Source: Candidatus Hydrogenedentota bacterium
Lineage (GTDB): Bacteria > Hydrogenedentota > Hydrogenedentia > Hydrogenedentales > JAEUWI01
Length of the DNA stretch: 64,000 nucleotides
Direction: 5' to 3'
Assembly (NCBI GenBank): GCA_019637335.1
Contig: JAHBVV010000004.1
Coordinates: 80,471 to 144,470, forward strand
The position numbers and the translations under genes were made by a program. Below are positions 1 to 64,000 of the stretch, piece by piece (position 1 is the first letter of the stretch; each line of letters starts with the position of its first letter). Below the pieces are notes generated by a model. The model ran no database searches, was not told where the DNA came from, and saw nothing but the letters and a program-made list of their open reading frames with translations.

Positions 1-799
1 CAACGAAGCCAAGGAACTGGCGGGGTGCGCGCAACACCGCGCCGATGGAGGGGCTCACGCCGGGTTTGGCGTAGTCGATCAGGTAGAGCTGGATCACGAG
101 CAGGCCGGCGGCGATCCAGAGCAGGCTGTAGATGATACGCGCCTCGCGGGCGATTCCCGGGCGCAGAAGAACGAGCGGCGCGAGCGCGATCCAGGCGAGG
201 AGCCCGTTCGCGAAGGAGAAAGACGCGACAACGACAGCGAATATGGACGCCGCAAAGCGCAGCGGGGTGAGCTGCGGGCCGGAGAGCAGGAGCGCGGCGA
301 ACACGACGGCGGCGACGTTCAGAAAGACGTGAATCTGCCAGCCCCAGATCCAGTTTTCCATTTGCGCCCAGGAATAGACGAGGAAGGCGAATAGCGGAAT
401 CAACCACCAGGGCCGTTCGCCCGGTGGGAAGGGGAGCCACGCCGCGCGCGCGAGCAGCAGCAGGGTGGCGGTGGCCAGCAGGACATTGGCGGCGAGCTCC
501 CAGGCCACATTCCAACCGCTCAGCGATGCGAGGGCATACATGACCAGGCGCGGAAAGACGGAACGATGCTCGTTGTGTTGCGCCCAGAAATCGGCGAGGC
601 CCACGCCCTCGCCCGCGGCCTTTTCGAGGAACAGGGCGAAGTGCCAGGCGTCCCAATAGGGGAAGTAGAGGCCGTAGTGGTAGAGCTTGTAGAGGAGCGC
701 CAGGGCGGGCAATGCGGCGAGGCCCAGGCACACGGCTATCATCGTGCGGCTCCCGCCGCGGCGGGCCGTGTCGGAGCCTTCCCGGGATTCACCGGTCAT
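1..799 (-). CDS. integral membrane protein with many TM helices, N-terminal ~266 aa only (start at ATG 797-799; the C-terminal part of the gene runs past the window edge). Possibly a membrane glycosyltransferase (ArnT/PMT-like).
   Basis: Manual minus-strand translation from ATG 797-799 is stop-free and strongly hydrophobic (MTGESREG...MIAVCLGLAALPALALLYKLYHYGLYFPYWDAWHFALFLEKAAGEG...WGWQIHVFLNVAAVVFAALLL...). It is absent from the ORF track because there is no stop codon inside the window. Confidence 0.45.
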   Translation of the reverse strand, partial: MTGESREGSDTARRGGSRTMIAVCLGLAALPALALLYKLYHYGLYFPYWDAWHFALFLEKAAGEGVGLADFWAQHNEHRSVFPRLVMYALASLSGWNVAWELAANVLLATATLLLLARAAWLPFPPGERPWWLIPLFAFLVYSWAQMENWIWGWQIHVFLNVAAVVFAALLLSGPQLTPLRFAASIFAVVVASFSFANGLLAWIALAPLVLLRPGIAREARIIYSLLWIAAGLLVIQLYLIDYAKPGVSPSIGAVLRAPRQFLGFV

Positions 800-806
800 C
801 GCGCGA

Positions 807-1490
807 TTAGTCCGACGTCTTTTCAAAGATGAACAGGTGTTGCGTGGGCAGGAATTCGTGGCGCTTGAGGAGCCGGAACCCGGCGGGCTCCCACTCCCGG
901 AGGACCTGTTCCACCGACATGCGGTGGTCGCGCTTGATGTGGGCGGCGGATTCGCCGAGGAGCCGGTACTCCACCAGCGCAACGCGCCCGCCGGGCTTCA
1001 GGGCGGCGCGCATTTTCTCCAGCATGGCGACGGGCTCCTGGAATTCGTGGTAGGCGTCCACGAGGAGAATCCAGTCGATGGCGCCCTCCGGCAGTTTCGG
1101 ATCGTCGGGGTCGCCGAGAATGATCTCGACATTGGTGACGCCTTCCTTCCGGCAATTCTCCGCGAGGATCGCGTTCATTTCCGGCTGGATGTCGACCCCG
1201 TAGGCCGTGCCCCCAGGAAGGACGGCGCGCGCGAGACGGCGGGTGAAATAGCCGGAACCGGACCCGATGTCGGCCACTTTATCGCCCGGCTGGAGGCGCA
1301 TGGCGGCGATAACGCGATCGGGCTGCTCGATGGCTTCGCGATCGTCGCGTTCGAGCCAGTCGGCGCCGAGGTAGCTCATGACCTGCGCGGGTATGCGAAG
1401 GTGCCCGTGTTCATCGCCGGGGCTACGGGTATCCTGGGCGGTGGCGAGGAGGGCCAAGGCAATGGTGGCAATGAAGAGGACGCTTCTCAT
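807..1490 (-). CDS. class I SAM-dependent methyltransferase with N-terminal signal peptide
   Basis: ORF 807..1601(-). Internal Met MRSVLFIATIALALLATAQD looks like a signal peptide. Motif I of the SAM-binding fold is DIGSGSGYFT, with the acidic motif VDIQPEM after it. The long + strand ORF 744..1652 is its antisense shadow. Confidence 0.8.
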   Translation of the reverse strand: MRSVLFIATIALALLATAQDTRSPGDEHGHLRIPAQVMSYLGADWLERDDREAIEQPDRVIAAMRLQPGDKVADIGSGSGYFTRRLARAVLPGGTAYGVDIQPEMNAILAENCRKEGVTNVEIILGDPDDPKLPEGAIDWILLVDAYHEFQEPVAMLEKMRAALKPGGRVALVEYRLLGESAAHIKRDHRMSVEQVLREWEPAGFRLLKRHEFLPTQHLFIFEKTSD

Positions 1491-1680
1491 GGTGCAGGCT
1501 CCTGTGATCGCGATGAAGCCGCCATTGTGGGCAACGAGTGGGGAGATTGCAAGTGGCACAAAGGATATCAAGCCATCCAAGAACCCACCTCCGCGTTTCA
1601 CCGTCTACTTTTCGCTCTCAGCTGCATTGTATCGGTGAGCGGGATGAATTGAGATTGTCCCATTCTCGGGACTCCCCTAA

Positions 1681-1974
1681 CTACAATCGATCCAGCCAGT
1701 AGCTTGGACGGCGGCTTTGATGCGCGACAGCAAGAACTTGGAGGCGGGAAGCTGTTCGTCGGTAGATTATCGAGAAAGGAAACCTTTTCATCGCCACCCG
1801 CCGTATATCAGGTTCTATCTCTATCGGATACAAATCAGGTGAACGGGTCACGATCTCCATTGCGCCTTCAAACTCGTCCAGAAAGGCCAAACCGATACCG
1901 GGTCTCCGAAACTCGTAGAAGGCGATGGCTTCCAAATACTCAAGCTCCGCAGCGGTATGGAACTCATAACTCAT
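1681..1974 (-). CDS. parE: type II toxin, ParE/RelE family
   Basis: 97 aa. Motifs FSIIYRR...LQVLAVAHQSRRPSYW are typical of ParE plasmid-stabilisation toxins. Overlaps the upstream antitoxin gene by 4 bp. Confidence 0.8.
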   Translation of the reverse strand: MSYEFHTAAELEYLEAIAFYEFRRPGIGLAFLDEFEGAMEIVTRSPDLYPIEIEPDIRRVAMKRFPFSIIYRRTASRLQVLAVAHQSRRPSYWLDRL

Positions 1975-2195
1975 CGCAAAAGGGACCGCGCCTTGCGCCT
2001 GACTTCCTCCGCCGGTACGGCTTGAACGGTCCCGTCATCGAGTTCTTGAGCGCGACGGCGCGCTTCGGCCAGCCAATCACCCAACACTTCGCCGGGAGCC
2101 GGAGAATCAAGACTGAGCAGCAGTTTCTGGGCCAACGCCGCACGCTCATCAGGCGTCAGATGGAGTGCTTCGACTTCAATTTGCTTTGCGTTCAT
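1971..2195 (-). CDS. antitoxin, putative addiction module component (TIGR02574-like)
   Basis: MNAKQIEVEALHLTPDERAALAQKLLLSLD...WLAEARRRAQELDDGTV...EEVRRKARSLL. ATG at 2193-2195 has an AAGGGA RBS 9 nt upstream. The track ORF begins earlier at a GTG. Confidence 0.7.
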   Translation of the reverse strand: MNAKQIEVEALHLTPDERAALAQKLLLSLDSPAPGEVLGDWLAEARRRAQELDDGTVQAVPAEEVRRKARSLLR

Positions 2196-2279
2196 GAGTG
2201 TAAGTCCCTTTGGCACATCCCGAATCACATCCACTCAATCTATGATATACCAAGCGGTACGAATCCCGCAGCCCCAAGT

Positions 2280-2453
2280 CTAGTCGGTCGCGCGCTGCCT
2301 CTTCGAATCCGCCGTCCGCGATTTCGGGCATTCGCCGCCGGCGCCGCAGCCGCAGCCCATGTTTTTGCCCTTCATCATGCGATACACGTAGCGGCCGAGG
2401 TACGCGACGGCGTAGAGGACGAACGCGGCGACGACGAGAGTCTGGAGGGCCAT
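2280..2453 (-). CDS. FeoB-associated Cys-rich membrane protein (small, 57 aa)
   Basis: Manual translation MALQTLVVAAFVLYAVAYLGRYVYRMMKGKNMGCGCGAGGECPKSRTADSKRQRATD: one TM helix followed by a CGCG...C motif. Start is 5 bp after the feoB stop. Below the 60-aa track cut-off. Confidence 0.6.
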   Translation of the reverse strand: MALQTLVVAAFVLYAVAYLGRYVYRMMKGKNMGCGCGAGGECPKSRTADSKRQRATD

Positions 2454-2457
2454 GGCG

Positions 2458-4656
2458 CTACCCTCCGAGGCCGGCCAAGGTGGCCAGTTGGTAGGTCACG
2501 AAAGCGCCCACATAGGCTATGGCCGTCATGTAGACGAACGTAAGCGCGGGCCAGCGCCATTGCCCGGTCTCGCGCTTGATGGTGGCGAGGGTGGCGGCGC
2601 ACTGGGCGCAGAGGGCGAAAAAGACCATGATGGACAGCGCGACGGCGATATTGAACAGCGGGCGGCCGTCGGGCCACGTGGCGCCGCGCAGGGTGGCCAC
2701 AAGTCCGGCGGACTCTTCATCTTCGTCCGCGCCGAGGTTGAACAGGGTGCCGAGGGTGGCCACGATGATCTCGCGCGCGGGGAAGCTCGCGATGGTGGCG
2801 GTGGCGATGCGCCAGTCCCAGCCGAGCGGCAGGAAAATGGGTTCGACCCAGTGCCCGGCGCGCCCGAGGATGCTGTTTTGCAGGTAGGCGCCGGCTTCCA
2901 GATTGCCGAGGTGGGCGAGCTGCTCGTCCAGCGCCTCCCCGCTGAGCCCGGAGGCCCGGACTTCGGCGCGCCGGGCGTCAAAGTCCTCGGCGATCGATGC
3001 GGAGCGCGGGAAGTAGGCCAGGGCCCAAACCAGGATGGTGACCGCGAAGATCAGTGTGCCCGCGCGGACGATAAATTCCTTGCCTTCGCGGTAGACCTTC
3101 TTGGCGACCGTGCCGGGCTGGGGCGCCTTGTACGACGGCATTTCGAGGATGAACGGGGGCTTTTCGCCCTTGAAGATGGTTTTCTTGAAGAGCCACGCCA
3201 TGGGCACTGCCACGCCGACGCCGACGCCGTACATCAGAAAAAGGACAAGCGCGGGCAGGGTAAAGAGGCCGCCGAGAATGGGGGTGTCGGGGAAAAACGC
3301 GCCGATCATGATGACGTAGACCGGGAGGCGGGCCGAGCAACTCATGAGCGGGGCGACGAGGATCGTGGTGAAGCGATCGCGGCGATCGTGGATGGTGCGG
3401 GTGGCCATGATGCCGGGGATCGCGCAGGCGAAACTCGATAGCATCGGGATGAAGGACTGGCCGCTGAGGCCGCACCAGCCGAGGAGCTTGTCCATGAGGA
3501 AGGCGGCGCGGGCCATGTAGCCGCAGTCTTCGAGCACCGCGATAAACAGGCTTAACAGGAGGATCTGTGGAAGGAAGATGAGCACGCTGCCGACGCCCGC
3601 GATGATCCCGTCCATTAACAGGCTCTGGAGCATCCCTTCGGGCAGGAAGCCGCCGGCCCATTCGCCGAGCGCGCCGAATGCGCCGTCGACCAGATCCATG
3701 ACGGGGCCCGCCCAGGAGTAGATCGACTGGAAGACGACGAGCATGATGCCCAGGAAGATGGCCGACCCGAAAAAGCGGTGGGTGAGGAAGTTATCGATGT
3801 GCTCGGAGCGGCTGCGGCGGCGCGTGGCGGGCCGGGTGAGCGAGGCGGCGAGGATGCCTTTGACCCAGGTGTACCGGGCCCGGGCCTCCTGGGCGGCCAG
3901 GCTGTTGCTCCCGTTGCACAACGCGGCCTGGCGGTATTCTTCGAGCGTTGCGCGGAAACCGCTCCCGAGCTGGCGGAGCAGGCGTTTCTCGGCGTAGCCG
4001 CCCTGATCGATCAGGATGCGGCTGACTTCCGGCGCGGGGACCGCGCGGCCGAGGCGGCCCTTCTGCTCCTGCAACACGGCGGAAAGCGCCTCGACGGCCC
4101 GCACCTGGGATTCGGGAACGACGCAGAGGTCGCAGGGGGCCTTGAGGTCGCCCTGATACAGGGCGAGGATCGCCTTGCGCAATTCGTCGATCCCCTGGCG
4201 CTTGTGCGCGCAAATGGGTACGACGGGCGCGCCGATCGCCTTGGAGAAGGCGTCAAAGTTAATTTCGAAGCCCCGCCGTTTGGCGATGTCCATCATGTTG
4301 AGGGCGACGATGAAGGGCTTGTTCAACTCGACGATCTGGGAGAGGAAATAGAGGTTGCGCTCGAGGTTCGAGGCGTCCAGCACTATGACGATCCCGTCGA
4401 TGGGGTTTTCATCTTTCCGCTGGCCGAGAAGCACGTCGGCGACGATGATTTCGTCGGGCGAGCGCGCGGCGAGGCTGTAGGCGCCGGGGAGATCGGCCAG
4501 TTCGACCTTGATCTCGCCGAGATGAATCGTGCCGTGGGTTCGGCTGACGGTGACGCCGGCGTAGTTGCCGGTCGTTTGAGAAAGGCCGGTGAGCGCGTTG
4601 AAAACGGCGGTCTTCCCCACGTTCGGGTTGCCGACCAGGGCCAATGTGGTGGGCAT
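2458..4656 (-). CDS. feoB: ferrous iron transport protein B
   Basis: 732 aa. N-terminal G-protein domain (LVGNPNVGKTAVFNALTG ... DLPGAYSL) followed by a large polytopic membrane domain. Confidence 0.95.
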   Translation of the reverse strand: MPTTLALVGNPNVGKTAVFNALTGLSQTTGNYAGVTVSRTHGTIHLGEIKVELADLPGAYSLAARSPDEIIVADVLLGQRKDENPIDGIVIVLDASNLERNLYFLSQIVELNKPFIVALNMMDIAKRRGFEINFDAFSKAIGAPVVPICAHKRQGIDELRKAILALYQGDLKAPCDLCVVPESQVRAVEALSAVLQEQKGRLGRAVPAPEVSRILIDQGGYAEKRLLRQLGSGFRATLEEYRQAALCNGSNSLAAQEARARYTWVKGILAASLTRPATRRRSRSEHIDNFLTHRFFGSAIFLGIMLVVFQSIYSWAGPVMDLVDGAFGALGEWAGGFLPEGMLQSLLMDGIIAGVGSVLIFLPQILLLSLFIAVLEDCGYMARAAFLMDKLLGWCGLSGQSFIPMLSSFACAIPGIMATRTIHDRRDRFTTILVAPLMSCSARLPVYVIMIGAFFPDTPILGGLFTLPALVLFLMYGVGVGVAVPMAWLFKKTIFKGEKPPFILEMPSYKAPQPGTVAKKVYREGKEFIVRAGTLIFAVTILVWALAYFPRSASIAEDFDARRAEVRASGLSGEALDEQLAHLGNLEAGAYLQNSILGRAGHWVEPIFLPLGWDWRIATATIASFPAREIIVATLGTLFNLGADEDEESAGLVATLRGATWPDGRPLFNIAVALSIMVFFALCAQCAATLATIKRETGQWRWPALTFVYMTAIAYVGAFVTYQLATLAGLGG

Positions 4657-4883
4657 TACTTACTTTCGAGTTGTACCAGCGCCGCCTCGGACTTGCGAAG
4701 CGTAAGGTGAAAACCCCGGACAAAGATCTCCATCGGATCGCCCAGGGGCGCATAGCGGAGCACTTCCACCTCGGCGCCGTCGGAGACGCCCATCTCAAGC
4801 AGGCGCTGCTGCGTGTCCCCCAGGCCCCGCAGGCCGGCCACCACGCCGGATTCTTTCGGCTTTAACTGATCAAGTGTCTGCAT
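4656..4883 (-). CDS. feoA: ferrous iron transport protein A
   Basis: 75 aa SH3-like FeoA (LDQLKPKESGVVAGLRG...GVSDGAEVEVLRYAPLGDPMEI). Start/stop overlap with feoB. Confidence 0.85.
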   Translation of the reverse strand: MQTLDQLKPKESGVVAGLRGLGDTQQRLLEMGVSDGAEVEVLRYAPLGDPMEIFVRGFHLTLRKSEAALVQLESK

Positions 4884-4968
4884 TTCCCATCACCTCGGCC
4901 GCCGGAACGCGCGCCGCGCGCCCGGGCCGCCGTACTGTTGGCGCGCGCCGGAGGAACCACAATCGGGG

Positions 4969-5559
4969 TCAGGCCGAACCGACCGACCCCGTTTCCACCA
5001 GGCACTCGCCGGAATCCCCGCAAATGGGGCACTCGGACTGGCCGTGCGGGCCGCAGCCGCCGTCGTAGGACTGCATGCGCTCGCGCACCTTCACGGCAAG
5101 CTCTTCTTCACTCAAGAGATACTTCATGAGCCAGAGCAGGCGCTGGCCCGTCTCCATGCTCATGAGATGTTCCATCTTACAGGCGTCACCCAGCGCGGTA
5201 TCCTTTTCCACGCGGAGCACCCGCTCGAAAAACTTCGAGAGAATGACGTAATTGTGCTCCACGAGATTGGCGATGCGCTCGCCCTCTTCGGTGAGGAGCA
5301 GGAATCGGTTGTGATCTTCGCCGACCCACCCGCGCTTCTTCAGCTGCGCCAGGGCCATGCTTGCGGCCCCGCGGGAAACCTCAAGGGTCTCCGCAACGTC
5401 CGTCGCGCGGGCGTATCCATACTCGGTTCGCAGGCTGTCGATCGCCATCAGGTAGTGCGCCATCGAGTGGGACAGCGGGTTGTTTTCGAATTCGCGCCAA
5501 TGGCTAGCGTCGTTCATTTCTTTTCCCATGTCGACGTGCTCCTTGTTCAGCAAGGCCAA
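4969..5559 (-). CDS. DtxR/MntR-family metal-dependent transcriptional regulator with extra Cys-rich C-terminus
   Basis: HTH, metal-binding and dimerisation segments (MAHYLMAIDSLR..., ATDVAETLEVSRGAASMALAQLKKRGWV). C-terminal CGPHGQSECPICGDSGEC. Sits upstream of feoAB on the same strand. Alternative start MGKEMND at 5529. Confidence 0.8.
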   Translation of the reverse strand: MALLNKEHVDMGKEMNDASHWREFENNPLSHSMAHYLMAIDSLRTEYGYARATDVAETLEVSRGAASMALAQLKKRGWVGEDHNRFLLLTEEGERIANLVEHNYVILSKFFERVLRVEKDTALGDACKMEHLMSMETGQRLLWLMKYLLSEEELAVKVRERMQSYDGGCGPHGQSECPICGDSGECLVETGSVGSA

Positions 5560-5694
5560 CTTTCATCGCAGGGCCATTCTACCACGCTCAGCGGGGTAAT
5601 CCAACAATCGATCGGTCCGCCGGTCAGATTGCAGGGGCGGCTGAGCGCGGCTCAGCGACCCGGGAGATCGCTTGCCACAAGGAGAGCTTGTAAT

Positions 5695-5735
5695 CAGAGT
5701 TTACCATGCGATTTGCGCACAAGTCAACAGTTCAG
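5695..5735 (-). promoter_or_regulatory. putative sigma70-type promoter for the dtxR-feoAB operon
   Basis: Minus strand reads TTGACT-N18-TAAACT (revcomp of 5690-5735), upstream of the regulator gene. Confidence 0.3.
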
Positions 5736-5792
5736 GATACTAAGCATCGGACTCGCCCGCATTGAGCGCCGCGATTCCCGCATCGAACGACG

Positions 5793-6617
5793 TCACGCGA
5801 CCGGCGGGCGCTCGAGGGTCAGTCCCCCATACCCCACCACCCGGCTGGAATCGCCGCTTGCCCGCCCGCTGGTCCGGTAATCCCACAAATGCCGATCGGT
5901 TGCCCGGGCCAGGTTGGCGGCCCGGAGCGCCGTGAGGACGGCGGCGGCCCCACACATGGAGCAGGCCTGATCGCGGAAGCCCCGGCGCAGGTATTCTGGA
6001 TCGCCGGCAACGACACGCCCCAGGGATTCCCGGTCGATTACATTGGCTTCGGATTCGGAGAGAAAGTGAGACAGATCGGTGGAGGCGACCACCAAGTCGC
6101 CTGGATCGAGATGCCGGGCGAGAAACGCGGCGAGTTCCTCGTTGGAATCTTCCAGCCCCCCGCCGAGCAGGACGGGCACGATGGAGAAACCGGGGCCGAG
6201 CACATGCTGGAGGAAGGGCAACTCCACTTCGAGCGCATGTTCGGGATCGTGGGCGTCGGCCCGATGCGTGCCGAAGGCGCCGACGAGGCGATCCGCGAAG
6301 GCCTCGTCAATCGGAACGGCGCCGAGCGGCGTCTCCCACTGTCCGCGGTTCGCAATCGAAAGGCCGGGGAAACGGAAGTAGTGGGAAGGCCCGAGGATGA
6401 CAACGCGGCGCGGGCGCATGCCGAGGAGGCGGCGGAAGGCGTGGCCCGCGGTCGCCCCGGAGTAGGGATAGCCGGCGTGGGGCGCGATCACGGCCATCAC
6501 GCGGTCCGGTTGCGGGGCAACGTCCGCGTCGCCGACGTAGCGCTGCACCGTGTCGTGAAGGACGTCGGGCGCGCCGGGATAGAAGCGCCCGGCGACGGCG
6601 GGGCGGCGTGTTTGCAT
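5793..6617 (-). CDS. MEMO1-family protein (AmmeMemoRadiSam system protein B-like)
   Basis: Start MQTRRPAVAGRFYPGAP with GGAG RBS. Motifs VIAPHAGYPYSG and GPSHY are typical of Memo-like proteins. The track ORF is extended upstream by 76 spurious codons. Confidence 0.8.
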   Translation of the reverse strand: MQTRRPAVAGRFYPGAPDVLHDTVQRYVGDADVAPQPDRVMAVIAPHAGYPYSGATAGHAFRRLLGMRPRRVVILGPSHYFRFPGLSIANRGQWETPLGAVPIDEAFADRLVGAFGTHRADAHDPEHALEVELPFLQHVLGPGFSIVPVLLGGGLEDSNEELAAFLARHLDPGDLVVASTDLSHFLSESEANVIDRESLGRVVAGDPEYLRRGFRDQACSMCGAAAVLTALRAANLARATDRHLWDYRTSGRASGDSSRVVGYGGLTLERPPVA

Positions 6618-6783
6618 GGGTAATCTCCTGGTGCTTCTCCTCGTTTCAGTGTACACCGTTGACCTGAAAACCGGTAGTCCGGCGGCGAAAAATGGCGCGG
6701 CGCATTGAATCCGGCGGCGGCATCCCGGTATGCTCCCGACGAGTTCCCCCCTCTCCCCGGCGGCCAACCATAGGAAAAAGCCC

Positions 6784-7551
6784 ATGCTGACGGTCTTGTC
6801 CTGGAATGTGAACGGCATGCGGGCCGTGGTGAAAAACGGCTTCATGGACTGGTTTAAACAAGCGCAGCCCGACGTCCTGTGCCTTCAGGAGTCGCGCGCG
6901 CTGCCGGCGGATCTGGAGGAGGAGGTGTTGCGCCCCGCGGGCTACACGAGCTACTTCAATCCGGCGGAAAAGAAAGGCTACAGCGGTACGGCGGCCTATG
7001 TCCGCGAGGGGCTTACGGTGCATGCGGCGGGGCCGGCGGGGATCCCGCGCTTTGACGCGGAGGGCCGGATTCAGGTGCTGGAGCTGGATGAATTCACGAT
7101 CTTGAACGGATACTGGCCCAACAGCCAGGCGGAGCGGGCCCGTCTCGACTACAAGCTCGATTATTGCAAGACGATTACCCGTCTGGCGAATAAACTGGTG
7201 AAAGAGGGGCGGAACGTGGTGCTGTGCGGGGACATGAACATCGCGCACACGGCGATTGATCTGGCGCGCCCGAAGGACAATGAGAACAACGCCGGCTACT
7301 ACATTGAAGAGCGCGAGGCGATGACCCGGATTCTCAAACTCGGCTACGCCGACACCTTCCGCCACTTCCACCCGGAGCCGGGGCAATACAGCTGGTGGTC
7401 CTACCGGGCCCGGGCGCGCGAGAAAAACATCGGCTGGAGAATTGACTACCACCTGGTTAACCAGGCGTTCCTACCCCGGATCCAGAGCGCATTTATCCTG
7501 CAGGACGTGATGGGATCCGACCACTGTCCCGTAGGCATTACCATCGCCTGA
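6784..7551 (+). CDS. xth: exodeoxyribonuclease III
   Basis: MLTVLSWNVNGMRA...LCLQE...GYWPNSQ...WSYRARAREKNIGWRIDY...SDHCPV: ExoIII/AP-endonuclease family motifs. Confidence 0.9.
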   Translation: MLTVLSWNVNGMRAVVKNGFMDWFKQAQPDVLCLQESRALPADLEEEVLRPAGYTSYFNPAEKKGYSGTAAYVREGLTVHAAGPAGIPRFDAEGRIQVLELDEFTILNGYWPNSQAERARLDYKLDYCKTITRLANKLVKEGRNVVLCGDMNIAHTAIDLARPKDNENNAGYYIEEREAMTRILKLGYADTFRHFHPEPGQYSWWSYRARAREKNIGWRIDYHLVNQAFLPRIQSAFILQDVMGSDHCPVGITIA

Positions 7552-7572
7552 CGGCGCCGAAGGAGAAGACGG

Positions 7573-8169
7573 ATGACCTCGCCCGTAACCACCAAACGCG
7601 GTGACCGCGGCACGACCATGACGCTGGGCGACCAGCGCCTCCCCAAGTCCCACCCGATTCTGGAGGCTACCGGGCGCGTGGACGCGTTGCGCGCGCGAAC
7701 CGCGCTATTGCGGCTCCGGATCCTGGAGCGCGGCGACGCATCACAGAAGGAAGTGGCCGAGCCCCTTTTCTGGCTGCTTCACTGCTACTTTCTGATCGGG
7801 ACCGCGGTGAACGACCCGGAATGCGTGCACCCGGAATACCGCCGGGGCGACTTGGACGGCGGACACCTCGCCCACCTGGAGGCGATCCAGACGGCGCTGG
7901 AGGCCCGAATCACCCTGCCGCGCTCGTTCATCGTGTCGGCCTCCAACGAAATCGCGGCCGAGGCGGACATCACGGCCACCGTGGCGCGGGACCTCGAGCG
8001 ATCACTGGTCGCGCTGACGGAAGCGGTACCCGCTTTTGACGCCGAACTCATCCTGGCGTTCGTGAACCGCCTGAGCGACTTCTTCTACATCGTGGCGCGC
8101 TACCTCGAACAGGGCGCGCACATCCCGGTGGACTACGGCGTGCTCGATGCGCCGCCCGAGGTTTCCTGA
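7573..8169 (+). CDS. cob(I)yrinic acid a,c-diamide / ATP:cob(I)alamin adenosyltransferase, PduO type
   Basis: TKRGDRGTT N-terminal motif and overall PduO/MMAB-like helical sequence. GGAGAAG RBS before the ATG. Confidence 0.8.
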   Translation: MTSPVTTKRGDRGTTMTLGDQRLPKSHPILEATGRVDALRARTALLRLRILERGDASQKEVAEPLFWLLHCYFLIGTAVNDPECVHPEYRRGDLDGGHLAHLEAIQTALEARITLPRSFIVSASNEIAAEADITATVARDLERSLVALTEAVPAFDAELILAFVNRLSDFFYIVARYLEQGAHIPVDYGVLDAPPEVS

Positions 8170-8214
8170 CGGGCGCGGTTTCGGTATTGCCGATGCATTC
8201 CATGCGCTATGACG

Positions 8215-8395
8215 CGGGCCTTCAGCCCTCCATGCCTGGCGAATCCCTAATCCTGGGCCTTCGGCCCAGGCTGGCATGAAGCAGGCCTTCGGCCCTGAAT
8301 ACCATTTCTTCGGCGCCGAAGGTGCGGATCAAATCCGCCTGGGCCGGAGGCCCACAGGTCGAATGTCCACAATTTCAGCCAGGGCTGAAGGCACG
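8215..8395. repeat. cluster of short GC-rich hairpins forming a larger imperfect palindrome (REP-like)
   Basis: cctgggccttcggcccagg, aggccttcggccct and cttcggcgccgaag hairpins. Outer arms ggccttcagccct...agggctgaagg are inverted. Confidence 0.4.
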
Positions 8396-8469
8396 TATCA
8401 TCTCGGGTTTCCGGCGATCTGCATATGGGGGCTGTCGGTTTACTTAACTTGCCCTACACTATAGAAGGA

Positions 8470-9045
8470 ATGAGCAGGTCCGTCATCCCCGCGAACGCGG
8501 GGATCCAGCGACGCGAACGCACAAACCTCCGAATTCCACTGGATTCCCGCTTTCGCGGGAATGACGCCATAGGGCGTTAGCACAAAACTGTAGGAAATGC
8601 GCTCACCGCACACGTTAAATCGACAGCCCCGGACGCGGGGATCCAGCAACGCGAACGCACAAACCTCCGAATTTCGCTGGATTCCCGCGTTCGCGGGAAT
8701 GACGCTGTAGGGCGTTAGCACAAAATTGTAGGAAATGCGCTCACCGCACACGTTAAACCGACAGCCCCGGACGCGGGGATCCAGCAACGCGATCGCACAA
8801 ACCTCCGAATTCCGCTGGATTCCCGCGTTCGCGGGAATGACGCTGTAGGGCGTTAGCACAAAATTGTAGGTTTTGAGGCATCCGCACCAGTTAAACCGAC
8901 AGCCCCGGACGCGGGGATCCAGCAACGCGATCGCACAAACCTCCGAATTCCGCTGGATTCCCGTGTTCGCGGGAATGACGCTGTAGGGCGTTAGCACAAA
9001 ATTGTAGGTTTTGAAGCATCCGCACCAGCCAAACCGACAGCCCCT
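8470..9045. repeat. tandem repeat, ~137-bp unit x ~4.2 copies, each with a GTCATTCCCGCGAA(A/C)GCGGGAATCCAG-type hairpin
   Basis: Near-identical units start at ~8494, 8631, 8768 and 8905. The 222-aa ORF 8440..9108(-) with its reiterated YSVIPANAGIQRNSEVCA is only a translation of this array. Confidence 0.85.
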
Positions 9046-9344
9046 ATGGCGGGAATGCCATACTTCCCTGTAGTCCGCGGGCCGTACGGCCAGAACTGAA
9101 CCCAACATGACCCGGTCGCCGGGGCCTGTGCGCGCGGGCGGGGATTAGAGGCCGCGAATGAAATAGCGGATGTGGTTGCGCAGGATCTTCAGGTAGCTGA
9201 TGCTGTTGTACATGGGGTCTTCTCCCGGCCCGGCGGGCCTTATTCATTGAGGTATGCGTTACGTATCGTGTTAGCCGGAGGGCCCTCCGCCCGCGCCGGT
9301 CTGTTCGGCCCGGGCGGAGGCCTCCGTGTGATCGGCAATCTGTA

Positions 9345-10544
9345 TCATGGCCTTCGGGGCCGAAGCGACTGGACGCCGGCGGAACCGAGCGAGCGCCCGG
9401 TGCACAGCGACTGAAAGCCATACCGGCTCCGCACCGCGTCGGCCTGTTCCAACACCCGCTCCCAGTTTCCCGCGCTCACCCCGCCAAACAGCGGTAGCTG
9501 GTGCTGGTTGTAATGCAGTAAATCCAGCCCCACCCCCACCAGGCGAATCCGGTCCCGCCGCGCCCGCGCCGCCGGCGCCAGCTCCCGCAACGCCGCCATC
9601 ACGTGCTGATCGATAGCCGTGGGCTCGGGAAGCGTCCGCGCGAAGGTGCGCGTCTCGAAGCTGCTGTACCGCACTTTCAGGGTTACGCGGCGGGTTTCCA
9701 GCCCCTCCTCGCGAAGCGTGTACATGCAGCGCTCCGCCAGGTAGGCCAGGGTGCGCTCCACCGGCTCCCACCCCGACACATCCTCCGGAAATGTGGTCTC
9801 ACGGCTGATGGATTTCGGGGCGCGGTCCACCTCCACCTCCGAAACGGAGTGGCCGCGCGCCCGGCGTTGCAGGTTGATGGCGGTCTGGATGCCGAAGGCG
9901 CGCTCCAGAACCGCCGTATCCCAGGCGGCCAGCTCCCCCAGCGTGCGTATGCCCAGGCGGGATAACACCTCGCAGGTGCGCGGACCCGCGCCCGGCAACT
10001 TCCGCACGGCCAGCGGAGCCAGAAACGCGGCCTCCCCGCCCGCCTCGACGCGGATATAGCCGTCGGGCTTGCCCTCGTCGGACGCAATCTTGGACACCAG
10101 CTTGTTCGGTGATATGGCGACCGTGCACGGGAGCCCGGTGCGCTCGCGAATCCGGGTCTTGATGAAGTGCGCCACGGCGTCATCGCCCCCAAACAGCCGG
10201 AGAGAACCGGTAACGTCAAGGTAGGCTTCGTCGATGGAGGCCATCTGGACGCGCGGCGTGACTTCCTCCAACACGGCGCGCACCTGTCCCGAGACGGCGC
10301 GGTACAAGGCGTGGTTCCCCCGCATGAACACGCCCTGGGGGCAGCGCTTCCGGGCTTCCGAAAGGGACATCGCGGAGCGGACGCCGAACTGGCGGGCTTC
10401 GTAGGAGGCGGTCGACACCACGCCCCGCCGGTCCTCCCAGGCGCCGCCGATGATGAGGGGGCGTCCCGCCAGGGACGGGTCGCGCACAACTTCGACGGCG
10501 GCGAAGAAGGCGTCCATGTCGATATGGAGTATACGTCGTGTCAT
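9345..10544 (-). CDS. dinB: DNA polymerase IV (Y-family)
   Basis: MTRRILHIDMDAFFAAVE...SIDEAYLDVTG...: canonical DinB motifs. Start chosen at MTRR; the track ORF adds 74 upstream codons. Confidence 0.9.
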   Translation of the reverse strand: MTRRILHIDMDAFFAAVEVVRDPSLAGRPLIIGGAWEDRRGVVSTASYEARQFGVRSAMSLSEARKRCPQGVFMRGNHALYRAVSGQVRAVLEEVTPRVQMASIDEAYLDVTGSLRLFGGDDAVAHFIKTRIRERTGLPCTVAISPNKLVSKIASDEGKPDGYIRVEAGGEAAFLAPLAVRKLPGAGPRTCEVLSRLGIRTLGELAAWDTAVLERAFGIQTAINLQRRARGHSVSEVEVDRAPKSISRETTFPEDVSGWEPVERTLAYLAERCMYTLREEGLETRRVTLKVRYSSFETRTFARTLPEPTAIDQHVMAALRELAPAARARRDRIRLVGVGLDLLHYNQHQLPLFGGVSAGNWERVLEQADAVRSRYGFQSLCTGRSLGSAGVQSLRPRRP

Positions 10545-11001
10545 CTCAGTCGATTTCATCCAGGAAACACTGAACACATAATCACTGAAAATAAGTACAG
10601 TGAAATTGTAGCGCAATTTGCGGAGCGTGTCAACCCCCCTGTTTTGCGCCCCGTAGCGGCCCCGTACCGCCGCGGGTCCAACTTGGCGCTGGCTTGGATA
10701 CCGGTTTGTAGGAGCGGCGCTCGATCCTACCGATTCGTAGGATGGCGGGCGGGGACGCGCAATCACTATTCACACCTTTTCGGGCGGCGCCGACGCCTTT
10801 CGGTGAAAAATCCCCCCGAATTTCGGCCCCGCGCCAGGCCGCATCGGGTGCGCGGACGAAGATGCCCGCGAATGGCATAAAGCTTGCGCTTGGAGCCGTG
10901 TGCCGGGCGGCGGCGGACTTTCCGGAGGCGGTTTTCGGGTTCGCGATGAATAACATTAGACCCCGAACTCGTTAAGCCGATAAATACTTTACAATTAAAA
11001 C

Positions 11002-11017
11002 TGGCACACCGATTGCT
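11002..11017 (+). promoter_or_regulatory. sigma-54 (-24/-12) promoter upstream of amtB-glnK
   Basis: ctGGCACaccgaTTGCt is a perfect TGGCAC-N5-TTGC match, ~80 bp before the amtB start. Confidence 0.6.
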
Positions 11018-11094
11018 AAATCCAGGCGCCGGCGCGTGGCCGGCGGAAACTAAGCCTTTCCAGCTTGGTCCTGGACGGAATGAAAGGAGTACAA

Positions 11095-12483
11095 ATGGGC
11101 ATGGGTAAATTGAAGCACCTGTTGTTGTTTGCCGCGCTGGCGGTGGCCGTGTTCGGCCCGATGCCGGCGCTGATGGCGCAGGAAGAAGCGGTGGCGGTCG
11201 CCGAGGAGATTGCCGGCCCCACGGCCGAGGATGTTCAGACGAACCTGAACATCATCTGGACCTGCGTGGCGGCGTTCCTGGTGTTCTTCATGCAGGCCGG
11301 GTTCGCGATGGTGGAGACCGGCTTCACGCGGGCCAAGAACGTGGTCAATATCATCATGAAGAACATGATGGACTTCTCCATCGGGTCGCTCGCGTTCTTC
11401 ATGATAGGTTTCGGGATCATGTTCGGCGCGAACCCGTCCGGGTGGTTTGGCACGTCGGACTTCTTCCTGGGCGGCGTGGAGTACGGCGACGGCCACGACG
11501 CGCAGTGGCCGTTTACCTTCCTGATCTTTCAGACCGTGTTCGCGGCGACGGCGGCGACGATTGTTTCCGGCGCGATGGCGGAGCGGACGAAGTTCAAGAG
11601 CTACCTGGTGTACAGCGTGCTGATCACCGCGTTCGTGTACCCGGTTTTCGGGAGCTGGGCGTGGAACAGCCTGTATGCATCGGACAGCGCCGGCTGGCTG
11701 GAAGGGCTGGGCTTCCTGGACTTCGCCGGTTCGACGGTGGTGCACTCGGTGGGCGGCTGGCTGGCGCTTGCGGGCGCGATTGTGCTTGGCCCCCGCATCG
11801 GCAAGTATGGCCCCGACGGCAAGGCGCGTGCGATCCCGGGGCACAACATGGCGCTGGGCGCGCTGGGCGTGTTCATCCTGTGGCTCGGCTGGTTCGGGTT
11901 TAATCCGGGCAGCACGACGACGGGCGACGGCATGGTGGGTTACATCGCGGTAACCACGAACCTGGCGGCGGCGGCGGGCGCGGTGGGCGCCATGGTCACC
12001 GCGTGGATTGTGCTGAAGAAGCCGGAAGGTTCGATGACGCTCAACGGCGCGCTGGCCGGTCTGGTTTCGATAACCGCGCCGTGCGACGGGGTCAGCCCGC
12101 TGGCCTCGGTGGCGATTGGCTTCATCGGCGGCGTGATCGTGGTGTTGAGCATCCTGCTGCTGGACAAAAAGCTCAAGATAGACGATCCGGTGGGCTGCAT
12201 CAGCGTGCACGGCGTCTGCGGCGCCTGGGGCACCCTGGCGGCGGGGCTCTGGAATCTGGAGTCGGGCCTGTTTTACGGCCACGGCGCGGCGCAGCTCGGC
12301 GTGCAGGCGATCGGCGTCGTGGCGGGGTTTGTGTGGGCCTTCGGCGCGGGCCTCGTGCTCTTCCTGGCGATCAAGTACACGGTCGGCATCCGGGTGAGCG
12401 AGGAAGAGGAGCTGGCGGGCCTGGACGTGGGCGAGCACGGCATGGAGGCCTACTCCGGCTTCCAGATTTTCAGCAACCAGTAA
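11095..12483 (+). CDS. amtB: ammonium transporter
   Basis: Amt family throughout, with signal peptide [30 protein letters not shown] 6 nt before ATG 11095. Confidence 0.9.
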
Positions 12484-12526
12484 GCCGCCGCGCTCCCATC
12501 ACGTAACCAGACAAGGAAATCGAACG

Positions 12527-12868
12527 ATGAAACTGATTACCGCGTATATACAGCCCGAGAAGCTCAACAACGTCAAACAGGCGCTTTACGAGTCCGGTAT
12601 CACGAAGATGTCCGTCACCAATTCGCTCGGGTGCGGCCAGCAGGGCGGCTACCACGAGTCGTACCGCGGCGTGGATATCGAAGTGAACCTGTTGAAGAAG
12701 ATCCGCCTGGAAATCGCGGTCAACGAGGACTTCGTGAAGCCCACGATCGACGCGATCATCAAGGGGGCCAAGTCGGGCAAGATTGGTGATGGAAAGATCT
12801 TCATCACCCCGCTCGACGAATGTGTCCGAATCCGAACCGGCGAGACGGGCATGGCGGCCATCGGCTAG
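12527..12868 (+). CDS. glnK: nitrogen regulatory protein P-II
   Basis: [20 protein letters not shown]...[23 protein letters not shown]. 112 aa, directly after amtB. Confidence 0.9.
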
Positions 12869-12966
12869 CGCCCTCCACAACGGCTCTCCAAGGGAGCGTC
12901 CCCCAGGCGCTCCCCCCATTGCCCAGGGGCGGTCTCCTTACGGAGGCCGCCCCGCGGGCATATCGG

Positions 12967-13008
12967 GCGGGCGGTGTCCTTCCCCACCGCCCGCCGCGTT
13001 TTTTTGTA
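12967..13008 (+). terminator. rho-independent terminator after glnK
   Basis: ggcgggcggtg-tccttcccc-caccgcccgcc followed by gcgttttttt. Confidence 0.7.
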
Positions 13009-13059
13009 ACACGTTAGCGGTCTGAAGTGCGGAGCAGTTTGTGTTTTTACTAATTGAGC

Positions 13060-13480
13060 CAGTGTGCATGGCGGGCCGCCGGCGCGATCTGCCGGCGGGC
13101 CGCCGGCGCTCCATAGGTGTTATTGCGCCGGTGGCGCAATCTGCCGGCGGGCCGCCGGCGCTCCTTAGGTGTATTGCGCCGGTGACGCAATCTGCCGACG
13201 GGCCGCCGGCGCTCCATAGCTTTATTGCGCCGGTGGCGCAATCTGCCGGCGCGCCGGCGGCGCTCCATAGCTTTATTGCGCCGGTGGCGCAATCTGCCGG
13301 CGGGCCGGCGGCGCTCCATAGGTGTATTGCGCCGGTGGCGCAATCTGCCGGCGCGCCGGCGGCGCTCCATAGGTGTATTGCGCCGGTGGCGCAATCTGCC
13401 GGCGGGCCGCCGGCGCTCCATAGCTTTATTGCGCCGGTGGCGCAATCTGCCGGCGGGCCGCCGGCGCTCCATAGTCCTTA
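13060..13480. repeat. REP/BIME-like tandem array, ~51-bp unit x ~8-9, two palindromes per unit
   Basis: Unit ...ggcgctccatagNtttattgcgccggtggcgcaatctgccggcgggccgcc... Contains hairpins ttgcgcc-ggt-ggcgcaa and gccggcg-ggc-cgccggc. ORFs 13041..13571(+) and 13050..13472(-) are translations of the array. Confidence 0.8.
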
Positions 13481-13539
13481 TTCCGCAAGTCGCTCTGGAT
13501 TGGCCACGCTACGTCGTTCGGCTGAAGTGATACGTTTTT

Positions 13540-14373
13540 TTATCGGCGATTTCGGAACTGGCCGGGCGTGACGCCGGAGAACTTCTTGAAGGCCATGGCG
13601 AAAGCGAACTGGTTGCTGTAGCCCACGAGGTCGGCGATGACGCCGATGGGCACATCGTGCATGATCAGGAGTTCCTGGGCGCGCTCCATCCGGAGCCGGG
13701 TGACCATTTTCATGGGCGATGTGTTCTGGGTTTCCCGCACGAGCCGGTGGAAGTGCGATGTTGAGAGCCCCATTTCGTGGGCCAGGCTCTCGACGGTCCA
13801 GGGCCGCTTCAGATCTTTGCTGACCTTGTCCCAGGTGTGGTTGAGCAGGTTCTGCAGGTCCGTGTCCGCCTCTTCGTCGTGCGCGCCCAGCTCGCGGTGG
13901 ATGTACAGGGCGATCAGCTCGATGTAGAGCGCCGCCGCCTTTTGCGCGGTGGGGCCGCGGCCGCGCGATTCGCGCAGGAAATCCACGGTAAGGCGTTCAA
14001 GCGGCGGCGTCATCACGGTCTTTCGAACCGTCACGGGCCGGGCATGAAGATGCCGCCAGCGTTCCGTGTCGGGCAGGTGAAACCAGATGAAGCGCCAGCG
14101 ATCGGTCCGGGGTTGGTATCCGAACGGCGCGCCCGCCTGCACGATCAGGAGTTGTTCGCGGGCAATCTCCCACTCACGGCTCGCGTTGTACACCTCGCCC
14201 TCCCCCTCAAGGGAATAGAGCAGCAGATGGAATCGCGGCGAACGGCGCTCCAGATGGTAGCCCGTGAAGGCTTCGGTTATGCCCGCTTCGGCGATGTCGG
14301 CCGCCCCTTCTCCGCTGGCCGACTTCGCGCGCCACGGAAAGAAGTGCTCCTGGCAGCGGGGCGACCACTGCAT
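13540..14373 (-). CDS. AraC-family transcriptional regulator
   Basis: C-terminal AraC HTH (TWTVESLAHEMGLSTSHFHRLVRETQNTSPMKMVTRLRMERAQELL...GYSNQFAFAMAFKKFSGVTPGQFR). Cupin-like N-terminal half. Confidence 0.8.
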   Translation of the reverse strand: MQWSPRCQEHFFPWRAKSASGEGAADIAEAGITEAFTGYHLERRSPRFHLLLYSLEGEGEVYNASREWEIAREQLLIVQAGAPFGYQPRTDRWRFIWFHLPDTERWRHLHARPVTVRKTVMTPPLERLTVDFLRESRGRGPTAQKAAALYIELIALYIHRELGAHDEEADTDLQNLLNHTWDKVSKDLKRPWTVESLAHEMGLSTSHFHRLVRETQNTSPMKMVTRLRMERAQELLIMHDVPIGVIADLVGYSNQFAFAMAFKKFSGVTPGQFRNRR

Positions 14374-14795
14374 GATATCACCGATGGCGCGGGGTCTGGG
14401 CGGTGGAGTCACGGCTGTTGCTCCCGGTTTCTAAGGGTGTGTCCCAGGGGATAAAACGTCATGGTTTCTTGCATTCCTGCCGAAATTGGAACAGTCGGGT
14501 CGCCGGGGCGCTCGCCATCTGCAACGTTCTGGCATTTATTGATTTGCGCCTCGATTGGCCATCCAGAACGGGGTGTCAGTGGCCGGTCTCGATGGTAGTT
14601 TTACAAATATACAAAGTAGCTCTGCCAATTGCAAGGATCCGTAGTGGAGCGTAGATTAAGGAAGTATTATGAATGCGTGTCCGGGCTGTTTCGAATTGGT
14701 CACGGAATTCCGGATACGCAATAATTGGAGACGCGTTGGAAACGCAGTGGCGGCGCGCCTCGAACCGGAATACGTAAGGGAAAGGAAAGAGAGTC

Positions 14796-15803
14796 ATGAG
14801 GAGAAAAGGTTTTACGCTTATTGAATTGCTGGTGGTCATCGCCATCATCGGCATTCTGGCGGCCATCCTGTTGCCGGCCCTGGCGCGCGCGCGCGAGGCC
14901 GCACGGCGGGCCAGTTGCCAGAACAACCTCAAGCAGTGGGGCCTGGTGCTCAAGATGTACGCCAACGAGTCCCAGGGGGAAAAGTGGCCGGATATCGACT
15001 ACTGGAGCATCAAGGATGCGAGCTTCATTGCGAGCCTCGCGCCGAACTTCACCGTGTGGCCGATGGGCCAGGGCCCGCGCGGGATCGCGATTTATCCGGA
15101 TTACCTGACGGATCTGAACATCAATAAGTGCCCGAGCTCCGGGAATCGCACGGGCTGGGCCGGCTGGACCCTCCCCTATCCCGAGGGCGAATCGGCGGAA
15201 CACTGCCACGAGGAGAACAGCTGGTTTCTCACGGTGGTGGACGACGCCACGGGCGAAGTCGGCACTGTCGACTGGGGTAACCCCAACAGCCCCTGCAACA
15301 ACGGCCGCTACTTCGTGAACAACTACCCCGGCTACATGTACCTGTCCAAACTCTTCCGGCCCGAATGGTTCAACGACGCGAACAACTGCCTGTACATTCA
15401 CGACGTGCTTGACGACGATGTGCCGACGGTCACCCGAATCGGCAGCTGGATCGACAAGGACGCGCGGCTGACACTGCCGACGCCGCTGGCGGACGGCACA
15501 ACCAGCGTGACCGCGCTGCACCTCCGCGAAGGTGTTGAGCGCTTCATGATCACGGATATCAACAACCCCGGCGCCTCCGCCAAGGCCCAGAGCGAGGTTC
15601 CGGTCATGCTTGACCGCGCCGCGTCCAACAACAACGGGCGAATCAGCAGCGCCTCCTTCACGCACGTGCCGGGCGGCGCCAACATCCTGTACATGGACGG
15701 GCATGCCCGCTTTGTAAGATACCCGGCCACGCAGGCCAACGAATTCCCCCTCTCGGAGAATTTTGTTCGCTACGTAAGCGTGAACGTGGGCACGGCTGGC
15801 TGA
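14796..15803 (+). CDS. DUF1559 / H-X9-DG protein with prepilin-type N-terminal cleavage-methylation domain
   Basis: [47 protein letters not shown], then C-terminal DGHARFV. Family hallmark of Planctomycetota. Confidence 0.85.
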
Positions 15804-15824
15804 TACGCGGCAGGATCGCATTGC

Positions 15825-15875
15825 TTCCCGTATGGCGCGGGAGACCCTGGTTGGCAGGGTCTCCCGCGCGTTTTT
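15825..15875 (+). terminator. rho-independent terminator
   Basis: gcgcgggagaccctg-gttgg-cagggtctcccgcgc + T9. Confidence 0.75.
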
Positions 15876-15904
15876 TTTTGGGGTGAAGTTCTGATAGTGC
15901 CGCG

Positions 15905-16050
15905 TCCGGACTGTGGGGTAGCATTTTAGCGGTCTGACGTGCGAAACAGTATGTGTTATTACGAGTGGAGTTGGTGGGCATGGAGCGCCGGCAGGGCGCC
16001 CGCGCTCCATGGTTGAATCAGCCGGCGGGCCGCCGGCGCTCTCATTGGTC
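15905..16050. repeat. REP-like element: conserved 5' motif plus GC-rich hairpins, partial copy of the 13.0-kb and 47.5-kb family
   Basis: tagcattttagcggtctgacgtgcgaaacagtatgtgtt...ggcgggccgccggcgctc. Confidence 0.4.
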
Positions 16051-16270
16051 CGCGCTTCCTTTGTGATGCCGGGCTCGTTGGGAGATGCCGGCTCCCATTG
16101 CCGCGGACACGAATGTCCGCGATCCTTTGATTCACGCTCTCTTGTCCGAGACATGCTTTCACGCCGGGGGGCTTCATTCCGCCAATGTGTTACTTCCTGT
16201 TTATTGTTGGAACTGCTCCCCTTCTTTATGGGCGGTGTTGGGGCGCGGGGGCCCGGCCGACGATCCGGGG

Positions 16271-16299
16271 CTTGACAACGGGGGAGATAATCCCTATAA
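16271..16299 (+). promoter_or_regulatory. consensus sigma70 promoter with overlapping imperfect palindrome, candidate Rrf2 operator
   Basis: TTGACA-N17-TATAAT exactly. taattccgctaggaattta dyad between -10 and the ATG at 16321. Confidence 0.55.
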
Positions 16300-16320
16300 T
16301 TCCGCTAGGAATTTATTATT

Positions 16321-16794
16321 ATGTTTTCATCGCGCGCACGATACGGTTTGAAGGCCATGGCGGTGCTGGCGGCCCGGCACGCCGCCGACACCCTCGTGTC
16401 CGCGGACGAGATCGTGGCGACCGAGCACATTCCCGCCAAGTACCTGGAGAGCATTCTGACGGCGCTTCGCAAGCGGGGCCTGCTGGTCAGCCGCCGGGGC
16501 CCGGCCGGCGGCTACCGCCTGGCGCGCCCGCCCGAGGAGATATCGCTTGCGGACGTGGTTCGGACGCTGGATGGGGCCTTCGCCCCCACCACCTGCGCCC
16601 GCACCCGGAATCCGGTGTGCTGCGAGGGCTGCGACGACATGGCGTCGTGCTATATCCGGCCCTTCATGCGCCGGGTGCGCGACGAGATGGCCAAGGTGCT
16701 CGAAGGGCAGACGGTGGCGGATTTGTGCGCGTCGTATTGTTTGCCCGGCGACGAGTCCGATGCGGCGAAGGCGCGGCGCCGCCGGCCAAACTGA
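16321..16794 (+). CDS. Rrf2-family transcriptional regulator (IscR/CymR/NsrR-like)
   Basis: MFSSRARYGLKAMAVLA...ADEIVATEHIPAKYLESILTALRKRGLLVSRRGPAGGYRLARPPEEISLADVV. Confidence 0.85.
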   Translation: MFSSRARYGLKAMAVLAARHAADTLVSADEIVATEHIPAKYLESILTALRKRGLLVSRRGPAGGYRLARPPEEISLADVVRTLDGAFAPTTCARTRNPVCCEGCDDMASCYIRPFMRRVRDEMAKVLEGQTVADLCASYCLPGDESDAAKARRRRPN

Positions 16795-16836
16795 AGACCG
16801 AAACTGAACTGAGCAGGCAATGTGGAGAACGCGGGA

Positions 16837-18627
16837 ATGACATGGGAAGCGCTGTTAACGATCGGCGTGGTGGCCGGCGTGCTGGTCTCGTTGATACGCA
16901 ATGTGGCTTCGCCGGCGTTCATACTGTTGGCGGCCATCGGCGTAATCATGACCGCGCAGGCCTTGAGCGGGACGGATCGGCTGCCGGGGGCCGACGCGGC
17001 GGTGGCCGGCTTCGGGAACTCGGGCCTTATTACGGTGGGGCTGCTCTTCGTCGTGGTGGCGGGGCTCGTGCATACGGGCGCCCTGGACCGGTTTGCGAGC
17101 CCGCTGCTTGGGCAGCCGCGGACGGTTCGTGGGGCGCAGGCGCGATTGCTCCCGCTGGCATGCGGGCTGAGCGGCTTTTTGAATAATACGCCGCTGGTGG
17201 CGATGTTCATCCCCGTGGTGAAGGATTTGAGCAAGCGCACGCGCATTCCCGCCTCGAAACTGTTGCTTCCGCTTTCCTACGCGACGATATTCGGCGGGAC
17301 CTGCACGATCATCGGCACCAGCACGAACCTGGTGGTTAATGGATTGGTCTCGAAGACGCCCGGGCTGACGCCGCTGGGCTTCTTCGAGATTGCGTGGGTC
17401 GGCTTGCCGGTCGCGGTCGTGGGCCTGTTGTACGTGCTCCTCGTCTCCGACCGGCTCCTGCCCGGGCGGGATGCCGCGATCGATCTCGGCGAGGACCCTC
17501 GCCGCTACACTGCGGAAGTGCGGGTGGCGCCGGGCGGGCCGATGGTCGGCAAGTCCATCGAAAAGGCGGGCCTGCGCCACCTGCCCGGGCTGTTCCTGGC
17601 GGAAATTGAGCGCGGCGGCCGGATCCTCCCGGCCGTGGCGCCCAACGAAGTGCTCCAGGCGGACGATGGGCTCGTATTTGTCGGCGTCGTGGATTCGGTC
17701 ACGGATCTGCACCGCATGCCGGGCATCGTGCCCGCGACGAACCAGGTATTCAAATTGAAGGCGCCCCGCGAGCAGCGCTGCCTGGTGGAAGCGGTCGTTT
17801 CGCCCGCGTGCCCCCTGGTGGGCCGCAGTATCCGCGAGGGGCGCTTCCGCGACCGGTATGAGGCGGCGGTGCTGGCGGTGGGGCGCGGCGGCGACCGGCT
17901 GACCGGCAAACTGGGCGATATTGTGCTCCAGGCGGGCGACACGCTCCTGCTGGAGAGCCACGCCTCCTTTCCGGAGCGCTATGGAAACTCGCGGCACTTT
18001 TACCTCGTAAGCAGCATCGACAATTCGGCCCCACGCCGGCACGAACGGGCGTGGGTCGCGATCATCATCCTGGTTGCGATGATCGCGGCGGCGGCCAGCG
18101 GCGTGCTGACCATGCTCAACGCGGCGCTGCTGGCCGGCGGGCTCATGATGCTGGCGGGCTGCTGCACGGGCTCGGAAGCGCAGCGCGGCATCGAGTGGCC
18201 CGTCCTGATTGTCATCGGCGCGGCCCTGGGCCTGGGCGACGCGCTCGACCGGAGCGGCGCCGCGAGTTTTATTGCCGAAGGCCTCATCGGGCTGGCGGGC
18301 GGCAATCCCTGGCTGGTATTGCTTATCGTCGTGATCGTAACCTCGTTCTTCACGGAACTGATCACCAACAACGCGGCGGCGGTGCTGGTCTTTCCGATAT
18401 CGCTGTCCGCAGTGGAGGCGATGAACGTCAATCCCACGCCGTTTATCGTGGCGATTATGGTGGCCGCATCGGCCAGTTTCGCCACGCCCTTCGGCTACCA
18501 GACCAATCTCATGGTATACGGCCCGGGCGGCTACCGGTTTGCGGACTACCTGCGCATCGGCATCCCCCTCAATGTGCTGATGATGATTCTGGTCACCTTG
18601 CTGGCGCCGCTGGTCTGGGGATTTTGA
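16837..18627 (+). CDS. SLC13/DASS-family anion permease with two central TrkA-C domains
   Basis: N- and C-terminal transporter halves flank two TrkA-C-like segments (PGGPMVGKSIEKAGLRH..., SPACPLVGRSIREGRFRDRY...). Start MTWEALL. Confidence 0.8.
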   Translation: MTWEALLTIGVVAGVLVSLIRNVASPAFILLAAIGVIMTAQALSGTDRLPGADAAVAGFGNSGLITVGLLFVVVAGLVHTGALDRFASPLLGQPRTVRGAQARLLPLACGLSGFLNNTPLVAMFIPVVKDLSKRTRIPASKLLLPLSYATIFGGTCTIIGTSTNLVVNGLVSKTPGLTPLGFFEIAWVGLPVAVVGLLYVLLVSDRLLPGRDAAIDLGEDPRRYTAEVRVAPGGPMVGKSIEKAGLRHLPGLFLAEIERGGRILPAVAPNEVLQADDGLVFVGVVDSVTDLHRMPGIVPATNQVFKLKAPREQRCLVEAVVSPACPLVGRSIREGRFRDRYEAAVLAVGRGGDRLTGKLGDIVLQAGDTLLLESHASFPERYGNSRHFYLVSSIDNSAPRRHERAWVAIIILVAMIAAAASGVLTMLNAALLAGGLMMLAGCCTGSEAQRGIEWPVLIVIGAALGLGDALDRSGAASFIAEGLIGLAGGNPWLVLLIVVIVTSFFTELITNNAAAVLVFPISLSAVEAMNVNPTPFIVAIMVAASASFATPFGYQTNLMVYGPGGYRFADYLRIGIPLNVLMMILVTLLAPLVWGF

Positions 18628-18757
18628 GTTCCGCCGCCGGCTGGCGCCGCAGGGAAACCCGCGGGCCGCGCGGTGCGTCCAACATTGCGTTCCGCGACAC
18701 CAACCGTCATTATGGCACGGGCAATTCGGCAGCAAATGGCGACGCCAGGACCCCGAT

Positions 18758-19264
18758 ATGATTGAAAAGATCCTGAAAGAGCAGAAACGAATGAAGAAGA
18801 GACTGCGGGAGACCTATGTGTACCGCGTCTTCGGCGAAAAGCTCTTTCACAGCCGGCTCTGGGTGCATGATCAGCGCGCGATCGCGGGCGGGCTCGCGCT
18901 GGGGATGTTTATCGCTTTCACACCCACCATCCCCCTCCAAATGCTCCTTGCGGCGTGCGGCGCGCTCTACTTTCGCCTGAACCTCCCCATCGCGCTGGCC
19001 GCATGCTGGGTCACGAACCCGGTAACCATGGCGCCAATCTACATGACCGCATGGAAGGTCGGGCGCTATATCCTTGAGGAAGTGGCCTTTGTGGAGGATA
19101 CCTTCGATCTTTTTTCGCAGCGCACGCGTATTGGCAGCATTATACGCCACAGCGCGTACCTGTGGACCGGTTCCCTGATCCTGGCCACCTGTGTCGCCAC
19201 GCTCTCCTATATCGTCGCCCGGCTGGCCTGGGGTCTGGGAGAGCGGATCTTCGCGCGGCGCTGA
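18758..19264 (+). CDS. DUF2062 domain membrane protein
   Basis: WVHDQRAIAGGLALGMFIAFTP...LAACWVTNPVTMAPIY pattern. Confidence 0.65.
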   Translation: MIEKILKEQKRMKKRLRETYVYRVFGEKLFHSRLWVHDQRAIAGGLALGMFIAFTPTIPLQMLLAACGALYFRLNLPIALAACWVTNPVTMAPIYMTAWKVGRYILEEVAFVEDTFDLFSQRTRIGSIIRHSAYLWTGSLILATCVATLSYIVARLAWGLGERIFARR

Positions 19265-19341
19265 GCGATCGGATCGATCGCCGCTTGACGCCGCCGTGCG
19301 CGCGTATTAAGATTGCCGAAGGGGGCGCGGAGGTCCATGCC

Positions 19342-19590
19342 ATGTACTGGGCGCAAACGGATTCCTGGTATCTCGAACGGATTATCTGGCTGGTGGCGGG
19401 CAGCTTCACGCTGGCCGGCACGCTGCTGGCCTGGCTGGTCAGCCCGTGGTGGCTCCTGCTTACCGGGCTGGTCGGGGTGAACCTGCTGATATTCGCCTTT
19501 ACCGGCTTCTGCATCATGGCGAATATCCTTACGGCGCTCGGGGCCCGATCCCGCGTGCCCGGCGCGCCGTCACCGTTGGGTGAAGAATAG
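19342..19590 (+). CDS. DUF2892 (YgaP-like) small membrane protein
   Basis: Start MYWAQTDSWYLERIIWLVAG... with GGAGG RBS. Contains the FTGFCIMANILTALG motif. The track ORF 19162..19590 begins in an upstream overlap. Confidence 0.55.
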   Translation: MYWAQTDSWYLERIIWLVAGSFTLAGTLLAWLVSPWWLLLTGLVGVNLLIFAFTGFCIMANILTALGARSRVPGAPSPLGEE

Positions 19591-19752
19591 CGCGCGCCCG
19601 GGACCCGCGCGGCCCGGCGTTCATTCCAACGAATAGTTTTCGGGCTCGGGCGGTATATCCTCCATCCGGCGCGCTATGCTTTTACGGCGGCCCGTGCTAC
19701 ACTACCCCGAACGAGGAACGGGCCACCCCCGATGGCGGCCCTTGCAGGAGGA

Positions 19753-20586
19753 ATGACGCGCATGTTTGGAGCAATTGGACGCTGGTTTCGCGCGGTGGGC
19801 TATTTTTTGTCGGGCAATATCGACGCGTCGCGGCGTAATCTGGACACCAACCCCCATGTGATGCAGGCCCGCTACGACGACGTGGTGCGCGACAAGACCG
19901 CGCGCTTCCACCAGTACAAGCAGGCGGTCGCGGGCCTGATCGCGCAGCAGGAGGGCAAGATCCAGACCGCCAAGACGCTGACCGAAGAAATCCGCCGCCT
20001 CGATCAGCTTAAGGCGGGGGCCCTGGCGAAGGCGCGCAAAAAAGTGGAGGAGCTGAAGGCCCAGGGCGTCGCGCAGGAACAAATCAAGCTCAACGACGAG
20101 TATATGAAATGCCTCGCGGCCTACAACGACTTTACGTCCACGCTCGACGAGAAGAACAGGCACGTCGAGGATCTCGAAAAGGATATCGACGACTACGGCG
20201 CGCGCATCAAGGAGCACAAGCTCCAGATGCAGGGGCTCATGCGCGAAATCGAGAAGATTAAATCCGAATCGAAGGACGCCGTGGCCGATGTGATTTCCGC
20301 GCGCGAGGAAAAGGAGATCGCGGACGCCCTGGCCGGCCTCTCGCAGGATGGCAGCGACGCCGACCTTCAGGAACTGCGCAAGCTCCGCACCGAGGTCAAG
20401 GCGGAGGCCCGCATCTCCAAGGAACTGAGCGGAACCAACACGCGCGTGCTGGAGGAAGAGTTCCTGGCCTACGCGATGCAGTCGGAAAAGAGCGACGAGT
20501 TCGACGCCCTCATCGGGCTTGCGGGCGAGGCGGAACAGGCCGCCAGCGCGCCGGAGAAGGACGAGGCCGAGCGCCTGCCGGAATAA
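19753..20586 (+). CDS. PspA/IM30 (Vipp1) family protein, ESCRT-III superfamily
   Basis: Long coiled-coil protein. N-terminal MFGAIGRWFRAVGYFLSGNIDASRRNLDTNPHVMQARYDDVVRD matches the PspA N-terminus. Confidence 0.8.
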   Translation: MTRMFGAIGRWFRAVGYFLSGNIDASRRNLDTNPHVMQARYDDVVRDKTARFHQYKQAVAGLIAQQEGKIQTAKTLTEEIRRLDQLKAGALAKARKKVEELKAQGVAQEQIKLNDEYMKCLAAYNDFTSTLDEKNRHVEDLEKDIDDYGARIKEHKLQMQGLMREIEKIKSESKDAVADVISAREEKEIADALAGLSQDGSDADLQELRKLRTEVKAEARISKELSGTNTRVLEEEFLAYAMQSEKSDEFDALIGLAGEAEQAASAPEKDEAERLPE

Positions 20587-20607
20587 GGACCGCGAGGGGA
20601 GCTGACC

Positions 20608-22416
20608 ATGGACTCACCCGCCTACGGGTTCCTCCGCGAGGCCGGCCGGATAATCAATGCCGGCCAGTCGCGTTCCATCGCCCTGACGGGCAACATCTAC
20701 GACCTCTTTTGCCTTTCCGGCGACAGCCGCGGCGCCTATGTCCCCCTGATCGATTTCCTGATTGGCCACTGGTCCATCCCAAGCCACATCCTCCTCGTGT
20801 ATGAGGTGAATGGGCCAATCCGCTTCGTCCGCGAGGGCGATCAGGCCCGGCTCCGGGACGCCTGGCTTCAGTGGCGCACGGGGAAAACCGCCGACGACCT
20901 GGCGATCCAGCGCATGCTCGACCGGAGCCCCCCGATGGCGGCGGGCGAACGGGACTTCGATGTCCAGCTCCAGCAGGCGATCGGCCAGCCGTCCGTCGCG
21001 CTGGAACTGCTTCGCCAGCTTTGCCTCTGCTCGCGCAGCGAACTGAACGGCCAGCCGCTGCTCCGGCAGAACCTCATTGTGCTTATTGAAGGCGCGGACC
21101 TCATCCTGCCGGAAGGCGAAATCGCGCACCTCTCCGATCGCGATCGGCACCGCCTCAATATCTGCTATGACTGGTTCTCCGACCCCGGCTTCGTCAATGG
21201 CGGGGACGCCGCCGTGTTGATCGCCGAATCCCGCAGCCTCCTCAACCAGCGCATAGCGCGCCTCCCGCACCTCCTGGAGGTCACTGTTCCCGCTCCGGAT
21301 GAGGCCTGCCGGCTGCATTTTATCAATTGGTTTCGGAGCCAGCCCGCCACCGGCGGGCCCCTCGATCTCTGGAGTAGCCCCGAGGACCTGGCGACGGCTT
21401 CCGCCGGCCTCTCCACCCAGGCGCTGATGCAGCTCCTCAAGGGCGCCGCGCACCAGGCGGCCCCGCTCACCCGCGACGCCGTTATCGAGAAAGTCGGCGC
21501 CTACATCGAGATGCAGCTCGGCGAGGACATGGTGGAATTCAAGCGCCCGAGCCACACCCTGGACGACGTGGTGGGCTTTCGCAACCTCAAACGCTTCCTG
21601 CGCGACGAGCTCATGCCGCGCATCGCCGCCGGCGGGGACGACGCCCTGCCCGGCGCGGCGGTGGGCGGCGCCATCGGCAGCGGAAAGACCTTCATCTTCG
21701 AGGCCGTCGCGGCGGAACTCGACATGGTCGTCCTCGTGTTGAAGAACATCCGCAGCCAGTGGTACGGCCAGACCGATGTGCTCTTCGAACGCCTCCGGCG
21801 CGTGCTGGAGGCGCTCTCGAAGGTCCTGATCTTCGTGGACGAGGCCGACACCCAGTTCGGCGGCGTGGGGCCCGAGGAACATTCCACCGAGCGCCGCCTC
21901 ACGGGCAAGATCCAGGCCATGATGTCCGACACGCGCCTGCGCGGCCGCGTTACCTGGCTCCTCATGACCGCGCGCATTCATCTGCTCTCCCCCGACATCC
22001 GCCGGCCCGGGCGCGTCGGCGATCTGATCATCCCCGTCCTCGACCCCGACGGCGCGGACCGCGACGACTTCATCCGCTGGATGGTCCGGCCCGTCCTCGG
22101 GGAGGATTTGGATGAGAAGACCCTGGGCGCCTTGAAACTGGTCACCGCCGACTATTCCGCAGCCAGTTTCGCGGCGATCCGCGCGGAATTGAAGGCCCGC
22201 CACCGCCTCGGACCGCCCCTCACCCTTGACGGGGTGCTCGATGCCATCCACGACCAGCTCGCCCCGCCCATCGAGGAGACCCGCCGCTACCAGACCCTCC
22301 AGGCCCTCGTGAATTGCACCCGCCGCAGCCTGCTGCCGGATCCCGATGCCACCGCGGAAGATCGCGAGGCCTGGACGCGCGAGATCGCCGCACTCGAAGC
22401 GCGGGGGATACGGTAG
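20608..22416 (+). CDS. classic-clade AAA ATPase with large N-terminal domain
   Basis: LDDVVGFRNLKRF, Walker A GGAIGSGKTF, Walker B VLIFVDEAD, sensor-1 LLMTAR. Second region of homology DIRRPGRVGDLIIPVLDPD (compare RPGRFDRxIxVPLPD). 21 bp downstream of the pspA-like gene. Confidence 0.85.
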   Translation: MDSPAYGFLREAGRIINAGQSRSIALTGNIYDLFCLSGDSRGAYVPLIDFLIGHWSIPSHILLVYEVNGPIRFVREGDQARLRDAWLQWRTGKTADDLAIQRMLDRSPPMAAGERDFDVQLQQAIGQPSVALELLRQLCLCSRSELNGQPLLRQNLIVLIEGADLILPEGEIAHLSDRDRHRLNICYDWFSDPGFVNGGDAAVLIAESRSLLNQRIARLPHLLEVTVPAPDEACRLHFINWFRSQPATGGPLDLWSSPEDLATASAGLSTQALMQLLKGAAHQAAPLTRDAVIEKVGAYIEMQLGEDMVEFKRPSHTLDDVVGFRNLKRFLRDELMPRIAAGGDDALPGAAVGGAIGSGKTFIFEAVAAELDMVVLVLKNIRSQWYGQTDVLFERLRRVLEALSKVLIFVDEADTQFGGVGPEEHSTERRLTGKIQAMMSDTRLRGRVTWLLMTARIHLLSPDIRRPGRVGDLIIPVLDPDGADRDDFIRWMVRPVLGEDLDEKTLGALKLVTADYSAASFAAIRAELKARHRLGPPLTLDGVLDAIHDQLAPPIEETRRYQTLQALVNCTRRSLLPDPDATAEDREAWTREIAALEARGIR

Positions 22417-22619
22417 GGAATTAATCGATATAATGAGGCGGTGGCCCCGCGTGGCTCGACAAATCAGGATCATCCGGTTTGAAGGTACATCGGCAACGAT
22501 GACGACAGATATGAGTCGATTGCCCGGTTCTCATTTCCGGGCGGCGATCCTATGAGCGAATAGTAAGGTTCCCTGGAGCTTGTCTGTAGCGCAGACGGTA
22601 TACTCGGCAGCAGAACTGG

Positions 22620-22870
22620 ATGCCAACGCATTCTTTCGGCCCGAAGGGCCAACGCAGTTTTCAGCCCCGGGCAACGCCCGGGGTTTGAGCGGCGGGTTTG
22701 TTGTACGCCCTGAAAGGGCAGCACAGTTGAACTTCAGAAACGCTGGACTGGATCACCACTGCGCTGCCCTTTCAGGGCGGGGAAGGTGGTGTCCCCGTGC
22801 TCCCTGGGCGTTGCCCAGGGCTGGGAGCTGCACTGGCCCTTCGGGCCGAAAGACCAGTCGATACGATTTC
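22620..22870. repeat. ~250-bp imperfect palindrome: two ~100-bp inverted arms, each holding three small hairpins
   Basis: Arm A is ggcccgaagggcc...ccccgggcaacgcccgggg...gccctgaaagggcagcacagt. Arm B is its inverted complement at ~85% identity. Spacer is tgaacttcagaaacgctggactggatcacc. Confidence 0.6.
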
Positions 22871-23054
22871 ACCAACTGAGGCTCCAACCGGCATACATTG
22901 GCGGTTCCGGAAAATTCGGGCACGAAGAAACGCCTGTGAATAATCCCGTACGCTCAAACTGGATGCGCCATAGATTGTCGGTAGCGACGTCGCGTTGCAC
23001 GCGCCATAGAGGCCGCCGGAAAATCCATTGGCAGCGGAATATAAGGAAGCCGAA

Positions 23055-23258
23055 ATGAAACTGAAAGTTATCGTTCACGAAGCGGAGGAAGGCGGATTCT
23101 GGGCCGAAGTGCCCGCCATCCCCGGTTGCGCGACCCAGGGCGACACCCTGGACGAACTGATGGAAAACCTTCACGAGGCGATCGAAGGGTGTCTGTCCGT
23201 GGACCTTCAGGACATCGAAATGGCCACCACGGATAGAGTACTGGAGCTTACCGTTTGA
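23055..23258 (+). CDS. hicB: HicB-family antitoxin
   Basis: MKLKVIVHEAEEGGFWAEVPAIPGCATQGDTLDELMENLHEAIEGCL: UPF0150/HicB signature. Confidence 0.75.
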   Translation: MKLKVIVHEAEEGGFWAEVPAIPGCATQGDTLDELMENLHEAIEGCLSVDLQDIEMATTDRVLELTV

Positions 23259-23461
23259 AGCCCGTAAGCGGAAGGCAAGTGTGCCGGCTGCTGGAAGAGA
23301 GGGGATGGGTGCTCAAGCGAATCAACGGAAGTCACCATGTCTATGCGAAAGCAGGTGAGGTGGCCCGTATTTCCGTTCCGGTGCATGGCGGGAAGGCGCT
23401 GAAGTTGGGGCTGCAACGGCACATCATGAGAGTTGCCGCGATCGGCGAAGGCGATCTGTAG
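23255..23461 (+). CDS. hicA: HicA-family toxin (mRNA interferase)
   Basis: LEERGWVLKRINGSHHVYAKAGEVARISVPVHGGKALKLGLQRHIMRVA. 4-bp overlap with hicB. Confidence 0.75.
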   Translation: MKPVSGRQVCRLLEERGWVLKRINGSHHVYAKAGEVARISVPVHGGKALKLGLQRHIMRVAAIGEGDL

Positions 23462-23550
23462 CGGCGCCAGTTGGCGCATTTTTCGAATTTCGGCGTCGCC
23501 CCGCGGGATGCGAACGTCCCTTCGCGCCAGTCCTCACACCGGCTGTAAAG

Positions 23551-25569
23551 TCAATCCCAGTCTTCGTCAGGAGACAGCGCAAGACGGACTGAATCTCCGC
23601 CCGAAAACTCACTGGCCCACGCATCAACGCCCCGCACCGCACCCGCCACGAAAACCCCATGCTGTTCGCCCAGCGCAATGAAGTCCGCCTCGGTCCAGTC
23701 GGGCCGCCGCAACAGCGCGTAGAGCGCGTCGCGGTAGGGGTCCGGTTCCGCGTCGCGCGTAATCTCGGGGGCCGCCGGCGGCTTGCGCGCATACCAGATC
23801 CCGCGCGCGTTGTCCTTCGCGCCCGTCTTCTCCAGGGCCTGCATGGCGATGCCGAGCCGAGCCGCGAAGTCACGCGTCTCGCGCATTAACCCCGCCAGAA
23901 CCTCCTCCCGCACCGCGCGCGCGCCATCGGGGCCCGGATCGCCTTCGAGCTTCTCCAGCAGGGCGTCCAGGGCTGTCACCGGGATGCGGAAGGCCCGGTA
24001 CGCGCGGCGCAGCGCGAGGCGCTCTTCGTCGCGGATGCGGAAATTGGCCCCGGCAACCCCCACGAGGAATTTTCCGACTTCCGCGAGCTCGTCCTCCGAT
24101 AGGATCGCGCGCACGCGCCGCGTGAGGCTCGCCAGCTTCGGCGGATACTTCAGCAGCCGCTTCCGGAGCACGCCGAGCCGGTGCTTGTCGAAATCGTTGA
24201 AGTGATACAGCGAATTCACGATTTCCGAGACGTGCAGCACCTCAATGTGGTCCACTTCGCCGTCGGCCTCGGCCATGGCGGCGCCCAGCGCGAGCAGCAG
24301 CGCGCCCGCCAGGTACCAGGGCTCCCCCTCCGCGCAGGGCTGCTCGGGCAAACGCACCAGCGCCACACGCTCGCCGCCCTTCCACGGGCGCAGGAGCAGC
24401 CGCGGATTCGGCAGCGCCTCGAATCCCGCCGCGCCGGCCGCCGACACGATGCGCTCGCACACCGGAAGCGGCATTGGACCCTTGCCGGGTGTCGCCTGGC
24501 CCGCGAGCGCCGCCAGCTTCCGAACGGGAACCAGAATCCGCCCATCGCGGCTCAGATGCGCGTCCACCAGCGCGGTCCACGGCGAATCCGCCGCCTCGCC
24601 CGCGCACGCGCGCCAGATCGCCACGAGCGGCTCAAACTGCGCCTGCTCCGCCGCCACATCGGTCGACGTCACCGACCAGAGCTTGCTGAAATGCTCCCAG
24701 CTTTGCAGCGCCGGATTCACGGGGCGGTATTTCCACGTGTGGTTCTTTTCCGCGCGCTGGAGGCGCATCCCGGCGCCGAATTCCTCGGTGTAGGCCGCGG
24801 TAAAGCACGCCTCGAAGGCCTCGCGGTTCGCCCGGAACGCCTCGACATGCGGGCAGCGCAGGTCCTGCCGCGCGATCTCGAAGGCCAGCGGCGCGGGCAG
24901 CGGCTTCTTCCGCGCGTAGAGCCACGTGAGCGCCACGGAAATCGAATCGTTGTGCAGCGGGACCGCGCGCTTCACGAACAGGCGGTCAAACCACGCCGGC
25001 TTCAGCTTTTCGATGCCCTTCGTGGCGAAAAGGAAGGCCGCCAGCCGCGACGCGCAGCTGAAAAAGGACGCGTTTCCGTCGTAGTGCTTCAAGAGGCCCA
25101 TTAGCGCCCGGAGGATATCCTCGGGCTCGCCGCGATCAATGAGCGCATGGCGCTCCAGGCCGTAGAAGTACAAAAACGCGTAGTTGATGTCGCGCAGCGG
25201 CCCCCGGCGGCCGGAAGCGAGCCACTTCAGGTAGTTCGCGCGCTGCACGGGGGTCAGGTTCGCGTAGGTCGCCCAGTGCGGAAGCGCCGGCGCCCCGTCA
25301 AAATCCGGTTCGCCCACTGGAAGCGCTGTATCGATGCACGACGCCTCCTGTTCCACCGGCGCGCCATCGGATGAGTACAGCATCGGCCGCGCGATGGCAT
25401 ACCCCACGTGCGAGAAGTCCTCCTCCCGCCCATGCCACGCCAGCGCCTCACCGCCGCCGGGCGCCGAAGTCTCCTCCACCAGCGCCCACGGCACCGTCCA
25501 CCGCTCGTCCACATCATGGAGCGAAGGGGTGTGGGTTGGGGCCGGTTCTGGCGTTGGGGGCTCGGACAC
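23551..25569 (-). CDS. TerB-domain protein (putative TerB-N / TerB / TerB-C architecture), 672 aa
   Basis: Central segment AMAEADGEVDHIEVLHVSEIVNSLYHF resembles the TerB metal-binding helix. The conserved N-terminal block is ALPHWATYANLTPVQRANYLKWLASGRRGP...YAFLYFYGLERHALID. Domain assignment is from memory, not a search. Confidence 0.5.
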   Translation of the reverse strand: MSEPPTPEPAPTHTPSLHDVDERWTVPWALVEETSAPGGGEALAWHGREEDFSHVGYAIARPMLYSSDGAPVEQEASCIDTALPVGEPDFDGAPALPHWATYANLTPVQRANYLKWLASGRRGPLRDINYAFLYFYGLERHALIDRGEPEDILRALMGLLKHYDGNASFFSCASRLAAFLFATKGIEKLKPAWFDRLFVKRAVPLHNDSISVALTWLYARKKPLPAPLAFEIARQDLRCPHVEAFRANREAFEACFTAAYTEEFGAGMRLQRAEKNHTWKYRPVNPALQSWEHFSKLWSVTSTDVAAEQAQFEPLVAIWRACAGEAADSPWTALVDAHLSRDGRILVPVRKLAALAGQATPGKGPMPLPVCERIVSAAGAAGFEALPNPRLLLRPWKGGERVALVRLPEQPCAEGEPWYLAGALLLALGAAMAEADGEVDHIEVLHVSEIVNSLYHFNDFDKHRLGVLRKRLLKYPPKLASLTRRVRAILSEDELAEVGKFLVGVAGANFRIRDEERLALRRAYRAFRIPVTALDALLEKLEGDPGPDGARAVREEVLAGLMRETRDFAARLGIAMQALEKTGAKDNARGIWYARKPPAAPEITRDAEPDPYRDALYALLRRPDWTEADFIALGEQHGVFVAGAVRGVDAWASEFSGGDSVRLALSPDEDWD

Positions 25570-25770
25570 TCAATTCCCTTTCAAAGGGCCAAAAGGACGT
25601 AAAGGACCGAAGGGACCGAAGGGACCTGAAAACACCCTCTATTTGGGCCGTATTGCGTGGGCCCCCGGCAAAATGCCGCGCCCGTTCACCGGCCCTCAAT
25701 GATTCACTTCATCCAGGTCCCTTACGTCCCTTTAGTCCCTTAGGTCCCTGTCCTTTTTCAACTGCAACTG

Positions 25771-28700
25771 TCATTTGTCCTGGAGCTCATCCAACAACAC
25801 CTGATACCGCTCCAGGTTCTCGTCCATCAACGCCTTCAATCGCTTCATCTCCTCCGTCTGCTCGCGCGTCTCCTTGAAGATGGGCGCGAGCCAGCCCTGC
25901 ATCAGCTTGAACTGCTCGCTCATCACCCCGACGAGCGCGGCGGGCACTTTCGACACGACGTTCACGGTCGTCGGAACGGGCTCGTGCACGGGCGCGGCTT
26001 CCGTTGCCTCACGGGAGGCCGCCATCTGCGCCGCGCCGGATTTCATGGCGGCGGCGATAGATTCGAGGCCGTCGTTAATGCTGCCCAGCTGCACCAGCAC
26101 CTGGCCCACCGCCTGATCGTCGCCAAGCCCCTTCAGTTTCAGGTTCTTCGTGAAGGTCTTCTTGATGCTGGCCCAGCGCTCCGCCTCGGACTCGCTCAGC
26201 TGGCCCGTCAGCTCCTTGAACTTGAGCATGTTCGCCTCGGCTCCGCTCGTGAGCGTCTGTGAATCGCCCTCGTAGCTGCTGTTGATCAGCGTGCGCAGTT
26301 CGGCGTCGTTCAACAGATCCAGCACGCGCTCGGCGATGCGGTTCATGTTGCGGTAGGAACCCTGGAGCTTGAACGCGGGCTCCGTGCGGTAGTCCTCGTG
26401 GATGCCGGCGGACCGGATGTACTCCTTGTTCACCGTCAGCACGGTGTCCCGCACGAAGAGCAACTTCTTCATCACGTTCACCATGCTGTTGACTTCGTCC
26501 AGCGAGAAGCTGCCCTTCAGGTCGATGCCCTCGCGGCTGCCCGTCTGCGCCATGCGGATAATCGCGTAGACGTCGTCCTGGCTGCGCGCCGCGAGCTGGT
26601 TCAGCACCGGGTTCGAGGTCAGGCAGTTCTCCAGGTAACTCGTCTCGAAGTCGTCGGCGCTGTCGCCGATGATCTCGCCGAGGTTATACGTGTCGGCGCG
26701 GTTGGCCAGCATGTCGGGAATCTGAAACTTCTCGCCGCTTTCCGTGTAGGGGTTGCCCGCCATGACCACGGCCACTTTTTTGCCGCGCAGGTCGTAGGTG
26801 CGCGTCCGGCCCTTGTGCACGCCCTCGATCTTCCGCTGCGCGTCGCACAGGGAGATGAACTTCTGGAGGAACTCCGGATTACAGTGCTGGATGTCATCCA
26901 CATACAGCATCACGTTATCGCCCATTTCCAGCGCGAGGTTCAGCTTCGCCAGCTCCTCGCGCGCGGCGGCGTTCGTCGCTTCGGAGGGGTCGAGCGAGGT
27001 AACCTGGTGCCCGAGCGCGGGGCCGTTGATCTTCATGAAGATCAGGCCGAGACGGTTCGCGATGTATTCCATCAGCGTCGTCTTGCCGTAGCCCGGGGGC
27101 GAGATCAGCAGCAGCATGCCCGACCGGTCCGTGCGCTTCTGGTCGCCCGCCGCGCCGATCTGCTTGGCCAGGTTGTCGCCGATCAGCGGCAGGTAGACGT
27201 TGTCGATCAGCCGGTTCCGCACGAAGGACGTCAGGACGCGCGGCTTGAACTCGTCCAGCCGCAACGCGACGGCCTCGTCCTCCACGAGCTGCTTCTTCCG
27301 CGCGACATAGGCCTCGTAGCGCGGCACGGTCTCCTGCCGGTAGGCCGCCAGGCGGGCCATGAACGTATTGTAATTCAGCAGGTACTTCCCGCCCTCCAGG
27401 AGCGCGTGGCTGCCCGCCAGGCCCGACAGCTCCGCTGTCGAAGTGGCGTGGATGATGCGGCTGATGTCGTGGTCGCCCGTCAGGATCAACGCGGCGGTTT
27501 CATCGACATAATCCCGCTCCACCGCCACGCCCCGGCTCCGGACAAAGGCGCCCGCCCAGTCGCGGCAGAGGAGGAAGGCGCTGTTCGGGTTGGGCCGCGC
27601 CTCGTTCAGGGAGGCCTCGAAGCGCGCCGCAAAGTCGTTCTTTTTCAGGTGCATCAGGAAATCCTGATACAGCCGGTCCGCGTTTTCGCTGATGGCCGCG
27701 CCGCCGCCGCGCACCAGGATCTCGAACAGGTACCGCGCCGCCTCGCCCGCCCAGATCGGGTCGAAGGCCTCGGTTTCCGCCAGGTACGCATCAATCAGCC
27801 CGTGGAGTTCGGCCGTGTAATGGCGCTGCGCCTCCGCGTCGCCGAACAGTTCGCGGATGACGCCGAAGCCCTTCAAGGTGCTTGCTATTCGCGCTTTCGT
27901 CTCCTCTTCCCGGAACTGATGCCAGAACACCGACGCCAGCGCGCGGGCGATCGGGTGGAACGCGAGCAGCCCGATTGACGCCTCCATATCGAGCAGCGCG
28001 CGAAGGATCAGCGCCGCGTCGTGATCGTGCACGCCCTTTACATAGCCCTCGGAATACCGCGATCCCATGTATTTCTGGATGAAGGCCTGCAACGCCTCCG
28101 GGGACATCGCCCGGAGCTCCTCCAGCTCCATCCCGCCCGGCGCACGGGTCTCCTCCAGGATTAAGTAGGCCAGGTACTCGGCCCGGTATACCGAATCGTT
28201 CTCCGACATCACCTCCTGGGACCACAGATCGCGCGTGGCCAGGAACGCTTCGTCCCGGATCGGGTCGAAGTAGTTCGTTCCGGCCAGGTGGAAATACATC
28301 TCCCCATCGCGCATGACCGTGGTCAGCGCGAGGTCAAACGTATTGACCGTGAATTTGTGCGCGCCGAAGCGGATGACGTTCTCGCCCTCGGTGAACAGGT
28401 CCAGCCGGTCCTTGAGCTGGCGGACCGCGTCCTCGCCGATGGTCTTCAGCCGGCTTTGGACGTCATCCAGCTTGACGGTGTCTCCCAGATCCCGCAGCTC
28501 GTCGATGATGCCGCGCACCTTCTCGATCATGAGATCGGAGGCAAAGTACGCGTGTATCTCCTCGACTGCCTTGAAGGTCGCCACGCGGCTCTTGATACCG
28601 TTCAGGATACGGTCCGCCGCCTGCATGAGGGCCGTCGCGCGCTTGTTCTGGCGCTCCTGGAGCTGGATCTTCCGCGATTCAAACGCGTTGTACGCCTCCT

Positions 28701-30948
28701 CGCGCTTCTCCGTGAGTTGCATCACGAATTCGTCGAATTCGGCGAAGCGCCCTTCCAGCTCCTCGATCTGCACCATCACCCGCGTGAGGTACTCGTCGCA
28801 TTTCGGGATGGTGTCGCACAGGTCGATGTAGTTCGCCACGGCCTGATTCAGCAGCTTGATCTGCGAGTTGAACTCGGCGATCCCCTCGGAGCGCCCCAGG
28901 TCGCGGGTCTTGTTCTTCAAGTGCGACCGCGTCTTGTTCAGCGTGGCGAAAATTTCCGAAATTGCGTCGATAATCGCCGTGCGCTGGGTCGCGTCCTCAA
29001 TACGCAGGTTGCTCACGACGTCGATCAGCAATTCCAGGTCCGCCGCCTGCCGATCGATCTCTTCGCCGAGCGCGCGGGCGTCCGACACCTTCTGGAGCCC
29101 GTCGATCTTGCCGGCGTGACCCTGAACGGCTTTCTCGTAGGGCGCCAGCGACTCCGGGCGCAGCAGAAACTCGACGCAGCGCTGCCCGAGATCCTCCGCC
29201 AGCCCCGCCAGCCCCTCCTGAAGCGCCTCCACGGCGGGCAGGTCCATGTATTTCACATCGCGCAGGGCGATGATGCGCCCCCGGCACGCGCGCACGCCCG
29301 CGAGCGAGTCCACAAAGTCGTGGATACTCTCGAACAAACGCGCGCCCGCCGCTTTCGTGATTTCGTCGGCCTCGGCGGCGGCGGCGGCGAGCTGTTCTTT
29401 CGCGTTCCGCCGCGCGTTGGAGACCTTCTCGAATTCGCTGATCGCCGCCTGGCCGGCATCCCGGATGGCGCTAAGGTCGACCTTCAGATTGAAGGTTTCC
29501 TCGTTCCCGATCCAGTGGTACACGTCAAACATGACGCTGATTTTCTTGACGATATCGCCGTAGAGATTGGCGTAGCTATCCTCCTTGGCAATGAGATTCA
29601 GCACCTCGTTGCAGTCCGCCATGCCGCGGACAATATCCTTGTTGCCAATTTTGAACAGCATGGAGTCCGACTGCTCGGCAACGGGCAGGTCCGCGCTGCG
29701 GTAGGGCGTCTGCCAGATCTGCAGGGCGTGATTCCGCTGGGCTTCCGGCGCCGCCTTGAAATAGATCATCTCGCCGTTCTTGAAGATGGAGTATCCGTTG
29801 CAGGGAATCGGCGTGTCCACGGTCTGCGTGATCACGTTGTAGGAAAGCAGGACGTAGTCGCCCTTCTCCCGGTTGTAGAAGACGAACAGATAGTCCTCCC
29901 CGTTGCTGGAGGGGAGCCGCTTTTCGAAGAGCATGTCCCGGTAGCCGCCGCCGAAGGACTTCTGCTCGCCGGTCTGCAAAACGTACCCGTTGGCGTGGAT
30001 GATCCCGTGCTCCTCGGGAAGCAGCACGCAGGATTCCTGGATGGCGTCGATCCGGTAGACCTTCTGGTTCTTCTCGCAGAAGACCAGGTAGCGCCACGCA
30101 TTTTCCTGGTACGGCCGGATCTTGAGCAGGATCAGGTTCCCCACGATCGCGTAGAAGAACTCCGCATCGTCCAGCGTCTGGTCCTTGTCCTCCACCGGCT
30201 CCTGATAGATGCCGAGGCCGCTTTCGGTGTTGTTCTCCACCTTCACCGTCAGGTCGCCGCCCACGGTTTCGACGAACACCCGGTCTTCGATGGAGACGTG
30301 CGGGTGGCGCCCCTGGTAGTGCATGTCGCGGTGGGTGCGCTTCCACTCGAACTCGTGTTGCGGCGGAAAGCGGTACTCGTGATCGCTGCGGTTGTCCATA
30401 TACCGCAGCGCGTCGCCGTCCACGGCCCACTTGAAGACCTTCACGTCCGTGACGTTCTTCCCCACGCGGAACACCATGAACAGGTGCGGGCCGATGAAGG
30501 AGAACTTGGCGAAAACGGTGTTCTTGTAGTACTTGAACAGCTCCTGGAAGTCCCGCGCGAAGGTCTCGTCGCCGATCAGGTCGAGGGGCTCGCGAACGAG
30601 CGTGCGCCCGTCGAGCCGGTAGACCGAGAACACGTCCTCCAGCGCGATCTGCGACTTCAGGCCGATGTGCACGTTGTACCCGAAGATAAACCGGTCGCCG
30701 ATCGGCGCCATATCCCGCGGAATGCAGCTGTGATCGGTCGTAATGTGCTCGGTGGCGAGCAGCTTCGTCTCGATCGCGCCGAAAACGGCCTTCCGCGCGG
30801 CGTTGAGCTTTTCCAGCCGCTCCTGGAGCGCCTTCCCGCCTTTCGCGAGGCGGTTGCGTATGATTTCATACGCGCCCGCCTCCAGGCTGTCGCCGCCCGC
30901 TCCGTCGAGCGCGTCGGGGGCCGGAGCCATCTTTTCCACTTCAGCCAT
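25771..30948 (-). CDS. giant (1725 aa) multidomain protein: beta-rich N-terminus, ~500-aa coiled coil, MoxR/AAA_5-like ATPase domain
   Basis: Walker A LLLISPPGYGKTTLMEY (nt ~27076-27126), Walker B VMLYVDDIQH, sensor VVMAGNPY. Heptad-rich region LKVDLSAIRDAG...EELEGRFAEFDEF... Stop-free ORF with coherent codon usage. Confidence 0.85.
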   Translation of the reverse strand: MAEVEKMAPAPDALDGAGGDSLEAGAYEIIRNRLAKGGKALQERLEKLNAARKAVFGAIETKLLATEHITTDHSCIPRDMAPIGDRFIFGYNVHIGLKSQIALEDVFSVYRLDGRTLVREPLDLIGDETFARDFQELFKYYKNTVFAKFSFIGPHLFMVFRVGKNVTDVKVFKWAVDGDALRYMDNRSDHEYRFPPQHEFEWKRTHRDMHYQGRHPHVSIEDRVFVETVGGDLTVKVENNTESGLGIYQEPVEDKDQTLDDAEFFYAIVGNLILLKIRPYQENAWRYLVFCEKNQKVYRIDAIQESCVLLPEEHGIIHANGYVLQTGEQKSFGGGYRDMLFEKRLPSSNGEDYLFVFYNREKGDYVLLSYNVITQTVDTPIPCNGYSIFKNGEMIYFKAAPEAQRNHALQIWQTPYRSADLPVAEQSDSMLFKIGNKDIVRGMADCNEVLNLIAKEDSYANLYGDIVKKISVMFDVYHWIGNEETFNLKVDLSAIRDAGQAAISEFEKVSNARRNAKEQLAAAAAEADEITKAAGARLFESIHDFVDSLAGVRACRGRIIALRDVKYMDLPAVEALQEGLAGLAEDLGQRCVEFLLRPESLAPYEKAVQGHAGKIDGLQKVSDARALGEEIDRQAADLELLIDVVSNLRIEDATQRTAIIDAISEIFATLNKTRSHLKNKTRDLGRSEGIAEFNSQIKLLNQAVANYIDLCDTIPKCDEYLTRVMVQIEELEGRFAEFDEFVMQLTEKREEAYNAFESRKIQLQERQNKRATALMQAADRILNGIKSRVATFKAVEEIHAYFASDLMIEKVRGIIDELRDLGDTVKLDDVQSRLKTIGEDAVRQLKDRLDLFTEGENVIRFGAHKFTVNTFDLALTTVMRDGEMYFHLAGTNYFDPIRDEAFLATRDLWSQEVMSENDSVYRAEYLAYLILEETRAPGGMELEELRAMSPEALQAFIQKYMGSRYSEGYVKGVHDHDAALILRALLDMEASIGLLAFHPIARALASVFWHQFREEETKARIASTLKGFGVIRELFGDAEAQRHYTAELHGLIDAYLAETEAFDPIWAGEAARYLFEILVRGGGAAISENADRLYQDFLMHLKKNDFAARFEASLNEARPNPNSAFLLCRDWAGAFVRSRGVAVERDYVDETAALILTGDHDISRIIHATSTAELSGLAGSHALLEGGKYLLNYNTFMARLAAYRQETVPRYEAYVARKKQLVEDEAVALRLDEFKPRVLTSFVRNRLIDNVYLPLIGDNLAKQIGAAGDQKRTDRSGMLLLISPPGYGKTTLMEYIANRLGLIFMKINGPALGHQVTSLDPSEATNAAAREELAKLNLALEMGDNVMLYVDDIQHCNPEFLQKFISLCDAQRKIEGVHKGRTRTYDLRGKKVAVVMAGNPYTESGEKFQIPDMLANRADTYNLGEIIGDSADDFETSYLENCLTSNPVLNQLAARSQDDVYAIIRMAQTGSREGIDLKGSFSLDEVNSMVNVMKKLLFVRDTVLTVNKEYIRSAGIHEDYRTEPAFKLQGSYRNMNRIAERVLDLLNDAELRTLINSSYEGDSQTLTSGAEANMLKFKELTGQLSESEAERWASIKKTFTKNLKLKGLGDDQAVGQVLVQLGSINDGLESIAAAMKSGAAQMAASREATEAAPVHEPVPTTVNVVSKVPAALVGVMSEQFKLMQGWLAPIFKETREQTEEMKRLKALMDENLERYQVLLDELQDK

Positions 30949-30998
30949 GGGTGCATCTCCCTCGTGATTCCATCACGCGAACCTCGGGCCTGCGCCCA

Positions 30999-33008
30999 TC
31001 AGAGGATCTGGCTGAGTTTCTTCTTGCTGAAGCCGAACTGCTTCGCCAAGCCGGCGAGGATGTCGAACTCGCCCTCGTCGGCTTCGGATTCGGCAAGCCC
31101 GCGCATCTTGTTGAGCAGCGCCGCGACGGACAGGTTCTTCACGTCCTCGCTGCCGATGCCAAACTGCTGCGTGAACTGCTCCATCCGCGCCTTGAAATAG
31201 GCCGGATCGCCGTTGAAGAAGGTATTCTTCACGTCGGTCAACGCGCGGCTGTTGTCCACCAGGCGATCGACGGACTTCCCGTTGGTGATCGCGCTCGTGA
31301 TCTTGTCGAAGAACTGCGCCTCGCCGCCGACGATGTCGATCCGGGCGCTCTTGAGGGCCTCTCCCAGGATGGCCGCCTGCTGGCGCGCGATCTCTTCCTG
31401 CGCCGCGATAGCCGCCAGTTCGATGGCCTTCGTCTTTTCCAGGTTGAGCTTGAACTCCTCGTGCTCGCGGCCGACCTCGTTGAAGAGCTTCATCGCCTCG
31501 GCCTTGTCCGTGATGCCCTTGGCGTCGGCCTCGAACTTAAGCTGCATCACCTCGGCTTCCGCCTCGCCCTGCTTCTTCGTCGCCGCCGCGCGCGCTTCCA
31601 GGCCCCTCGCCTCGGCGACGGCCTTGCTCTCGATCACCGCCGCCTCCGCCAGGCCCGCCGCCGCCTGCTCCGCCGTCACGCCCTCGGCCAGCAGCTTCTT
31701 GCCCACCGCCTCGCGCTCGCTCGCGTCGCGCAGCGCCTCGGCCGAAATGACCTGCTCTTCCGCGCTGAACCGGGCCGCGTCGCGGCGCGCCTCGGCCGCC
31801 TTGATCTCCTTGACGAGGGCTTCCTGGGCATTCTGCTCGGCCGCCGTAATCGCGACTTTCTTGGCGCGTTCGGCGGTCGCGAATTCCTGCGTGTCCTTGA
31901 TGCGCTCCTGCTCCTCGACCACCGCCCGCTCGACGATCACCCGCTCGCGGATCACGTCCTGGATCGCCTTCTTCTCCACCTCGATGGCCTTGTCCTTCTC
32001 GATGGCCGCCAGCGCCACCACGCGCTCCCGTTCCGTCGCTTCGAGCATGCGGTCCTTCTCCACGCGCTCCTTCTCCACCTGGTCCGTGCGCTCCTTGTTG
32101 CGCAGCGCCACGATCACCTGCCGGTCCTTGTTCTCGTTCGCGATCGCCACCTCTTCCTCGGTGGTGATCCGCGCGCGCTCGGACTTCAGGCGCTCCTCTT
32201 CCTTGATTTTCGCGGCCTCGGCCTGCTCGCGCGCCTGCACGGACTCGATCTCGCGCAGCTGCTTCGCTTCCGCCTCCGCCTGCTGGCGCTCCAGCTCCAG
32301 GATCGCCTCCCGCGCCTCCACGTCCTGCTTCTTTATGATCTTTTCCTTGTCGCGCGTGATGCTGTTCGCCAGAATCTGCTGCTGCGCGGTCAGGTCCGTG
32401 ATCTTCTTGATGCCCTCGGAATCCAGGATGTTGTTCGGATCCAGCTGGTTCATCGGCGTCTGTTCGAGGTAGTCGATCGCCGCGTCGTCCAGCACGTACC
32501 CGTTCAGGTCCCGACCGATAATATTGAGGATCTCTTCCTTGAACTCCTCCCGCGACGTGTACAGCGCGATGAAATCAAACTTCTTGCCCACGGTCTTCAG
32601 CGCTTCGGAAAACTTCGCGTCGAACAGCTCCTCCAGCTTCGACTCCTCCGACGCGCGCGCCGCGCCGATGGACTGCGCCACCTTGAGCACGTCTTCCTCG
32701 TTGTTGTTGACGCGCACGAAGAACGCCACCTTGATGTCCGCGCGGACGTTGTCCTGGCAGACCAGGCCTTGCGCGCCGTGCCGGAAGATCTCGATGCGCC
32801 GCACGGAGATGTCCATGACCTCATGCTGGCGTATCAGCGGCAATACGATTGCCTTCGAGAAATGCACCGAGGGCTTGCTGCCGCCGGTGATAATGAGCGC
32901 CGTGCCCTGTTCGACCTTCCGCCAGCATTTGATCACCATCACCATAATGGCGACCGCAATGACGCCCACGAAGAGCGCCACTATCCCAATGAGTCCCTGC
33001 ATTTTCAA
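30999..33008 (-). CDS. flotillin / SPFH (band-7) domain protein, YqiK/FloT-like
   Basis: N-terminal TM, then SPFH core (KCWRKVEQGTALIITGG...DISVRRIEIFRHGAQGLVCQDNVRADIKVAFFVRV). Long EA-rich coiled coil and flotillin C-terminal region. Confidence 0.85.
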   Translation of the reverse strand: MKMQGLIGIVALFVGVIAVAIMVMVIKCWRKVEQGTALIITGGSKPSVHFSKAIVLPLIRQHEVMDISVRRIEIFRHGAQGLVCQDNVRADIKVAFFVRVNNNEEDVLKVAQSIGAARASEESKLEELFDAKFSEALKTVGKKFDFIALYTSREEFKEEILNIIGRDLNGYVLDDAAIDYLEQTPMNQLDPNNILDSEGIKKITDLTAQQQILANSITRDKEKIIKKQDVEAREAILELERQQAEAEAKQLREIESVQAREQAEAAKIKEEERLKSERARITTEEEVAIANENKDRQVIVALRNKERTDQVEKERVEKDRMLEATERERVVALAAIEKDKAIEVEKKAIQDVIRERVIVERAVVEEQERIKDTQEFATAERAKKVAITAAEQNAQEALVKEIKAAEARRDAARFSAEEQVISAEALRDASEREAVGKKLLAEGVTAEQAAAGLAEAAVIESKAVAEARGLEARAAATKKQGEAEAEVMQLKFEADAKGITDKAEAMKLFNEVGREHEEFKLNLEKTKAIELAAIAAQEEIARQQAAILGEALKSARIDIVGGEAQFFDKITSAITNGKSVDRLVDNSRALTDVKNTFFNGDPAYFKARMEQFTQQFGIGSEDVKNLSVAALLNKMRGLAESEADEGEFDILAGLAKQFGFSKKKLSQIL

Positions 33009-33081
33009 ACCCTCCAGTATCGATCCGTTGGTGAGTAGTTGTTGTCAATCCGGGGCCGGAGCCCGCCGCCGTCGCGATGCC

Positions 33082-33732
33082 CTATACCGCGTCTGGCTCC
33101 GTCTTATTCACGCTTCCTTCAAAGGGAGCGATAATGTACGTTCCATCTTCCTCCCGCGCGACCACCACCGCCTCGTCTCCTTTACGCATGGTGACGCCTT
33201 CGCGGGTCTTCACGTTGAGCAGCAGCGGGGCCCCCTTCATCGGCAATTCCGCCTGCCCGCGCTTCGGCGTGGCCTCCAGCGAGGCCACCACGCACAATTG
33301 CCCGATAATCTGAACCGAATCGCCCGACTCGTCGAACAAGTTTTTGAGCAACGGCACGAACGGCTTCAGCGAAAACCTGGTGAGCACCAGCCCGGCCAGG
33401 AAAATCGGCACAAAAAGCACCGCCGCCAGCAACAGGCTCGCGTTGCCCGTGTAGTAATTGGTGAGAATCGACAGGCACCACATGGAGACGCTCAGCACGG
33501 AAACCACCAGGGTGACCGGCACATCGGCGGCGTACACGAACCGCATCACGGCCCCCAGGCCGAGGCAACCGCTGCCGTCGGCGTCCACGTCGCCATCCCC
33601 CAGATCGAAATCCAGCAGATCGGCCCCGATCGCGCCCGCGATGTAAGTCAGCCAGTACAACCCGCAGAGACCAAACAGGATGGTGTACGGCAAATTTACC
33701 GGCCGGATGGCCTCTTGAAGCACCTCAATCAT
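33082..33732 (-). CDS. YqiJ-like inner membrane protein (DUF1449, NfeD-like partner of flotillin)
   Basis: Start MIEVLQEAIRP. Polytopic membrane N-terminus plus C-terminal soluble beta-rich domain. Sits upstream of the flotillin gene as in E. coli yqiJK. Confidence 0.6.
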   Translation of the reverse strand: MIEVLQEAIRPVNLPYTILFGLCGLYWLTYIAGAIGADLLDFDLGDGDVDADGSGCLGLGAVMRFVYAADVPVTLVVSVLSVSMWCLSILTNYYTGNASLLLAAVLFVPIFLAGLVLTRFSLKPFVPLLKNLFDESGDSVQIIGQLCVVASLEATPKRGQAELPMKGAPLLLNVKTREGVTMRKGDEAVVVAREEDGTYIIAPFEGSVNKTEPDAV

Positions 33733-33856
33733 GCCCTGCACTCCCAAGATACGCAGTCCCGAATACCTGAGGGACGCCATAGTGGCACGACAACACGCCA
33801 CCGGTCAACAGGTGCGCACGTGTTCCCGTGCAGGGAGTACCGTATTGCCCCTGAGT

Positions 33857-34051
33857 TTATTCGATCGCGATGACTTCCAAGGATTCGGCCAGCGCGCTGT
33901 CCGAGGGCGCGAAGGCGCACTGCGTCATGGGACAAGTGGCCCGACCGGCGGTGTGATTGTCCATAAACCACCGGTGGGCGGCGTCGTGGTGAAGGTGAGT
34001 AGGCCTGGCAAGCGCCAGCAGAACGTTCACGTCGAGCAGGGCGACGCTCAA
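33857..34051 (-). pseudogene. vapC: truncated VapC (PIN-domain toxin), N-terminal 64 aa only
   Basis: MSVALLDVNVLLALARPTHLHHDAAHRWF is a PIN N-terminus. The ORF stops after 64 aa where an intact VapC needs ~130. The next gene starts ~55 bp later. Confidence 0.5.
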
Positions 34052-34278
34052 TCCTCTTCCTCGACCCGATGCATGTCCTCAATCGAAATGGGACGCGCCC
34101 CCGGGGCCACCCGGAACATGGGAAACCCCGTTTCGGGCCGCCGGTCAAATTCGGTCGTGGACGCAAGCCCCTGCCGCGCCAGATCGGTAAGAACCCGGCC
34201 AAGAGACACGGACCTTGCCCGCGCGAGTTCGCGCGCTACTTCCAGCAAGTCGTCATCTATAGTTACCGTGGTCTTCAT
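34048..34278 (-). CDS. vapB: VapB-family antitoxin
   Basis: MKTTVTIDDDLLEVARELARARSVSLGRVL. ATGA overlap with the vapC remnant. Confidence 0.65.
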   Translation of the reverse strand: MKTTVTIDDDLLEVARELARARSVSLGRVLTDLARQGLASTTEFDRRPETGFPMFRVAPGARPISIEDMHRVEEED

Positions 34279-34600
34279 AGTTGTAACACTTTAGCCGTAT
34301 GAAATGGCGCCAGCCCATTCTTGTCATGCCGCGATACTACGACGAGAGCGCGCAAGGCTGGGAGCGCAGGCGTCCCCGCCTGCAATGCACCAGAGGTGCA
34401 TGGCGTGTTGGCAATATCGGCACATTTGATCGGGGAGACGATCATACCCGAACTACCGCTGTTTAACAGATTCGCGCCTCCGGCGCGTTGCGGGCGGGCC
34501 GCCCGCGCTCCCATTCGTCCGCACTTCCGTTGCGGCGCAGGATTGTGTCGTCGAGGAATCAAGCCAGCTTCATTCCGCTAGAAGATTACTCATAGTTCAA
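34265..34600 (+). repeat. ~330-bp ORF-less repeated element, copy 1 (second copy at 46905-47240)
   Basis: ~90% identical to 46905-47240 in the same orientation. Begins ttgtaacactttagccgtatgaaat. Track ORFs on both strands inside it are not conserved as proteins between the copies. Confidence 0.7.
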
Positions 34601-34749
34601 CTTTCCCACAGCCTCTCCGGGGTTGTCAAGATGCCCTGGGGCTTCCGCCGCCCGGCTTCGGCCTCCGTTGCGCCCCTTTTCCGGCTGCTCCCGATGCGGT
34701 ACTATATGCCGTGAAAATGCACCGTTCCGCACCCATAGGAAATGAAATC

Positions 34750-37593
34750 ATGCTCCATCGCCGCGCCTTATGCTCGCCCACTTCAGCCCTCGCGCTTCTC
34801 GCCATGCTTGTTTCCACAGCCGCCGCCACTCTCACCCCCGAGCGCCTTCGCTGCGAGTACCTGGAGAATCCCCTCGGCATCGACGTCGCCGTCCCGCGCC
34901 TCTCCTGGATCGTCACCTCCGGCGAACGCGGACAGCGCCAGACCGCCTGGCAGATTCAGGCGGCCTCCACCCCGGAAAAACTTGCCGCGGGCGATGCCGA
35001 TCGCTGGGACTCCGGCAAGGTGGAGAGCGACGAAACCCTCCACATCCCCTACGGCGGCGCGCCGCTGCATTCCCGCGCGCAGGTCTTCTGGCGTGTCCGC
35101 GCGTGGGACATGAACGGCGCCCAGGGCGAATGGAGCGCTCCCGCCGCGTGGTCCATGGGCCTGCTGGACAAGGCCGAATGGACGGCGGCGTGGATCAGCT
35201 TCAAGGACGACACGCCCTTCGATGCGTCGCAGGAGAAGATGGTCCTGCCGCCCGCGCGCTATTACCGCAAGGACTTCGCCGCGCCGAAGGAGATAAAGCG
35301 CGCCACCATCTATGCCACGGCGCTCGGGATCTACGAATTCTCCCTGAACGGCGAACGCATCACCGACCAGCTATTCGCGCCCGGCTGGCCGGACTACCAC
35401 CAGCGCGCCTACTACCACACCTACGACGTCACAACCCGCCTCCAGCAGGGCGACAACACCTGGGGCGCCATCCTCGCGGACGGCTGGTACAGCGGCTACC
35501 TGGGCTACGGCCTCCTTGTGGGCTACGGCCCCAACAAATCCGGCCGCGCCTTCTACGGCAAGACCCCCGCCTTCCAGGCGCAGCTCGAAATCGAGTATGC
35601 CGACGGCTCGAAGGAGATCGTCATCACCGATCCCACTTGGAAAACCGCTACGGGACCGATCCTGATCGCGGACATGCAGATGGGCGAGACCCACGACGCG
35701 CGCCTGGAAATGCCCGGCTGGGATGCGCCGGGCTTCGACGACGCCGCCTGGAAATCCGCCATCCACGCCGAGGACAACGGCAGCATCCGGGTCCCCTATT
35801 GGGATCAGGGCGGCGGCAAAACCGTCGAGCTCGGTTTCCAGGAGCCGCCGGTCTACCAGTCCCACCCCGGCGTTCCCATCCGCCCGATCGAACGGATCGC
35901 CGCGAAATCCATCAACGAGATCGAATCCGGCGTCTACATCGTCGACTTGGGCCAGAACATCTCCGGCGTGGTCGAATTGAAGGTCAAGGGTCCCTCCGGG
36001 ACGCGCGTCCAACTGCGCCACGGCGAAATGCTCCATCAGGACGGCACGCTCATGACCGAAAACCTCCGCAAGGCCCTGGCCACGGACGTCTATATCCTCA
36101 AGGGCGACCCGGACGGCGAAACCTGGCGGCCCCGTTTCACCTTCCACGGCTTCCAGTTCGTCGAGGTGACCGGCCTGCCCGAAGCGCCCACGCCCGACAC
36201 CGTCACCGGCGTGGTCATCCATTCTGACACCCCGCTCCGCAGCCAGTTCGCCTGCTCCGACGACATGGTCAACCAGCTCTTCAGCAATATCGTGTGGACC
36301 CAGCGCGCCAACTTCCTCGAACTGCCCACGGACTGCCCCCAGCGCGACGAACGCCTCGGCTGGACCGGCGACGCCCAGATCTACGCCCGCACCGCCACGA
36401 TCAACGCGGATGTGGGCGCCTTCTTCACCAAGTGGATCCAGGACCTCGAAGAGGCCCAGAAGCCCAACGGCGCGTACCCCGAGTACGCGCCCCACCCCAT
36501 GAACCACGGCCGCGACGGCATCTCCTGGGGAACCGGCTGGATGGACGCAGGCGTCATCGTGCCCTACGCCGTCTACCAGGCCTACGGCGACACCCGCGTC
36601 ATCGAGCGCCACTACGACGCCATGGCCCGCTTCATGGAATTCCGCCGGAGCCTCGCGCCCGACTTCCAGGGCGTCTTCACCGGCAACGACTGGGGCGACT
36701 GGCTCTCCCTCAGCAAGACCCCCATCGAATACATCGATGCGTGCTACTTCTACTACACCGCCAGCCGCATGGCCGAAATGGCCGACGCCATCGGCAAGAC
36801 GGAAAACGCCGCGAAATATCGCGACTGGATGAGACAAATTCAGGCCCGCTTCGTCAAGAACTACCTGAACGACGACGCCAGCCTGGCCGTGCGGACCCAG
36901 ACCGCCTACGCCGTCGCCCTCAACGTGGGCATCCTCCCCGAGGGCCAGCGCGGGGCCGCCGGCGACCGCCTCGCCGCACTCATCGCCGAAGAAAACCACG
37001 CCATGAGCACCGGCTTCATCGGCACCCATCCCCTCCTCCCCGCCCTCACCGACACCGGCCACCACGACCTCGCCGTCCGCCTCCTCCAGAACCGAAAATA
37101 TCCCTCCTGGGGCTTCCCCGTCGTCAACGGCGCAACCACCGTGTGGGAGCGCTGGAACAGCTACACCATCGAGGGCGGCTTCGTCGCCGGCATGAACTCC
37201 TTCAGCCACTACGCCTTCGGCGCCGTCTGCGAATGGATGTTCACCGACCTCGCCGGCATCGACACCGACGGCCCAAGCTACAAACACATCATCCTCCGCC
37301 CCGGCATCCCGAGTGCGGGGAGCAATCCGGATTTCGCCCCGATTGAATGGGTCGAAGCCGAGTATGACTCGATTCGAGGGAAGATTAAGGTGGCGTGGAA
37401 GAAGACGGAGTCGGGATTGGAATGCAACGTGACGATACCCGCGAATACGACGGCGACATTGGAGCTGCCTGTCGGCGAGGGTGCGGTGGTGACCGAGGGT
37501 GGGAGGGCGTTGGCGGAGGCGGGGATTGCGGTGGAAAGTGATGGGAAGATGAGGCTGGCGGCGGGAAGTTATCAAATTGTACAGTCGAATTGA
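34750..37593 (+). CDS. alpha-L-rhamnosidase (GH78), secreted
   Basis: Signal peptide MLHRRALCSPTSALALLAMLVSTAAA. GH78 N-terminal domain LRCEYLENPLGIDVAVPRLSW..., six-hairpin catalytic region and C-terminal beta-sandwich. Confidence 0.85.
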   Translation: MLHRRALCSPTSALALLAMLVSTAAATLTPERLRCEYLENPLGIDVAVPRLSWIVTSGERGQRQTAWQIQAASTPEKLAAGDADRWDSGKVESDETLHIPYGGAPLHSRAQVFWRVRAWDMNGAQGEWSAPAAWSMGLLDKAEWTAAWISFKDDTPFDASQEKMVLPPARYYRKDFAAPKEIKRATIYATALGIYEFSLNGERITDQLFAPGWPDYHQRAYYHTYDVTTRLQQGDNTWGAILADGWYSGYLGYGLLVGYGPNKSGRAFYGKTPAFQAQLEIEYADGSKEIVITDPTWKTATGPILIADMQMGETHDARLEMPGWDAPGFDDAAWKSAIHAEDNGSIRVPYWDQGGGKTVELGFQEPPVYQSHPGVPIRPIERIAAKSINEIESGVYIVDLGQNISGVVELKVKGPSGTRVQLRHGEMLHQDGTLMTENLRKALATDVYILKGDPDGETWRPRFTFHGFQFVEVTGLPEAPTPDTVTGVVIHSDTPLRSQFACSDDMVNQLFSNIVWTQRANFLELPTDCPQRDERLGWTGDAQIYARTATINADVGAFFTKWIQDLEEAQKPNGAYPEYAPHPMNHGRDGISWGTGWMDAGVIVPYAVYQAYGDTRVIERHYDAMARFMEFRRSLAPDFQGVFTGNDWGDWLSLSKTPIEYIDACYFYYTASRMAEMADAIGKTENAAKYRDWMRQIQARFVKNYLNDDASLAVRTQTAYAVALNVGILPEGQRGAAGDRLAALIAEENHAMSTGFIGTHPLLPALTDTGHHDLAVRLLQNRKYPSWGFPVVNGATTVWERWNSYTIEGGFVAGMNSFSHYAFGAVCEWMFTDLAGIDTDGPSYKHIILRPGIPSAGSNPDFAPIEWVEAEYDSIRGKIKVAWKKTESGLECNVTIPANTTATLELPVGEGAVVTEGGRALAEAGIAVESDGKMRLAAGSYQIVQSN

Positions 37594-37674
37594 TCGTATC
37601 GAGAAGGCTTCACCCTAACGTATACGTTCCTTGCACAGTGGAGACTACTTGGTCGCATCTCAGAGGGAGGCTAT

Positions 37675-38366
37675 TAGTGAGAACTGAAGGAAAACTGAAT
37701 CACCAACCTCAGGAGGCGATTGTGGGGAGCCTGCGCGGGCAGCAGAGGGCACTCTACGAGGCCTTCACGGATCGTGACCGTCGATTGGCCAGAATCTATC
37801 TGGGCAGCCTTCAGATACTCGACTCCGAAAACTGCAATAGACTCGCTCTCGCAGCGCATGGCATTCGCGAGCTACTGACGGAGCTGCCTCAACACTTCAA
37901 GGTAGACCTAAAAGCGTATAAACAGAATCTTGGGAGCAAAGTTCGGGAACTTGAGGATGCTTGGGCAACGGTCTCGTCCAAGAGCAACTGCATAGAATCA
38001 TGTAAGTGGTCGGGTGAGATTGATGGACCTCTTTCAAAATTCCTGACACAGATGCACACTTTCATTGATTGGGTAAGAGTACATATGCCCCGACGCAAGG
38101 ACGAAGCCGCAGAGACGCTATTCGCATTAGACCCTGCTCGAGGTCGACTACCGAAGGACATAGAAAGAATCCATGTGGACCTTTGGTTCAAGTTGCGCGA
38201 CTACTTCGTCGGCATTGCCCATCATGGCGGTGACCCTTCCTGGGATGAGTTTTCCCAATATCTAGACGAACTCGAACGATTCCTGCTTGACAGGCTATCG
38301 CCCCGAACGTTTAGTGATATGGACGAAATCGATTCGCTCATAGCGCACGGTGAATCAAATGATTAA
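37675..38366 (+). CDS. hypothetical protein, possible HEPN-like (R-x5-H) motif, encoded in low-GC island
   Basis: GGGAGG RBS with GTG start 6 nt later (the track ORF starts at an earlier TTG). NRLALAAHGIRELL contains an Rx5H arrangement. Local GC is clearly lower than surroundings. Confidence 0.45.
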
Positions 38367-41250
38367 CCAAGCCACTATCGATAGAGCTGTCGACCTTATC
38401 GGCAAGGGCTATAGTCAATACGATTATTTCTTTTCAAATTTATCCTCACCGGAGTGGATTCTTCCGCTTCGAGAAAAGGGCTTTTTCTCCAACCCACTTT
38501 CAACAATCCGAAGAGACGGGAGCGAATACTGGCTTCGTTGGCCGGAGTCTCGGTACTTGGCACGAATAGCCGCATCAGGACCCCAAGAAGTTCTTACCGC
38601 CTTCCAAGGAATTCCAAAAACGGACAACCCATTCATTCACGCAGACATCGTAGAAGCAGCCCTCAAGATCCCAGCAGATATGGCTGCACCGTTGACAAGA
38701 ATAGAATGTGAGTGGTTGAAGACGCAAAGCTACCTAGGCACATTTGCTGAGGATTATGGAGCTTTGATTTCCCATCTTGCGAAAGGTGGTGAGGTCACGC
38801 AGGCGTTAGAGTTTGCACAGGTATTGCTCGATATTATACCGGATCCAAGATTTGTAGATGCCGATGTGAACTCTGATGCTGATGCCGACGCCGAGTTTGG
38901 AATTCCCTCCTCCCCGCGCCCCAAGCCGAGGCTTCGAGATTGGTACGAAAAAGTGCTAGGGACCAATGTGCCGGACTTGGTGGCAGTGGCAGGTATCGAT
39001 TCTGTGAGGCTGTTTTCCAACCTCCTGGCGAAGGCAATAAGGCTTTCACACAGAGATCCGAGCTCTCTCCAGCCGAACGACCATTTGGACTTTCAATTGC
39101 CGAATCTGGAGGAGCTCGATGAAGTATCCAGAGGAGACACCAGGGTTCTACTCGCGAAGACCTTGCTTCAAGTAGTCGAGCAGGCTGTGTCCCAAAACCT
39201 AAACAATCTTGCAAAGGTACTAGAGATTCTAGATTCCAACAATTGGAATATCTTCACTCGCATTGCTCTGTATACATTGACAAGAGTAACCGAATCAGTT
39301 CCTGCTCTCTGCAGAAGATACGTACTCGATCCAAAGTTATTCCAAAATGGTGGGATTGAGAGCGAATACTTCAACCTTTTGCAAGGCTCTCTTGCATCGA
39401 TGTCTAAAGACGAGCGCAATACTCTTTTTCGCTGGATTCAGAACGGCCCGCCCGACTTGCCGGCCTATATGTCGGACGGTCAGGAGGAGAAAGAAAGATA
39501 TGTCAAATCTTGGAAGTGTCGCCGCTATCACGTCTGCCGAGAACATATTTTTGGAGAATACGAAGTTGAGTACAGTCGACTCCTCGAAGAAGTAGGCTCG
39601 GAAGGTACCGCTACCTTTCAGAGGCCACCGAAGATTTGCCATACATGGTTCGGACCACTTGGCCCTTGCACGCCCGAAGAGCTTGGTGAGCGCACTGACG
39701 CGGAAATCATTCAATATATATCCACGTGGATACCGAAGAGCAATTTGATGGAGCCTACTATAGAGGGGTTGGCTCGTACGCTCAGAACCGCTGTCGAACG
39801 CGATGGTCAGAGATTTTCGCAGATGGCCGAACAATTAATTGAGCTCGATCCGACCTATGTTCGGGCGTTATTTGGAGGACTTGAAAATGCCATCAAGAAA
39901 GCGTCCTACATCACTTGGGGAGCAGTACTGAAACTGGCTCAGTGGGTTGTGGAGAAGCATGGAGACGAACCTGATACGGACGACTATACTGGAGATCGTG
40001 ACCCCGGGTGGAGTTGGACTCGAAAGCGCATTGCGTCACTGCTTGAGACTGGGCTCAACCCATGCGAGTCGGAGATACCGTTCGAGCATCGCCAGGATGT
40101 TTGGGTTGTTCTAGAGACACTCTGTGAAGACTCTGACCCAACGCCCGAGTACGAAGCAGAATATGGGGGAACGAATATGGGGCCAATAAATCTATCCCTC
40201 AACGTCGTCCGAGGCCGGGCAATCAGCGCCGCCATTGGTTATGCGTTGTGGGTCAAACGGCATCGTCTGGCCGGCCTAGAAGAGGACGGAGCCGCCGTCA
40301 GCTGGGTTGAGCAGATACCAGAGGTGTTTTCCGTCTTGGAATGTCACCTGGACCCCAAAAAGGACCCCTCACCCGCGATACGCTCAAACTATGGGCAGTA
40401 TATTCCGCAACTCATTTGGCTAGATGAGGGGTGGACAAGAGCTAATGTATCGAACATCTTTGGGATCAGCAGAAGAACTACTCTCGAGGAAAGCGCATGG
40501 AGTGCCTTCATGTATTTCTGCCAACCAAGCACTAAATTACTCGGTGTACTCGCACCAGTCTATCGATACGCGGTCGAGCATCTGGCCCCATCACCTGATG
40601 AGAACGCTGACGGCTTCGACCAGGGCGCAAGACTTGGGCAGCACCTAATCACCTACTACGTATGGGGAATACTGGAGAACGCCAATATCGAGGGCATGCT
40701 GTCTCAATTTTTCAAGAATGCAGAAGACCGGCTAAGAAGCGAAGCCATTGACTATGCAGGCGAATTCTCTAACGGGTGCCCGGAGGACGAACTGCCCAAA
40801 TTGAAAAGTCGTCTCATGCATCTTTGGCGTGACAGACGAAAGATTATTGACGATGCTCCTGATGTTGACAAGTACAAAGAGGAAATCTCCGCATTTGGAT
40901 CTTGGTTCGTTTCCGATGCATTTGAAGAAGACTGGGCATTGGATCAACTGGTTTGGGCCTTGCAGTCCTCAAAGAAAGTTCGTTCCGCTCACCTAGTTGT
41001 GAAGAGGCTTTCCAATTGCTCGGATCAAGACTTACCTGCGGCACTGATTTGCTTGAAATCAATGATGGAAGGAGATGAGCAGGGGTGGGAAATCTCCAGC
41101 TGGCGAAAAGATGTAAAGCGCTTGTTGCGGAAGTGTCTTGATAGCGAGTCTCAAGACTTGTCAGCGCGAGCCGAGAACGTCATTCACTGGTTGGGTGCTC
41201 GAGGCTTGTCGGAATATCGAAGTCTTCTTACCAAAGCAGACTCGCCATAG
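38350..41250 (+). CDS. large (966 aa) hypothetical protein, no recognisable motifs, low-GC island
   Basis: Stop-free ORF overlapping the upstream gene by 17 bp. Mostly helical composition. No P-loop or nuclease motif recognised by eye. Confidence 0.6.
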   Translation: MNQMINQATIDRAVDLIGKGYSQYDYFFSNLSSPEWILPLREKGFFSNPLSTIRRDGSEYWLRWPESRYLARIAASGPQEVLTAFQGIPKTDNPFIHADIVEAALKIPADMAAPLTRIECEWLKTQSYLGTFAEDYGALISHLAKGGEVTQALEFAQVLLDIIPDPRFVDADVNSDADADAEFGIPSSPRPKPRLRDWYEKVLGTNVPDLVAVAGIDSVRLFSNLLAKAIRLSHRDPSSLQPNDHLDFQLPNLEELDEVSRGDTRVLLAKTLLQVVEQAVSQNLNNLAKVLEILDSNNWNIFTRIALYTLTRVTESVPALCRRYVLDPKLFQNGGIESEYFNLLQGSLASMSKDERNTLFRWIQNGPPDLPAYMSDGQEEKERYVKSWKCRRYHVCREHIFGEYEVEYSRLLEEVGSEGTATFQRPPKICHTWFGPLGPCTPEELGERTDAEIIQYISTWIPKSNLMEPTIEGLARTLRTAVERDGQRFSQMAEQLIELDPTYVRALFGGLENAIKKASYITWGAVLKLAQWVVEKHGDEPDTDDYTGDRDPGWSWTRKRIASLLETGLNPCESEIPFEHRQDVWVVLETLCEDSDPTPEYEAEYGGTNMGPINLSLNVVRGRAISAAIGYALWVKRHRLAGLEEDGAAVSWVEQIPEVFSVLECHLDPKKDPSPAIRSNYGQYIPQLIWLDEGWTRANVSNIFGISRRTTLEESAWSAFMYFCQPSTKLLGVLAPVYRYAVEHLAPSPDENADGFDQGARLGQHLITYYVWGILENANIEGMLSQFFKNAEDRLRSEAIDYAGEFSNGCPEDELPKLKSRLMHLWRDRRKIIDDAPDVDKYKEEISAFGSWFVSDAFEEDWALDQLVWALQSSKKVRSAHLVVKRLSNCSDQDLPAALICLKSMMEGDEQGWEISSWRKDVKRLLRKCLDSESQDLSARAENVIHWLGARGLSEYRSLLTKADSP

Positions 41251-41259
41251 CGAATCGTC

Positions 41260-42360
41260 ACCCGTTCCCAAGCTCTGTTTCGAAGCCTATGTCGCCCCTC
41301 CGGGACTTATGTGGCGGGGATGGGCCTTGATCCCAGGACTTGCTTCGCTGCGCCCTGGGCTACGATATGCCGCCACTTCGTGGCTAAGAAATGTTATTCA
41401 CTCATTCCCAGGCTCCGCTTGGGAGTGCAGTTCCCGAAGCTCCGCTTCGAAGGGCCGTAACGCGTCTGTGTCGCCCCTCCGGGACTTATGGGGCGGGGAT
41501 GGGTCTTGATCCCAGGACTTGCTTCGCTGCGCCCTGGGCTACGATATGCCGCCACTTCGTGGCTAAACCGGCGCTCGACGTCCAGTTGCTGGTGAGTGGT
41601 CGAGAGATTACGCTCTGGCCTACAGCACGCCCTGATGGGAGCCGTACCCCCAACCGAACGGCCAGCGCAGGAATCCGCGCCGAGGGGTCGCATTGCGGAA
41701 ACCATGCGCTGCCCACACGCCCATCCCCCATGGAGGCCAACGCAAGAATCAGTCGCGAGGCAGCGCCATATACACTCGTTCCCAGGCTCCGCTTGGGAAT
41801 GCAGTCCCCCAAGCTCTGCTTCGGAGGGCCGCAACGCGCCTATGTCGCCCCTCCGGGACTTATGGGGTGGGGATGGGCCTTGATCCCAGGACTTGCTTCG
41901 CTGCGCCCTGGGCTACGTTATGCCGCCACTTCGTGGCTAAGAGATGGTCGTGGCGGGGCACCCACAAGCCTTTGCGGCGAAGCCGCAGAGCTTGAGGGTG
42001 GCACCCTCGGGCTGCCGATGGTGATTGCGGTCGGGGTTGCGCTCGAGAACCGGGTTTATGATGTGAGGCTTGGATTCTGCTGGCGACTCCGGTGGGGAAA
42101 TACCCCTTGAACCTGGCTGTGCGACATTCCGCGCGATCGTACGCCACGGTCGACGGGGCCTGGGTGCATCAGGGCTATCGATCGGGGTACGTCCCTTCGC
42201 GCCTTCCCCCGCTCTGCTTAGAAACGCGGACCCCGAAGGGTCGCAATGCGGAAACCATACTCGGCCCACACCCCGTCACCCAAGGGGGCCAACGCAAGAA
42301 TCAGTCGCGAGGCGGCGCCATATCGTAGCCCAGTGGCGAGCGTAGCGAGTCCTGGGTCAC
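41260..42360. repeat. REP array, ~95-bp unit (cgcccctccgggacttatggggcggggatgggccttgatcccaggacttgcttcgctgcgccctgggctacgNtatgccgccacttcgtggct) in both orientations, plus a second ~150-bp repeat
   Basis: Units at ~41281, 41468, 41841, and inverted partial ones at 41390 and 42300-42360. The gcattgcggaaaccat...ggccaacgcaagaatcagtcgcgaggc segment is repeated at 41690 and 42240. Confidence 0.75.
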
Positions 42361-42414
42361 CCGCGCACAGCGCCTAAGAAAGTCCCAACGGGGCGGCATA
42401 GGCCCCGCGTCCGT

Positions 42415-42867
42415 TCAGTCCCAGATGTACTGCGGATCGTATTCCACCTCGTGGGCTTTCAAGAATCCCAGGTACTCCGCCTTAAACGTGTATTTGGCGT
42501 GATGGACCTCCTGGTTCTGGACGTATCGATAAACGGTTTCCTTCTGGCTCGCACTCACGGTGAAGGCGCCGTAGCCCGCCTGCCACGCGAAATCGGAGAG
42601 CGCCGGCCAGGTGCGGTGAATCCAGCCGGAGCTGTTGGATTTGATTTCGGACAGTACGTTCTTGAGTGCGTGGTTCTGGCTCAATTTCACCAGAAGGTGA
42701 ACGTGGTCTTCGGTGCCGTTGATGATGAGGGGGATGCCGTCCACGCCCTGCACCGCGCCCGCGAGGTAGCGGTGCACGTCCCCGCGCAGATTGGGCGTAA
42801 GAAATCGTACGCGGCCCTTGGTAGAAAAGACAAGGTGGTAGATGAGATTGCAGTGTGTCTGTGACAT
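42415..42867 (-). CDS. REP-associated tyrosine transposase (RAYT), IS200/IS605 Y1 family
   Basis: LIYHLVFSTKGRVRFL, HVHLLV (HxH) and the C-terminal Y in VYRYVQNQ. Flanked by REPs on both sides in both orientations. Confidence 0.85.
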   Translation of the reverse strand: MSQTHCNLIYHLVFSTKGRVRFLTPNLRGDVHRYLAGAVQGVDGIPLIINGTEDHVHLLVKLSQNHALKNVLSEIKSNSSGWIHRTWPALSDFAWQAGYGAFTVSASQKETVYRYVQNQEVHHAKYTFKAEYLGFLKAHEVEYDPQYIWD

Positions 42868-42924
42868 GGTGGCCTCCCGTGATGTGCGCCATTGCAGTAT
42901 AGTGTTGTTTTTGGAGTTTACCGA

Positions 42925-43100
42925 TGGGAGGAGGCGTGAATCCAGAACGCGCCTATGTCGCCCCTCCGGGACTTATGGGGCGGGGATGGGCCTTGATCCC
43001 AGGACTTGCTTCGCTGCGCCCTGGGCTACGTTATGCCGCCACTTCGTGGCTAGGAAATGCTATTCGATGGCCCAGTGGCGAGCGAAGCGAGTCCCCTCCC
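42925..43100. repeat. REP copy plus inverted partial copy on the right flank of the RAYT
   Basis: Same 95-bp unit at 42955-43050, then an inverted fragment cccagtggcgagcgaagcgagtcc. Confidence 0.6.
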
Positions 43101-43211
43101 CCTCGCCACAAACTTGTGCGCCGGCCCCGCGCTGTTAAACAATATCCCTGACACGCCGCAATGCGCGCGCCGCCCGAATCAATGCGCCGCGCCTTCTACG
43201 AAGGAATCCCC

Positions 43212-44153
43212 ATGCGAATTGCCCTGACACTCGCCGCGCTCCTCCTGGCGCTCGCCCCACGCGCGGAGGCCGCCGAGGGCCCAAAGATTGTGAAGCTGGG
43301 GACGATTGACGTGGACCTGGTGGAGACGACGCCGGTGGTGTTTAACGGGCGGGTGTACCGGTACGAGTATGTTCGGGAGCGGTACAAGCCCAACACGACG
43401 GGCGATTCGTATTCACGTTTCGTCGACCATGTCACGGGCGAGGCGACGCCGGCCTTTGCGGGGGGCTATCACCTGGGGAGCGCGTTTGTGGATGGCGACA
43501 CGGCGATTGTGACGGCGGTGGATATCTGGGATGGCGAGAAGGTCGAGGTGTTCGTGTCGAAGGACCTGGAGACCTGGGAGCAGTGGACCGCGCTGGACCT
43601 GCCGGGGTACGGGATTTTCAATACGTCGCTTTGCAGGGACCCGGAGGGCTACCTGCTGATGTTTGAGGTGGGCAAACCCGAGGAAGTGGCGGGGGTGCGG
43701 TTCACGGCGCGGTTTGCGCGGTCGAAGGACCTCCGCACGTGGGAATTGACGCCGCCGGAGTGCACCTATTCCAAAGACCGGTACACGGCGCCGCATTGCC
43801 TGCGCTACCGGGACGGGTACTATTACAACTTCTACCTCGAGTCGATGCGGGGCGGCTACGCGCAGAGCGTGGTGCGTTCGCGGGACCTCATAAACTGGGA
43901 GCGTACGCCGGCGCATCCGTTCCTGATGTGGGGCGACGAGGACAAGCGGATTGCGAACCCGAATTTGACGCCGGAACAACGGGCGGAGATCGCGTTGGCG
44001 GAGAACCGGAACAACTCGGATTTCGACTATTGCGAGTTTGAGGGCAAGCTGATTGTCAACTACTCGTGGGGGAATCAGCGGGGATTGGAGTTTCTGGCGG
44101 AGGCCCGGTTTGACGGGACGGAGGCGGAGTTTCTGGCGGCGCTGTTTCCTTGA
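43212..44153 (+). CDS. secreted hypothetical protein, possibly a beta-propeller glycoside-hydrolase-like fold
   Basis: Signal peptide MRIALTLAALLLALAPRAEA. Beta-rich, with repeated D/W-containing blades. Family not confidently recognised. Confidence 0.5.
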   Translation: MRIALTLAALLLALAPRAEAAEGPKIVKLGTIDVDLVETTPVVFNGRVYRYEYVRERYKPNTTGDSYSRFVDHVTGEATPAFAGGYHLGSAFVDGDTAIVTAVDIWDGEKVEVFVSKDLETWEQWTALDLPGYGIFNTSLCRDPEGYLLMFEVGKPEEVAGVRFTARFARSKDLRTWELTPPECTYSKDRYTAPHCLRYRDGYYYNFYLESMRGGYAQSVVRSRDLINWERTPAHPFLMWGDEDKRIANPNLTPEQRAEIALAENRNNSDFDYCEFEGKLIVNYSWGNQRGLEFLAEARFDGTEAEFLAALFP

Positions 44154-44161
44154 TGGGGTTG

Positions 44162-44250
44162 GGGGAATGGCAGGGACTGCAGGGACATCAGGGACTGCAG
44201 GGACGGCAGGGACGGCAGGGACTGCAGGGACGGCAGGGACTACAGGGACG
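44162..44250. repeat. 9-bp microsatellite (R-GCAGGGAC)n, ~10 units
   Basis: ggcagggactgcagggacatcagggactgcagggacggcagggac..., immediately after the stop at 44153. Confidence 0.8.
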
Positions 44251-44443
44251 GCTGACGCTTTTCACGGGTACAGCCGTTCATGGCGCTTCGTGTCACCCGT
44301 TAATGATGAAATACCGCTGCTGACTGTTGGCGCTCTTCTGGAGTCTCGCACGCTCAAGCCTTCGCGGCGGAGCCGCGGAGCTTGAACGTGGCACCCATGG
44401 CTCCCTTTGAAATTTCGGAGCAGGCACGCGGGAGCCCGTCCCC

Positions 44444-44815
44444 TCAGCCGTAGCGGCGCTCTGTGCGGAGTTCTTCCTCGATCGGGCGCACTTCAATCGT
44501 GCCGAGTTGGGCCGAGGGCCATTTTTCGGCGATCTTGAGGGCTTCGTCGAAATCGGCGGCTTCGATGAGGAAGAAGCCGCCGATCTGTTCCTTGGTTTCG
44601 GCGAAGGGGCCGTCGGTGATGGCGGTTTTGCCGTCGCGCACGCGGACGGTGGCGGCGGTCGTGGCGCTCTGGAGCGGGTGCGCGGTGATGAGGCGCTGGT
44701 TGTCGAGCAGGAACTGGACGTAATCAAGGGTCTGCTGGCGGAGGGCCTGCCAGTCCTCCGGGGGCATGTCGTGGAACAGGGCTTCCTCTTCGTAGGCGAT
44801 ACACATGAATTTCAT
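44444..44815 (-). CDS. YciI-like (DGPF domain) protein
   Basis: DGPFAETKEQIGGFFLIEAADFDEALKIA. Confidence 0.7.
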   Translation of the reverse strand: MKFMCIAYEEEALFHDMPPEDWQALRQQTLDYVQFLLDNQRLITAHPLQSATTAATVRVRDGKTAITDGPFAETKEQIGGFFLIEAADFDEALKIAEKWPSAQLGTIEVRPIEEELRTERRYG

Positions 44816-44877
44816 CATTCGGCTCCCTTGCGCTGCCCGCGCTGCTTACCCCGCATATTCTACCTGAATGCGGGGCG

Positions 44878-45321
44878 CTATGCCTCCCGGGCAAAGACCG
44901 CCTGGTTCGTGTACGGGTCGAAGGGCACGGAGCCGTGTTCGTGGACGATTACCCAGGCATTGCCGCGGCGCTCGAAGATGGCGGTGGCGCGGAGAAGGGT
45001 CTGGGCGGCGGGGTGATCGACGGGCAGGTCGACAAAGCGCCAGAGCCAGTGCGCGGCGGCCATGCCGGGGCCGGCGAAGACGCGCAGGTCTTCGGAGACA
45101 ATCCGGAATCCTTCGGGCATGTGCGGGAAGCACTGCTCCCAGCCCTGGCGGAGGATTTCTCGGCCCCGCGCGACAAAGGGCGGGATGGCGTCAAAATAGA
45201 CGAGGTCATCGGCGTAGAAATTCAGGATGGCGTCAACATCCCGGGAGGCAATGGCGCGGTCGCGCTCCTGGATGATCGTGCGGACTTCTGCTTCGGTGGT
45301 GGTTTCGGCGGTGGTGGACAT
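44878..45321 (-). CDS. SnoaL-like / NTF2-like domain protein
   Basis: VRTIIQERDRAIASRDVDAILNFYADDLVYFD... is a ketosteroid-isomerase-like pattern. Confidence 0.65.
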   Translation of the reverse strand: MSTTAETTTEAEVRTIIQERDRAIASRDVDAILNFYADDLVYFDAIPPFVARGREILRQGWEQCFPHMPEGFRIVSEDLRVFAGPGMAAAHWLWRFVDLPVDHPAAQTLLRATAIFERRGNAWVIVHEHGSVPFDPYTNQAVFAREA

Positions 45322-45589
45322 GGGAAGGCTCCTTTGTGAATATCATTTCCTATCTTGTTATATCGACGAACGGGGCCTTCAAGACAGGACATAACGGGGG
45401 GAGGGCGGTGTGACCCCGGCCGGGACGCACCTCCGCGATCGGGTTTTTGTCGTTGGCGGGGGGCTGGTTGGACGGTGGGTATGGCGCCCGGGGTGTGGCG
45501 GGTGTGCGCGGATACCCTCCCCTGGGTGTGCGTGATCGCGTGACTCGGAGGCCGGCGGCGCGAGGGCCTGTTGCGCTGTTGCTTCGCTA

Positions 45590-46768
45590 TTATTCCGCGT
45601 CGAGCCAGTCGACTCCGATTACCGTGTGCGCGATGGTGTTGCCGGCGTTGCTCTTGCGGGTGTAGGAGAGGTGCAGCATGCCGTCACGGGCCTGGATCAT
45701 GGACGGATATTCAAAGGACTGTGCGTCGCCGTCCGCTTGTTCGACGAGGCGCGTCCTCGCCCAGGTTGCGCCTTCGTCGTCGGAGACTTTGAGGACGAGC
45801 CGGTCGCGCCCTTCTTCGAGGTCGTTGCAGAGCATGAGCCAGCGGCCATCGTGAAGCGCAATCACCTGCAGGCTGGAGCTGGGGTTGGGGATGTCGATAT
45901 CCATTGCGGGCGTCCAGGTCAGACCGTTGTCGTTCGAGGTCGAAATCTGCACGCGTTGCGGGGCGTTGCCCTCGTCGCGGAACCAGGCGACCAATTCGCC
46001 GCTCTTGCGCCGCGCGATGGTGGGCTGGGTGGGGCCATAGCCGACGATGGGCGCGCTGGCATGCCAGGTTTCGCCGAGGTCGTCGGTGTAGCCGACAAGC
46101 GAGAGGTTGAAGCCGTCGGAATAGAGCGGCAGCAGTATCCGCCCGTCCGGCAGGACGGTGGGGTGGTTGCGCGTCATCCAGCCTTTCTGGCGTTTCATCT
46201 TGTCCTTGGCGGCCTCCACCAGGTATTCCTCGTAGGGCAGCGCATACTCCGCCCAGCAACCCTCCACGGCGCCGAGTTCGTCGAAGCCACGTTTGATCGC
46301 GTCGGGGAAGCCATCGCCCGGCTTCAGAATGATGACATCCTGCCAGGACCAGTTTGGCGCGCCCTCGCCCTGGTAGTCCTCGGCCCGGCGGTATTTCAGC
46401 AGGCAATGCTGCCAGCCATTCGCCACGACCGGGACCCAGAAGAGCCACAGACGCTCCCGGGCGTCAACGAAGAGCACCGGGTTGCAGTCGGGCAGGTCCT
46501 GTGTGTCGGCCATGAGGAAGACGGGGCTCCAGGCGTCGGCGCCGGCTTTTTTCCGCGCGCCCTGAATCACCACATCGTTCGCGGTGCGCTCGCCGGTTCC
46601 GTGGAACCAGGCGACGAGCAGATCGCCATTCGGACACTCCACGATGCTACTGCTGTGGACATGCTTCTCTTGCGGCGGAAAGATGTTGTGAACCTCAAAG
46701 ACCGGCGCTGCGAAGGCGCTTGCGGACAGGCACAGCGCACCCGTCAGCAGTTGGTGTAGAGCATTCAT
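45590..46768 (-). CDS. secreted BNR-repeat / sialidase-like glycosidase
   Basis: Signal peptide MNALHQLLTGALCLSASAFA. BNR-like motifs (SNDNGLTW, SDDEGATW, TDDLGETW). Confidence 0.7.
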   Translation of the reverse strand: MNALHQLLTGALCLSASAFAAPVFEVHNIFPPQEKHVHSSSIVECPNGDLLVAWFHGTGERTANDVVIQGARKKAGADAWSPVFLMADTQDLPDCNPVLFVDARERLWLFWVPVVANGWQHCLLKYRRAEDYQGEGAPNWSWQDVIILKPGDGFPDAIKRGFDELGAVEGCWAEYALPYEEYLVEAAKDKMKRQKGWMTRNHPTVLPDGRILLPLYSDGFNLSLVGYTDDLGETWHASAPIVGYGPTQPTIARRKSGELVAWFRDEGNAPQRVQISTSNDNGLTWTPAMDIDIPNPSSSLQVIALHDGRWLMLCNDLEEGRDRLVLKVSDDEGATWARTRLVEQADGDAQSFEYPSMIQARDGMLHLSYTRKSNAGNTIAHTVIGVDWLDAE

Positions 46769-46904
46769 GATTTCGATCCCCAGTATGTTATGGTTTCCCA
46801 CCAATCTGACGGCAGCATATCCGAATTCGCCCGTGGCCGGCAAGCCGGTTGATTGCCAGGGCAATCGCATTTAGACTTCCAATTTCAGCCGAGCGCCCTA
46901 TGAA

Positions 46905-47240
46905 GCACCTTCAAAGTTAGGTAACACTTTAGCCGTATGAAATAGCGCCAGCCCATTCTTGTCATGCCGCGACACTACGACGAGAGCGCGCAAGGCTGGG
47001 AGCGCAGGCGTCCCCGCCTGCAATGCACCGGAGGTGCATGGCGCGTTTGCAATATCGGCACACTTGATCGGCGAGAGAATTGGAGCCGGACTACCGCTGA
47101 TTAGCAGACTCGCGCCTCCGGCGCGTTGCGGGCGGGCCGCCCGCGCTCCCATTCGTCCGCACTTCCGTTGCGGCGCGGGATTGTATCGTCGAGGAATCAA
47201 GCCAGCTTCATTCCGCTAAAGAATTACTCTGTTAAAAAGG
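46905..47240 (+). repeat. ~330-bp ORF-less repeated element, copy 2
   Basis: See 34265-34600. Confidence 0.7.
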
Positions 47241-47454
47241 GCGCGTGTTGGAGCGCTGGCATTTCGCCTGCGGCGAATCCCTGACCTTGCCGGCACAGAT
47301 GCCGGCGCTCCAAAACGCTCACTATCGTTGATTCAAGGTTCCGAATCGACTCAAGTTTACGCCCATATACCGAAATCGAGTTGAAATGCGATTGCCCTGG
47401 GTTGATTGCGGTGCGCCCGGCGTCTCCGCCGCGCGCGGGGCGCCCCACTTTTCT

Positions 47455-47660
47455 TGTAACACTTTAGCGGTCTGAAGTGCGGAACAGTATGTGTTCTTAC
47501 TAATGGAGCCGGCGCTCTCTAGCTGAATTGCGCCTGCGGCGCAATCTGCCGGCGCTCTGCAGTTGTATTGCGCCTGCGGCGCAATGCCGGCGGGCCGCCG
47601 GCGCTCCATAGTTGCAAGTCGCTTTGGATTGGCCACCGTACTTCGTTCGGCTAAAGTGAT
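47455..47660. repeat. REP-like element of the 13.0-kb family: conserved 5' motif, ttgcgcc-tgc-ggcgcaa hairpins, conserved 3' tail
   Basis: ttgtaacactttagcggtctgaagtgcggaacagtatgtgtt ... aagtcgctttggattggccaccgtacttcgttcggctaaagtgatac. Compare 13000-13560. Confidence 0.6.
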
Positions 47661-47838
47661 ACCTTTTCTTGAATTCCCGCGCCGGAATTGCCTGATTTGC
47701 CCGGCATGCGTTCCTGTCCGACATAAGTGGGAAAGAACGAAAATATTCGTGGCAATTCCGGGCGTCGCATGCTAAACTTAATCCGTGTGGCGAGGATGAG
47801 ATTTTGAGGGCTTGGGGTAGCGGCGCGGAGGAAGCAGC

Positions 47839-48495
47839 ATGCGTTGGGCAATCTTTATCATACCGGTGTTTTCGTTTTCGGGCTGTTTTGTTGATCTGTT
47901 GATGACCTCGGCGATCACCTCGGACATGGCGGCCAACAATACCGCCGAGATCATGGAGACCATGGGCGAGGCCCAGAAGGATCTGGACATCGCGCTCCTG
48001 CGCAACGCGATCCAGGCGTATCAGGCCGAGAATGGGGCCTATCCGCGCGATTTGCAGCAACTCGTTCCGAACCATCTCGCCGCTGTACCGCTGCTGCCCG
48101 ACGGCCGCCCCTACGGGTACAATCCCGTTACGGGCCAGGTCTTCGAGAATGCGGACGGCCCCGCCCCCGCCGACTACCTGCTGATGGAATCGATTAACGC
48201 GGCGATTTACAACTATGGGACGCGAACCGGGTTCTATCCGGCGTCGCTCGACGAACTTTATCCCAATTTTCTGCCCACACCGCCACGGACGGCGAGCGGC
48301 CTCCAGTTCCTGTACGACAACCAGACGGGCCGGGTGACCCATCCGGACGCCGGTCGAGAGCAGGCCCACATTGCCGCTGACGACGAACGCGCGCGTACGC
48401 CCGTTTCCGCCGTGAACGCCGTCGGCGCGCTCGATCCGGGCGATCTGAAGAACTCCGACAGCCTCAACCGGGCCCTGGACCGCATTGGCTACTAG
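47839..48495 (+). CDS. putative lipoprotein with two GspG-C-terminal-like (pseudopilin-fold) repeats
   Basis: N-terminus ...FSFSGC. Repeated IQAYQAENGAYPRDLQQLVP... and NYGTRTGFYPASLDELYPNFLP... resemble T2SS pseudopilin globular domains. Confidence 0.45.
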   Translation: MRWAIFIIPVFSFSGCFVDLLMTSAITSDMAANNTAEIMETMGEAQKDLDIALLRNAIQAYQAENGAYPRDLQQLVPNHLAAVPLLPDGRPYGYNPVTGQVFENADGPAPADYLLMESINAAIYNYGTRTGFYPASLDELYPNFLPTPPRTASGLQFLYDNQTGRVTHPDAGREQAHIAADDERARTPVSAVNAVGALDPGDLKNSDSLNRALDRIGY

Positions 48496-48873
48496 GCGGT
48501 CGCCCGGAACGGCCTTTCTTGACGCTTCGGGTCACCCATTAAGGATGAAAATGGACGGGCGCTTCGCCGCCTGGCGGGCGGGGACGCCCACCACGGCGCG
48601 TCTTCGACCTGCGCTCCCAGCCTTTGACGATCCCTTGGGAGAGATGCTGTAATCTGGCTTGTATGAGGCCGTTGCGGAGATGCCGAGGTGTTTTTTCGGA
48701 GCAGGCCCGGCCGGATACGCGCCCTACCATACGGAAAGAAACGGCTCCAGGATTGGCGATTTCTGTAGCTCCTTTTTGCCTTGCCGGGGCAAAATTTGAC
48801 TTTTCCGTGCTGATTTTCCTACGATCTCGTACGTTCGAGTCGAAATCAGTTCCTTTTCCCGGAAAGTCCCCGC

Positions 48874-50421
48874 ATGAGCACCGCCGCGCCCAAGATCCGC
48901 AACGAAATCTCCGAACTCGCCCTTCTCTTCGATATCAGCCGTATCCTCGACCGCAGCATGGACTTGCGGGATGAGCTGGGCCCCGTATTGAAGGCGATCA
49001 CCGAGCACACCGGTATGTTGCGCGGCACGATCACGCTCGTGAATCGGGAAACGGGCGAATTGTTTATCGAAGCGGCCCACGGGCTCTCGGGCGATGAGTT
49101 GGAGCGGGGCCGCTACAAGCCCGGCGAAGGCGTGGTGGGCAAGGCCGTGAAGACGGGGCGCCCGGTGGTGGTCCCCCGCATTGCGGAGGAGCCGCTTTTC
49201 CTGAACCGAACCCGCTCGCGGGAGGATGAACGGGACAATGTCTCGCACATCTGCGTGCCGATCCGGATGGAGACCCAGGTAATCGGCGCACTGAGCGCGG
49301 ACCGGCCCTTCACGGACGACGAATCCCTCGACGAGGACGTTCGGCTCATGTCGATTATCGCTTCGATGATCGCGCAGGCGGTCCGGCTCCGGCAGGAACA
49401 CCAGGACGAGCGGAAGCGTCTTTTGGAGGAGAACTCGCGGCTGCAGAGCGAGCTCCAGGAGCGCTTCCGGCCGGCCAACATTATCGGACGTTCGGGCGCG
49501 ATGCAGGACGTGTTTGATCTGATTGCCCAGGTGGCGAAGAGCGACGCGACCGTGCTCATTCGCGGCGAGAGCGGTGTGGGCAAGGAGCTGGTGGCGCACG
49601 CCATCCACTACAACAGCCAGCGCGCCGCGAAGCCCTTTATCCGGGTGAATTGCGCGGCGCTTCCGGAATCGGTCATCGAAAGCGAGCTCTTCGGCCATGA
49701 AAAAGGCGCGTTTACGGGCGCCACCCAGCAGCGCCGCGGGCGTTTCGAGCTCGCGAGCGGCGGCACCATATTCCTCGACGAAATCGGGGATCTTTCGCCG
49801 CAGACGCAGGTTCGGCTGCTTCGCATTCTTCAGGAGCGCGAGTTTGAGCGGGTGGGCGGCCAGGAAACGCTGCGGGTGGATGTCCGCGTTCTGGCGGCGA
49901 CGAACCGCGATCTCGAATTGATGATAAAGTCGAATGGGTTCCGGCAGGATCTGTACTACCGCCTCAACGTTTTTCCGATCCACATCCCCCCGCTGCGGGA
50001 GCGGCGCACGGATATCCTGGAACTCGCCAATTTCTTTGTGGAGAAGTACAGCAAGGCCAACCATAAGTATGTGCGCCGGATATCCACACCGGCCATTGAT
50101 ATGCTGATGAGCTACCACTGGCCCGGCAATGTGCGGGAACTCGAAAACTGCGTCGAGCGCGCTGTGCTCCTCACGAACGACGACGTTGTTCACGGCCACC
50201 ACCTCCCTCCCACCCTCCAGACGGCCGAGGCGTCGAACACCCCCATGAAGGGCACCCTGGAAGAGTGCCTGGAACGGGTCGAGCGCGAGATGATCATCGA
50301 GTCTCTCAAGCACTCCAAGGGAAACAAGGCCAAGGCGGCCCGGGATTTGGGTATCACGGAGCGGCTCATGGGACTGCGCGTCGCCAAATACGGCGTCGAC
50401 ACGCGCCAATACCGGAACTGA
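48874..50421 (+). CDS. sigma-54-dependent transcriptional activator with N-terminal GAF domain (NifA-like), Fis-type HTH
   Basis: GAF region, then AAA+ sigma54-interaction domain ([46 protein letters not shown]). C-terminal [19 protein letters not shown]. Confidence 0.9.
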
Positions 50422-50593
50422 CCCGGGGCGGACTGGCATGGCCATCTGGGAAGGCGGCCCTGGCGGGCGCGTTGTGGATGCGTGGCGCGCCGGCCCTTAT
50501 TTTGGGTCCGGGATATAGTTGATGATCCGTGGAATGCCGCGGAGGCCACCACAACATCTGGTACTTTTATTCATTTTCCCTTTTTAGAACACT

Positions 50594-50622
50594 TGACAAG
50601 GGCGTTTGAGTCTAGTAAACTG
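50594..50622 (+). promoter_or_regulatory. putative sigma70 promoter in AT-richer stretch
   Basis: TTGACA-N17-TAAACT. Confidence 0.3.
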
Positions 50623-50701
50623 TTTACAAAACTGCTAGCTTTATGGTTAATCGCGCCCAGGCTAGCGCAAATCTCGGTAACAAGCCTTGGAGGCCAGATT
50701 C

Positions 50702-50896
50702 GTGAAACACCTGACCCGCATGTCCAAGACGCAGCCGGTTCGTGCCGACGCCGTACAGGATTTCATTTGCTTCACTGCCCAGGGGATTAACGCATTCCTT
50801 TCCATTATTGGTGGTTTGCTGCCCTTCACCACGTTCATCGAGCAGAAATGCGCGATTCCCGTCCCCAATGATCCGGGGTCCGGGCCTGGAAACTGA
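50702..50896 (+). CDS. small hypothetical protein (~64 aa), hydrophobic core
   Basis: GGAGG RBS 8 nt before GTG. ...AVQDFICFTAQGINAFLSIIGGLLPFTTFIEQKCAIPVPND. Uncertain. Confidence 0.25.
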   Translation: MKHLTRMSKTQPVRADAVQDFICFTAQGINAFLSIIGGLLPFTTFIEQKCAIPVPNDPGSGPGN

Positions 50897-51135
50897 TCCG
50901 GCGCTGCCGGCGCCAGAGGCGCCGCCCGCCCCGTTTCATTACTGTATGAAACCGCTGGCTGGAATCGCCGCATCCGGGAAGCTGCGGCGGCGAGCCGAAT
51001 CGCACAGCCGCCAGCGTGGCCTGTTTTTGGTATAGTGTACTAGTGATTGAGGAGCGCCCGCAGCTCGCGTGAGCCCGTTTCCAGACTTCACAACATACCG
51101 CGTTGCGACGAGATCGCCGTGAAGAGGTGGCTGAA

Positions 51136-51762
51136 ATGCTTAGACAATCTGCACGTAGAATCCTTCTGTGCGGCGTGATCGCCGGTCTGGCCCTCGCGCT
51201 CAGCGGCTGTCCCCTGGCAGGCGGGGGCCCCGCGTTCATTCGTGACCGGGCGCTCGATTCCGCAATTCGCGCGGCGCTCGGCAAGCCGCTGGGCATTCTC
51301 TCCCAGGCGGACCTGCTCAACGTGACGGAGCTCAACGCGGCGGGCCTCAACATCCAGACGCTGGATGGCATTGAGGGGTGCAGGAACCTTACGGTGCTCG
51401 ACTTGCGATCGAACAGCGTCGTGTCGATCACGCCTCTGGAGAACCTCATCAATCTTCGCGTGCTTGACCTCGGCAACAACCGGGTCAAGCAGATCAGCGC
51501 GATCTCCGGGCTCTTCCTGCTGGAAGAGTTGACCCTGTCGGGGCCAAACATGGATATCGTGGACTGGTCCCCCCTGACCGCGAACGCGGCCAACGGCGGG
51601 CTGGGGGCGGGCGATACCGTCATATTGCCGGTGAACACGACCCTGGATTCCCAGGGGCAAGTGCTCGACTACTGGGAGCAGGACTATCTCACCCTCATCA
51701 ATCTGGGTGTAAACGTGCTCTTTGATGACATGCGGACGGAGACCGGCGCTCCGGGCGCGTGA
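51136..51762 (+). CDS. leucine-rich-repeat lipoprotein
   Basis: Lipobox LALSGC. LRR units LxxLDLxxNxVxxIxPL x ~5. Confidence 0.75.
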   Translation: MLRQSARRILLCGVIAGLALALSGCPLAGGGPAFIRDRALDSAIRAALGKPLGILSQADLLNVTELNAAGLNIQTLDGIEGCRNLTVLDLRSNSVVSITPLENLINLRVLDLGNNRVKQISAISGLFLLEELTLSGPNMDIVDWSPLTANAANGGLGAGDTVILPVNTTLDSQGQVLDYWEQDYLTLINLGVNVLFDDMRTETGAPGA

Positions 51763-51855
51763 CGGATCTCGCACGACATTTCTAATTCCGGTGGCGCGGC
51801 CCCGCACCCTCGCAAGGGGAGCAAGAGAACAAACGCTTTTATTGAGGTAGGCACA

Positions 51856-54800
51856 ATGGCTGGATGGAAATCGCGTGTTGGGAAGCTGGCGCTGGTCCTG
51901 GCTGCAACCTTGGTCGCGGGATGCCCGCTGGAGCTTTCGCCCAGCCTGAGCGCGACGCCTGGCGCCATTGATTTCGGGGCGGAACAGACGGCCAGCAATA
52001 TTTCCCTGCGAAATCTTGGCGGCGGTACGCTTGAATGGACTGCGCAGACGGTGACGCGCGCCAATGTCGACGCGCCGTGGACACCGGGCGACATCCCCTG
52101 GCTCACGCTGAGCGCCACGAGCGGGTCTATCGGCACGGCCAACCAGAACCTCACGCTTACGGCGTCGCGGCAGGGCCTCAGTTCCGGCCTCTACACCAAC
52201 ACCGGCGTGGAGATTACGAGCAATGGCGGCACGGTAACGGTGCCGGTGTCGATAACGGTGCAGTCGGCGCTTCGCGTGTCCCCATCCACGGTATCGCTTT
52301 CGGCGACCGACACGTCGGCGGCCTTCACCATCCAAAACAACGGAAACGCGCCGCTGAACTGGAGCCTGGCGTACCTCCCGGATCCCGAGGATCCGGAGAC
52401 CATCATCGCGTTTCCCCCGGGCTTCACGGTCAGCCCGGGTACGGGCACGACCCAGGCATCGTCCAGCACGCCGGTCACCTTGACTTTTCCGGCGGGCCGT
52501 CAAAGCTTTGGGGTTCTGGTCAACTCGAATTCCGGATCCGAACGGGTTACCTTCCGCATCGGCGCGGGGCTCACCGGGTTTCTTATCAGCCCCTCGACAC
52601 TGCGGGTGTCGAATGCGGGCGCCAGCGCGCCATCGCAGCCGGCGTCGATACTGACGATCGAAAACACGGGCAGCACCCCGATCAACTGGACCATCCGCCT
52701 GGCCGATCGCCTTGACAGCGGCGCCACGCCGCCGCTGGCCGCCACGCCGATCGTTGGAAGCACCGCCGTTGGCGCGGCAAGTGAGGTTTCGGTCCGTATC
52801 ACGGCGCCAGGCAGCGTAATTCAGGGCGACGGCCGCTACGAACTCATCGTACGTTCCGGCGAAGCGTTCCACTCGGTTCCGATTGTCATCGACGTGCTTC
52901 CCCTTCCCCAGATTGTCTTGTCGCGCCCGCCGGACAGGCAGGTACTCCAACCGCCGGTTGTACGGGCCACCCTGCTTGATTTCGGAATTGAGTCGATCCA
53001 GCAGCAGTTCTGGGTCGTCAATACGGGAAGCGTGGACTCGGAGCTCTTTTTCGAAGTCACGCACGATGATCGGGATGCGGCGCGCCCGCTGATAGCTTCG
53101 GTTTCGCCGCTTCGCGGCAATACCAATGGCCCGGACCAGGATTTCTTCCTGCCCGATCAGCAGTCGTACACCGACGGCGTGCCGGTCACGGTCACGATTG
53201 ATCGCAGCGCCCTGGTGGAGGATGTCGAAACGCGGACGATTACGGTGCGGGCCTTTGATCGCAGCTTCAGCAACCGCGTCTCCACGGTGGAGCCGGTGAC
53301 CATTCAGGTGCGCGTTGAGAAGCAACCCTTCGTCATCACCGGGGCCCTGAACCGCAGCCGCCCGCCGAACCTGCTGCGATTCGTATTCAGCAACCGCGAT
53401 GATCTGGGGCGGATCGTGCCGCTTCAAACCCGGGCCGACCGGGACCGGCTTGCCTACGATATTTTCGAGGACGAGATCCCGCTGGATCTGAACGAAACGA
53501 GCCAGTTCCTGACTTTTGACTACCGCGGGAACGTCGTGCTCATGCTGGACTACACCGGGAGCATGTACCGCGCTGGAACCACCGGCGAAAACGCACTGCG
53601 GAATGGCGAGGCGGTGGAACTCATGCGGGAGGCGGCGCGGGCCTTCATCGATGACCTGCCCCCGAATTTCCAGCTTCAGTTGATGTACTTCAGCGATCGC
53701 ACCCGGGAAGACCGGGTTATTCAGCCGTTCACCCGCGATCGCCAGCGCCTGCGCGACGCCCTGGACCGGTTCACGCTCTCCCCCGCCCTGTTCGGCGTGT
53801 CGGACATCTACGACGCGCTCGGGGAGGCCATGCGGGACCTGGCCGAGGAGGATCCGGCCGGGGTGCTGCCTTTTGACGACGCGGACGTGCGGGCGGTGGT
53901 GTTTATCACCGACGGTGAAGACAACGTATCCGGCCTGAGCCTGAGCGACGTGCAGAGCCGCGCGGAAGAAACGCGCACGCGCCTCTTTCCGGTCACCTAC
54001 AGCCCGAACGGCGATCCGGTGAATATCGGCGATATGCTGGAACTGTCGAGCGCGTCGGGCGGCTATTTGTACAGCGTCTCCACGGTTGCCGATCTTCGGA
54101 ATGCCCTGGGGACCCGGAGCAATATGCGCCTGTTGCCCCAATCGGGGACCTTTAACGGGCGCGCGGGATTCCTTATCGAGAATTTCAGCCCGCAGGCGAT
54201 TTTCTATGAAGTCACCCGGGACGGATCCTCGCCGTGGCTCGGCGCGATCACGGAACCCACCGGCGTCGTGGCTGGCAACGCTTCGAAGCAGATTACCGTC
54301 GCCCTGAATCCGGGCGACGCCGATCCCGGCACACTACTTCAGGGTGCGCTCCGTGTGACCGCCGGCAACGGCAACGGCACGGTGGCGGTCCAGTTCCGCG
54401 CGGGAGCGAACAATTCTGTCTCGAACGTCGCGACCGCGGTTCGGGATGAGCCGGGTACGATCTGGGAGGAATTCAACAACCAGTCGGTCGTCACGTATAT
54501 GACGCCGAAGGAGGCGCCCTTCGCGTATTTGCTCTCCGGCCGCTACCGCCTTGACGACGGGCGCCTGATAGAGGGCGCGTTTGAGCGGGACGGTACGTTC
54601 TTCATAGGCGATCCGATCGCGGGGCAGGTTTCCCTGCGCACCGCCGGTATTTTCGAAGATCTCACGACGGTGGACCCGGAGCAGCGTTACCGCGCCGAAG
54701 TGTATGTATACGCGGACTACGTTCCGCGAAACGTGACGGCGTTCTCGTTCCGTTTCCACCTGGTGGCGCCCGACGATATCCCCGCCGAGAGCGCCGCCCT

Positions 54801-55659
54801 GCTGGACGGCATTCGGATGCAGGTGGCGCTGGCGGCGGACGGCATCCTTGCGGACGATAACGTGGGGACCGCGGACTGGCGCCTGATCTCCGATGGTGAA
54901 GGCCGTTACCGGATCATCACGGATGAGGAAAACTCGCTGCCCATTGGCTCTTTCGGCAATCTCCTCAAGCTGACGTTCACGAATCTCGGTGATTTCGTGA
55001 GTTCCTTCGGGAATGGCGCGCGCCAGCCGGAATTCCAGGTCGCGATGCGCATGGACAACCAGATCTACGTCTCCCCCGCGTCGGAGCGCCAGCCGTCCGG
55101 CACGAAGTTCTTCCTCTATCCCGGAGGCCTGGCGAACGCGAACCGGCGCCTGTCGGTGGAGTTCAACCGCCCGGATATTGCGGCTCCCGCCGAGGAACTC
55201 GGTTTTCTCAGTGGCATCGAGGGCTTCGATCCGGAATCCGCCTTCGCCTTCGATATCGACGAGGACTCCTTCCCCGATTTCAACGATCCGTTCCCCTTTG
55301 ACGATCAGCGTCCGGGCACCCCGATCCTCCCCAATCCGTTCGAGATCGCCGGCAATGTGAACACCTTCACGTTGACCGTGCGAAACACGACGCTTGACCG
55401 CTTCAACTGGGCCGTGAACGCCGCGACGCTGCCGGCGTGGCTGCCTGCTTCGCAAATCCGGTATGGCGAGGCCATGGGCCTGGTCCCGCGCAGCACCTTG
55501 CTACCGGGCGAATCCGAGACGGTCCATTTTGTGGTGGATCGGAGCGGACAGACGCCGGGAACGACCGAGACGGCCCTGGTTGAATTCGATTTGAGCAGTA
55601 GCGAATACACGTTCTTCGTGCCAGAAAGCATACCGATCACGCTGATCACGAACCCGTAG
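51856..55659 (+). CDS. giant surface lipoprotein (1267 aa): tandem Ig-like beta-sandwich repeats flanking a vWA domain
   Basis: Lipobox LVAGCP. Repeats of the form L-FG....L-I-N-G-G-L-W......WL..S..SG. vWA/MIDAS at VVLMLDYTGSM...VVFITDGEDN. Confidence 0.85.
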   Translation: MAGWKSRVGKLALVLAATLVAGCPLELSPSLSATPGAIDFGAEQTASNISLRNLGGGTLEWTAQTVTRANVDAPWTPGDIPWLTLSATSGSIGTANQNLTLTASRQGLSSGLYTNTGVEITSNGGTVTVPVSITVQSALRVSPSTVSLSATDTSAAFTIQNNGNAPLNWSLAYLPDPEDPETIIAFPPGFTVSPGTGTTQASSSTPVTLTFPAGRQSFGVLVNSNSGSERVTFRIGAGLTGFLISPSTLRVSNAGASAPSQPASILTIENTGSTPINWTIRLADRLDSGATPPLAATPIVGSTAVGAASEVSVRITAPGSVIQGDGRYELIVRSGEAFHSVPIVIDVLPLPQIVLSRPPDRQVLQPPVVRATLLDFGIESIQQQFWVVNTGSVDSELFFEVTHDDRDAARPLIASVSPLRGNTNGPDQDFFLPDQQSYTDGVPVTVTIDRSALVEDVETRTITVRAFDRSFSNRVSTVEPVTIQVRVEKQPFVITGALNRSRPPNLLRFVFSNRDDLGRIVPLQTRADRDRLAYDIFEDEIPLDLNETSQFLTFDYRGNVVLMLDYTGSMYRAGTTGENALRNGEAVELMREAARAFIDDLPPNFQLQLMYFSDRTREDRVIQPFTRDRQRLRDALDRFTLSPALFGVSDIYDALGEAMRDLAEEDPAGVLPFDDADVRAVVFITDGEDNVSGLSLSDVQSRAEETRTRLFPVTYSPNGDPVNIGDMLELSSASGGYLYSVSTVADLRNALGTRSNMRLLPQSGTFNGRAGFLIENFSPQAIFYEVTRDGSSPWLGAITEPTGVVAGNASKQITVALNPGDADPGTLLQGALRVTAGNGNGTVAVQFRAGANNSVSNVATAVRDEPGTIWEEFNNQSVVTYMTPKEAPFAYLLSGRYRLDDGRLIEGAFERDGTFFIGDPIAGQVSLRTAGIFEDLTTVDPEQRYRAEVYVYADYVPRNVTAFSFRFHLVAPDDIPAESAALLDGIRMQVALAADGILADDNVGTADWRLISDGEGRYRIITDEENSLPIGSFGNLLKLTFTNLGDFVSSFGNGARQPEFQVAMRMDNQIYVSPASERQPSGTKFFLYPGGLANANRRLSVEFNRPDIAAPAEELGFLSGIEGFDPESAFAFDIDEDSFPDFNDPFPFDDQRPGTPILPNPFEIAGNVNTFTLTVRNTTLDRFNWAVNAATLPAWLPASQIRYGEAMGLVPRSTLLPGESETVHFVVDRSGQTPGTTETALVEFDLSSSEYTFFVPESIPITLITNP

Positions 55660-55724
55660 ACGGAGTACAGAGAGAAGGTATGGTGGCGACACGAATGAGT
55701 CAATACGAAGATAAGGAGTTCGGG

Positions 55725-58700
55725 ATGCTACGCCCACTGCGCTGCACAGTCTTGTTCGGCCTGGTTCTGGCCGCGATTGCCCTTTCGGGTTGCCCCACGG
55801 CGCTGGAGCCGGGCCTCTCCGTATCTCCGCTCGCTCTGAATTTCGGCGTGAACGAAGACTCCAAGACCCTGCGCATCCGCAATACGGGCGGGGGCGTTCT
55901 CACCTGGACCGCCGAGGTAACCGGCGAAGCGCCCTGGCTTACCCTGGAGTCCGTTGCCGGAGCGAAGCAGGCACAGATGGTGGAGGGCGAATCCACGACC
56001 GAGGTCGATACGATCGCGCTGAACGTAAACCGCGCGTTGCTGGCCCAGTCCACTTCCCGGACCGCCACCGTTACCGTAACCTCCAATGCGGGAACCCAGA
56101 CCGTGAGCGTGAGCGTTGCGGCCGCAGGGCCCGCGCAACTGAATGTCTCTCCCACCGCCCTCTCCTTCGGGTCGGCGACCACGTCCATGCAGGTCACCAT
56201 TGGGAATACGGGGTCCGAGGCGCTTTCGTGGTCCCTCGCGATTCCGGCCGACGCGCCCTGGCTTGCCGCTTCGCGTACCCAGAACAGCAATGTTTCGGCG
56301 GGAAGCTCGGACTCCGTTGAATTCACGGTTAATCGCGCCGGTCTCCCCGGGGGCAATTACACCACGCAGGTGCCGGTTACCTCCAACGGCGGCGATGCCG
56401 AAATCACGGTGACCATGTCCGTGCCGCCGCTGGTCGTATCCACCAGCAGCATTGAATTTGGCGCGCTTGCCGCGCCTTCGAGCCGAAGCTTCACCATTTC
56501 AAATCCCTCCGACACCGCCGTCAGCGTCCAGATTTCTTCCGCCCCGGCGTCGGGATCGCCTTCCTGGTTTTCCGTCGCGAATGTGGTCACTTCGATCGAG
56601 CCCCTGGCGACCGTTTCCCTGGATGTGCTGGCCAGCCCGGCGGGCCTCGACCCGGGTGACTATTCGGGCACGATAACGGTCACGTCCGCTTCCCAGGGCT
56701 TCAGCGCCACGATCGCGGTCAGCATGGATGTGGCGGGGTTCGCAATTTCACCGAACACGGTCGATTTTGGATCCATTACGGCGACCCGTCAGAGCAGTTT
56801 TGTCATAGAGAACCTGACCTCCGATCCCCTTCCCTTCGAGATTACTGTGCCGGCGGGCAATCCCTGGCTGAGTGTTTCGCCGACGAACGGGAACGTTTCG
56901 ACGTTGCGTACGATCCAGCTTACGGCGAATCCGAATGCGGTGGATCCTGGGAATTACACCGCCGAGGTTGAAGTGGTGCTTGGCGCGGCCGGTAGCGGGC
57001 TGCGCGAGACGGTAACCGTGTCGATGAGCCGCCCCGAGCCGGCCCGGCTGGAAGCCTCTCCGCGAAACATCGTTTTTGGAACCAGCCTGATCGAACGCCG
57101 CGTCGCCATCTGGAACGTTGGCATCGGCACGGTGGACTGGCGGATCAATTCGAGCGGCTTTCCGGCCTGGTTGTCCCTCTCACCCACGGACGGCGGCGGC
57201 GTTGCAAGCGGCAGCGTAACCGGCGATGAAACGGATGAAGTCGTTCTTCGCATTGATCGCTCGCGGGCTCCCGAGGGCGTATTCGAATTGCAGCACAGCT
57301 TTACGATTACGGCGTCCCGCGATGCCTCCAATACCGTTACCGTAAACCTGACCGCGGCCATCGCGCAGAGCCCGGTTTTTGTATTGCAGTCCGATGACAT
57401 CGATGATCGGGGCATCCCCACGCTTGCCGTGCCCGCCACGGTTGATACGCGGACCTTCGTGATCCGGAACGAGGGCAACGGTACACTCGCGTGGAGCTTT
57501 GGGACGTTGCCGAGCTGGATCGCGTCGCTGAACCCATCGCAGGGCAGCCTTGAGCCGAACGTGCAGCAGACGGTGACGCTGCGGGTAAACCGCACGGGAC
57601 TTTCCACCCCGGGGGTGCAGACATTTCTCGAGATCACCACCAACGATCCCGATCGCCCCCGGGCCCTGCTGGATGTTTCCGTTTCGGTTGCTCCCGTTAT
57701 CGTTATTGGCGCGCGCCCCGGTTCCATCGGCTTCCAGGAGGATGAGAACGCAAAAATACTCGAGATCTACAACGACGGGGATCCGGGCACCATCTTGAAC
57801 TACCAGGTCGTTTCCAACAAGGAGTGGCTTGCGGTTTCGCCCGCCACGGGCAGCAGTCAAGGCACGGCCTCGGCGTTGAAGGATTTCCAGCCGCACAGCG
57901 TGTCCGTCGATCGCTCGCGCCTGGACGGGGAGAGCGCTTCGGGCCGCCTCATAATTTCGGCCTTCCTGATCCAGAATGGTGTTGCTGTGCCGAATCCGAA
58001 CGTGGCCACGCTGGAGATCCCGGTTACGGTGGAAGCCGCCGGGCTCACCATTGAATCGGCCCTCCCCTCGACCCGCGTGCCTTCGTTGCTGCGCAACGTG
58101 CTGATGCTTCGCAATGTGCGATCGGAGATAATCCCGCTCCCCGAGAGCCGCCTGAACGATGTCGGGGCGCTGTTCCGGATTTCGGAGAACGAAGTTCCCC
58201 TGGAGCTGACGGAAACCAACCAGTTCCTCAAGAAGCGTTTCACCGCGAACTTGCTGGTGCTGCTTGATTTCTCGGGCAGTATGCGGGCATCCGCCGAGGC
58301 GGTCCTTGCGGACGGCCAGCTCGGCGATCCCGCAAGCCTTACCGAGGACGCGCTCAAGACCCTGTATCTTCAGGCGATACCTCAACTGCTCGACGAGCTT
58401 CCGGCCCACTTCCGTGTCGGTCTGGGTGTTTTTAACGATCACGCCATTCCCGAGTCCGGCGTGGTGCGGATGATCAACCCGGCGGACGGCGAACCCGCGT
58501 TCACGCGCGACAAGGCCATTCTTCAGAGCCGCCTGGCTTCAGTCAATGTGCAGGACAACGGGGCCACGGACCTGATCCCCGCTGTTATTGCGGGCACGGA
58601 CATTGTTGTCGCCCAGGATGCGAACGAGAACTTGATTCCGTTTGACGATGCGCACGTCAAGGGGATCATCATGGTTACCGACGGGCGCGACACCAGCCTG

Positions 58701-60299
58701 GGGCGCGTCACCGACGCGGCGAACTACGCCATTGAGCGCCGCGTGCGCCTGTTCATCGTCGGCTGGGGCGCGCAGGTCAACACGGACCCGATCATCCGTC
58801 TGGCGACGAGTACCGGCGGCCACTACTACTCCACGCGTTCGCGCGCCACGGGCGCGCAGGATCCGTTTGGGGTACCGATCCGGATTCCGCTCGTCTCGGA
58901 ATTGCAGGACTGGTGCGCGCTCGACGCGGGCGATGTCTGCGATCAGTCGCTTCCCAATGATCTGGCGAACCAGGTCGTCCTGAATTATTCGTCGCTCAAC
59001 CGCGAGCCCAGCGTGCTCGTGAAAGCGAACCTTACCTTCAACGACCCCAACGACCAGAATTCGCCGTGCCTTCCGGAGCAGGGGGAGATCAGCGCCGGCG
59101 TGTCCTATCCGCAGCAGGATTTCTCCACCATACAGGGCGATAATCGCGCGGGCCAGATAGCCCTGGAGACCGAAGGCATCTCCGGCGGGCAGGCGGTGGT
59201 GGTTGTGCGCGCGGACTATATCCCGCGGAACATTACCCGGCTTTCGTTCAATATCAGCGTGTCCAGCCTGGAGTCCCCCACGCTGTCGGTCGCCCGGGCC
59301 CCGCAAACAGCCGGTGGCCTCATCTCCAATTGGGACACCGGCGGCGCTCCGCCCACCTATACCTTCAGTTCGCCGGATGGCGCCCCACTCCGTTTCTCGG
59401 ACTACGGGGACCTGCTGTACATCACCGTATCGAACGTGACCCAGGCGTTTACGCTGAACTTCGAAGTAGTCGAACCCGTTTATTCGGCGTCGAACTTCGA
59501 GACCAAGTACTTCACGCATCCCGATAGCATCCTGGTGAGCGGCGGCGCGTTTCTGGCGAATTCGTTCCCGGCTCCCTATTTCGATTCCCGTCCCGCGCCC
59601 CAGGACACGGACGCGAGCTTCATCATTCCGCTGGACGACGCGACGGATCGGGTCGAGATCGATGTCTACAATCTCGGCGGGTCGCATGTGCCGCCCGGCG
59701 CCGCGCCGCACCCTATAACCGGGGAGTTCAGCTGCGACGGGATCGTGAATATCGGGCTGTGCTGGCGGGCGGCGATCGGTTCCGATTCCACCTTCCTGAG
59801 TTTCGTGGAAAACACGCCGGAGGAAGGTTTTGTTACCTCAACGTTCACCCCGTCGACCATGTTTATCGATGTTGATCGTTCCGTGTTGCCGCCCGGTCCA
59901 CGGCGGGGCCGGATATTTGTAACGTACAATTTTGGTTCCGTAAATGTCTCCGGGGTTCTCAACCCGATTATCATTGACTATGATGTTCAGCGCCCCGCGA
60001 TCGAACTTGACGAGACCTTCATCAACTTCGGGTTTACGCCCGATTCGCAGGATTTCGGGATAACAAATGTGGGCCAGAGCACGTTGGTCTGGCGGGTGAA
60101 TACCGGCGCCTTCCCGGCGTGGCTCGAGCTCAGCGATACATCCGGCAACGCCGGCCCCGGCCAGACGTCGTTTACGACCATTCATATCATCCGCGAGAAC
60201 CTCCCCGAGGGCGAGCAGGAGTTTGATATCGTGTTCACGGCTGACTTCGCCACGCCGGCCACGCTGACTGTGGCGGCGGAGGGCCTGCCGGCCCCCTGA
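55725..60299 (+). CDS. giant surface lipoprotein (~1525 aa), paralog of the upstream gene: Ig-like repeats plus vWA domain
   Basis: Lipobox ALSGCP. Same repeat signature. vWA at LLVLLDFSGSM...IIMVTDGRDTS. AAGGAG RBS before ATG 55725. Confidence 0.85.
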   Translation: MLRPLRCTVLFGLVLAAIALSGCPTALEPGLSVSPLALNFGVNEDSKTLRIRNTGGGVLTWTAEVTGEAPWLTLESVAGAKQAQMVEGESTTEVDTIALNVNRALLAQSTSRTATVTVTSNAGTQTVSVSVAAAGPAQLNVSPTALSFGSATTSMQVTIGNTGSEALSWSLAIPADAPWLAASRTQNSNVSAGSSDSVEFTVNRAGLPGGNYTTQVPVTSNGGDAEITVTMSVPPLVVSTSSIEFGALAAPSSRSFTISNPSDTAVSVQISSAPASGSPSWFSVANVVTSIEPLATVSLDVLASPAGLDPGDYSGTITVTSASQGFSATIAVSMDVAGFAISPNTVDFGSITATRQSSFVIENLTSDPLPFEITVPAGNPWLSVSPTNGNVSTLRTIQLTANPNAVDPGNYTAEVEVVLGAAGSGLRETVTVSMSRPEPARLEASPRNIVFGTSLIERRVAIWNVGIGTVDWRINSSGFPAWLSLSPTDGGGVASGSVTGDETDEVVLRIDRSRAPEGVFELQHSFTITASRDASNTVTVNLTAAIAQSPVFVLQSDDIDDRGIPTLAVPATVDTRTFVIRNEGNGTLAWSFGTLPSWIASLNPSQGSLEPNVQQTVTLRVNRTGLSTPGVQTFLEITTNDPDRPRALLDVSVSVAPVIVIGARPGSIGFQEDENAKILEIYNDGDPGTILNYQVVSNKEWLAVSPATGSSQGTASALKDFQPHSVSVDRSRLDGESASGRLIISAFLIQNGVAVPNPNVATLEIPVTVEAAGLTIESALPSTRVPSLLRNVLMLRNVRSEIIPLPESRLNDVGALFRISENEVPLELTETNQFLKKRFTANLLVLLDFSGSMRASAEAVLADGQLGDPASLTEDALKTLYLQAIPQLLDELPAHFRVGLGVFNDHAIPESGVVRMINPADGEPAFTRDKAILQSRLASVNVQDNGATDLIPAVIAGTDIVVAQDANENLIPFDDAHVKGIIMVTDGRDTSLGRVTDAANYAIERRVRLFIVGWGAQVNTDPIIRLATSTGGHYYSTRSRATGAQDPFGVPIRIPLVSELQDWCALDAGDVCDQSLPNDLANQVVLNYSSLNREPSVLVKANLTFNDPNDQNSPCLPEQGEISAGVSYPQQDFSTIQGDNRAGQIALETEGISGGQAVVVVRADYIPRNITRLSFNISVSSLESPTLSVARAPQTAGGLISNWDTGGAPPTYTFSSPDGAPLRFSDYGDLLYITVSNVTQAFTLNFEVVEPVYSASNFETKYFTHPDSILVSGGAFLANSFPAPYFDSRPAPQDTDASFIIPLDDATDRVEIDVYNLGGSHVPPGAAPHPITGEFSCDGIVNIGLCWRAAIGSDSTFLSFVENTPEEGFVTSTFTPSTMFIDVDRSVLPPGPRRGRIFVTYNFGSVNVSGVLNPIIIDYDVQRPAIELDETFINFGFTPDSQDFGITNVGQSTLVWRVNTGAFPAWLELSDTSGNAGPGQTSFTTIHIIRENLPEGEQEFDIVFTADFATPATLTVAAEGLPAP

Positions 60300-60445
60300 C
60301 GGACAAGCCCCTGATTAATTCCCGGGCCCGCGCCCGCCCCCTGTGGTGTGGCGCGGGCTCTTCGCTTGCCTGCCCGGGGGATTTCTGCGGTATAATGGGC
60401 GAAACAGGCTTCCACTACCTGTAATCCATCCTGCAAGGAATGTTG

Positions 60446-60679
60446 ATGAGCACCGTTCTTCTGAATGCCGTGGTTGCGATCCTGGCCCTCGTATTGATTT
60501 TCGGGGTCTGGATTGGGATCCACCTGCTCGCCCGCCACCGGATGGGTGCGCGCCAGATCGGCTGCCGCGGCCCCGTCACGGACGACTTCGGGAACGAGGT
60601 TTGCTGCCGGTCGGGCGAGCCGTGCGCGAAGGACGATTCCTGCGAAAGCGAGGCCGCCGGCTCCGCCGATTCGCGGTAA
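60446..60679 (+). CDS. small membrane protein with Cys-rich C-terminal tail
   Basis: MSTVLLNAVVAILALVLIFGVWIGIHLLA... then CRGPVTDDFGNEVCCRSGEPCAKDDSCESE. Confidence 0.45.
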   Translation: MSTVLLNAVVAILALVLIFGVWIGIHLLARHRMGARQIGCRGPVTDDFGNEVCCRSGEPCAKDDSCESEAAGSADSR

Positions 60680-60790
60680 GACCGTGCTTTTCATCGGGGG
60701 TTGCGAAATACCGCCGAGTTGATATAATACGTCCCCGCACAGGTCCGGCCCGCGCTGTGTCCGGGCAATGTTTAGAAAGGATTGGCTCCG

Positions 60791-61126
60791 ATGCCGTTAA
60801 AGTACTTCTGTCCGAAATGTGAGAAGCGGTTCGTCGATTGGGGCGCTGAAAAGCTTGGCTTCAAATGCCCCGATTGCCCGGGCGAAACGTTGTATCGCGT
60901 GGGCACATTGCCGGAGGGAGAGTCCGCCGCGCCCTCGCTTTCGAAGAGCGCCGCGAAGCGGAAGGCGAAGCCCCGGGTTAAGGTGGCGGTTGAAGAGGGA
61001 GCGTTCGAGGCGGAATTCGCCAGCGGCATCGACGATGATACGGAAGCGATCGTGGACGATGTCGATATCGATGAAGATGGCGATTCGGATGTGCTGGGGG
61101 ATAGTCTGGCGATTGACGACGACTGA
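60791..61126 (+). CDS. zinc-ribbon protein with long acidic C-terminal tail
   Basis: CPKCEKRF...CPDCPG (two CxxC), then a D/E-rich tail. Confidence 0.55.
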   Translation: MPLKYFCPKCEKRFVDWGAEKLGFKCPDCPGETLYRVGTLPEGESAAPSLSKSAAKRKAKPRVKVAVEEGAFEAEFASGIDDDTEAIVDDVDIDEDGDSDVLGDSLAIDDD

Positions 61127-61267
61127 TTGGGAATACGGGTCGATCGCGCCTCCCCCTGGCGGACATTCCAATCGCTTTGAGGCGAATCGGGGATGCATTT
61201 CCACACCCGCCGATTCAGTGTTTTCCGGTTGCGATGGGCCAACGCGGTCCACGTGATGGCGTACTGG

Positions 61268-62000
61268 CTATTCCCGCGACGGGAGTGGCTGTGACGAACC
61301 GCGATCCGGGCTTTGGGAGGTTTCCGGACCCGGCGCGGTGTCATCCAGTTCCTCCGCGATGGAAATTCGGACCAGGTCGGATTCGAAGGTGCATTCGAGC
61401 CATGAGGCCTGACTGGCCAGATGCACGCGGAGGAAATCCTCAAACGAAGCGTTGGCGGGCAGCGTCCACCGGCCGATGCGCCGTTCCATCGGCTGCTCCT
61501 CCACCTCGGGTTCGATTTTCACGGCAACCCCGCAGAGCGTTCCCGCGAGGCGTATTACGTTGACAATGTCCTGCCGTTCGAAAACACGCTCTTCCTCGGC
61601 CAGGGGCGCCGAGATCCGCTCAACGAACTCCGGGGTCATCCGGATCGCCGCCAGCACGTCGGGCTCCGAAGAAACGGCCTGTGAATCCGGGGGTGCGGCG
61701 GCGGCGTGCACCACGGTATGTCCGCCTTGTGCGACGCGGACGACCTGGCCACGTGGAATCAGCAGGGGTTCAATGCCCGGAACGATTTCCAGCACCAGGT
61801 GAATTGGCGTGCTGCGCAGCAGTCGAACCCCGTCCAGCGCGTGGCCAGACTTGAGTACAATCCGGTCGCCGGTGGGCCGCTGGGCCGCCGTGTCACTGGC
61901 AGGGACGGCGCCGAGGCCGGACGCAGCGGCAACCTGCCCCTGGCCGCCGCCCGTTGCCGCGCATACGCTGGCCATAAGAATGTAGGGTACCCAGCATTGC
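61268..62000 (-). CDS. hypothetical protein; start uncertain, the upstream part of the track ORF is probably not coding
   Basis: Coherent region from ...MASVCAATGGGQG... onward. GGAGG RBS before a TTG/ATG near 62000. Confidence 0.35.
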
Positions 62001-62146
62001 AAGCGATGAACCTCCGCGCCACCACGTAATTGTACGGTCCAATACGGGATACCGTCAAACGCCGCGGGCGGCCTGGTTTGCCTGATGGGGTTCCGGGCAG
62101 TACAATGGGCGGGGTTGTCTCTCCACCGCCGGAAACCGAGGATTCC

Positions 62147-62539
62147 ATGTCCACCGTATTGATCGCCACCATCGACTCCCTGCTCTACGAGGTCCTCTCG
62201 TCTGAAATCAGCGGCGAGGGCCACACCGTGATTTGGGCCGCGGATGGCAAGGATGCGTATGACATGACGCTTTCGCAACATCCGGACCTGGTGTTTACGG
62301 AAGAGGAACTTCCCATTTTCAGTGGCTACGAGCTTGCCGAAATGTTGCAGGGCGACCCCGAGGTTCCTTCCGCGCTTCCGGTGTACCTACTGTCCAATGA
62401 GGCTCCCGAGCCGCACCGGTTCACGCGCGCCGGATTCAAGGGGCGTTTCCCCAGGGAACACGGCTATTTCGAGTTGCGCGAGCTGCTGGCCGCGGAACTT
62501 CGCCAGCCTCTTGTCTGGGAGGGGGACGGCGGTTTCTGA
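62147..62539 (+). CDS. receiver-like (CheY-fold) domain protein, atypical
   Basis: MSTVLIATIDSLLYEVL...DLVFTEEELPIFSGYELAEML has the receiver fold, but Glu sits where the phospho-accepting Asp is expected. Confidence 0.55.
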   Translation: MSTVLIATIDSLLYEVLSSEISGEGHTVIWAADGKDAYDMTLSQHPDLVFTEEELPIFSGYELAEMLQGDPEVPSALPVYLLSNEAPEPHRFTRAGFKGRFPREHGYFELRELLAAELRQPLVWEGDGGF

Positions 62540-62619
62540 GCCCTGCTCCGGCGGGTTTTCAGCCCCTTATCCGCTCCGGCGCCCACCGGGCGATCCATGG
62601 CTTCACCTTAGCCCGATTC

Positions 62620-64000
62620 TCAACGGCGCGGCCCGAAATTGCGCGTAACCACAGCCCTTCCGGACAACAGGAGCCCCATCTGGCGCCGCTGTTCGCGCAC
62701 CGCCGCGCGCTGGTGTCCGGCATCCCCGTCAGCTTCGACGGGAGGCAGAACTCCCGGGTTCACGTGATCGGGCGGCGTGAAGTCACCGGCGTGCGCCCCG
62801 ATCCAGTACGCCCGAAGGTAGGCCAAATCCTCCAACCCATCGGCCAATTCAAACAGCGCCTCCCCCGGCGCCAGTCCTCCCGGCGCGCAGGAAATCAGTG
62901 CCGGCGCGCCGCCGGGCTCGGCGATGGGGCCGAGGATGCCCGTAAAGCCCCGCACCCAGCAGAGCCACGGAAGCACCCGCGGGGCCAGATCGCCCTCCCC
63001 CCGCCAGGGCGCGCCGGAAAAACGCAGGTCGACCCAGGGGGACACCGGCGGGGCGGGCTGTTTCTCGGTCTCCCGCCCATCCTGGTTGAGGAGGACTTCC
63101 GCAACGGAGACTTCCCGCTCCGCCCCGTCAAAGACGAGGCGCAGCCCGATACAGTCCCGCGCGTAGCGGAACACGCCATGACGAATCGGCTGCCCGGCCT
63201 CGGAGAGCGTCAGCCTGTTCTCCCAGCGGACCGTGGCTGCGCTAAAGGTCCCGGGGTGGTAGGCGGTCTCCACACGGGGCGGGGGGCCGGGCGCGTCACC
63301 TTGCCAGATAATTGCGAGGCGCTCCAGGCGCGTTGGGTCGCGGAACTGGACTTCGAGCCAGGGGGGCTCCTCCCCCGCTCCGCCGCCGCGCCAGGGACTC
63401 AATTCGCATTGGTCAAAGGCATCCGCGGGCCGGGTCTCGTACGTGCCGGTGGGGTCCTGGGTTCCGGCGGACCCGGCGATGGTCTCGAAATCGGGCTGGT
63501 GGTAGCGGAGGATGGACCAGCCCTCGCGAAGCTGGGTGATGGCCGATGGCGCGATACCGGGCGGCAGGGCCCAGATGTCGGTGTAGCGTTCGAAAAACGG
63601 ATGGGGCGGCGCGGCGAGCAATCGGGTGTAGCGGCCGTCGGCCCGGCGAACACGCGCGTTTGCGCTGCGCACGTCCTGCCAGGCGTCTCGCGGCGGGAGC
63701 GCGGCGGGCAACAGGAGGGTTTCCCCGCTCCAGCCGGCCTGGCCGAGTGCGCCCATGAGGCTGAACAAGAGCAGTTGCAGGGGGTCCTGGGGCGAATCCA
63801 GCACGGGGGACGGCCAGTTGCGCAGGAGATCGCCCGCCTGCCCGCCCAGTTCAATCGCCGGTACGCCATTCAGGGCCGAAACGTGTCCGAGATGGGTTTT
63901 GATCGCGCCGATATTGGCGTAATCGTAGAATTGAGCGGCGGGCGGTTCCGGTTCCGGCCATACCTGAAACCCGGCGCGCGCCTCCGCCAGCGCGGCGTAT
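62620..64000 (-). CDS. hypothetical protein, stop at 62620; the frame stays open to the window edge, so the start may lie beyond 64000
   Basis: The track starts it at GTG 63804, but the in-frame upstream sequence has no stop up to position 64000. Confidence 0.5.
   Translation of the reverse strand, partial: YAALAEARAGFQVWPEPEPPAAQFYDYANIGAIKTHLGHVSALNGVPAIELGGQAGDLLRNWPSPVLDSPQDPLQLLLFSLMGALGQAGWSGETLLLPAALPPRDAWQDVRSANARVRRADGRYTRLLAAPPHPFFERYTDIWALPPGIAPSAITQLREGWSILRYHQPDFETIAGSAGTQDPTGTYETRPADAFDQCELSPWRGGGAGEEPPWLEVQFRDPTRLERLAIIWQGDAPGPPPRVETAYHPGTFSAATVRWENRLTLSEAGQPIRHGVFRYARDCIGLRLVFDGAEREVSVAEVLLNQDGRETEKQPAPPVSPWVDLRFSGAPWRGEGDLAPRVLPWLCWVRGFTGILGPIAEPGGAPALISCAPGGLAPGEALFELADGLEDLAYLRAYWIGAHAGDFTPPDHVNPGVLPPVEADGDAGHQRAAVREQRRQMGLLLSGRAVVTRNFGPRR

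What the first reader, a model, noticed from the sequence alone, without database searches (positions are those of the whole stretch)
13000..13560. Family of terminator-adjacent elements sharing a 40-nt 5' motif and GC-rich hairpin tandem arrays
At 13004, 15908 and 47455 the motif (t)tgtaacac-ttagcggtctga(a/c)gtgcg(g/a)a(g/a)cagt(t/a)tgtgtt follows a rho-independent terminator or T-run. It is followed by 1-9 tandem 51-bp units carrying ttgcgccNNNggcgcaa and gccggcgggccgccggc hairpins. The 13.0-kb and 47.5-kb copies also share a 3' tail aagtcgctNtggattggccac...gttcggctNaagtgatac. A related head (gtaacactttagccgtatgaaat) opens the 330-bp element. This is REP/BIME-like, but the conserved unpaired head and tail suggest a defined RNA or a transposition substrate.
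Basis: seen in the sequence. Interest (0 to 1): 0.5.

Follow-up and report, generated by a model that had tools for sequence, protein, structure and literature searches.

The report
Small IS66-type jumping elements with hairpin arrays
The repeated "head, hairpin array, tail" sequences are five copies of a small non-coding jumping-gene remnant (a MITE) that is moved by a transposase of the IS66 family, which is an ordinary kind of bacterial genome parasite and not a new RNA gene or a REP/RAYT system.

Summary
The 32-nt head core occurs three times (13014, 15926, 47464; none expected by chance), and a related head occurs at 34283 and 46921.

This defines five bounded elements:
- E1 13006-13533
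- E2 15918-16193
- E3 34283-34589
- E4 46921-47227
- E5 47456-47662

E1, E3 and E5 are flanked by perfect 8-bp direct duplications of the target: GTTTTTTT, TCATAGTT and CTTTTCTT.

The same about 23-nt terminal repeat (GTAACACTTTAGCSG.CTGAAGT) bounds 1525-1537-bp elements in Hydrogenedentota MAGs and an unnamed 7.9-Mb assembly. These also have 8-bp duplications and a single ORF with IS66-family transposase domains. The same genomes carry many 150-365-bp transposase-less derivatives.

Related strains (92-96% identical) have an exact empty site where E3 sits.

These are therefore MITEs of an IS66-family (single-ORF, ISBst12-like) insertion sequence. The 51-bp hairpin array in E1 is an internal expansion, comparable to boxB arrays in pneumococcal BOX elements. 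Adjacency to terminators reflects insertion into AT-rich 8-mers. The Y1 transposase at 42.4 kb has its own, unrelated repeats.

Verdict: ordinary, a new member of a known kind.

The parts
13006..13533 (+). E1: 528-bp MITE. Left end and head 13006-13069. Partial hairpin unit 13070-13087. Seven 51/52-bp two-hairpin units 13088-13445. Truncated eighth unit 13446-13474. Tail and right end 13485-13533.
   Evidence: Inverted ends found. Array from TRF and the unit table. The same insertion is present at the orthologous site in related Logan contigs L121 and L122.
12998..13005 (.). Left copy of the E1 target-site duplication, GTTTTTTT. This is the T-run of the terminator after the P-II (glnB-like) gene.
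   Evidence: perfect 8-bp match.
13534..13541 (.). Right copy of the E1 target-site duplication, GTTTTTTT. It overlaps the stop codon of the convergent AraC-family gene (13540-14412, minus strand).
15918..16193 (+). E2: 276-bp chimeric MITE. Its head is of the E1/E5 type and its tail is of the E3/E4 type, joined at the shared hairpin. It has no target duplication.
34283..34589 (+). E3: 307-bp MITE of the second subfamily. It lies 4 nt upstream of the start codon of a vapB-like gene (34048-34278, minus strand).
   Evidence: The empty site is seen in L123, L124 and L126, and the occupied site in L125.
34275..34282 (.). Left copy of the E3 target-site duplication, TCATAGTT.
34590..34597 (.). Right copy of the E3 target-site duplication, TCATAGTT.
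46921..47227 (+). E4: 307-bp MITE, 93% identical to E3, with no clean target duplication.
   Evidence: (family D4).
47456..47662 (+). E5: 207-bp MITE. It has the same head and tail as E1 but only 2.2 copies of a 40-nt unit plus one GCCGGCGGGCCGCCGGC hairpin.
   Evidence: Its left end is identical over 24 nt to an end of the full-length IS in L048.
47448..47455 (.). Left copy of the E5 target-site duplication, CTTTTCTT.
47663..47670 (.). Right copy of the E5 target-site duplication, CTTTTCTT.

Best explanation
[quoted passage not shown] They are short, non-coding, non-autonomous derivatives of an insertion sequence of the IS66 family, of the single-ORF type known as the ISBst12 group.

Shown:
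- Each element is bounded by about 23-27-nt imperfect terminal inverted repeats that begin GTAACACTTTAGCSG.
- Three of the five are flanked by perfect 8-bp duplications of the target.
- One site (E3) is occupied in some related strains and empty in others.
- The same terminal repeat bounds 1.5-kb elements that encode an IS66-family DDE transposase, and many short derivatives, in other genomes.

Inferred:
- An IS66-family transposase encoded elsewhere in the source genome (none lies in this window) binds the two ends in trans. It inserts the element with 8-bp staggered cuts, preferring AT-rich 8-mers. In a 63% GC genome such sites are concentrated in intergenic T-runs such as terminator tails.
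- The interior is cargo with no role in transposition. It consists of GC-rich hairpin modules that expanded in E1 to about 8 tandem 51-bp units by replication slippage or unequal recombination.
- Recombination between copies at the shared hairpin produced the chimeric E2 and erased its target duplication.
For: Ends and duplications in the window:
- Ten TIR matches in the window form exactly five head-to-tail inverted pairs.
- The 8-bp duplications at E1, E3 and E5 were verified by script at the exact TIR boundaries.

The same ends in other genomes:
- The genome-collection scan with the TIR returned at least 120 loci, mostly from Hydrogenedentota, Planctomycetota and Desulfobacterota (deltaproteobacterial) MAGs.
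- Among 43 inverted TIR pairs, 16 have perfect 8-bp duplications at offset 0. None do at offsets 1-5.
- Full-length elements are L015 4389-5925, L048 2069-3593 and L078 6016-7543. They are 1525-1537 bp, have perfect 8-bp duplications, and carry one 480-489-aa ORF.
- That ORF matches Pfam DDE_Tnp_IS66 (1.8e-39 and 3.5e-40) plus zf-IS66, and NCBIfam transpos_IS66 at 274.6 bits against a cut-off of 180.
- One L048 end, GTAACACTTTAGCGGTCTGAAGTG, is identical 24/24 to the left end of E5.
- Full-length and miniature copies coexist in single genomes: CAXXTH01, OW818658.1 and JBIJDL01.

Mobility:
- Empty site for E3: contigs from three sequencing runs (92-96% identical to the window) read GGTCT-TCATGGAT-TAAC. 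That is one copy of the 8-bp target and no element, exactly 315 bp shorter.

Agreement with published IS66-family features:
- An experimentally transposing ISBst12-group element (ISDge4) has TIR GTAACTGCTCAGCA, a single 449-aa transposase and an 8-bp duplication (PMC12898284).
- Canonical IS66 ends are GTAAGCG... or GTAACCG... (PMC12888890).
Against: - No IS66-family transposase lies in the 64-kb window (tblastn). I could not examine the rest of the source genome, so the partner in this organism is inferred and not shown.
- E2 and E4 lack target duplications.
- Only the terminal 23-24 nt are shared with the full-length elements. The subterminal head (CGGAACAGTATGTGTT...) has no counterpart in any fetched IS, so the immediate parent was not found.
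- The empty allele differs from the reconstructed target at 3 of 9 bases. That is more than the flank average, though the strains are 4-8% diverged.
- E1 is retained at the same site in a 94-97% identical relative, so it is old. A secondary host function for it is not excluded.
Confidence: 0.9

Rival explanations
1. REP/BIME-like palindromic elements, spread by the Y1 (RAYT/IS200-like) transposase at 42.4 kb, which would recognise the GC-rich hairpins as single-stranded DNA.
For: The interiors are GC-rich hairpins in tandem, as in BIMEs. A real Y1_Tnp gene is in the window.
Against: - Y1 transposition creates no target duplication and needs no terminal inverted repeats. These elements have both.
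- The hairpins never occur outside TIR-bounded elements in the window.
- The Y1 gene is flanked by its own four 172-nt repeats carrying the Acido-Lenti-1 motif, which are unrelated in sequence.
- The TIR is that of IS66-family elements.
Confidence: 0.03
2. A family of structured non-coding RNA genes, or 3'UTR-derived RNAs, with a conserved 5' head, repeated protein-binding hairpins and a conserved 3' tail, each placed after a terminator.
For: E1 folds far better than shuffles (z = -6.9). E1 is conserved at the same site in a relative. All five copies are in the + orientation.
Against: - No Rfam family matches, even at E <= 1, apart from meaningless long-hairpin plant microRNA-precursor hits far below threshold.
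- No promoter-like site lies at any head.
- The strong fold is what inverted ends plus palindromic repeats give by construction.
- Target duplications, the empty site and the shared IS ends explain both the dispersal and the 'head and tail'.
- The copies differ wildly in their interiors (1 to 8 units, chimeras).
- Five of five in one orientation has a two-sided probability of 1/16.
- Read-through transcription of a MITE is possible, but it would be secondary.
Confidence: 0.05
3. MITEs, but moved by a different DDE family that also makes 8-bp duplications (for example ISL3, IS1595, IS256 or IS6), with the match to IS66 ends being coincidental.
For: Several IS families give 8-bp duplications (general knowledge of IS families). 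The partner was not seen in the source genome.
Against: A 24/24 identity between a MITE end and the end of an element whose only ORF is an IS66-family transposase. Three independent full-length copies have the same TIR and 8-bp duplications. Ends starting GTAA are the IS66-family signature.
Confidence: 0.02

Closest known systems
IS66-family insertion sequences, single-ORF ISBst12 group (for example ISDge4), and their miniature derivatives
   Same: - Ends begin GTAAC. ISDge4 has GTAACTGCTCAGCA and these elements have GTAACACTTTAGCG, which is 9 of 14 identical.
- The target duplication is 8 bp.
- Full-length relatives with the same TIR are about 1.5 kb and carry one transposase with zf-IS66 and DDE_Tnp_IS66 domains.
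   Different: - The window copies carry no transposase.
- The partner transposase clade is only 27-28% identical to annotated IS66-family transposases on plasmids.
- It is found in Hydrogenedentota, Planctomycetota and Desulfobacterota MAGs, not in the well-studied hosts.
- My limited literature search did not turn up a named IS66-derived MITE with an internal tandem array.
BOX elements of Streptococcus pneumoniae and S. suis (boxA - boxB(n) - boxC)
   Same: - The architecture is modular: a conserved head, a variable number of tandem internal hairpin modules and a conserved tail.
- BOX sizes range from 67 to 637 bp. They have MITE-like ends resembling those of an IS, and array length varies with copy.
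- In S. suis, alternative head/tail pairs flank the same internal module, as with the two head and tail types and the chimeric E2 here (PMC3049150).
   Different: - I did not compare the sequences directly, and the hosts and base composition differ (BOX in AT-rich Firmicutes, these in a 63% GC genome).
- Here the target duplication and the transposase family can be assigned.
REP/BIME elements with RAYT transposases
   Same: GC-rich imperfect palindromes in tandem, located in intergenic regions, often after genes.
   Different: REP/BIME elements have no terminal inverted repeats and no target duplication, and they are tied to a Y1 enzyme. These elements have TIRs and 8-bp duplications. The local Y1 gene has different repeats.
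Other bacterial MITEs (Correia, ERIC, Nezha, MITEPsy1)
   Same: Short, TIR-bounded, folded, intergenic elements whose ends match an IS in the same or related genomes. Mobility in trans has been demonstrated for MITEPsy1 (PMC3189936).
   Different: The transposase families and duplication lengths differ (for example 4 bp for MITEPsy1). None of the descriptions I read mentions an 8-unit internal array.

Membership tests
Bacterial MITE (non-autonomous TIR element) | Terminal inverted repeats at both ends | tested here: met
   All five elements have them. There are 20-25 matches in the first 45 nt, concentrated in the first about 23 nt.
Bacterial MITE (non-autonomous TIR element) | Direct duplication of the target at the exact element boundaries | tested here: met
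   A perfect 8 bp at E1, E3 and E5, and absent at E2 and E4. In the wider set, 16 of 43 pairs are perfect at offset 0 and none at offsets 1-5.
Bacterial MITE (non-autonomous TIR element) | Short, with no transposase gene | tested here: met
   The elements are 207-528 bp. tblastn with the IS66 transposase against the window gives nothing better than E = 1.2. The ORFs across E1 are stop-free repeat artefacts.
Bacterial MITE (non-autonomous TIR element) | Presence/absence polymorphism with a precise empty site | tested here: met
   E3 is absent from L123, L124 and L126, which carry one copy of the target. It is present in the window and in L125.
Bacterial MITE (non-autonomous TIR element) | Ends shared with an autonomous IS in the same genome | not testable with these tools
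   Shown in three other genomes. Only 64 kb of the source genome is available, and it has no partner.
IS66 family / ISBst12 group (as the mobilising partner) | Ends begin GTAA and the target duplication is 8 bp | tested here: met
   The family features are taken from PMC12898284 and PMC12888890 and from general knowledge of the ISfinder family table.
IS66 family / ISBst12 group (as the mobilising partner) | A transposase with the DDE_Tnp_IS66 domain lies between the same TIRs, as a single ORF without the TnpA/TnpB accessory genes | tested here: met
   L015 and L048 each have one 480-489-aa ORF in 1.5 kb, confirmed by Pfam and NCBIfam. L078 has the same length and ends, but its ORF was not examined.
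IS66 family / ISBst12 group (as the mobilising partner) | The transposase binds and moves these particular ends | not testable with these tools
   This needs a biochemical or genetic assay.
REP/BIME with RAYT | Dispersed palindromes without TIRs or target duplications, related in sequence to the repeats flanking a Y1 transposase | tested here: not met
   TIRs and duplications are present. The hairpins occur only inside TIR-bounded elements. The repeats flanking the Y1 gene are unrelated.
Any curated RNA family (Rfam 15) | A covariance-model match at or near the gathering score | tested here: not met
   No match in 12900-16300 at E <= 1. In 46850-47750 there are only plant microRNA-precursor hits at 21-36 bits against cut-offs of 100-124.
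BOX elements | A head, a variable tandem internal module and a tail, with IS-like ends | tested here: met
   The architecture matches (PMC3049150). This is a resemblance in design, not membership. Sequence relatedness was not tested.

The most novel reading that the evidence does not exclude
The two-hairpin module carried by these MITEs has been co-opted. E1 places about 8 tandem 51-bp hairpin units directly behind the amtB-glnB terminator, and it is retained at that site in a 94-97% identical relative. The array could act as a protein-binding platform, a bidirectional transcription insulator or an RNA-stabilising 3' structure between the convergent glnB and araC-family genes. In that case array length would be under selection, not slippage noise.
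Probability: 0.06. Interest if true: 0.4.

Novelty: new member of a known kind. Interest (0 to 1): 0.2.

Why it matters
The result mainly removes a false lead. The 'terminator-adjacent RNA or REP family' is a MITE family with an identifiable transposase family.

It has modest practical value:
- It defines a widespread, apparently undescribed clade of single-ORF IS66-family elements and their MITEs in Hydrogenedentota, Planctomycetota and Desulfobacterota MAGs. The TIR consensus is GTAACACTTTAGCSG.CTGAAGT.
- It explains why short-read assemblies of this organism break at these sites (L121, L122 and L125 end inside elements).
- It gives a polymorphic strain marker in E3.
- It adds a GC-rich counterpart to the modular BOX architecture.

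Tried and rejected
- Metagenome scan for the subfamily-specific head (AGCGGTCTGAMGTGNGRANCNGTWTGTGTT): 0 hits.
- Metagenome scan for relatives of the AraC-family neighbour, to find an empty E1 site: none.
- Exact-protein look-ups for neighbours of E2, E5 and E1 (the Rrf2, 218-aa, DUF1559 and AraC proteins): not on record.
- The BNR-protein contig L127 is 100% identical to the window but ends 28 bp before E4, so it is uninformative.
- Looked for the two hairpin modules in the 127 fetched loci: none. The interior is specific to this lineage, and only E3/E4 interiors have weak relatives, in L107.
- Tested whether insertion next to strong hairpins is a rule for the family: it is not. Only E1 and E5 of 17 insertions are in the 1st percentile. 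I therefore dropped 'terminator targeting' in favour of a preference for AT-rich targets (61% against 42% AT).
- Tested whether long internal tandem arrays are common in MITEs with this TIR: only E1, and weakly E5, of 38.
- Considered an excision footprint to explain the 3 substitutions at the empty E3 site. I rejected it as unnecessary because the strains are 4-8% diverged and the site length is exact.
- Considered CRISPR-like arrays and rejected them, because the units abut without spacers.
- I did not run the large protein-database searches. They could not be restricted to the source organism and would not change the verdict.

Full report
**1. The observation**

Reading the three sites shows the shared head. 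The 32-nt core TTAGCGGTCTGAMGTGCGRARCAGTWTGTGTT matches at 13014, 15926 and 47464, all on the + strand, with none expected in shuffles. The related head GTAACACTTTAGCCGTATGAAAT occurs at 34283 and 46921. The shared tail occurs at 13487 and 47616.

The two hairpin motifs occur 13 and 9 times, always on the + strand and only inside these elements. TRF reports 7.7 copies of a 51-bp unit at 13081-13474 with 94% matches, and 2.2 copies of a 40-nt unit at 47508-47592. A unit table shows seven complete 51/52-bp units in E1, each made of hairpin GCCGGCG-GGC-CGCCGGC, a linker, and hairpin ATTGCGCC-GGT-GGCGCAAT. A truncated eighth unit follows.

- The second copy starts at 15918, not 15908.
- Only E1 has a 51-bp array.
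- The '330-bp' element is 307 bp.

**2.

A degenerate search with the first 21 nt of the head finds matches on the minus strand at the far end of every element. The ten matches pair up into five bounded elements:
- E1 13006-13533 (528 bp)
- E2 15918-16193 (276 bp)
- E3 34283-34589 (307 bp)
- E4 46921-47227 (307 bp)
- E5 47456-47662 (207 bp)

A script comparing the 8 nt outside each boundary finds perfect direct duplications for three of them. E1 has GTTTTTTT, E3 has TCATAGTT and E5 has CTTTTCTT. E2 and E4 have none.

Terminal inverted repeats plus a fixed-length target duplication are the signature of insertion by a DDE transposase. For E1 the duplicated 8-mer is the T-run of the intrinsic terminator behind the P-II gene (stem 12966-12995). 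That is why the element looks 'terminator-adjacent'.

**3. Which transposase**

Ends that begin GTAA and an 8-bp duplication point to the IS66 family. I tested this by scanning one genome per species of the GTDB collection with the TIR pattern. At least 120 loci matched, mostly MAGs of Hydrogenedentota, Planctomycetota and Desulfobacterota.

Pairing inverted TIR matches in these loci gives two size classes. Many elements are 150-365 bp. A second class is 1525-1537 bp: L015, L048, L078, L025, L049 and L039. L015, L048 and L078 have perfect 8-bp duplications.

L015 and L048, the two I examined, each hold a single 480-489-aa ORF. It has Pfam DDE_Tnp_IS66 (1.8e-39 and 3.5e-40) and zf-IS66 domains. 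It also matches NCBIfam 'IS66 family transposase' at 274.6 bits against a cut-off of 180.

One end of the L048 element, GTAACACTTTAGCGGTCTGAAGTG, is identical over all 24 nt to the left end of E5.

As a control, 16 of 43 TIR pairs have perfect 8-bp flanks at the boundary. None do when the flanks are displaced by 1-5 nt.

Full-length and miniature copies coexist in the same genomes: CAXXTH01, OW818658.1 and JBIJDL01. A single ORF in about 1.5 kb corresponds to the ISBst12 group of the family. A transposing member of that group, ISDge4, has TIR GTAACTGCTCAGCA, a 449-aa transposase and an 8-bp duplication (PMC12898284). Canonical IS66 ends are GTAAGCG... or GTAACCG... (PMC12888890).

The partner clade is distant from annotated plasmid IS66 transposases, at 27-28% identity.

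**4. Evidence of mobility in this lineage**

Exact-protein look-ups retrieved contigs from public sequencing runs that are 92-97% identical to the window, and one that is 100% identical.

At the E3 site, three contigs (L123, L124, L126) read GGTCT-TCATGGAT-TAACTTT. That is one copy of the 8-bp target and no element, exactly 315 bp shorter than the window. A fourth contig (L125) is occupied and ends inside the element. The empty allele differs from the reconstructed target at three bases, which is acceptable for intergenic DNA of strains 4-8% diverged.

E1 is present at the same site with the same duplication in L121 and L122. Those contigs stop as the array begins, the usual assembly break at a repeat. 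There the head is only 87.5% identical, while the two contigs as a whole are 94-97% identical to the window.

**5. Interior and modularity**

No IS66 transposase fragment lies in the window, so all five copies are non-autonomous.

There are two head types: E1, E2 and E5 share one, and E3 and E4 share the other. There are also two tail types: E1 and E5 share one, and E2, E3 and E4 share the other. All five contain the hairpin GCSGGCGGGCCGCCSGCGCTC.

E2 has the first head joined to the second tail at that hairpin. Recombination between two copies would explain both the chimera and its missing duplication. That step is inferred.

Among 38 short elements with this TIR, only E1, and weakly E5, carry a sizeable tandem array. 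The array is therefore a local expansion and not a family trait. The hairpin modules are absent from all fetched loci of other genomes.

E1 folds much better than shuffles (z = -6.9), with head paired to tail. Inverted ends and palindromic units produce that result by construction.

**6. Target choice**

The duplicated 8-mers are 61% A+T against 42% for their loci. Only E1 and E5 lie beside unusually stable hairpins (1st percentile). The other 15 insertions tested do not. The family therefore prefers AT-rich 8-mers, and terminator tails are simply where such sites occur in a 62.6% GC genome.

All five window copies are intergenic:
- E1 lies between the convergent P-II and AraC-family genes.
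- E2 lies between a DUF1559 protein gene and an Rrf2 regulator gene.
- E3 lies between the divergent vapB-like and rhamnosidase genes.
- E4 and E5 lie between a BNR-repeat protein gene and a 218-aa gene.

**7. Rivals**

REP/BIME with a RAYT:
- The Y1 transposase at 42415-42867 is genuine.
- It is embedded in four copies of a 172-nt repeat, each carrying the Rfam Acido-Lenti-1 motif. Those hairpins are unrelated to the ones in these elements.
- Y1 transposition gives neither TIRs nor duplications.

A structured RNA gene:
- There is no Rfam match at E <= 1, apart from meaningless long-hairpin hits.
- No promoter-like sites lie at the heads.
- Expression could not be tested.

**8. Comparison with known systems and verdict**

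In mechanism these are MITEs of an IS66-family element. In architecture they most resemble pneumococcal and S. suis BOX elements. Those have boxA, a variable tandem boxB array and boxC, span 67-637 bp, and can have alternative end modules around a shared internal module (PMC3049150).

This is a new member of a known kind. It is useful for annotation and as a strain marker, but it is not surprising.

Two things remain open. The parent IS in the source genome was not found. Whether the E1 array has acquired a host function is also unknown.

Noticed in passing
window 41216-43053: Four copies of a roughly 172-nt repeat surround a 150-aa Y1_Tnp (IS200-like) gene at 42415-42867 (minus strand). Each copy ends in a hit to the Rfam 'sRNA' family Acido-Lenti-1 (RF01687; 41332, 41511, 41885 and 42998, all + strand, 39.6-40.1 bits). 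This suggests the Acido-Lenti-1 motif is a REP-like or IS200-type DNA/RNA hairpin tied to a Y1 transposase, not a free-standing sRNA.
   Followed up: partly
window 41680-41771 and 42233-42323: A second repeat pair (86-90% identical, about 92 nt) lies 552 bp apart in the same Y1 transposase neighbourhood (families D12 and D13).
   Followed up: no
window 8495-9008: A tandem repeat of 138 bp, 3.7 copies and 94% matches. It overlaps a 222-aa minus-strand ORF at 8440-9108 that may be a repeat artefact.
   Followed up: no
window 44170-44249: A 9-bp tandem repeat, GCAGGGACT, with 8.9 copies and 87% matches. It would encode a tripeptide repeat if translated.
   Followed up: no
window 34275-34597: E3 sits 4 nt upstream of the ATG of a 76-aa vapB-like gene, and the duplicated target includes the start codon. 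The insertion moves the native GGAAAG ribosome-binding region and promoter 315 bp away. Expression of this putative antitoxin operon should therefore differ between occupied and empty strains.
   Followed up: partly
window 46909-46920 compared with 34273-34282: The left flank of E4, CTTCAAAGTT(+AG), is 9/10 identical to the left flank of E3, CTTCATAGTT, although E4 has no clean duplication. The random-site frequency is about 1.5e-4. Either the E3/E4 subfamily has a target preference, or E4 was copied together with a few flanking bases.
   Followed up: partly
L121 3480-3559 and L122 1730-1809 compared with window 13006-13085: The orthologous E1 head in related strains is only 87.5% identical, although the contigs as a whole are 94-97% identical and the roughly 145 bp just upstream differ at one base. 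This could reflect faster decay, gene conversion among copies, or assembler mixing of copies.
   Followed up: no
window 46856-46872 and 47384-47400: A perfect 17-nt inverted match, CCAGGGCAATCGCATTT / AAATGCGATTGCCCTGG, brackets E4 and includes the start codon of the BNR-repeat gene. It may be a trace of a local rearrangement (E = 0.002).
   Followed up: no
window 16272-16300: A perfect consensus sigma-70 promoter (TTGACA, 17 nt spacer, TATAAT; 12 of 12) lies upstream of the Rrf2-family regulator gene, 79 bp downstream of E2.
   Followed up: no
L107 2975-3177 and 6257-6447 (Hydrogenedentales MAG JBIJDL01): Several copies of a hairpin-rich segment are 83-89% identical to the interior of E3/E4 (window 34318-34412). 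This is the only sequence link between the MITE interiors and another genome, and it hints that the source organism is related to Hydrogenedentota.
   Followed up: no

Follow-up and report, generated by a model that had tools for sequence, protein, structure and literature searches.

A Two-Gene Module of a Divergent PspA-Like Protein and a Tandem AAA ATPase, a Candidate Bacterial Parallel to the ESCRT-III/Vps4 Pair

The window, i.e., the entire 64,000-nucleotide stretch of DNA that was analyzed, encodes a two-gene module that combines a compact, divergent branch of the PspA superfamily, recognizable at the level of sequence profiles only, with a classic-clade ATPase that consists of a degenerate and an active AAA domain in tandem. 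The adjacency of the two genes is conserved far beyond chance, and the module in the window is the minimal dyad form of a longer operon carried by most of its relatives. With moderate confidence, we read the pair as a bacterial membrane-remodeling system in which the ATPase would act on the PspA-like coat as Vps4 acts on ESCRT-III. Both the pairing and the ESCRT-III/Vps4 idea have already been published on the basis of comparative genomics (Ravi et al. 2024, PMC11237479). The window adds a well-defined minimal example with specific testable features, rather than a discovery.

Both open reading frames are located on the plus strand, and the 21-bp spacing between them that was reported in the preliminary description has been confirmed (Table 1). 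The upstream frame, coding for a coiled-coil protein, has candidate starts at positions 19732, 19753, and 19762 and a stop codon at 20584 to 20586. The start at 19762, which yields a 274-aa protein, is favored because of the SD sequence GGAGGA at 19746 to 19751 and the N termini of the homologues (MFxAIGRW). The 602-aa ATPase starts with an ATG at 20608, with GAGGGGAG just before it. The spacer contains no terminator-like site, which suggests that the two genes are cotranscribed. No RNA families were found near the locus in Rfam, and an exact-sequence look-up returned no record for the window ATPase.

Table 1. Features of the two-gene locus and its surroundings (positions refer to the window)
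Feature	Nucleotides	Residues	Strand	Basis
DUF2062 protein	18758-19264			Pfam, E 8e-36
YgaP-like/DUF2892 TM protein	19345-19590			Pfam, E 2e-8
PspA-like gene, divergent PspA/Vipp1-like (ESCRT-III superfamily) coiled-coil protein	19762-20586	274 aa	+	ORF, SD, homologue N termini, family profile
N-terminal amphipathic cationic helix (MFGAIGRWFRAVGYFLSG), candidate membrane-binding alpha0	19762-19815		+	Hydrophobic moment, conservation, AF2
C-terminal tail of the PspA-like protein, candidate ATPase docking/engagement motif	20497-20583		+	Homologue conservation
Intergenic spacer, 21 bp, with RBS GAGGGGAG at 20594-20601	20587-20607		+	Sequence
Tandem AAA ATPase gene, type II, classic clade, degenerate D1 and active D2	20608-22416	602 aa	+	ORF
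D1, degenerate AAA domain without P-loop	20608-21522	1-305	+	hhalign, secondary structure, conservation
D2, active classic AAA module	21523-22257	306-550	+	Pfam, motif conservation
Walker A, GGAIGSGKT	21664-21690	353-361	+	Motif
Pore loop 1, W385-Y-G387	21751-21774		+	Motif
Walker B, LIFVDEAD	21826-21849	407-414	+	Motif
Sensor-1 region, LLMTAR		451-456	+	Motif; Ala for Asn
Arg fingers, RRPGR	22000-22014	465-469	+	Motif
Conserved C-terminal helical extension after the lid domain (ETRRYQTLQALVNCTRRSLLPDP ... W..E...LE)	22258-22413		+	Invariant residues, model
HicB/HicA	23028-23461			
TerB protein, SngA-like	23551-25569			Match to Shango SngA, E 5.9e-27

The preliminary description had made its proposal depend on the adjacency being conserved in other genomes, and this proved to be the case. 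Of 80 loci that were retrieved by way of the ATPase only, 65 encode the PspA-like protein upstream in the same orientation and order, and in 13 of the other 15 the upstream sequence is shorter than 3.6 kb. The linked loci come from at least 6 phyla, including Hydrogenedentota, Verrucomicrobiota, Planctomycetota, Sumerlaeota, Acidobacteriota, Desulfobacterota, and others, with cross-phylum identity of 57 to 66% for both proteins. Approximately 50 of the 80 loci carry three ABC-transporter genes (SBP, permease, and ABC ATPase) between the PspA-like and AAA genes, and these long-operon loci also encode a PBP-OmpA protein and a TM coiled-coil protein upstream. None of the long-operon genes (PBPB-OmpA, permease, ABC-ATPase, and TM+Snf7-like) is present in the window. 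The dyad is the core of the system because 14 loci, as well as the window, keep the two genes directly adjacent with no other conserved neighbor; no recurrent third gene was found in these short-form loci.

The upstream protein had been described as a PspA/IM30 homologue. Its place in the superfamily is borne out by a broad family profile, whereas the label itself is unreadable from the single sequence. Taken alone, the window protein does not match PF04012 (PspA_IM30) even at an E value of ≤10, and searches of Pfam at E ≤ 10, of NCBIfam, and (with phmmer) of the PDB with this single sequence returned coiled-coil noise only. The failure to match PF04012 is a point against the remodeling-pair reading. 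The family, which is compact and includes 572 representatives, reaches a top PF04012 score of 27 bits (E 4e-6), and all its members are below the gathering score of 33.9 bits. A narrower profile of the family, built from 37 sequences (Neff about 2), found nothing in the PDB; the only profile that gave PDB matches was the broad one (A4), made of 129 diverse representatives drawn from 50%-cluster representatives. Its best natural PDB matches are Vipp1/PspA chains of two species (E 6e-8 to 5e-6), such as Nostoc Vipp1 (6zvr, E 6.1e-8) and Synechocystis Vipp1 (E 3.6e-6), aligned co-linearly in two stretches that span alpha1 and alpha3 to alpha5 and have an ELAG.D motif in common. PF04012 is matched by 19 of the 129 divergent members and every other Pfam family by one. 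The hhalign comparison with the single E. coli PspA sequence was negative for both family profiles. Because the broad profile matches Vipp1, we treat this result as reflecting the low sensitivity of a single-sequence template, not as a refutation.

In the AF2 model, the PspA-like protein comprises a helix at residues 5 to 19 (277-aa numbering), a hairpin of residues 34 to 103 and 115 to 198 with pLDDT of >90, and a helix at 202 to 245. This predicted layout resembles that of ESCRT-III proteins, in which alpha0 is followed by a long alpha1-alpha2/3 hairpin and then by alpha4 and alpha5. Foldseek searches with this model return many full-length Vipp1 matches, but with E values of 0.02 to 0.3, no better than those of other coiled coils, and PcsB and Smc coiled coils are among the top matches. 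These nonsignificant Vipp1 matches, like the negative E. coli PspA comparison, speak against the remodeling-pair reading. Residues 1 to 18 have a hydrophobic moment of 0.50, a mean hydrophobicity of 0.37, and a charge of +2, values reached by 3 of 5,000 shuffled sequences, and the R/W/G positions of this N-terminal helix are conserved. The C-terminal tail consists of a conserved EFDALIGLA helix (residues 246 to 254), a variable linker of ~17 to 23 residues, and a terminal LPE (residues 272 to 274), which closes the sequence in each of the 64 ATPase-linked homologues whose C terminus is complete. To judge from this conservation, the LPE tail is a candidate ATPase-engagement motif.

The ATPase is a member of the classic AAA clade by both sequence and fold, with a PF00004 match at residues 354 to 471 (E 3.7e-13). 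This is its only such match: the protein has neither a Sigma54_activat nor an HTH domain, which rules out a PspF-like regulator, in agreement with the preliminary description. The Walker A and Walker B motifs, the two Arg fingers, and the aromatic W-Y/F-G pore loop are invariant in the family. The classic AAA signature reported earlier is present in its Walker A, Walker B, LLMTAR, and RRPGR elements but not in the canonical sensor-1 Asn, which is replaced by an invariant Ala455 (T454-A455-R456) across the family. In other AAA proteins, loss of the sensor-1 Asn impairs hydrolysis and, by analogy, this enzyme may be slow or regulated; the invariant Ala is one more observation that tells against the remodeling-pair reading. 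The C-terminal extension, with helices at residues 556 to 569 and 583 to 598 in the model, contains invariant residues.

The N-terminal part of the ATPase, described earlier as a novel domain of ~330 aa to be checked for resemblance to an MIT domain, turned out to be a degenerate AAA module. An hhalign comparison of the N-half with the C-half gives E values of 1.4e-4 (76 columns) and 4.9e-4 (224 columns), and four motifs line up between the halves: LTGNIYDLF (residues 26 to 34) at the place of Walker A, the Walker-B-like LIVLIEGAD (156 to 164), AESRS (206 to 210) at sensor-1, and VTVPAPDEACR (225 to 235) at the start of the lid. The D1 model shows the alpha/beta order of secondary structure elements, with the protein opening with a helix (7 to 18) and a strand (23 to 28), and structure alignments of >300 residues are obtained with tandem AAAs only (464 residues for Pex1 and 338 to 345 for Rix7). 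The N-half profile alone found nothing in the PDB. D1 is as highly conserved as D2, even though it has no nucleotide motifs. There is no Pfam match to an MIT domain, the three-helix bundle with which Vps4 and CdvC bind the MIM motifs of ESCRT-III, in the ATPase, whose N-terminal 305 residues are taken up by the alpha/beta module, and the small subdomain has no beta-domain, its lid (residues 482 to 549) being all-helical in the model. The active domain lies at an equal distance from Cdc48 D1 and from katanin, with Vps4 scoring lower, and neither sequence nor fold scores favor Vps4 over Cdc48/VAT, katanin, or spastin. The tandem AAA architecture, the absence of MIT and beta-domains, and the lower Vps4 scores rule out Vps4 orthology, so that the earlier designation of the ATPase as Vps4-like does not hold; by descent, it appears to be an independent Cdc48-like tandem AAA.

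Dyads of the “PspA + inactive-AAA+AAA” type, along with a long operon that includes PBPB+OmpA, permease, ABC-ATPase, and TM+Snf7, were reported by Ravi, Anantharaman, Aravind, Gennaro et al. (mSystems 2024, PMC11237479), who gave AEY64321.1/AEY64320.1 and OGG56892.1 as examples and proposed ATP-dependent membrane remodeling comparable to Snf7/VPS4. Going by that published description, the window resembles their dyads in having a PspA-superfamily gene beside a two-AAA protein with an inactive N-terminal copy, and the extra components that they list are exactly those found in the relatives of the window. However, the order in the window is PspA-like and then AAA, whereas in the Clostridium example AAA precedes PspA; in addition, the PspA-like protein of the window falls in a compact and divergent subfamily whose scores do not reach the Pfam threshold, and the long-operon genes are missing. 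As with the archaeal and eukaryotic ESCRT-III/Vps4 (CdvB/CdvC), an ESCRT-III-superfamily gene immediately precedes the gene of a classic-clade AAA whose pore loop is aromatic, and the C-terminal tail of the upstream protein is flexible and ends in a conserved motif that recalls MIM motifs. In contrast to the meiotic-clade ATPases Vps4 and CdvC, which are not its nearest relatives, the window ATPase has two AAA domains instead of one and neither MIT nor beta-domain, and the LPE tail resembles neither MIM1 nor MIM2. A Cdc48-like ATPase seems to have been recruited independently here, as opposed to an inherited Vps4 orthologue. Two tandem AAA domains are also found in Cdc48/p97/VAT and in the type II AAAs NVL/Rix7, AFG2, Pex1/Pex6, and NSF, but the window ATPase starts directly at D1, without a double-psi-barrel or other substrate-recognition domain; its D1 P-loop is wholly lost, its sensor-1 Asn is replaced by Ala, and its conserved C-terminal extension is unique. 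With the canonical Psp system (PspA, PspF, and PspBC) and Vipp1/IM30, the pair shares coat kinship at the superfamily level, the N-terminal amphipathic helix, and the pairing with an AAA+ protein. Unlike the window ATPase, PspF is a sigma-54 activator from another AAA+ clade, with a GAFTGA loop and a C-terminal HTH domain; there are no PspB/C genes in the window system, and its 274-aa coat protein is longer and has a distinct C-terminal tail.

In the mechanism that we infer, the N-terminal amphipathic helix of the PspA-like protein would bind the cytoplasmic face of the inner membrane, and the protein would polymerize via its long helical hairpin. The ATPase would form a hexameric type II AAA unfoldase whose nucleotide-free D1 ring could serve as a scaffold and substrate-docking platform, while the D2 ring, through its aromatic W-Y/F-G pore loop, would use ATP to pull on the exposed flexible tail (EFDxLxGL helix, linker, and terminal LPE) of polymerized PspA-like subunits. 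Such pulling would extract and recycle subunits and lead to coat turnover or remodeling, i.e., it would act in the direction of disassembly. As an analogy, the functional parallel with ESCRT-III/Vps4 is a reasonable one to infer. The fuller claim, that the dyad is the true bacterial counterpart of ESCRT-III/Vps4, in which a tandem AAA derived from Cdc48, its D1 ring dead, threads the LPE tail to disassemble polymers, is one that we put forward tentatively. If true, ATP-driven remodeling of the ESCRT-III type would not be restricted to archaea and eukaryotes, and the dyad could be a living analogue, or a relative, of the transition from Cdc48 to Vps4 reportedly inferred by Makarova et al. in 2024. 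For Vipp1 and PspA, the existence of “an equivalent ATPase” has been listed as an open question (Liu et al. 2021, PMC8281802), and a search of the literature turned up no experimental study of a PspA protein and a disassembling AAA partner in bacteria. A compact two-gene module with ~60% identity over at least 6 phyla would be tractable for asking whether bacterial ESCRT-III-like coats are remodeled by ATP. The C-terminal LPE would be an obvious candidate for a handle, and the window provides the dyad in a clean, minimal version.

The substrate of the ATPase could instead be another product of the operon, because most lineages have ABC genes between the two genes and the TM coiled-coil and PBP-OmpA genes upstream. 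The PspA-like protein might then be an adaptor or regulator that senses membrane stress and recruits or gates an unfoldase that extracts or remodels other membrane or envelope proteins, with the long-operon ABC transporter and TM coiled-coil protein as possible examples, in parallel to the control of PspF by PspA or to the adaptors of Cdc48, Msp1, and FtsH. Regulation of an AAA+ protein by PspA is known from E. coli (PMC7619361), and the high conservation of a D1 without nucleotide motifs is what would be expected of an adaptor-binding ring. However, in the 14 short-form loci and the window, the dyad stands without a recurrent third gene, so that a different substrate would need to come from a gene elsewhere, and an invariant free LPE after a flexible linker resembles an engagement tag more than a regulator surface; we regard this alternative as rather unlikely. 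It is improbable that the product of the upstream gene has no kinship to PspA, being a coiled-coil or cytoskeletal protein of a generic kind, and that the AAA protein is a general unfoldase or chaperone with no part in membrane remodeling. Such a view would fit the subthreshold PF04012 scores, the negative comparison with E. coli PspA, the PcsB and Smc matches in Foldseek, and the compactness of the family, but not the ranking of Vipp1/PspA from two species as the best natural PDB matches of the diverse profile, the co-linearity of that match and its common motif, or the excess of PF04012 over every other Pfam family among divergent members; the amphipathic N-terminal helix and the helix layout fit the PspA superfamily as well.

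The surroundings of the pair raise one more alternative, that it belongs to a defense or stress island with HicAB, the SngA-like TerB protein, and a DUF3686-AAA protein and functions in phage defense. The TerB match to Shango SngA and the nearby HicB/HicA genes agree with this view, as does the presence of TerB and DUF3686 after the dyad in three close relatives, yet PADLOC gave no real match for either dyad gene, the TerB/DUF3686 neighborhood is confined to the nearest clade and lies on the opposite strand in convergent orientation, and all other lineages show the ABC-transporter operon or a variable context, all of which makes a defense role very improbable. Upstream of the pair, the DUF2062 and DUF2892 membrane proteins noted in the preliminary description are both present, but they are not kept even in relatives with 73 to 75% identity, and because none of the 80 loci has a DUF2062 or YgaP-like homologue close to the dyad, they are rejected as components. 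The organism had been taken for a probable planctomycete, a lineage with elaborate membrane invaginations; its nearest named relatives are “Ca. Hydrogenedentota,” and it probably belongs to Hydrogenedentota instead. The module itself is distributed over many phyla without elaborate endomembranes.

The PspA-like gene and the ATPase gene (here, the dyad) were read as two closely set open reading frames on the plus strand. Among the possible starts of the PspA-like frame (19732, 19753, and 19762; stop codon at 20584-20586), the one at 19762 is favored because of a GGAGGA box at 19746-19751 and because it fits the N termini of the homologues, all of which read MFxAIGRW. The 21-bp spacing between the two genes given in the preliminary description is correct, as is the presence of genes for DUF2062 and DUF2892 membrane proteins ahead of the pair. 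No terminator-like site was found between the PspA-like and ATPase genes.

Coordinates of the dyad and of its surroundings (window numbering)
Feature	Position	Strand	Remarks
DUF2062 protein	18758-19264		upstream of dyad
YgaP-like/DUF2892 TM protein	19345-19590		upstream of dyad
PspA-like gene	19762-20586	+	274 aa from start 19762
ATPase gene	20608-22416	+	602 aa; own RBS GAGGGGAG
Inverted repeat, outer arms	22632-22683 / 22802-22853		52 nt; 87% complementarity
Inverted repeat, inner arms	22706-22727 / 22758-22779		22 nt; 95%
HicB-like antitoxin (76 aa) and HicA toxin (68 aa)	23028-23461	+	overlapping pair
TerB_N+TerB protein	23551-25569	-	672 aa; matches SngA of Shango defense system (PADLOC, E 5.9e-27)
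DUF3686+DUF7902+AAA protein	25771-30948	-	1725 aa; adjoins TerB gene
Acido-Lenti-1 sRNA (RF01687), four copies	41332-43051	+	at 41332, 41511, 41885, 42998

Linkage was assessed in 80 genome loci retrieved by ATPase-specific peptide patterns. The adjacency noted in the preliminary description is kept in other genomes: a PspA-like gene lies upstream of the ATPase gene, on the same strand, in 65 loci, and in 13 of the remaining 15 the sequence available upstream is shorter than 3.6 kb. The other two, L015 and L052, extend 7 kb upstream and have no PspA-like gene there, so that the partner may be unlinked or lost; of the operon, L052 retains the permease and ABC ATPase genes and L015 nothing. The two genes are directly adjacent, as in the window (gap of 15-221 bp), in 14 loci, comprising Hydrogenedentota relatives (L001-L005, L007, L013, and L017) and L006, L029, L039, L043, L053, and L057. 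A long operon is present in about 50 loci: genes for a substrate-binding protein (SBP), a permease, and an ABC ATPase separate the pair, and ahead of the PspA-like gene come those for PBP+OmpA and TM coiled-coil proteins; homologues of these extra genes were found nowhere in the window. Given this linkage, and since no further neighbor common to the short-form loci was found, the pair is the conserved core, of which the window carries the minimal form. The DUF2062 and YgaP-like/DUF2892 neighbors cited in the preliminary description were found beside the dyad in none of the 80 loci, even at 73-75% ATPase identity, and are incidental.

As a single sequence, the PspA-like protein of the window had no match to PspA_IM30, even at E<=10, or in the PDB. 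Its family is large by number of sequences but compact, with 57-60% identity across phyla and just 572 representatives of 50%-identity clusters, among 1.84 billion, matched at E<=1e-3; it stays apart from canonical PspA at HMMER sensitivity. When members were scanned singly, PF04012 was the commonest Pfam family, matched by 31 of 37 at E<=1 and by 47 of 113 at E<=0.01 (best score, 27 bits, versus a gathering score of 33.9). Among 129 divergent representatives, 19 matched it, and no other family was matched by more than one. A broad profile of the 129 representatives placed solved Vipp1/PspA chains at the top of the PDB matches (6zvr, E 6.1e-8; Synechocystis Vipp1, 3.6e-6), co-linear over alpha1 and alpha3-alpha5 and with the ELAG.D motif in common. 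An hhalign comparison of the family with E. coli PspA alone was negative. The AF2 model consists of an N-terminal helix, a 70+84-residue hairpin (pLDDT >90), and another long helix; its Foldseek matches included many Vipp1 structures aligned along the full length, none significant. A cationic amphipathic helix spans residues 1-18, and 3 of 5000 shuffles attained its hydrophobic moment. We conclude that the protein belongs to a branch of its own, and a divergent one, within the PspA/Vipp1 (ESCRT-III) superfamily. The earlier naming as a PspA homologue holds for the superfamily but, below the PF04012 threshold, has to be read as divergent, with profile-level rather than family-threshold support.

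The assignment of the ATPase to the classic AAA clade is confirmed. The Pfam scan matched PF00004 alone (aa 354-471, E 3.7e-13), and neither a sigma-54 nor an HTH domain; Walker A (GxIGxGKT), Walker B (DEAD), pore loop 1 (W-[YF]-G), and the arginine fingers (RRPGR) are invariant in the family alignment. An invariant Ala replaces the canonical Asn of sensor-1 (T454-A455-R456), which the preliminary description had missed. A Vps4-type enzyme, as proposed there, is not what was found. The protein has neither an MIT domain nor a beta-domain; phmmer searches of PDB sequences ranked VAT/Cdc48/p97/AFG2/NVL (E 1e-20 to 1e-12) over katanin (7e-9) and Vps4 (1e-7); and in NCBIfam the CDC48 subfamily (1.6e-13) ranked over CdvC (9.4e-8), both far under their own cut-offs. 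A profile of the active domain D2 alone (aa 306-550) scored p97 N-D1 and katanin about level (54 and 53 bits), with Vps4 not among the 60 matches listed. Nor is the N-terminal domain novel. In the confident AF2 model (pLDDT 84, pTM 0.76), the strands and helices of aa 1-305 (D1) succeed one another as in an AAA core with its lid, and hhalign matched this region to the active C-terminal module (E 1.4e-4 for the lid; E 4.9e-4 over 224 columns), bringing four pairs of motifs into register: LIVLIEGAD/VLIFVDEAD, DRHRLNICYDWFSDPGF/TERRLTGKIQAMMSDTRL, VLIAESRSLLNQRIARLP/LLMTARIHLLSPDIRRPG, and VTVPAPDEACR/IPVLDPDGADR. D1 lacks a P-loop, having LTGNIYDLF at that position, and is highly conserved across the family. 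Taken together, the fold order, this alignment, and the missing P-loop make the ATPase a type-II AAA protein with a dead yet highly conserved D1.

The encoded C terminus is LPE in all 64 linked PspA-like genes whose 3' end is complete; ahead of it come a conserved EFDxLxGL helix and then a linker, variable and about 19 residues long. Such a tripeptide, invariant and free at the end of a flexible linker, is of a type that AAA unfoldases use for docking or engagement, and it has an obvious counterpart in the MIM motifs of ESCRT-III. An aromatic pore loop is present in the ATPase, whose hydrolysis motifs are intact save for sensor-1. In the best joint explanation, which we give an even chance, the PspA-like protein would polymerize as a coat on the membrane, the hexameric ATPase would dock on its tail via the dead D1 ring, and the D2 ring would thread that tail and pull subunits out. 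As the main alternative, which we consider less likely, the PspA-like protein might be an adaptor or regulator of an unfoldase acting on other envelope proteins, a role that the ABC/OmpA context of most lineages would fit. The ESCRT-III/Vps4 functional analogy drawn for the dyad in the preliminary description is reasonable.

The dyad is real, non-random, and biologically interesting. Ravi et al. (PMC11237479) have proposed a role comparable to that of Snf7/VPS4, and their long operon, compared by composition, is the same as that of the window's relatives; no experimental study of such a pair was found in the literature. As this kind of system is already in print as a computational prediction, the window adds a further example, in minimal form. 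In L033 (2332-3126), with equivalents in 46 loci, a TM and coiled-coil protein of about 260 aa, without a Pfam match, is encoded directly upstream of the PspA-like gene of the long operon. It is probably what Ravi et al. call 'SIG+TM+Snf7', which would make it a possible second ESCRT-III-like component, one missing from the window.

The module ranges over Verrucomicrobiota, Hydrogenedentota, Sumerlaeota, Acidobacteriota, Desulfobacterota, Planctomycetota, and others. Candidatus Hydrogenedentota MAGs hold the nearest named relatives of the two dyad genes and of TerB and DUF3686 next to them; Planctomycetota-labeled loci reach only 57-63% identity. The planctomycete with endomembranes suggested earlier is not supported. 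Full-length operon copies also occur in L024 (DATKVG010000055.1) and L045 (CAZNOE010000095.1), from MAGs labeled Bathyarchaeia archaeon and Bifidobacteriaceae, respectively; because these labels are out of line with all other matches, binning contamination and horizontal transfer are both possible.

About 215 bp 3' of the ATPase stop lies a nested imperfect inverted repeat (22632-22853) without an Rfam match; it may represent a structured RNA or an element of the MITE/REP type. The HicB-like/HicA pair separates the dyad from the TerB gene. TerB and DUF3686 run convergently to the dyad, and their conservation downstream of it is limited to the closest Hydrogenedentales relatives (L002, L003, and L005). 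The Acido-Lenti-1 copies (39.6-40.1 bits; gathering score, 37) lie in or beside the window's only low-GC stretch, at 38-42 kb (GC 0.49-0.56 versus about 0.63 elsewhere).

Follow-up and report, generated by a model that had tools for sequence, protein, structure and literature searches.

AAA+ machines paired with SPFH cages, and the cage structures of flotillins themselves, are established in the literature, and ATPases of the MoxR class usually act together with a VWA partner. The TerB-N and TerB-C domains, which also figure here, were reportedly defined by Anantharaman and colleagues in 2012. A standing question about bacterial flotillins such as YqiK and FloT is what they do and what energises their assemblies. 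An SPFH scaffold can be encoded alongside an NfeD-type partner (Hinderhofer et al., 2009), and comparative genomics has described a flotillin, a YqiJ protein and a giant AAA+ protein together as a PspA-associated operon (Ravi et al., 2024; mSystems, PMC11237479).

Here I analyse a cluster of four genes within a 64,000-nucleotide stretch of a Candidatus Hydrogenedentota genome (the window), together with 80 genome loci. I put at roughly 60% the probability that this locus belongs to the chromosome, is inherited vertically and serves membrane maintenance as a module built around the yqiJ-like, flotillin and giant ATPase genes with a TerB gene added, and that it is not a mobile island. It would most likely use ATP for remodelling at membrane assemblies of flotillin, the TerB protein being a lineage-specific sensor or adaptor.

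The three-gene core

The four genes were confirmed as co-oriented open reading frames (Table 1), with short gaps of ~201 bp between the TerB and ATPase genes, ~50 bp between the ATPase and flotillin genes, and ~79 bp between the flotillin and YqiJ-like genes. Three of them recur far beyond this genome. In 59 of the 61 loci that were informative, that is, had enough upstream DNA, yqiJ is followed in the same orientation, after short gaps, by the flotillin gene and then the giant ATPase gene. The module occurs in at least eight phyla (Planctomycetota, Bacteroidota, Verrucomicrobiota, Desulfobacterota, Kiritimatiellota, Calditrichia, Omnitrophota and Hydrogenedentota), and its three proteins are 50-85% identical across them. 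The giant ATPase family itself is found in at least 535 stretches of GTDB species genomes and comprises more than 4500 proteins. Culturable bacteria with the three genes include Pontibacter, Rufibacter, Rhodopirellula baltica, Stieleria marina and Roseiconus. The sequence-only reading, which had called the whole cluster no textbook system, is overtaken for these three genes by Ravi et al. (2024), who already knew the core as an operon; of the cluster, only the addition of the TerB gene looks new. Literature searches returned no experimental work on the operon or on any of its components, and a targeted search for YqiK, YqiJ and the ATPase together gave no paper.

Table 1. Features of the cluster and its surroundings, in window coordinates.
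Feature	Position	Strand	Remarks
p284, divergent PspA/IM30-like coiled-coil protein	19732..20586	+	family-level PspA_IM30 matches
Classical-clade AAA+ ATPase (AAA602)	20608..22416	+	602 aa; Pfam AAA 3.7e-13
Palindromic element at 22.6 kb	22632-22683 and 22802-22853		52-nt arms
hicB	23028-23258		confirmed
hicA	23255-23461		confirmed
TerB gene	23551..25569	minus	672 aa
Giant AAA+ ATPase gene	25771..30948	minus	1725 aa
Flotillin gene	ORF 30999-33008	minus	669 aa; first ATG 33002, giving 30999..33002
YqiJ-like gene	ORF 33082-33801	minus	239 aa; probable ATG start 33732, giving 33082..33732
'Truncated VapC'	33857-34051		64 aa; PIN-like N-terminus by eye only
vapB	34048-34278		weak match, E 0.0026, below cut-off
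298-nt repeat at 34.3 kb	second copy 46921-47218		93.6% identity between copies

The 239-aa product is predicted to be a YqiJ/YuaF-like, NfeD-related membrane protein. Its ORF as mechanically called runs upstream to a GTG at 33801. The window copy gives no Pfam match even at E 10, and DUF1449, the family first proposed for it, is unmatched as such. The YqiJ-like part of that proposal held: Pfam YqiJ_N matches 18 of 30 members of the family, homologues from 61 loci match the window copy by phmmer at E 1e-8 to 1e-80, and the protein has three hydrophobic segments by hydropathy, a loop that is acidic and rich in Asp, and a soluble beta domain at its C-terminus. The 669-aa product, also called an SPFH/flotillin from the letters alone, is a predicted flotillin of the SPFH2/YqiK type. 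Scanned at full length it has no Pfam match even at E 10, and a separate Pfam 'flotillin' model does not match it; the N-terminal 220 residues scanned alone give Band_7 at 3.3e-12, the domain spanning residues 29-169. A transmembrane helix is predicted from hydropathy at residues 1-30, and the remainder is a long Glu/Ala-rich helical region.

The giant ATPase is a soluble protein with no transmembrane segment. From its N-terminus it runs through a helix, a beta-propeller (residues ~60-415), a helical or coiled-coil region (~430-860), a helical middle domain, a MoxR-class AAA+ module (~1270-1440) and a helical C-terminus. Pfam assigns DUF3686 to the propeller region (1.7e-187, residues 41-478) and DUF7902 to the region that follows, and both AAA and AAA_5 score above their Pfam cut-offs. 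The beta-rich N-terminus and MoxR-like P-loop of the sequence-only reading are thereby borne out. An AlphaFold2 model searched with Foldseek, the structural check proposed for this protein, indicates the propeller; the AAA+ module is closest to MoxR/AAA_5 members in both sequence and structure; and 11 homologues share SPPGYGKTT, DDIQH and AGNPY without variation. The Walker A lysine is K1289 and the Walker B aspartates are D1351 and D1352. The coiled coil is placed less firmly, as its region is drawn from a crude periodicity measure and from composition alone.

Both NCBI and the Pfam description of DUF3686 name this protein a 'DNA repair ATPase', which raises the possibility that it is an SMC- or RuvB-like repair enzyme whose adjoining membrane genes are incidental. 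RuvB_N and RuvB matches, RuvB among the Foldseek matches and a weak LmuB coiled-coil match would all fit. However, the RuvB matches are sub-threshold (22.6 vs 27 bits and 23 vs 282 bits) and span the P-loop stretch alone (1260-1315), no DNA-binding, nuclease or other DNA-related domain was found in the protein, and its gene is near-obligately operonic with those of two membrane proteins. Nor does the protein show a split ABC-type head: it has a single AAA+ P-loop module in its C-terminal third and a propeller at its N-terminus, in keeping with the earlier view that it is neither an SMC nor a dynein-like housekeeping protein. A search on DUF3686 (PF12458) found no paper, including none behind the name. 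A repair role is therefore very improbable, and the label, most likely a mislabel, is to be treated with caution. As a protein encoded almost always right after flotillin and YqiJ, and highly conserved, the giant ATPase is instead a concrete candidate for a flotillin partner.

The TerB gene

The 672-aa protein carries TerB_N (6e-25) and TerB (3.5e-9; 37.4 bits vs a cut-off of 24.4) by Pfam and has no transmembrane segment. The Pfam TerB_C model does not match its C-terminus, although the last 138 residues align with the TerB_C end of distant homologues. The original assignment to the TerB type stands. The PADLOC model of SngA, a component of the Shango defence system, matches residues 23-654 at 5.9e-27. 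The distant relatives (27-31% identical) sit in triads of TerB, a BrxC_BrxD ATPase and a DEAD/Helicase_C protein, and neither SngB (the BrxC/BrxD-type ATPase) nor SngC (the DEAD/Helicase_C helicase) was found near TerB in the window or at loci L081, L082, L086 and L087.

The four genes had been expected to travel as one co-conserved unit. The core does so, but its fourth member does not: the TerB gene follows the ATPase gene only in Hydrogenedentota-type contigs, and 78 of the 80 genome loci lack it. TerB is thus dispensable for the core function. Across the phyla, no widely shared gene family was found downstream of the ATPase gene at the 80 loci. Where TerB is present (L001, L027, L081, L082, L086 and L087), it comes after the giant ATPase gene, and this position persists while the flanks otherwise differ. 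Among these loci the giant ATPase is still 62-66% and flotillin 73-79% identical where TerB has dropped to 34-43%. In the Hydrogenedentota lineage the core operon has gained a gene of the SngA type (TerB_N-TerB-TerB_C) that is stripped of its usual Shango partners.

This distribution would also suit a TerB protein that is functionally independent, a syntenic neighbour within one lineage, in which case the real unit has three genes. Its absence from nearly all loci, the lack of any widely shared downstream family, the 201-bp gap that precedes it in the window and, in L001, an unrelated gene for a Zn-dependent dehydrogenase between ATPase and TerB all point that way. Yet adjacency and orientation are kept down to 34% TerB identity while the other flanks are entirely different, the gap shrinks to just 28-30 bp in L086 and L087, and no terminator-like site is predicted in the gap of the window. 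Furthermore, no other candidate partner for this subfamily of TerB lies nearby, canonical SngB and SngC included. I regard an independent TerB as unlikely, and favour its having joined the core as a sensor or adaptor. A search for literature linking TerB with flotillin found no relevant paper. The TerB-bearing variant is a natural experiment on what SngA-type proteins sense: one architecture is paired with a BrxD-like ATPase and a helicase in Shango, and at this locus with an ATPase of the MoxR class that accompanies flotillin.

Flanking genes and the origin of the locus

On one side of the cluster lies a pair of plus-strand genes, p284 and AAA602. The first is best described as PspA-like, a name that draws on family-level matches and database annotation: PspA_IM30 (E <= 0.1) is matched by 24 of 30 family members, the best at 1e-5, and several homologues carry the name PspA/IM30 at NCBI and JGI. 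The window copy has no PspA_IM30 match, a phmmer search of PDB with it has none either, a PDB profile search finds only Vipp1, weakly (E 1.3), and an hhalign comparison with a Bacteroidota PspA is likewise weak (probability 11%). AAA602 has its best PDB sequence matches in VAT, Cdc48, p97, NSF, katanin and Vps4. The pair adjoins the core module at nine loci from several lineages and phyla and in varied arrangements, p284 always accompanied by AAA602, and in L090 the PspA-like gene, AAA602 and the core module form a single same-strand run. Six Bacteroidota loci have genes with CesT_Tir_1 (8.6e-56) and PspA_IM30 (9.4e-41) immediately upstream of the core operon, which is the arrangement described by Ravi et al. 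(2024); this dyad has no match within the window.

The cluster had been read as an acquired island bracketed by toxin-antitoxin genes and repeats. The brackets are there in part: hicBA is sound, vapB is a weak match, and the 64-aa VapC stump, PIN-like only to the eye, has no Pfam or PDB match. Both repeats are likewise present, but the element at 22.6 kb has no relation to that at 34.3 kb, which rules them out as island boundaries. The related 7.9-Mb genome of L082 has the same rhamnosidase gene on one side of the cluster and the same PspA-like and AAA genes slightly beyond the other, with hicBA and vapB absent. Because L082 has equivalent flanks without them, hicBA and vapB are the insertions. 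GC content is even over the cluster and matches its surroundings; on this and on the synteny with L082, the reading as a recently acquired island is rejected. The conservation of the core across phyla is also unlike that of fast-turnover defence islands. Besides the toxin-antitoxin modules, a Dsr1-like low-GC gene lies in the vicinity of the cluster.

A rival view is that of a defence machine, an anti-phage or abortive-infection system in which a Shango-derived TerB senses perturbation of the membrane by phage and sets off an effector made up of the giant ATPase and flotillin. TerB proteins are known from the validated Shango, Bunzi and Dionysus systems and have been proposed to act in membrane surveillance. 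The TerB protein here has its SngA match and its distant homologues in the BrxC_BrxD and helicase triads, evolves much faster than the neighbouring core genes, and has the toxin-antitoxin modules and the Dsr1-like gene close by. However, the PADLOC check recognised the TerB protein alone, the Shango partners being absent and the matches of the other three proteins weak and partial; an effector such as a nuclease, pore-former or NADase is missing; the GC content does not deviate; and the toxin-antitoxin genes were inserted later. The core genes, moreover, evolve slowly, occur at most loci with or without TerB, and keep their synteny between related genomes. Defence is thus an improbable role for this locus.

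Proposed mechanism and comparison with known systems

In a membrane-maintenance module, the flotillin would be anchored through its N-terminal helix and would oligomerise, on the cytoplasmic side of the inner membrane, to a cage or scaffold. The NfeD-like YqiJ protein may sit within the enclosed membrane patch, its C-terminal beta domain binding flotillin. The giant ATPase could form a hexamer through its MoxR-like ring, with coiled-coil arms and propellers reaching the scaffold or its clients, and would spend ATP to remodel, load or dismantle the flotillin assembly, much as NorQ and CbbQ pull on partner proteins or as FtsH and the m-AAA protease work with HflK/C or prohibitin cages. The TerB protein, soluble and quick to evolve, may be a sensor of membrane, metal or ligand state, or an adaptor, that recruits or gates the ATPase. 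Next to the module, the PspA-like polymer and its presumed AAA+ disassembly partner would carry out membrane repair of the ESCRT-III type, and the recurrence of this pair strengthens the tie between such repair and SPFH scaffolds.

A bolder version, which I offer tentatively and consider doubtful as a whole, is that the DUF3686 ATPase is the missing ATP-driven remodeller of flotillin cages, that it forms a single machine for membrane repair together with a polymer of the PspA/ESCRT-III kind and an AAA+ protein resembling Vps4, and that a Shango-type TerB was rewired onto this machine in Hydrogenedentota. If such rewiring is true, TerB_N/TerB_C proteins would be generic, exchangeable sensors of membrane state for unrelated ATPase motors, serving defence in Shango and membrane maintenance here.

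Known systems resemble the locus each in part. The tellurite-resistance (ter) cluster shares the TerB domain with it, and none of the Ter-family neighbours TerC, TerD, TerZ and TerA was found among the window ORFs scanned. Shango shares more, the 672-aa protein having the architecture of SngA; it differs in its SngB and SngC, the ATPase here being an unrelated MoxR-class giant in a flotillin operon, and in a TerB_C region that in the window has become too divergent for Pfam. Among MoxR remodellers, NorQ-NorD, CbbQ-CbbO and RavA-ViaA each include a VWA/MIDAS partner, whereas none was found in the cluster or the flanking ORFs of the window. VWA genes are present in L082, without synteny to the window. 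Furthermore, the ring of the giant ATPase comes only after ~1250 residues made up of a propeller, a coiled coil and helical domains, and its gene is operonic with those of two membrane-anchored proteins, not with that of a metalloenzyme client.

HflK/C-FtsH and the prohibitin-m-AAA protease pair offer the likeness of an AAA+ machine acting at an SPFH assembly, as is supposed here; the giant ATPase differs from both in having no protease domain or transmembrane segment and in belonging to another AAA+ clade. E. coli YqiJ-YqiK and B. subtilis YuaF-FloT share the SPFH scaffold encoded with an NfeD-type partner, but both organisms are without the giant AAA+ protein. The closest system remains the operon of Ravi et al. 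(2024), in which TerB is unmentioned, a phospholipase D gene absent here is included, and the pair of a PspA-like protein and a classical AAA+ ATPase is given in an ABC/OmpA context of its own and not as a neighbour of this operon. The window holds its 'abbreviated' form, without the CesT/Tir-PspA dyad, and the full form is that of the six Bacteroidota loci; the two operons, that of Ravi et al. and the one described here, agree in the three core proteins, in the order of these and in how they are built.

Domain architecture of the four genes

The sequence-only reading described four co-oriented minus-strand genes, and ORF calling recovered each of them in its place, separated, from the yqiJ side to the TerB side, by about 79, 50 and 201 bp, with a GC content of 0.61-0.69, the same as most of the window.

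Positions of the four genes and of other features in the window
Feature	Position	Strand	Remarks
p284, 284-aa coiled-coil protein	19732-20586	+	opposite to and downstream of TerB
AAA602, 602-aa classical AAA+ ATPase	20608-22416	+	Pfam AAA, 3.7e-13
Palindromic element	22632-22853		between AAA602 and hicB; 52-nt arms, 87% complementary, 118 nt apart; single copy in window
Nested 22-nt inverted repeat (95%)	22706-22779		inside palindromic element
hicB/hicA	23028-23461	+	converging on TerB gene
TerB (672 aa)	23551-25569	-	ORF calling
Giant ATPase (1725 aa)	25771-30948	-	ORF calling
Flotillin	30999-33008	-	ORF calling; ATG at 33002
YqiJ-like protein	33082-33801	-	ORF calling; probable ATG start 33732
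vapB	within 33857-34278	-	weak match
298-nt sequence, one copy	34283-34580		just upstream of vapB
Low-GC stretch	37590-41250	+	GC 0.49-0.52 vs about 0.63 elsewhere
Acido-Lenti-1 sRNA motif (RF01687), four copies	within 41332-43051	+	starts 41332, 41511, 41885, 42998
BNR/sialidase-like gene	45590-46870	-	
298-nt sequence, other copy	46921-47218		just upstream of BNR/sialidase-like gene
1267-aa ORF	51856-55659	+	no PADLOC match
1539-aa ORF	55680-60299	+	no PADLOC match; adjacent to 1267-aa ORF

Two components of the cluster are membrane-anchored: the flotillin, whose residues 1-30 form a strong TM helix, and the YqiJ-like protein, which has three hydrophobic segments; the giant ATPase and TerB have no predicted TM segment. 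Pfam Band_7 matches the N-terminal 220 residues of the flotillin at 3.3e-12 and gives no match to the full-length protein even at E 10, presumably because a long, biased coiled-coil region masks it. The window's YqiJ-like copy has no Pfam match, and precomputed Pfam tables list '-' for every flotillin and YqiJ homologue. The protein is clearly homologous to the gene upstream of the giant ATPase in 61 other loci, and 18 of 30 such homologues match YqiJ_N.

The giant ATPase matches DUF3686 over residues 41-478 (1.7e-187), DUF7902 over residues 600-682, and AAA and AAA_5, each above its Pfam cut-off, over residues 1279-1404. Residues 1-520 were modelled with AlphaFold2 (pLDDT 87, pTM 0.85): a helix at the N-terminus leads into a domain made wholly of beta structure, and the neighbours that Foldseek lists at the top for this model are, or contain, beta-propellers, among them Sec12, DCAF1, KLHDC3 and prolyl oligopeptidase. 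Residues ~430-860 look coiled-coil-like by their composition and a crude heptad measure, and 11 homologues show no change in Walker A (GYGKTT), Walker B (DD) or sensor-1 (N1399-P). The beta-rich N-terminus, coiled coil and MoxR-type P-loop read from the sequence are therefore correct. NCBI protein P0001, from a Candidatus Hydrogenedentes MAG and 100% identical, is named 'DNA repair ATPase'; literature searches turned up neither a source for the Pfam/NCBI name 'ATPase involved in DNA repair' nor an experimental paper on the protein, and that it is a true DNA-repair ATPase is scarcely credible.

TerB matches Pfam TerB_N (6e-25) and TerB (3.5e-9), and the PADLOC model of SngA, the TerB protein of the Shango defence triad, matches residues 23-654 at 5.9e-27. 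The Pfam TerB_C model has no match in this protein, nor in any of its close relatives (52-71% identity), whose contigs apparently also encode close relatives of the giant ATPase. The last 138 residues line up with the very C-terminal end of homologues carrying TerB_C, and together with the profile matches this indicates a full SngA-type architecture. NCBI protein P0121, from the MAG that also encodes P0001, is identical.

A conserved three-gene core and a lineage-specific TerB gene

I scanned one genome per GTDB species for relatives of the giant ATPase, which gave at least 535 encoding stretches; the 80 best loci were retained, with as much flanking sequence as the contig offered, to a maximum of 10 kb. 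Of the 61 loci whose upstream sequence exceeds 3.3 kb, 59 have same-strand yqiJ-like and flotillin genes directly upstream of the ATPase, usually overlapping or with very small gaps; they belong to Planctomycetota, Bacteroidota, Verrucomicrobiota, Desulfobacterota, Kiritimatiellota, Calditrichia, Omnitrophota and Hydrogenedentota. Only L047 and L067 lack the two genes beside the ATPase; in L047 an AbiEii-like gene is immediately upstream. Between flotillin and ATPase, L071 has DUF5687 and ABC ATPase genes (7649-9884), L034 a DUF3800 gene (8630-9793), and the Bacteroidota loci L052 and L036 gaps likewise containing unrelated genes. Such insertions in some Bacteroidota loci mean that strict flotillin-ATPase adjacency is not obligatory. 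No downstream gene family was common to more than six loci.

This core system is already known at the level of comparative genomics. Ravi, Anantharaman, … Aravind and Gennaro (mSystems 2024; preprint 2020; PMC11237479, section 19) describe its three-gene operons, in which one gene encodes a 3-TM YqiJ/YuaF protein, and which sometimes carry a CesT/Tir–PspA dyad and a phospholipase D gene, abbreviated versions being widely distributed. Six Bacteroidota loci have the full form: immediately before yqiJ they carry genes matching CesT_Tir_1 (8.6e-56) and PspA_IM30 (9.4e-41). The SPFH2–NfeD-like pairing was established by Hinderhofer et al. (2009), who do not mention the ATPase.

Among the 80 loci, an HMM made from 57 TerB homologues found TerB genes only in L001 and L027, both Hydrogenedentota. 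This leaves three genes as the conserved core, and of the proposed four-gene unit the yqiJ–flotillin–ATPase part holds widely and TerB only in Hydrogenedentota. The four-gene order is kept in L082, from a related 7.9-Mb genome (giant ATPase 79%, TerB 61% identity; ATPase-TerB gap 215 bp), where the flanks are syntenic with the window; in L081 (66%, 43%; 105 bp), where they are completely different; and in L086 (62%, 34%; 28 bp) and L087 (62%, 35%; 30 bp), where they are unlike the window's. TerB has changed much more quickly than the ATPase or the flotillin (73-85% identity), L001 has a Zn-dependent dehydrogenase gene between ATPase and TerB, and the Sumerlaeota locus L091 (ATPase 61%) has no TerB. 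Set beside the order kept in differing flanks, the reading of TerB as an unrelated neighbour of the flotillin/ATPase operon is unlikely; TerB is stably coupled to the giant ATPase in one lineage, a lasting lineage-specific addition.

Flanking genes and repeats

The cluster had been taken for an acquired island bracketed by toxin-antitoxin (TA) genes. hicBA is a solid type II pair; vapB is weak, and the supposed truncated toxin after it, a 64-aa ORF starting 'VALLDVNVLLAL…', is PIN-like by eye, with no Pfam or PDB match. The two 298-nt copies, in direct orientation and 93.6% identical, have no Rfam match and are unrelated to the palindromic element; possible origins are a promoter or leader that was duplicated, or a mobile-element remnant. 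In L082 a rhamnosidase gene directly adjoins yqiJ, the counterpart AAA602/p277 pair follows TerB with one DUF2971 gene between, and both hicBA and vapB are absent. The TA modules and repeats were therefore inserted into a stable chromosomal neighbourhood, the TA loci recently, which rules them out as island boundaries and leaves the island reading unsupported.

Elsewhere in the window, the low-GC stretch holds a 966-aa ORF whose C-terminal two-thirds match the PADLOC Dsr1 model (8.3e-40), and before it a 258-aa ORF without matches; this is likely a defence gene gained by horizontal transfer, its N-terminus or effector being non-standard. The RF01687 copies just after it score 39.6-40.1 bits (gathering score 37).

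Nine loci from several phyla, window included, carry a p284/AAA602-type pair beside yqiJ–flotillin–ATPase. It takes three different arrangements in the window, L082, L027, L086 and L087, directly follows the ATPase in L057 (Planctomycetota), L039 (Phycisphaerales) and L090 (a single same-strand run, yqiJ–flotillin–ATPase–p276–DUF7710–AAA628), and is upstream and divergent in L091. The best PDB sequence matches of AAA602 are VAT, Cdc48, p97, NSF and Vps4. NCBI and JGI name several p284-family members PspA/IM30, and 24 of 30 match PspA_IM30 at E ≤ 0.1 (best 1e-5); the window copy does not, and the Vipp1 match in a PDB profile search (E 1.3) and the hhalign comparison (11% probability) are weak. 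L088 and L089 carry the pair in NMT1–VWA–OmpA–…–ABC operons, the context of PspA with an AAA+ ATPase in Ravi et al. (PMC11237479), which speaks for membrane remodelling as the setting of the neighbourhood as a whole. The pair is probably functionally linked to the module.

Proposed mechanism and relation to Shango

SPFH cages are known from HflK/C–FtsH, prohibitin–m-AAA and flotillin 44-mers, and MoxR remodellers from NorQ/NorD and CbbQ/CbbO. From these I infer, as the most likely mechanism, that the flotillin would build a membrane-attached scaffold around YqiJ, that the MoxR-like ring would make the giant ATPase a hexamer docking via its coiled-coil arms and propellers, and that ATP hydrolysis would remodel the scaffold or its clients. 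TerB, proposed by others to be amphitropic and membrane-surveying, may gate or recruit the ATPase in this lineage, and the PspA-like polymer and its AAA+ partner might provide ESCRT-III-type repair. Against this mechanism, no VWA partner for a MoxR-class ATPase was found in the window, and TerB is dispensable in most lineages. The observation of the sequence-only reading is thus confirmed and its interpretation, a membrane-anchored stress or defence machine, partly supported, the defence part finding no support.

Three more remote TerB homologues, at 27-31% identity, are each part of a canonical Shango-type triad (TerB_N–TerB–TerB_C, a BrxC_BrxD ATPase and a DEAD/Helicase_C protein), and the window's TerB is thus an SngA-family member that lost SngB (the ATPase) and SngC (the helicase). 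These homologues would fit a Shango-derived defence system, a quite improbable reading of the cluster: unlike Shango, it has neither SngB nor SngC, and TerB is coupled instead, in one lineage, to a different ATPase. TerB is absent from the account of the operon by Ravi et al. (PMC11237479), and the TerB-extended form and its link to the PspA-like/AAA+ pair are new relative to the known three-gene core.

Follow-up and report, generated by a model that had tools for sequence, protein, structure and literature searches.

The 64,000-nucleotide stretch of DNA analysed here (the window) harbours two closely similar repeats, copy A and copy B, both of which are intergenic and lie in the same orientation on the + strand. 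Copy A is located between a vapB-like gene (34048-34278, - strand) and a gene coding for a GH78 alpha-L-rhamnosidase (34750-37593, + strand), while copy B is found upstream of a BNR sialidase gene (45590-46768, - strand). The extent of both copies and the features recognised in copy A are as follows, E3 and E4 being the designations of the two copies within the family described below.

34283..34589, + strand: copy A (E3) of the probable MITE, 307 nt, with the head, the 8-bp duplication and an empty site in the relative L093
46921..47227, + strand: copy B (E4) of the probable MITE, 307 nt, head same as in E3
34275..34282, unstranded: left target-site duplication of E3, TCATAGTT, which includes the vapB start codon (CAT, 34276-34278, + strand)
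34590..34597, unstranded: right target-site duplication of E3, TCATAGTT
34283..34305, + strand: left terminal inverted repeat of E3 (IRL type), GTAACACTTTAGCCGTATGAAAT, identical in copy B
34567..34589, - strand: right terminal inverted repeat of E3 (IRR type, degenerate), GTAATCTTCTAGCGGAATGAAGC on the - strand
34359..34514 (edges approximate), unstranded: internal imperfect palindrome of E3, in which GGGAGCGCAGGCGTCCCCGCCTGCAATGC pairs with GCGTTGCGGGCGGGCCGCCCGCGCTCCC

The existence of a two-copy intergenic repeat in a single orientation, as claimed in the preliminary description of this DNA, was borne out by the coordinates and the alignment, while several of its details had to be revised. 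Each copy measures 307 nt rather than about 330 bp, and the nucleotide identity between them is 92.8% (22 substitutions, no indels) in place of the approximate 90% given earlier. The similarity begins at GTAACAC and not at the supposed common start 'ttgtaacac', given that 'tt' precedes copy A and 'ag' precedes copy B. Nor can the element be called GC-rich, its GC content of 0.60-0.61 not exceeding that of the window (0.626). Sixteen of the substitutions are transitions, and 13 of the 22 are clustered at element positions 143-189. Outside the element the two copies have no related sequence, except for a short CTTCA(T/A)AGTT on the left, which we tentatively attribute to an AT-rich target preference or to chance. 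Since the flanks differ, the pair does not represent an assembly duplication, which the preliminary description had named as an outcome that would refute it.

The element had also been regarded as ORF-less. This does not hold in the strict sense, because ORFs of 86 aa on the + strand and of at least 95 aa (to about 100 aa) on the - strand are kept in both copies, but none of the E3/E4 ORFs gave a match in a Pfam search. The substitutions within these ORFs are not coding-like, with 7 synonymous against 10 non-synonymous codons and a distribution of 4/6/9 over the codon positions. The two copies are the only members of the 307-nt subfamily found in the window and in the metagenome, plasmid and phage collections: neither the plasmid nor the phage collection contained a BLASTN match to the element, and a metagenome scan with the internal 20-mer GTCCCCGCCTGCAATGCACC returned a single match, a chance one located in unrelated AT-rich sequence. 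The spacer in which copy B is found is dense in repeats, and a 17-nt inverted repeat (46856-46872 and 47384-47400) encloses the copy.

As a type of element, the repeat is not confined to the two copies noticed originally, since three more elements with the same ends are present in the window. They are listed here together with the duplications that flank two of them.

13006-13533, + strand: related element E1, a probable MITE of 528 nt that shares the ends and encloses a tandem array of eight 51-nt hairpin-pair units
15918-16193, + strand: related element E2, a probable MITE of 276 nt, duplication not recognisable
47456-47662, + strand: related element E5, a probable MITE of 207 nt, 228 bp to the right of copy B
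12998-13005 and 13534-13541: perfect 8-bp duplication of E1, GTTTTTTT, in the T-tract of a terminator-like hairpin
47448-47455 and 47663-47670: perfect 8-bp duplication of E5, CTTTTCTT

Each of the five elements starts with a 21-23-bp end, GTAACACTTTAGCCGT(A/C)TGAA, and the head motif of the family can be written as GTAACAC(T/G)TTAGC(C/G)GT(A/C)TGAA, a degenerate inverted copy of which is found at the tail. There are five occurrences of the motif on the + strand and five of the inverted motif at the tails, the chance expectation being approximately zero. Complementarity between head and tail amounts to 15-19 of 25 positions overall (16/25 in E3, 16-18/25 across E3 and E4, up to 19/25 in E5), with the tail of copy B reading GTAATTCTTTAGCGGAATGAAGC on the - strand. 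Two variants of the tail can be distinguished: ...AGCGGAATGAAG, which is shared by E2, E3 and E4 and recurs as an IRR elsewhere (loci L014 and L001), and ...AGCCGAACGAAG, which is shared by E1 and E5 and recurs as the right end of members elsewhere. The interiors of the elements are mosaics. A head module of about 50 nt is common to E1, E2 and E5 and a tail module to E2, E3 and E4, E2 combining a head like that of E1 and E5 with a tail and a sub-terminal module like those of E3 and E4. All five elements contain the GC-rich hairpin module GC(C/G)GGCGGGCCGCC(C/G)GCGCTCC, which within the window is confined to them; in the complete hairpin-pair cassette, it is preceded by (T/C)TGCGCC-loop-GGCGC(A/G).

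Inspection for terminal inverted repeats and target-site duplications, a check proposed in the preliminary description, yielded both. The ends are of the IS66 type, and perfect 8-bp duplications flank three of the five elements (E1, E3 and E5), the probability of a chance match being about 1.5e-5 in each case. The recovered duplications are AT-rich, while the window has a GC content of 63%. At copy B, 4 of 8 positions agree between the flanks AAAGTTAG and TCTGTTAA, which gives no clear duplication, and at E2 only 2 of 8 agree, so that none is recognisable.

That copy A is an insertion follows from the unoccupied site of a syntenic relative, in which the duplicated octamer region is single. The relative, an ENA contig of Hydrogenedentiales_JAEUWI01 (L093), is syntenic with positions 29279-37529 of the window at about 80% identity, a stretch that covers the vapB, vapC and rhamnosidase genes; the rhamnosidase of the window itself is 100% identical to a 929-aa NCBI protein (P0001) of a Candidatus Hydrogenedentes MAG. 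In the relative, the vapB start CATAG is present in a single copy and runs straight into the homologue of window position 34598 onwards, the start codon (CAT on the + strand) being followed by AGCAACACTGTCCCACGG...TGTCAAGATGCC. In the window, the second TCATAGTT to the right of the element is followed by the homologous AGTTCAACTTTCCCACAG...TGTCAAGATGCC. Removal of positions 34283-34597, that is, of the 307-nt element and one copy of the duplication, results in gap-free collinearity with the relative through the block TGTCAAGATGCC, and hence the relative carries the empty site for copy A. The comparison applies to copy A only: on the side of copy B, the similarity to relatives L096 and L097 ends inside the sialidase gene, and a contig of the same organism (L095, Logan) stops 28 bp short of the copy.

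A scan of genome contigs for the head motif, with one genome per GTDB species (the source MAG not being among these representatives), led to the identification of 90 loci with 91 occurrences, distributed among several Planctomycetota MAGs, Desulfobacterales, Hydrogenedentales, Elusimicrobia and other MAGs. At every one of these occurrences the sequences upstream are unrelated and conservation starts exactly at the G of GTAAC, while downstream of the motif many unrelated sequence families are found. Such a combination of unrelated upstream sequences, a sharp start at GTAAC and unrelated interiors is the signature of a transposon end. The end conserved in the other genomes is GTAACACTTTAGCCGTCTGAAGT, 23 bp in length, and among 43 head/tail pairs drawn from all loci the 8-bp flanks match at 8 of 8 positions in 16 and at 7 of 8 in 11. 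The head of E3 agrees with the left end of the insertion sequence at 21 of 23 positions, and the head module of E1, E2 and E5 resembles the left end of the full-length insertion sequence sub-terminally as well, to about position 45.

Autonomous elements bounded by the same ends were found among these loci. The one at positions 659-2195 of OW818658.1 (L047) is 1537 bp long, is flanked by the duplication AAAATTGT and contains a single 480-aa ORF, the stop codon of which falls inside the right end. The ORF matches Pfam DDE_Tnp_IS66 (PF03050, 1.8e-39) and zf-IS66 (PF13005). With the NCBIfam IS66 equivalog NF033517, for which the cut-off is 180, it scores 274.6 bits, and an element of 1537 bp leaves no room for tnpA and tnpB. 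Related full-length elements are the following.

L002 and L050: 1537 bp, same record (OW818658.1), transposase identical to that of L047
L011: 1525 bp, Hydrogenedentales MAG (the phylum of the window), transposase 91.6% identical to that of L047, duplication AGTGTTTT
L019: full-length copy, transposase 58% identical to that of L047
L059, L071 and L087: 1503 bp, transposase 49% identical to that of L047

Compared with the best plasmid-borne IS66 transposases, those of these autonomous relatives show less than 30% identity. Within the 64-kb window no IS66-family transposase is encoded. The 23-bp end, which is conserved across phyla, repeatedly gave rise to different MITEs. One of them, from the Planctomycetota MAG JBNJEM01 (211-212 bp, at least 15 paired copies), possesses the identical left end GTAACACTTTAGCCGTCTGAAGT and 8-bp duplications, but differs from the elements of the window in its unrelated interior, in the IRR variant GTAACTTTTTAGCGAACTGAAGT and in the phylum of its host.

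Insertion sequences of the IS66 family are characterised by inverted repeats of 20-30 bp which start with GTAAGCG and by 8-bp direct repeats (PMC11946415). The canonical members with the gene order tnpA-tnpB-tnpC, known from Agrobacterium, Rhizobium and Pseudomonas, resemble the lineage described here in their GTAA ends of 20-30 bp, their 8-bp repeats and the DDE protein TnpC (PMC11946415, PMC12888890). However, their ends read GTAAGCG and they have three ORFs, whereas the present lineage has GTAACAC and a single ORF. A closer counterpart is provided by the ISBst12 group, of which ISDge4 from Deinococcus geothermalis encodes a single transposase of 449 aa; its end reads GTAACTGCTCAGCA and its direct repeat measures 8 bp (PMC12898284). 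The start GTAAC is common to ISDge4 and to the family end described here (GTAACACTTTAGCC), the duplication is 8 bp long in both cases, and the autonomous relatives likewise consist of one DDE_Tnp_IS66 ORF (449-480 aa, ISDge4 included) with no tnpA or tnpB. The elements of the window, in contrast, are 207-528 bp long and encode nothing, which makes them non-autonomous derivatives rather than insertion sequences. With bacterial MITEs in general, among them that of Cardinium (PMC9769881) as well as MITEPsy1 and MITEPsy2 from Pseudomonas syringae (PMC3189936), they share the short non-coding sequence, the inverted repeats and the target duplications, as well as the intergenic location, the presence in multiple copies and the ability to fold into long hairpins. 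What sets them apart is the interior, in which GC-rich hairpin modules form a mosaic and can undergo tandem amplification, as in E1.

The repeats are thus very probably MITEs whose origin lies in a single-ORF (ISBst12-like) member of the IS66 family of insertion sequences, which presumably also moved them. Of the attributes by which a MITE is recognised, terminal inverted repeats, 8-bp duplications (at three of the five elements), a non-coding length of 207-528 bp, an empty site (for copy A) and an autonomous element with the same ends in other genomes were found, while the related loci display those of an IS66/ISBst12-like parent: GTAA ends of 20-30 bp, 8-bp repeats and a DDE ORF as the sole gene. 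According to the mechanism we propose, a transposase of the IS66 lineage, encoded elsewhere in the genome now or formerly, would bind both ends, excise or copy the element and insert it at an AT-rich octamer by means of an 8-bp staggered cut, the repair of which would produce the 8-bp duplication. The interior, which has no gene, would have been assembled from GC-rich hairpin modules common to the five elements by shuffling and tandem amplification. Copies A and B would have arisen by transposition of one subfamily, followed by a divergence of about 7%. Copy A would have landed on the start codon of vapB in such a manner that the duplication restores the ATG, the native upstream region being displaced by 315 bp. 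We infer that the cognate transposase belongs to the host organism. The 7% divergence, the degenerate tails and the lack of a duplication at copy B suggest that the copies are old and possibly immobile; judging by the sequence of the tails (15-19/25), their present-day mobility seems rather doubtful. The duplication of copy B may have been lost through recombination between the copies or through an adjacent rearrangement.

The preliminary description left the choice between a structured ncRNA and a MITE, and while the ends, the duplications, the autonomous relatives and the empty site argue for the latter, the former found no support. In the RNA interpretation, the repeats would be two paralogous copies of one ncRNA gene, with the stems as RNA helices and the conserved ends as a closing stem. 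The intergenic position and common orientation of the copies would suit such a gene, as would a minimum free energy well below that of shuffled sequences (z about -4.8 to -5.4) and one double change from C-G to G-C in the MFE structure of copy B. However, the z-scores are equal on the two strands (-5.2/-5.1 for E3, -5.4/-4.9 for E4), and folding that is equal on both strands points to a DNA palindrome rather than to an RNA shaped on one strand. An apparently better folding of the + strand of E1, E2 and E5 was considered as well and dismissed as an effect of G+T composition, the z-scores of the two strands again being equal. Of 12 substitutions at paired positions only 4-6 keep the pair, which is no pair-preserving pattern, although with two copies such tests have low power. 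Moreover, the putative closing stem coincides with the proposed transposase-binding end of an insertion sequence family that spans phyla and encloses unrelated interiors, and neither the 8-bp duplication nor the empty site has a place in the RNA model. Database comparison, which had been recommended for the RNA idea, gave it no backing and assigned the elements to no known family: Rfam at gathering thresholds revealed no relevant family in the whole window and none on the elements, and with permissive E-values the only matches of both copies were to generic long-hairpin models of plant or animal miRNA precursors, with scores of 30-37 bits where the thresholds are 124-137. These weak matches fall on both strands, as explained by the internal imperfect palindrome. 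Scans for promoters and terminators around both copies found no sigma-70-like promoter and no intrinsic terminator, and a tRNA/tmRNA scan of positions 33000-48500, which include both copies and E5, found none. We therefore consider an ncRNA gene very unlikely.

A REP/REPIN-type palindromic repeat, spread by a RAYT (an IS200-like Y1 transposase), was taken into account on the grounds that a Y1_Tnp gene is present in the window (42415-42867), that the interiors consist of GC-rich hairpins and that one lone hairpin-pair module devoid of IS66 ends occurs in the relative L092. The repeats around the Y1 transposase gene, however, belong to a different family (Acido-Lenti-1 matches), and the elements have 8-bp duplications and ends of the IS66 family, so that they fall outside the REP/REPIN class. 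REP/REPIN elements are not known to generate target-site duplications or to possess ends of the IS66 type, and we regard this origin as extremely improbable. Likewise extremely improbable is an origin of the repeat through faulty assembly, or through simple segmental duplication of intergenic DNA without any mobility. The absence of a duplication at copy B and the CTTCA(T/A)AGTT common to the left flanks are compatible with it, but other observations speak against it. The copies differ by 22 substitutions; on the right side they cease to be similar at the very end of the element, and on the left side within about 10 nt. The same ends are combined with other interiors in three additional elements of the window, and copy A has both a perfect duplication and an orthologous empty site. 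Compatible with the MITE assignment, though itself unlikely, is the notion that the GC-rich hairpin cassette is a functional or self-amplifying module which uses IS66-type MITEs as a vehicle; such a module might bind a protein, act in termination or attenuation, or be transcribed into a structured RNA. If it were true, the 307-nt element would have a role at the level of the host or of RNA beyond that of selfish DNA. The head motif was also considered as an ECF-sigma promoter, since at one locus (L035) two heads lie around a sigma factor/kinase pair. This was rejected because the motif forms the sharp boundary of unrelated interiors and is associated with inverted tails, 8-bp duplications and transposase genes.

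The elements are mobile DNA of an ordinary kind, yet in the open-access literature neither a description of this particular MITE family or of any IS66-derived MITE nor the end sequence was found. They represent a little-documented class of MITEs attributable to the IS66 family, a family with poorly understood transposition, and the 23-bp end conserved across phyla offers a convenient handle for defining the transposase-binding site. In practical terms, before the present Hydrogenedentes genome, or MAGs of Planctomycetota, Desulfobacterales and other groups, are screened for ncRNA, sequences starting with GTAACACTTTAGCCGTCTGAAGT should be treated as IS66-type mobile DNA and masked, as the strong folding scores of such elements otherwise mimic those of structured RNAs. 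Finally, copy A is positioned exactly on the start codon of vapB, and the toxin gene of this vapBC operon is truncated, which makes the locus a small case study of a MITE insertion at a toxin-antitoxin operon.

The vapBC locus adjoining copy A, one of the two 307-nt MITEs with IS66-type ends (copies A and B), was compared with that of L093, a syntenic relative in which the site of copy A is empty.

33857-34278, - strand: vapBC locus adjoining copy A (compared with L093 4877-5547)

The vapBC next to copy A is decayed. The locus lacks sequence and is ∼450 bp shorter in the window than in L093; in the VapC orthologue (147 aa), the part that aligns with the window is confined to residues 1-47, and the window vapB (76 aa) is intact. 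The insertion point of copy A was found to be exactly the vapB start codon, and the conserved blocks upstream of vapB, among them TGTCAAGATGCC, which reads TTGACA on the strand of the gene, are displaced 315 bp by this element.

Further repeats lie around copy B.

46856-46872 and 47384-47400: 17-nt perfect inverted repeat, CCAGGGCAATCGCATTT / AAATGCGATTGCCCTGG

This repeat brackets copy B together with its right-hand spacer. The palindrome GGAGCGCTGGCAT...ATGCCGGCGCTCC is also present in the spacer that separates copy B from E5, a related MITE with the same ends.

The interior of the MITEs harbours a hairpin-pair cassette, which consists of ATTGCGCC-loop-GGCGCAAT followed by GCCGGCGGGCCGCCGGCGCTCC.

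Hairpin-pair cassettes of the MITEs and of a relative
13070-13525: E1 (related MITE), eight tandem repeats with a 51-nt period
34475-34511: E3 (copy A)
47113-47149: E4 (copy B)
47508-47607: E5
L092 12815-12862: another relative, single copy without IS66-type ends close by

The MITEs other than E1 carry one to two units of this cassette, which may be an independent small repeat that was captured and amplified within the MITEs. Copies A and B contain an internal palindrome, with the arms GGGAGCGCAGGCGTCCCCGCCTGC and GCGGGCGGGCCGCCCGCGCTCCC, that has a 57-nt counterpart (86% identical) in L093 (8940-9125), with the partner arm located further along. Since this counterpart lies downstream of a rhamnosidase gene and is devoid of IS66-type ends, the interior of the MITE may have been put together from pre-existing genomic palindromes.

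The scan of other genomes with the MITE head motif led to L035 of the Planctomycetota MAG JBNJEM01, where two inverted heads bracket ∼3.3 kb (585-3911) containing genes for an ECF-type sigma factor and a Ser/Thr kinase. Such an arrangement could be read as a composite transposon; because nearer tails (degenerate inverted copies of the head) are present at 3428-3615, the paired heads are probably two independent MITEs instead.

A different repeat family was detected by Rfam around a transposase gene.

Acido-Lenti-1 repeats and the Y1 transposase gene
41332-41385, + strand: Acido-Lenti-1 (RF01687) match
41511-41564, + strand: Acido-Lenti-1 match
41885-41938, + strand: Acido-Lenti-1 match
42303-42356: copy inverted relative to the four + copies
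42415-42867, - strand: IS200-like Y1 transposase gene, 150 aa (Pfam PF01797, 1e-22)
42998-43051, + strand: Acido-Lenti-1 match

The four matches in the window score 39.6-40.1 bits, narrowly over the gathering score of 37, and come from a genome of Hydrogenedentes, which is not among the phyla that gave the family its name. The Y1 gene is surrounded by four + copies and one inverted copy, which is the layout of REP/REPIN repeats around a RAYT gene; hence the Acido-Lenti-1 'sRNA' motif in the window has the appearance of a DNA repeat that belongs to a Y1-transposase system.

Other repeats in the window
8489-9146: tandem repeat, ∼four copies of a 138-nt unit, 91-95% identical
22632-22853: long inverted repeat, 52-nt arms (87% complementary), 118 nt between
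44155-44261: tandem repeat, ∼12 units of the 9-nt GGGAC(T/G/A)(G/T)CA

The 138-nt tandem repeat holds the hairpin CGTCATCCCCGCGAACGCGGGGATCCAGCGA as well as inverted copies of it, and the 9-nt repeat directly follows the ORF 43161-44153. The long inverted repeat is possibly a further MITE-like or palindromic element.
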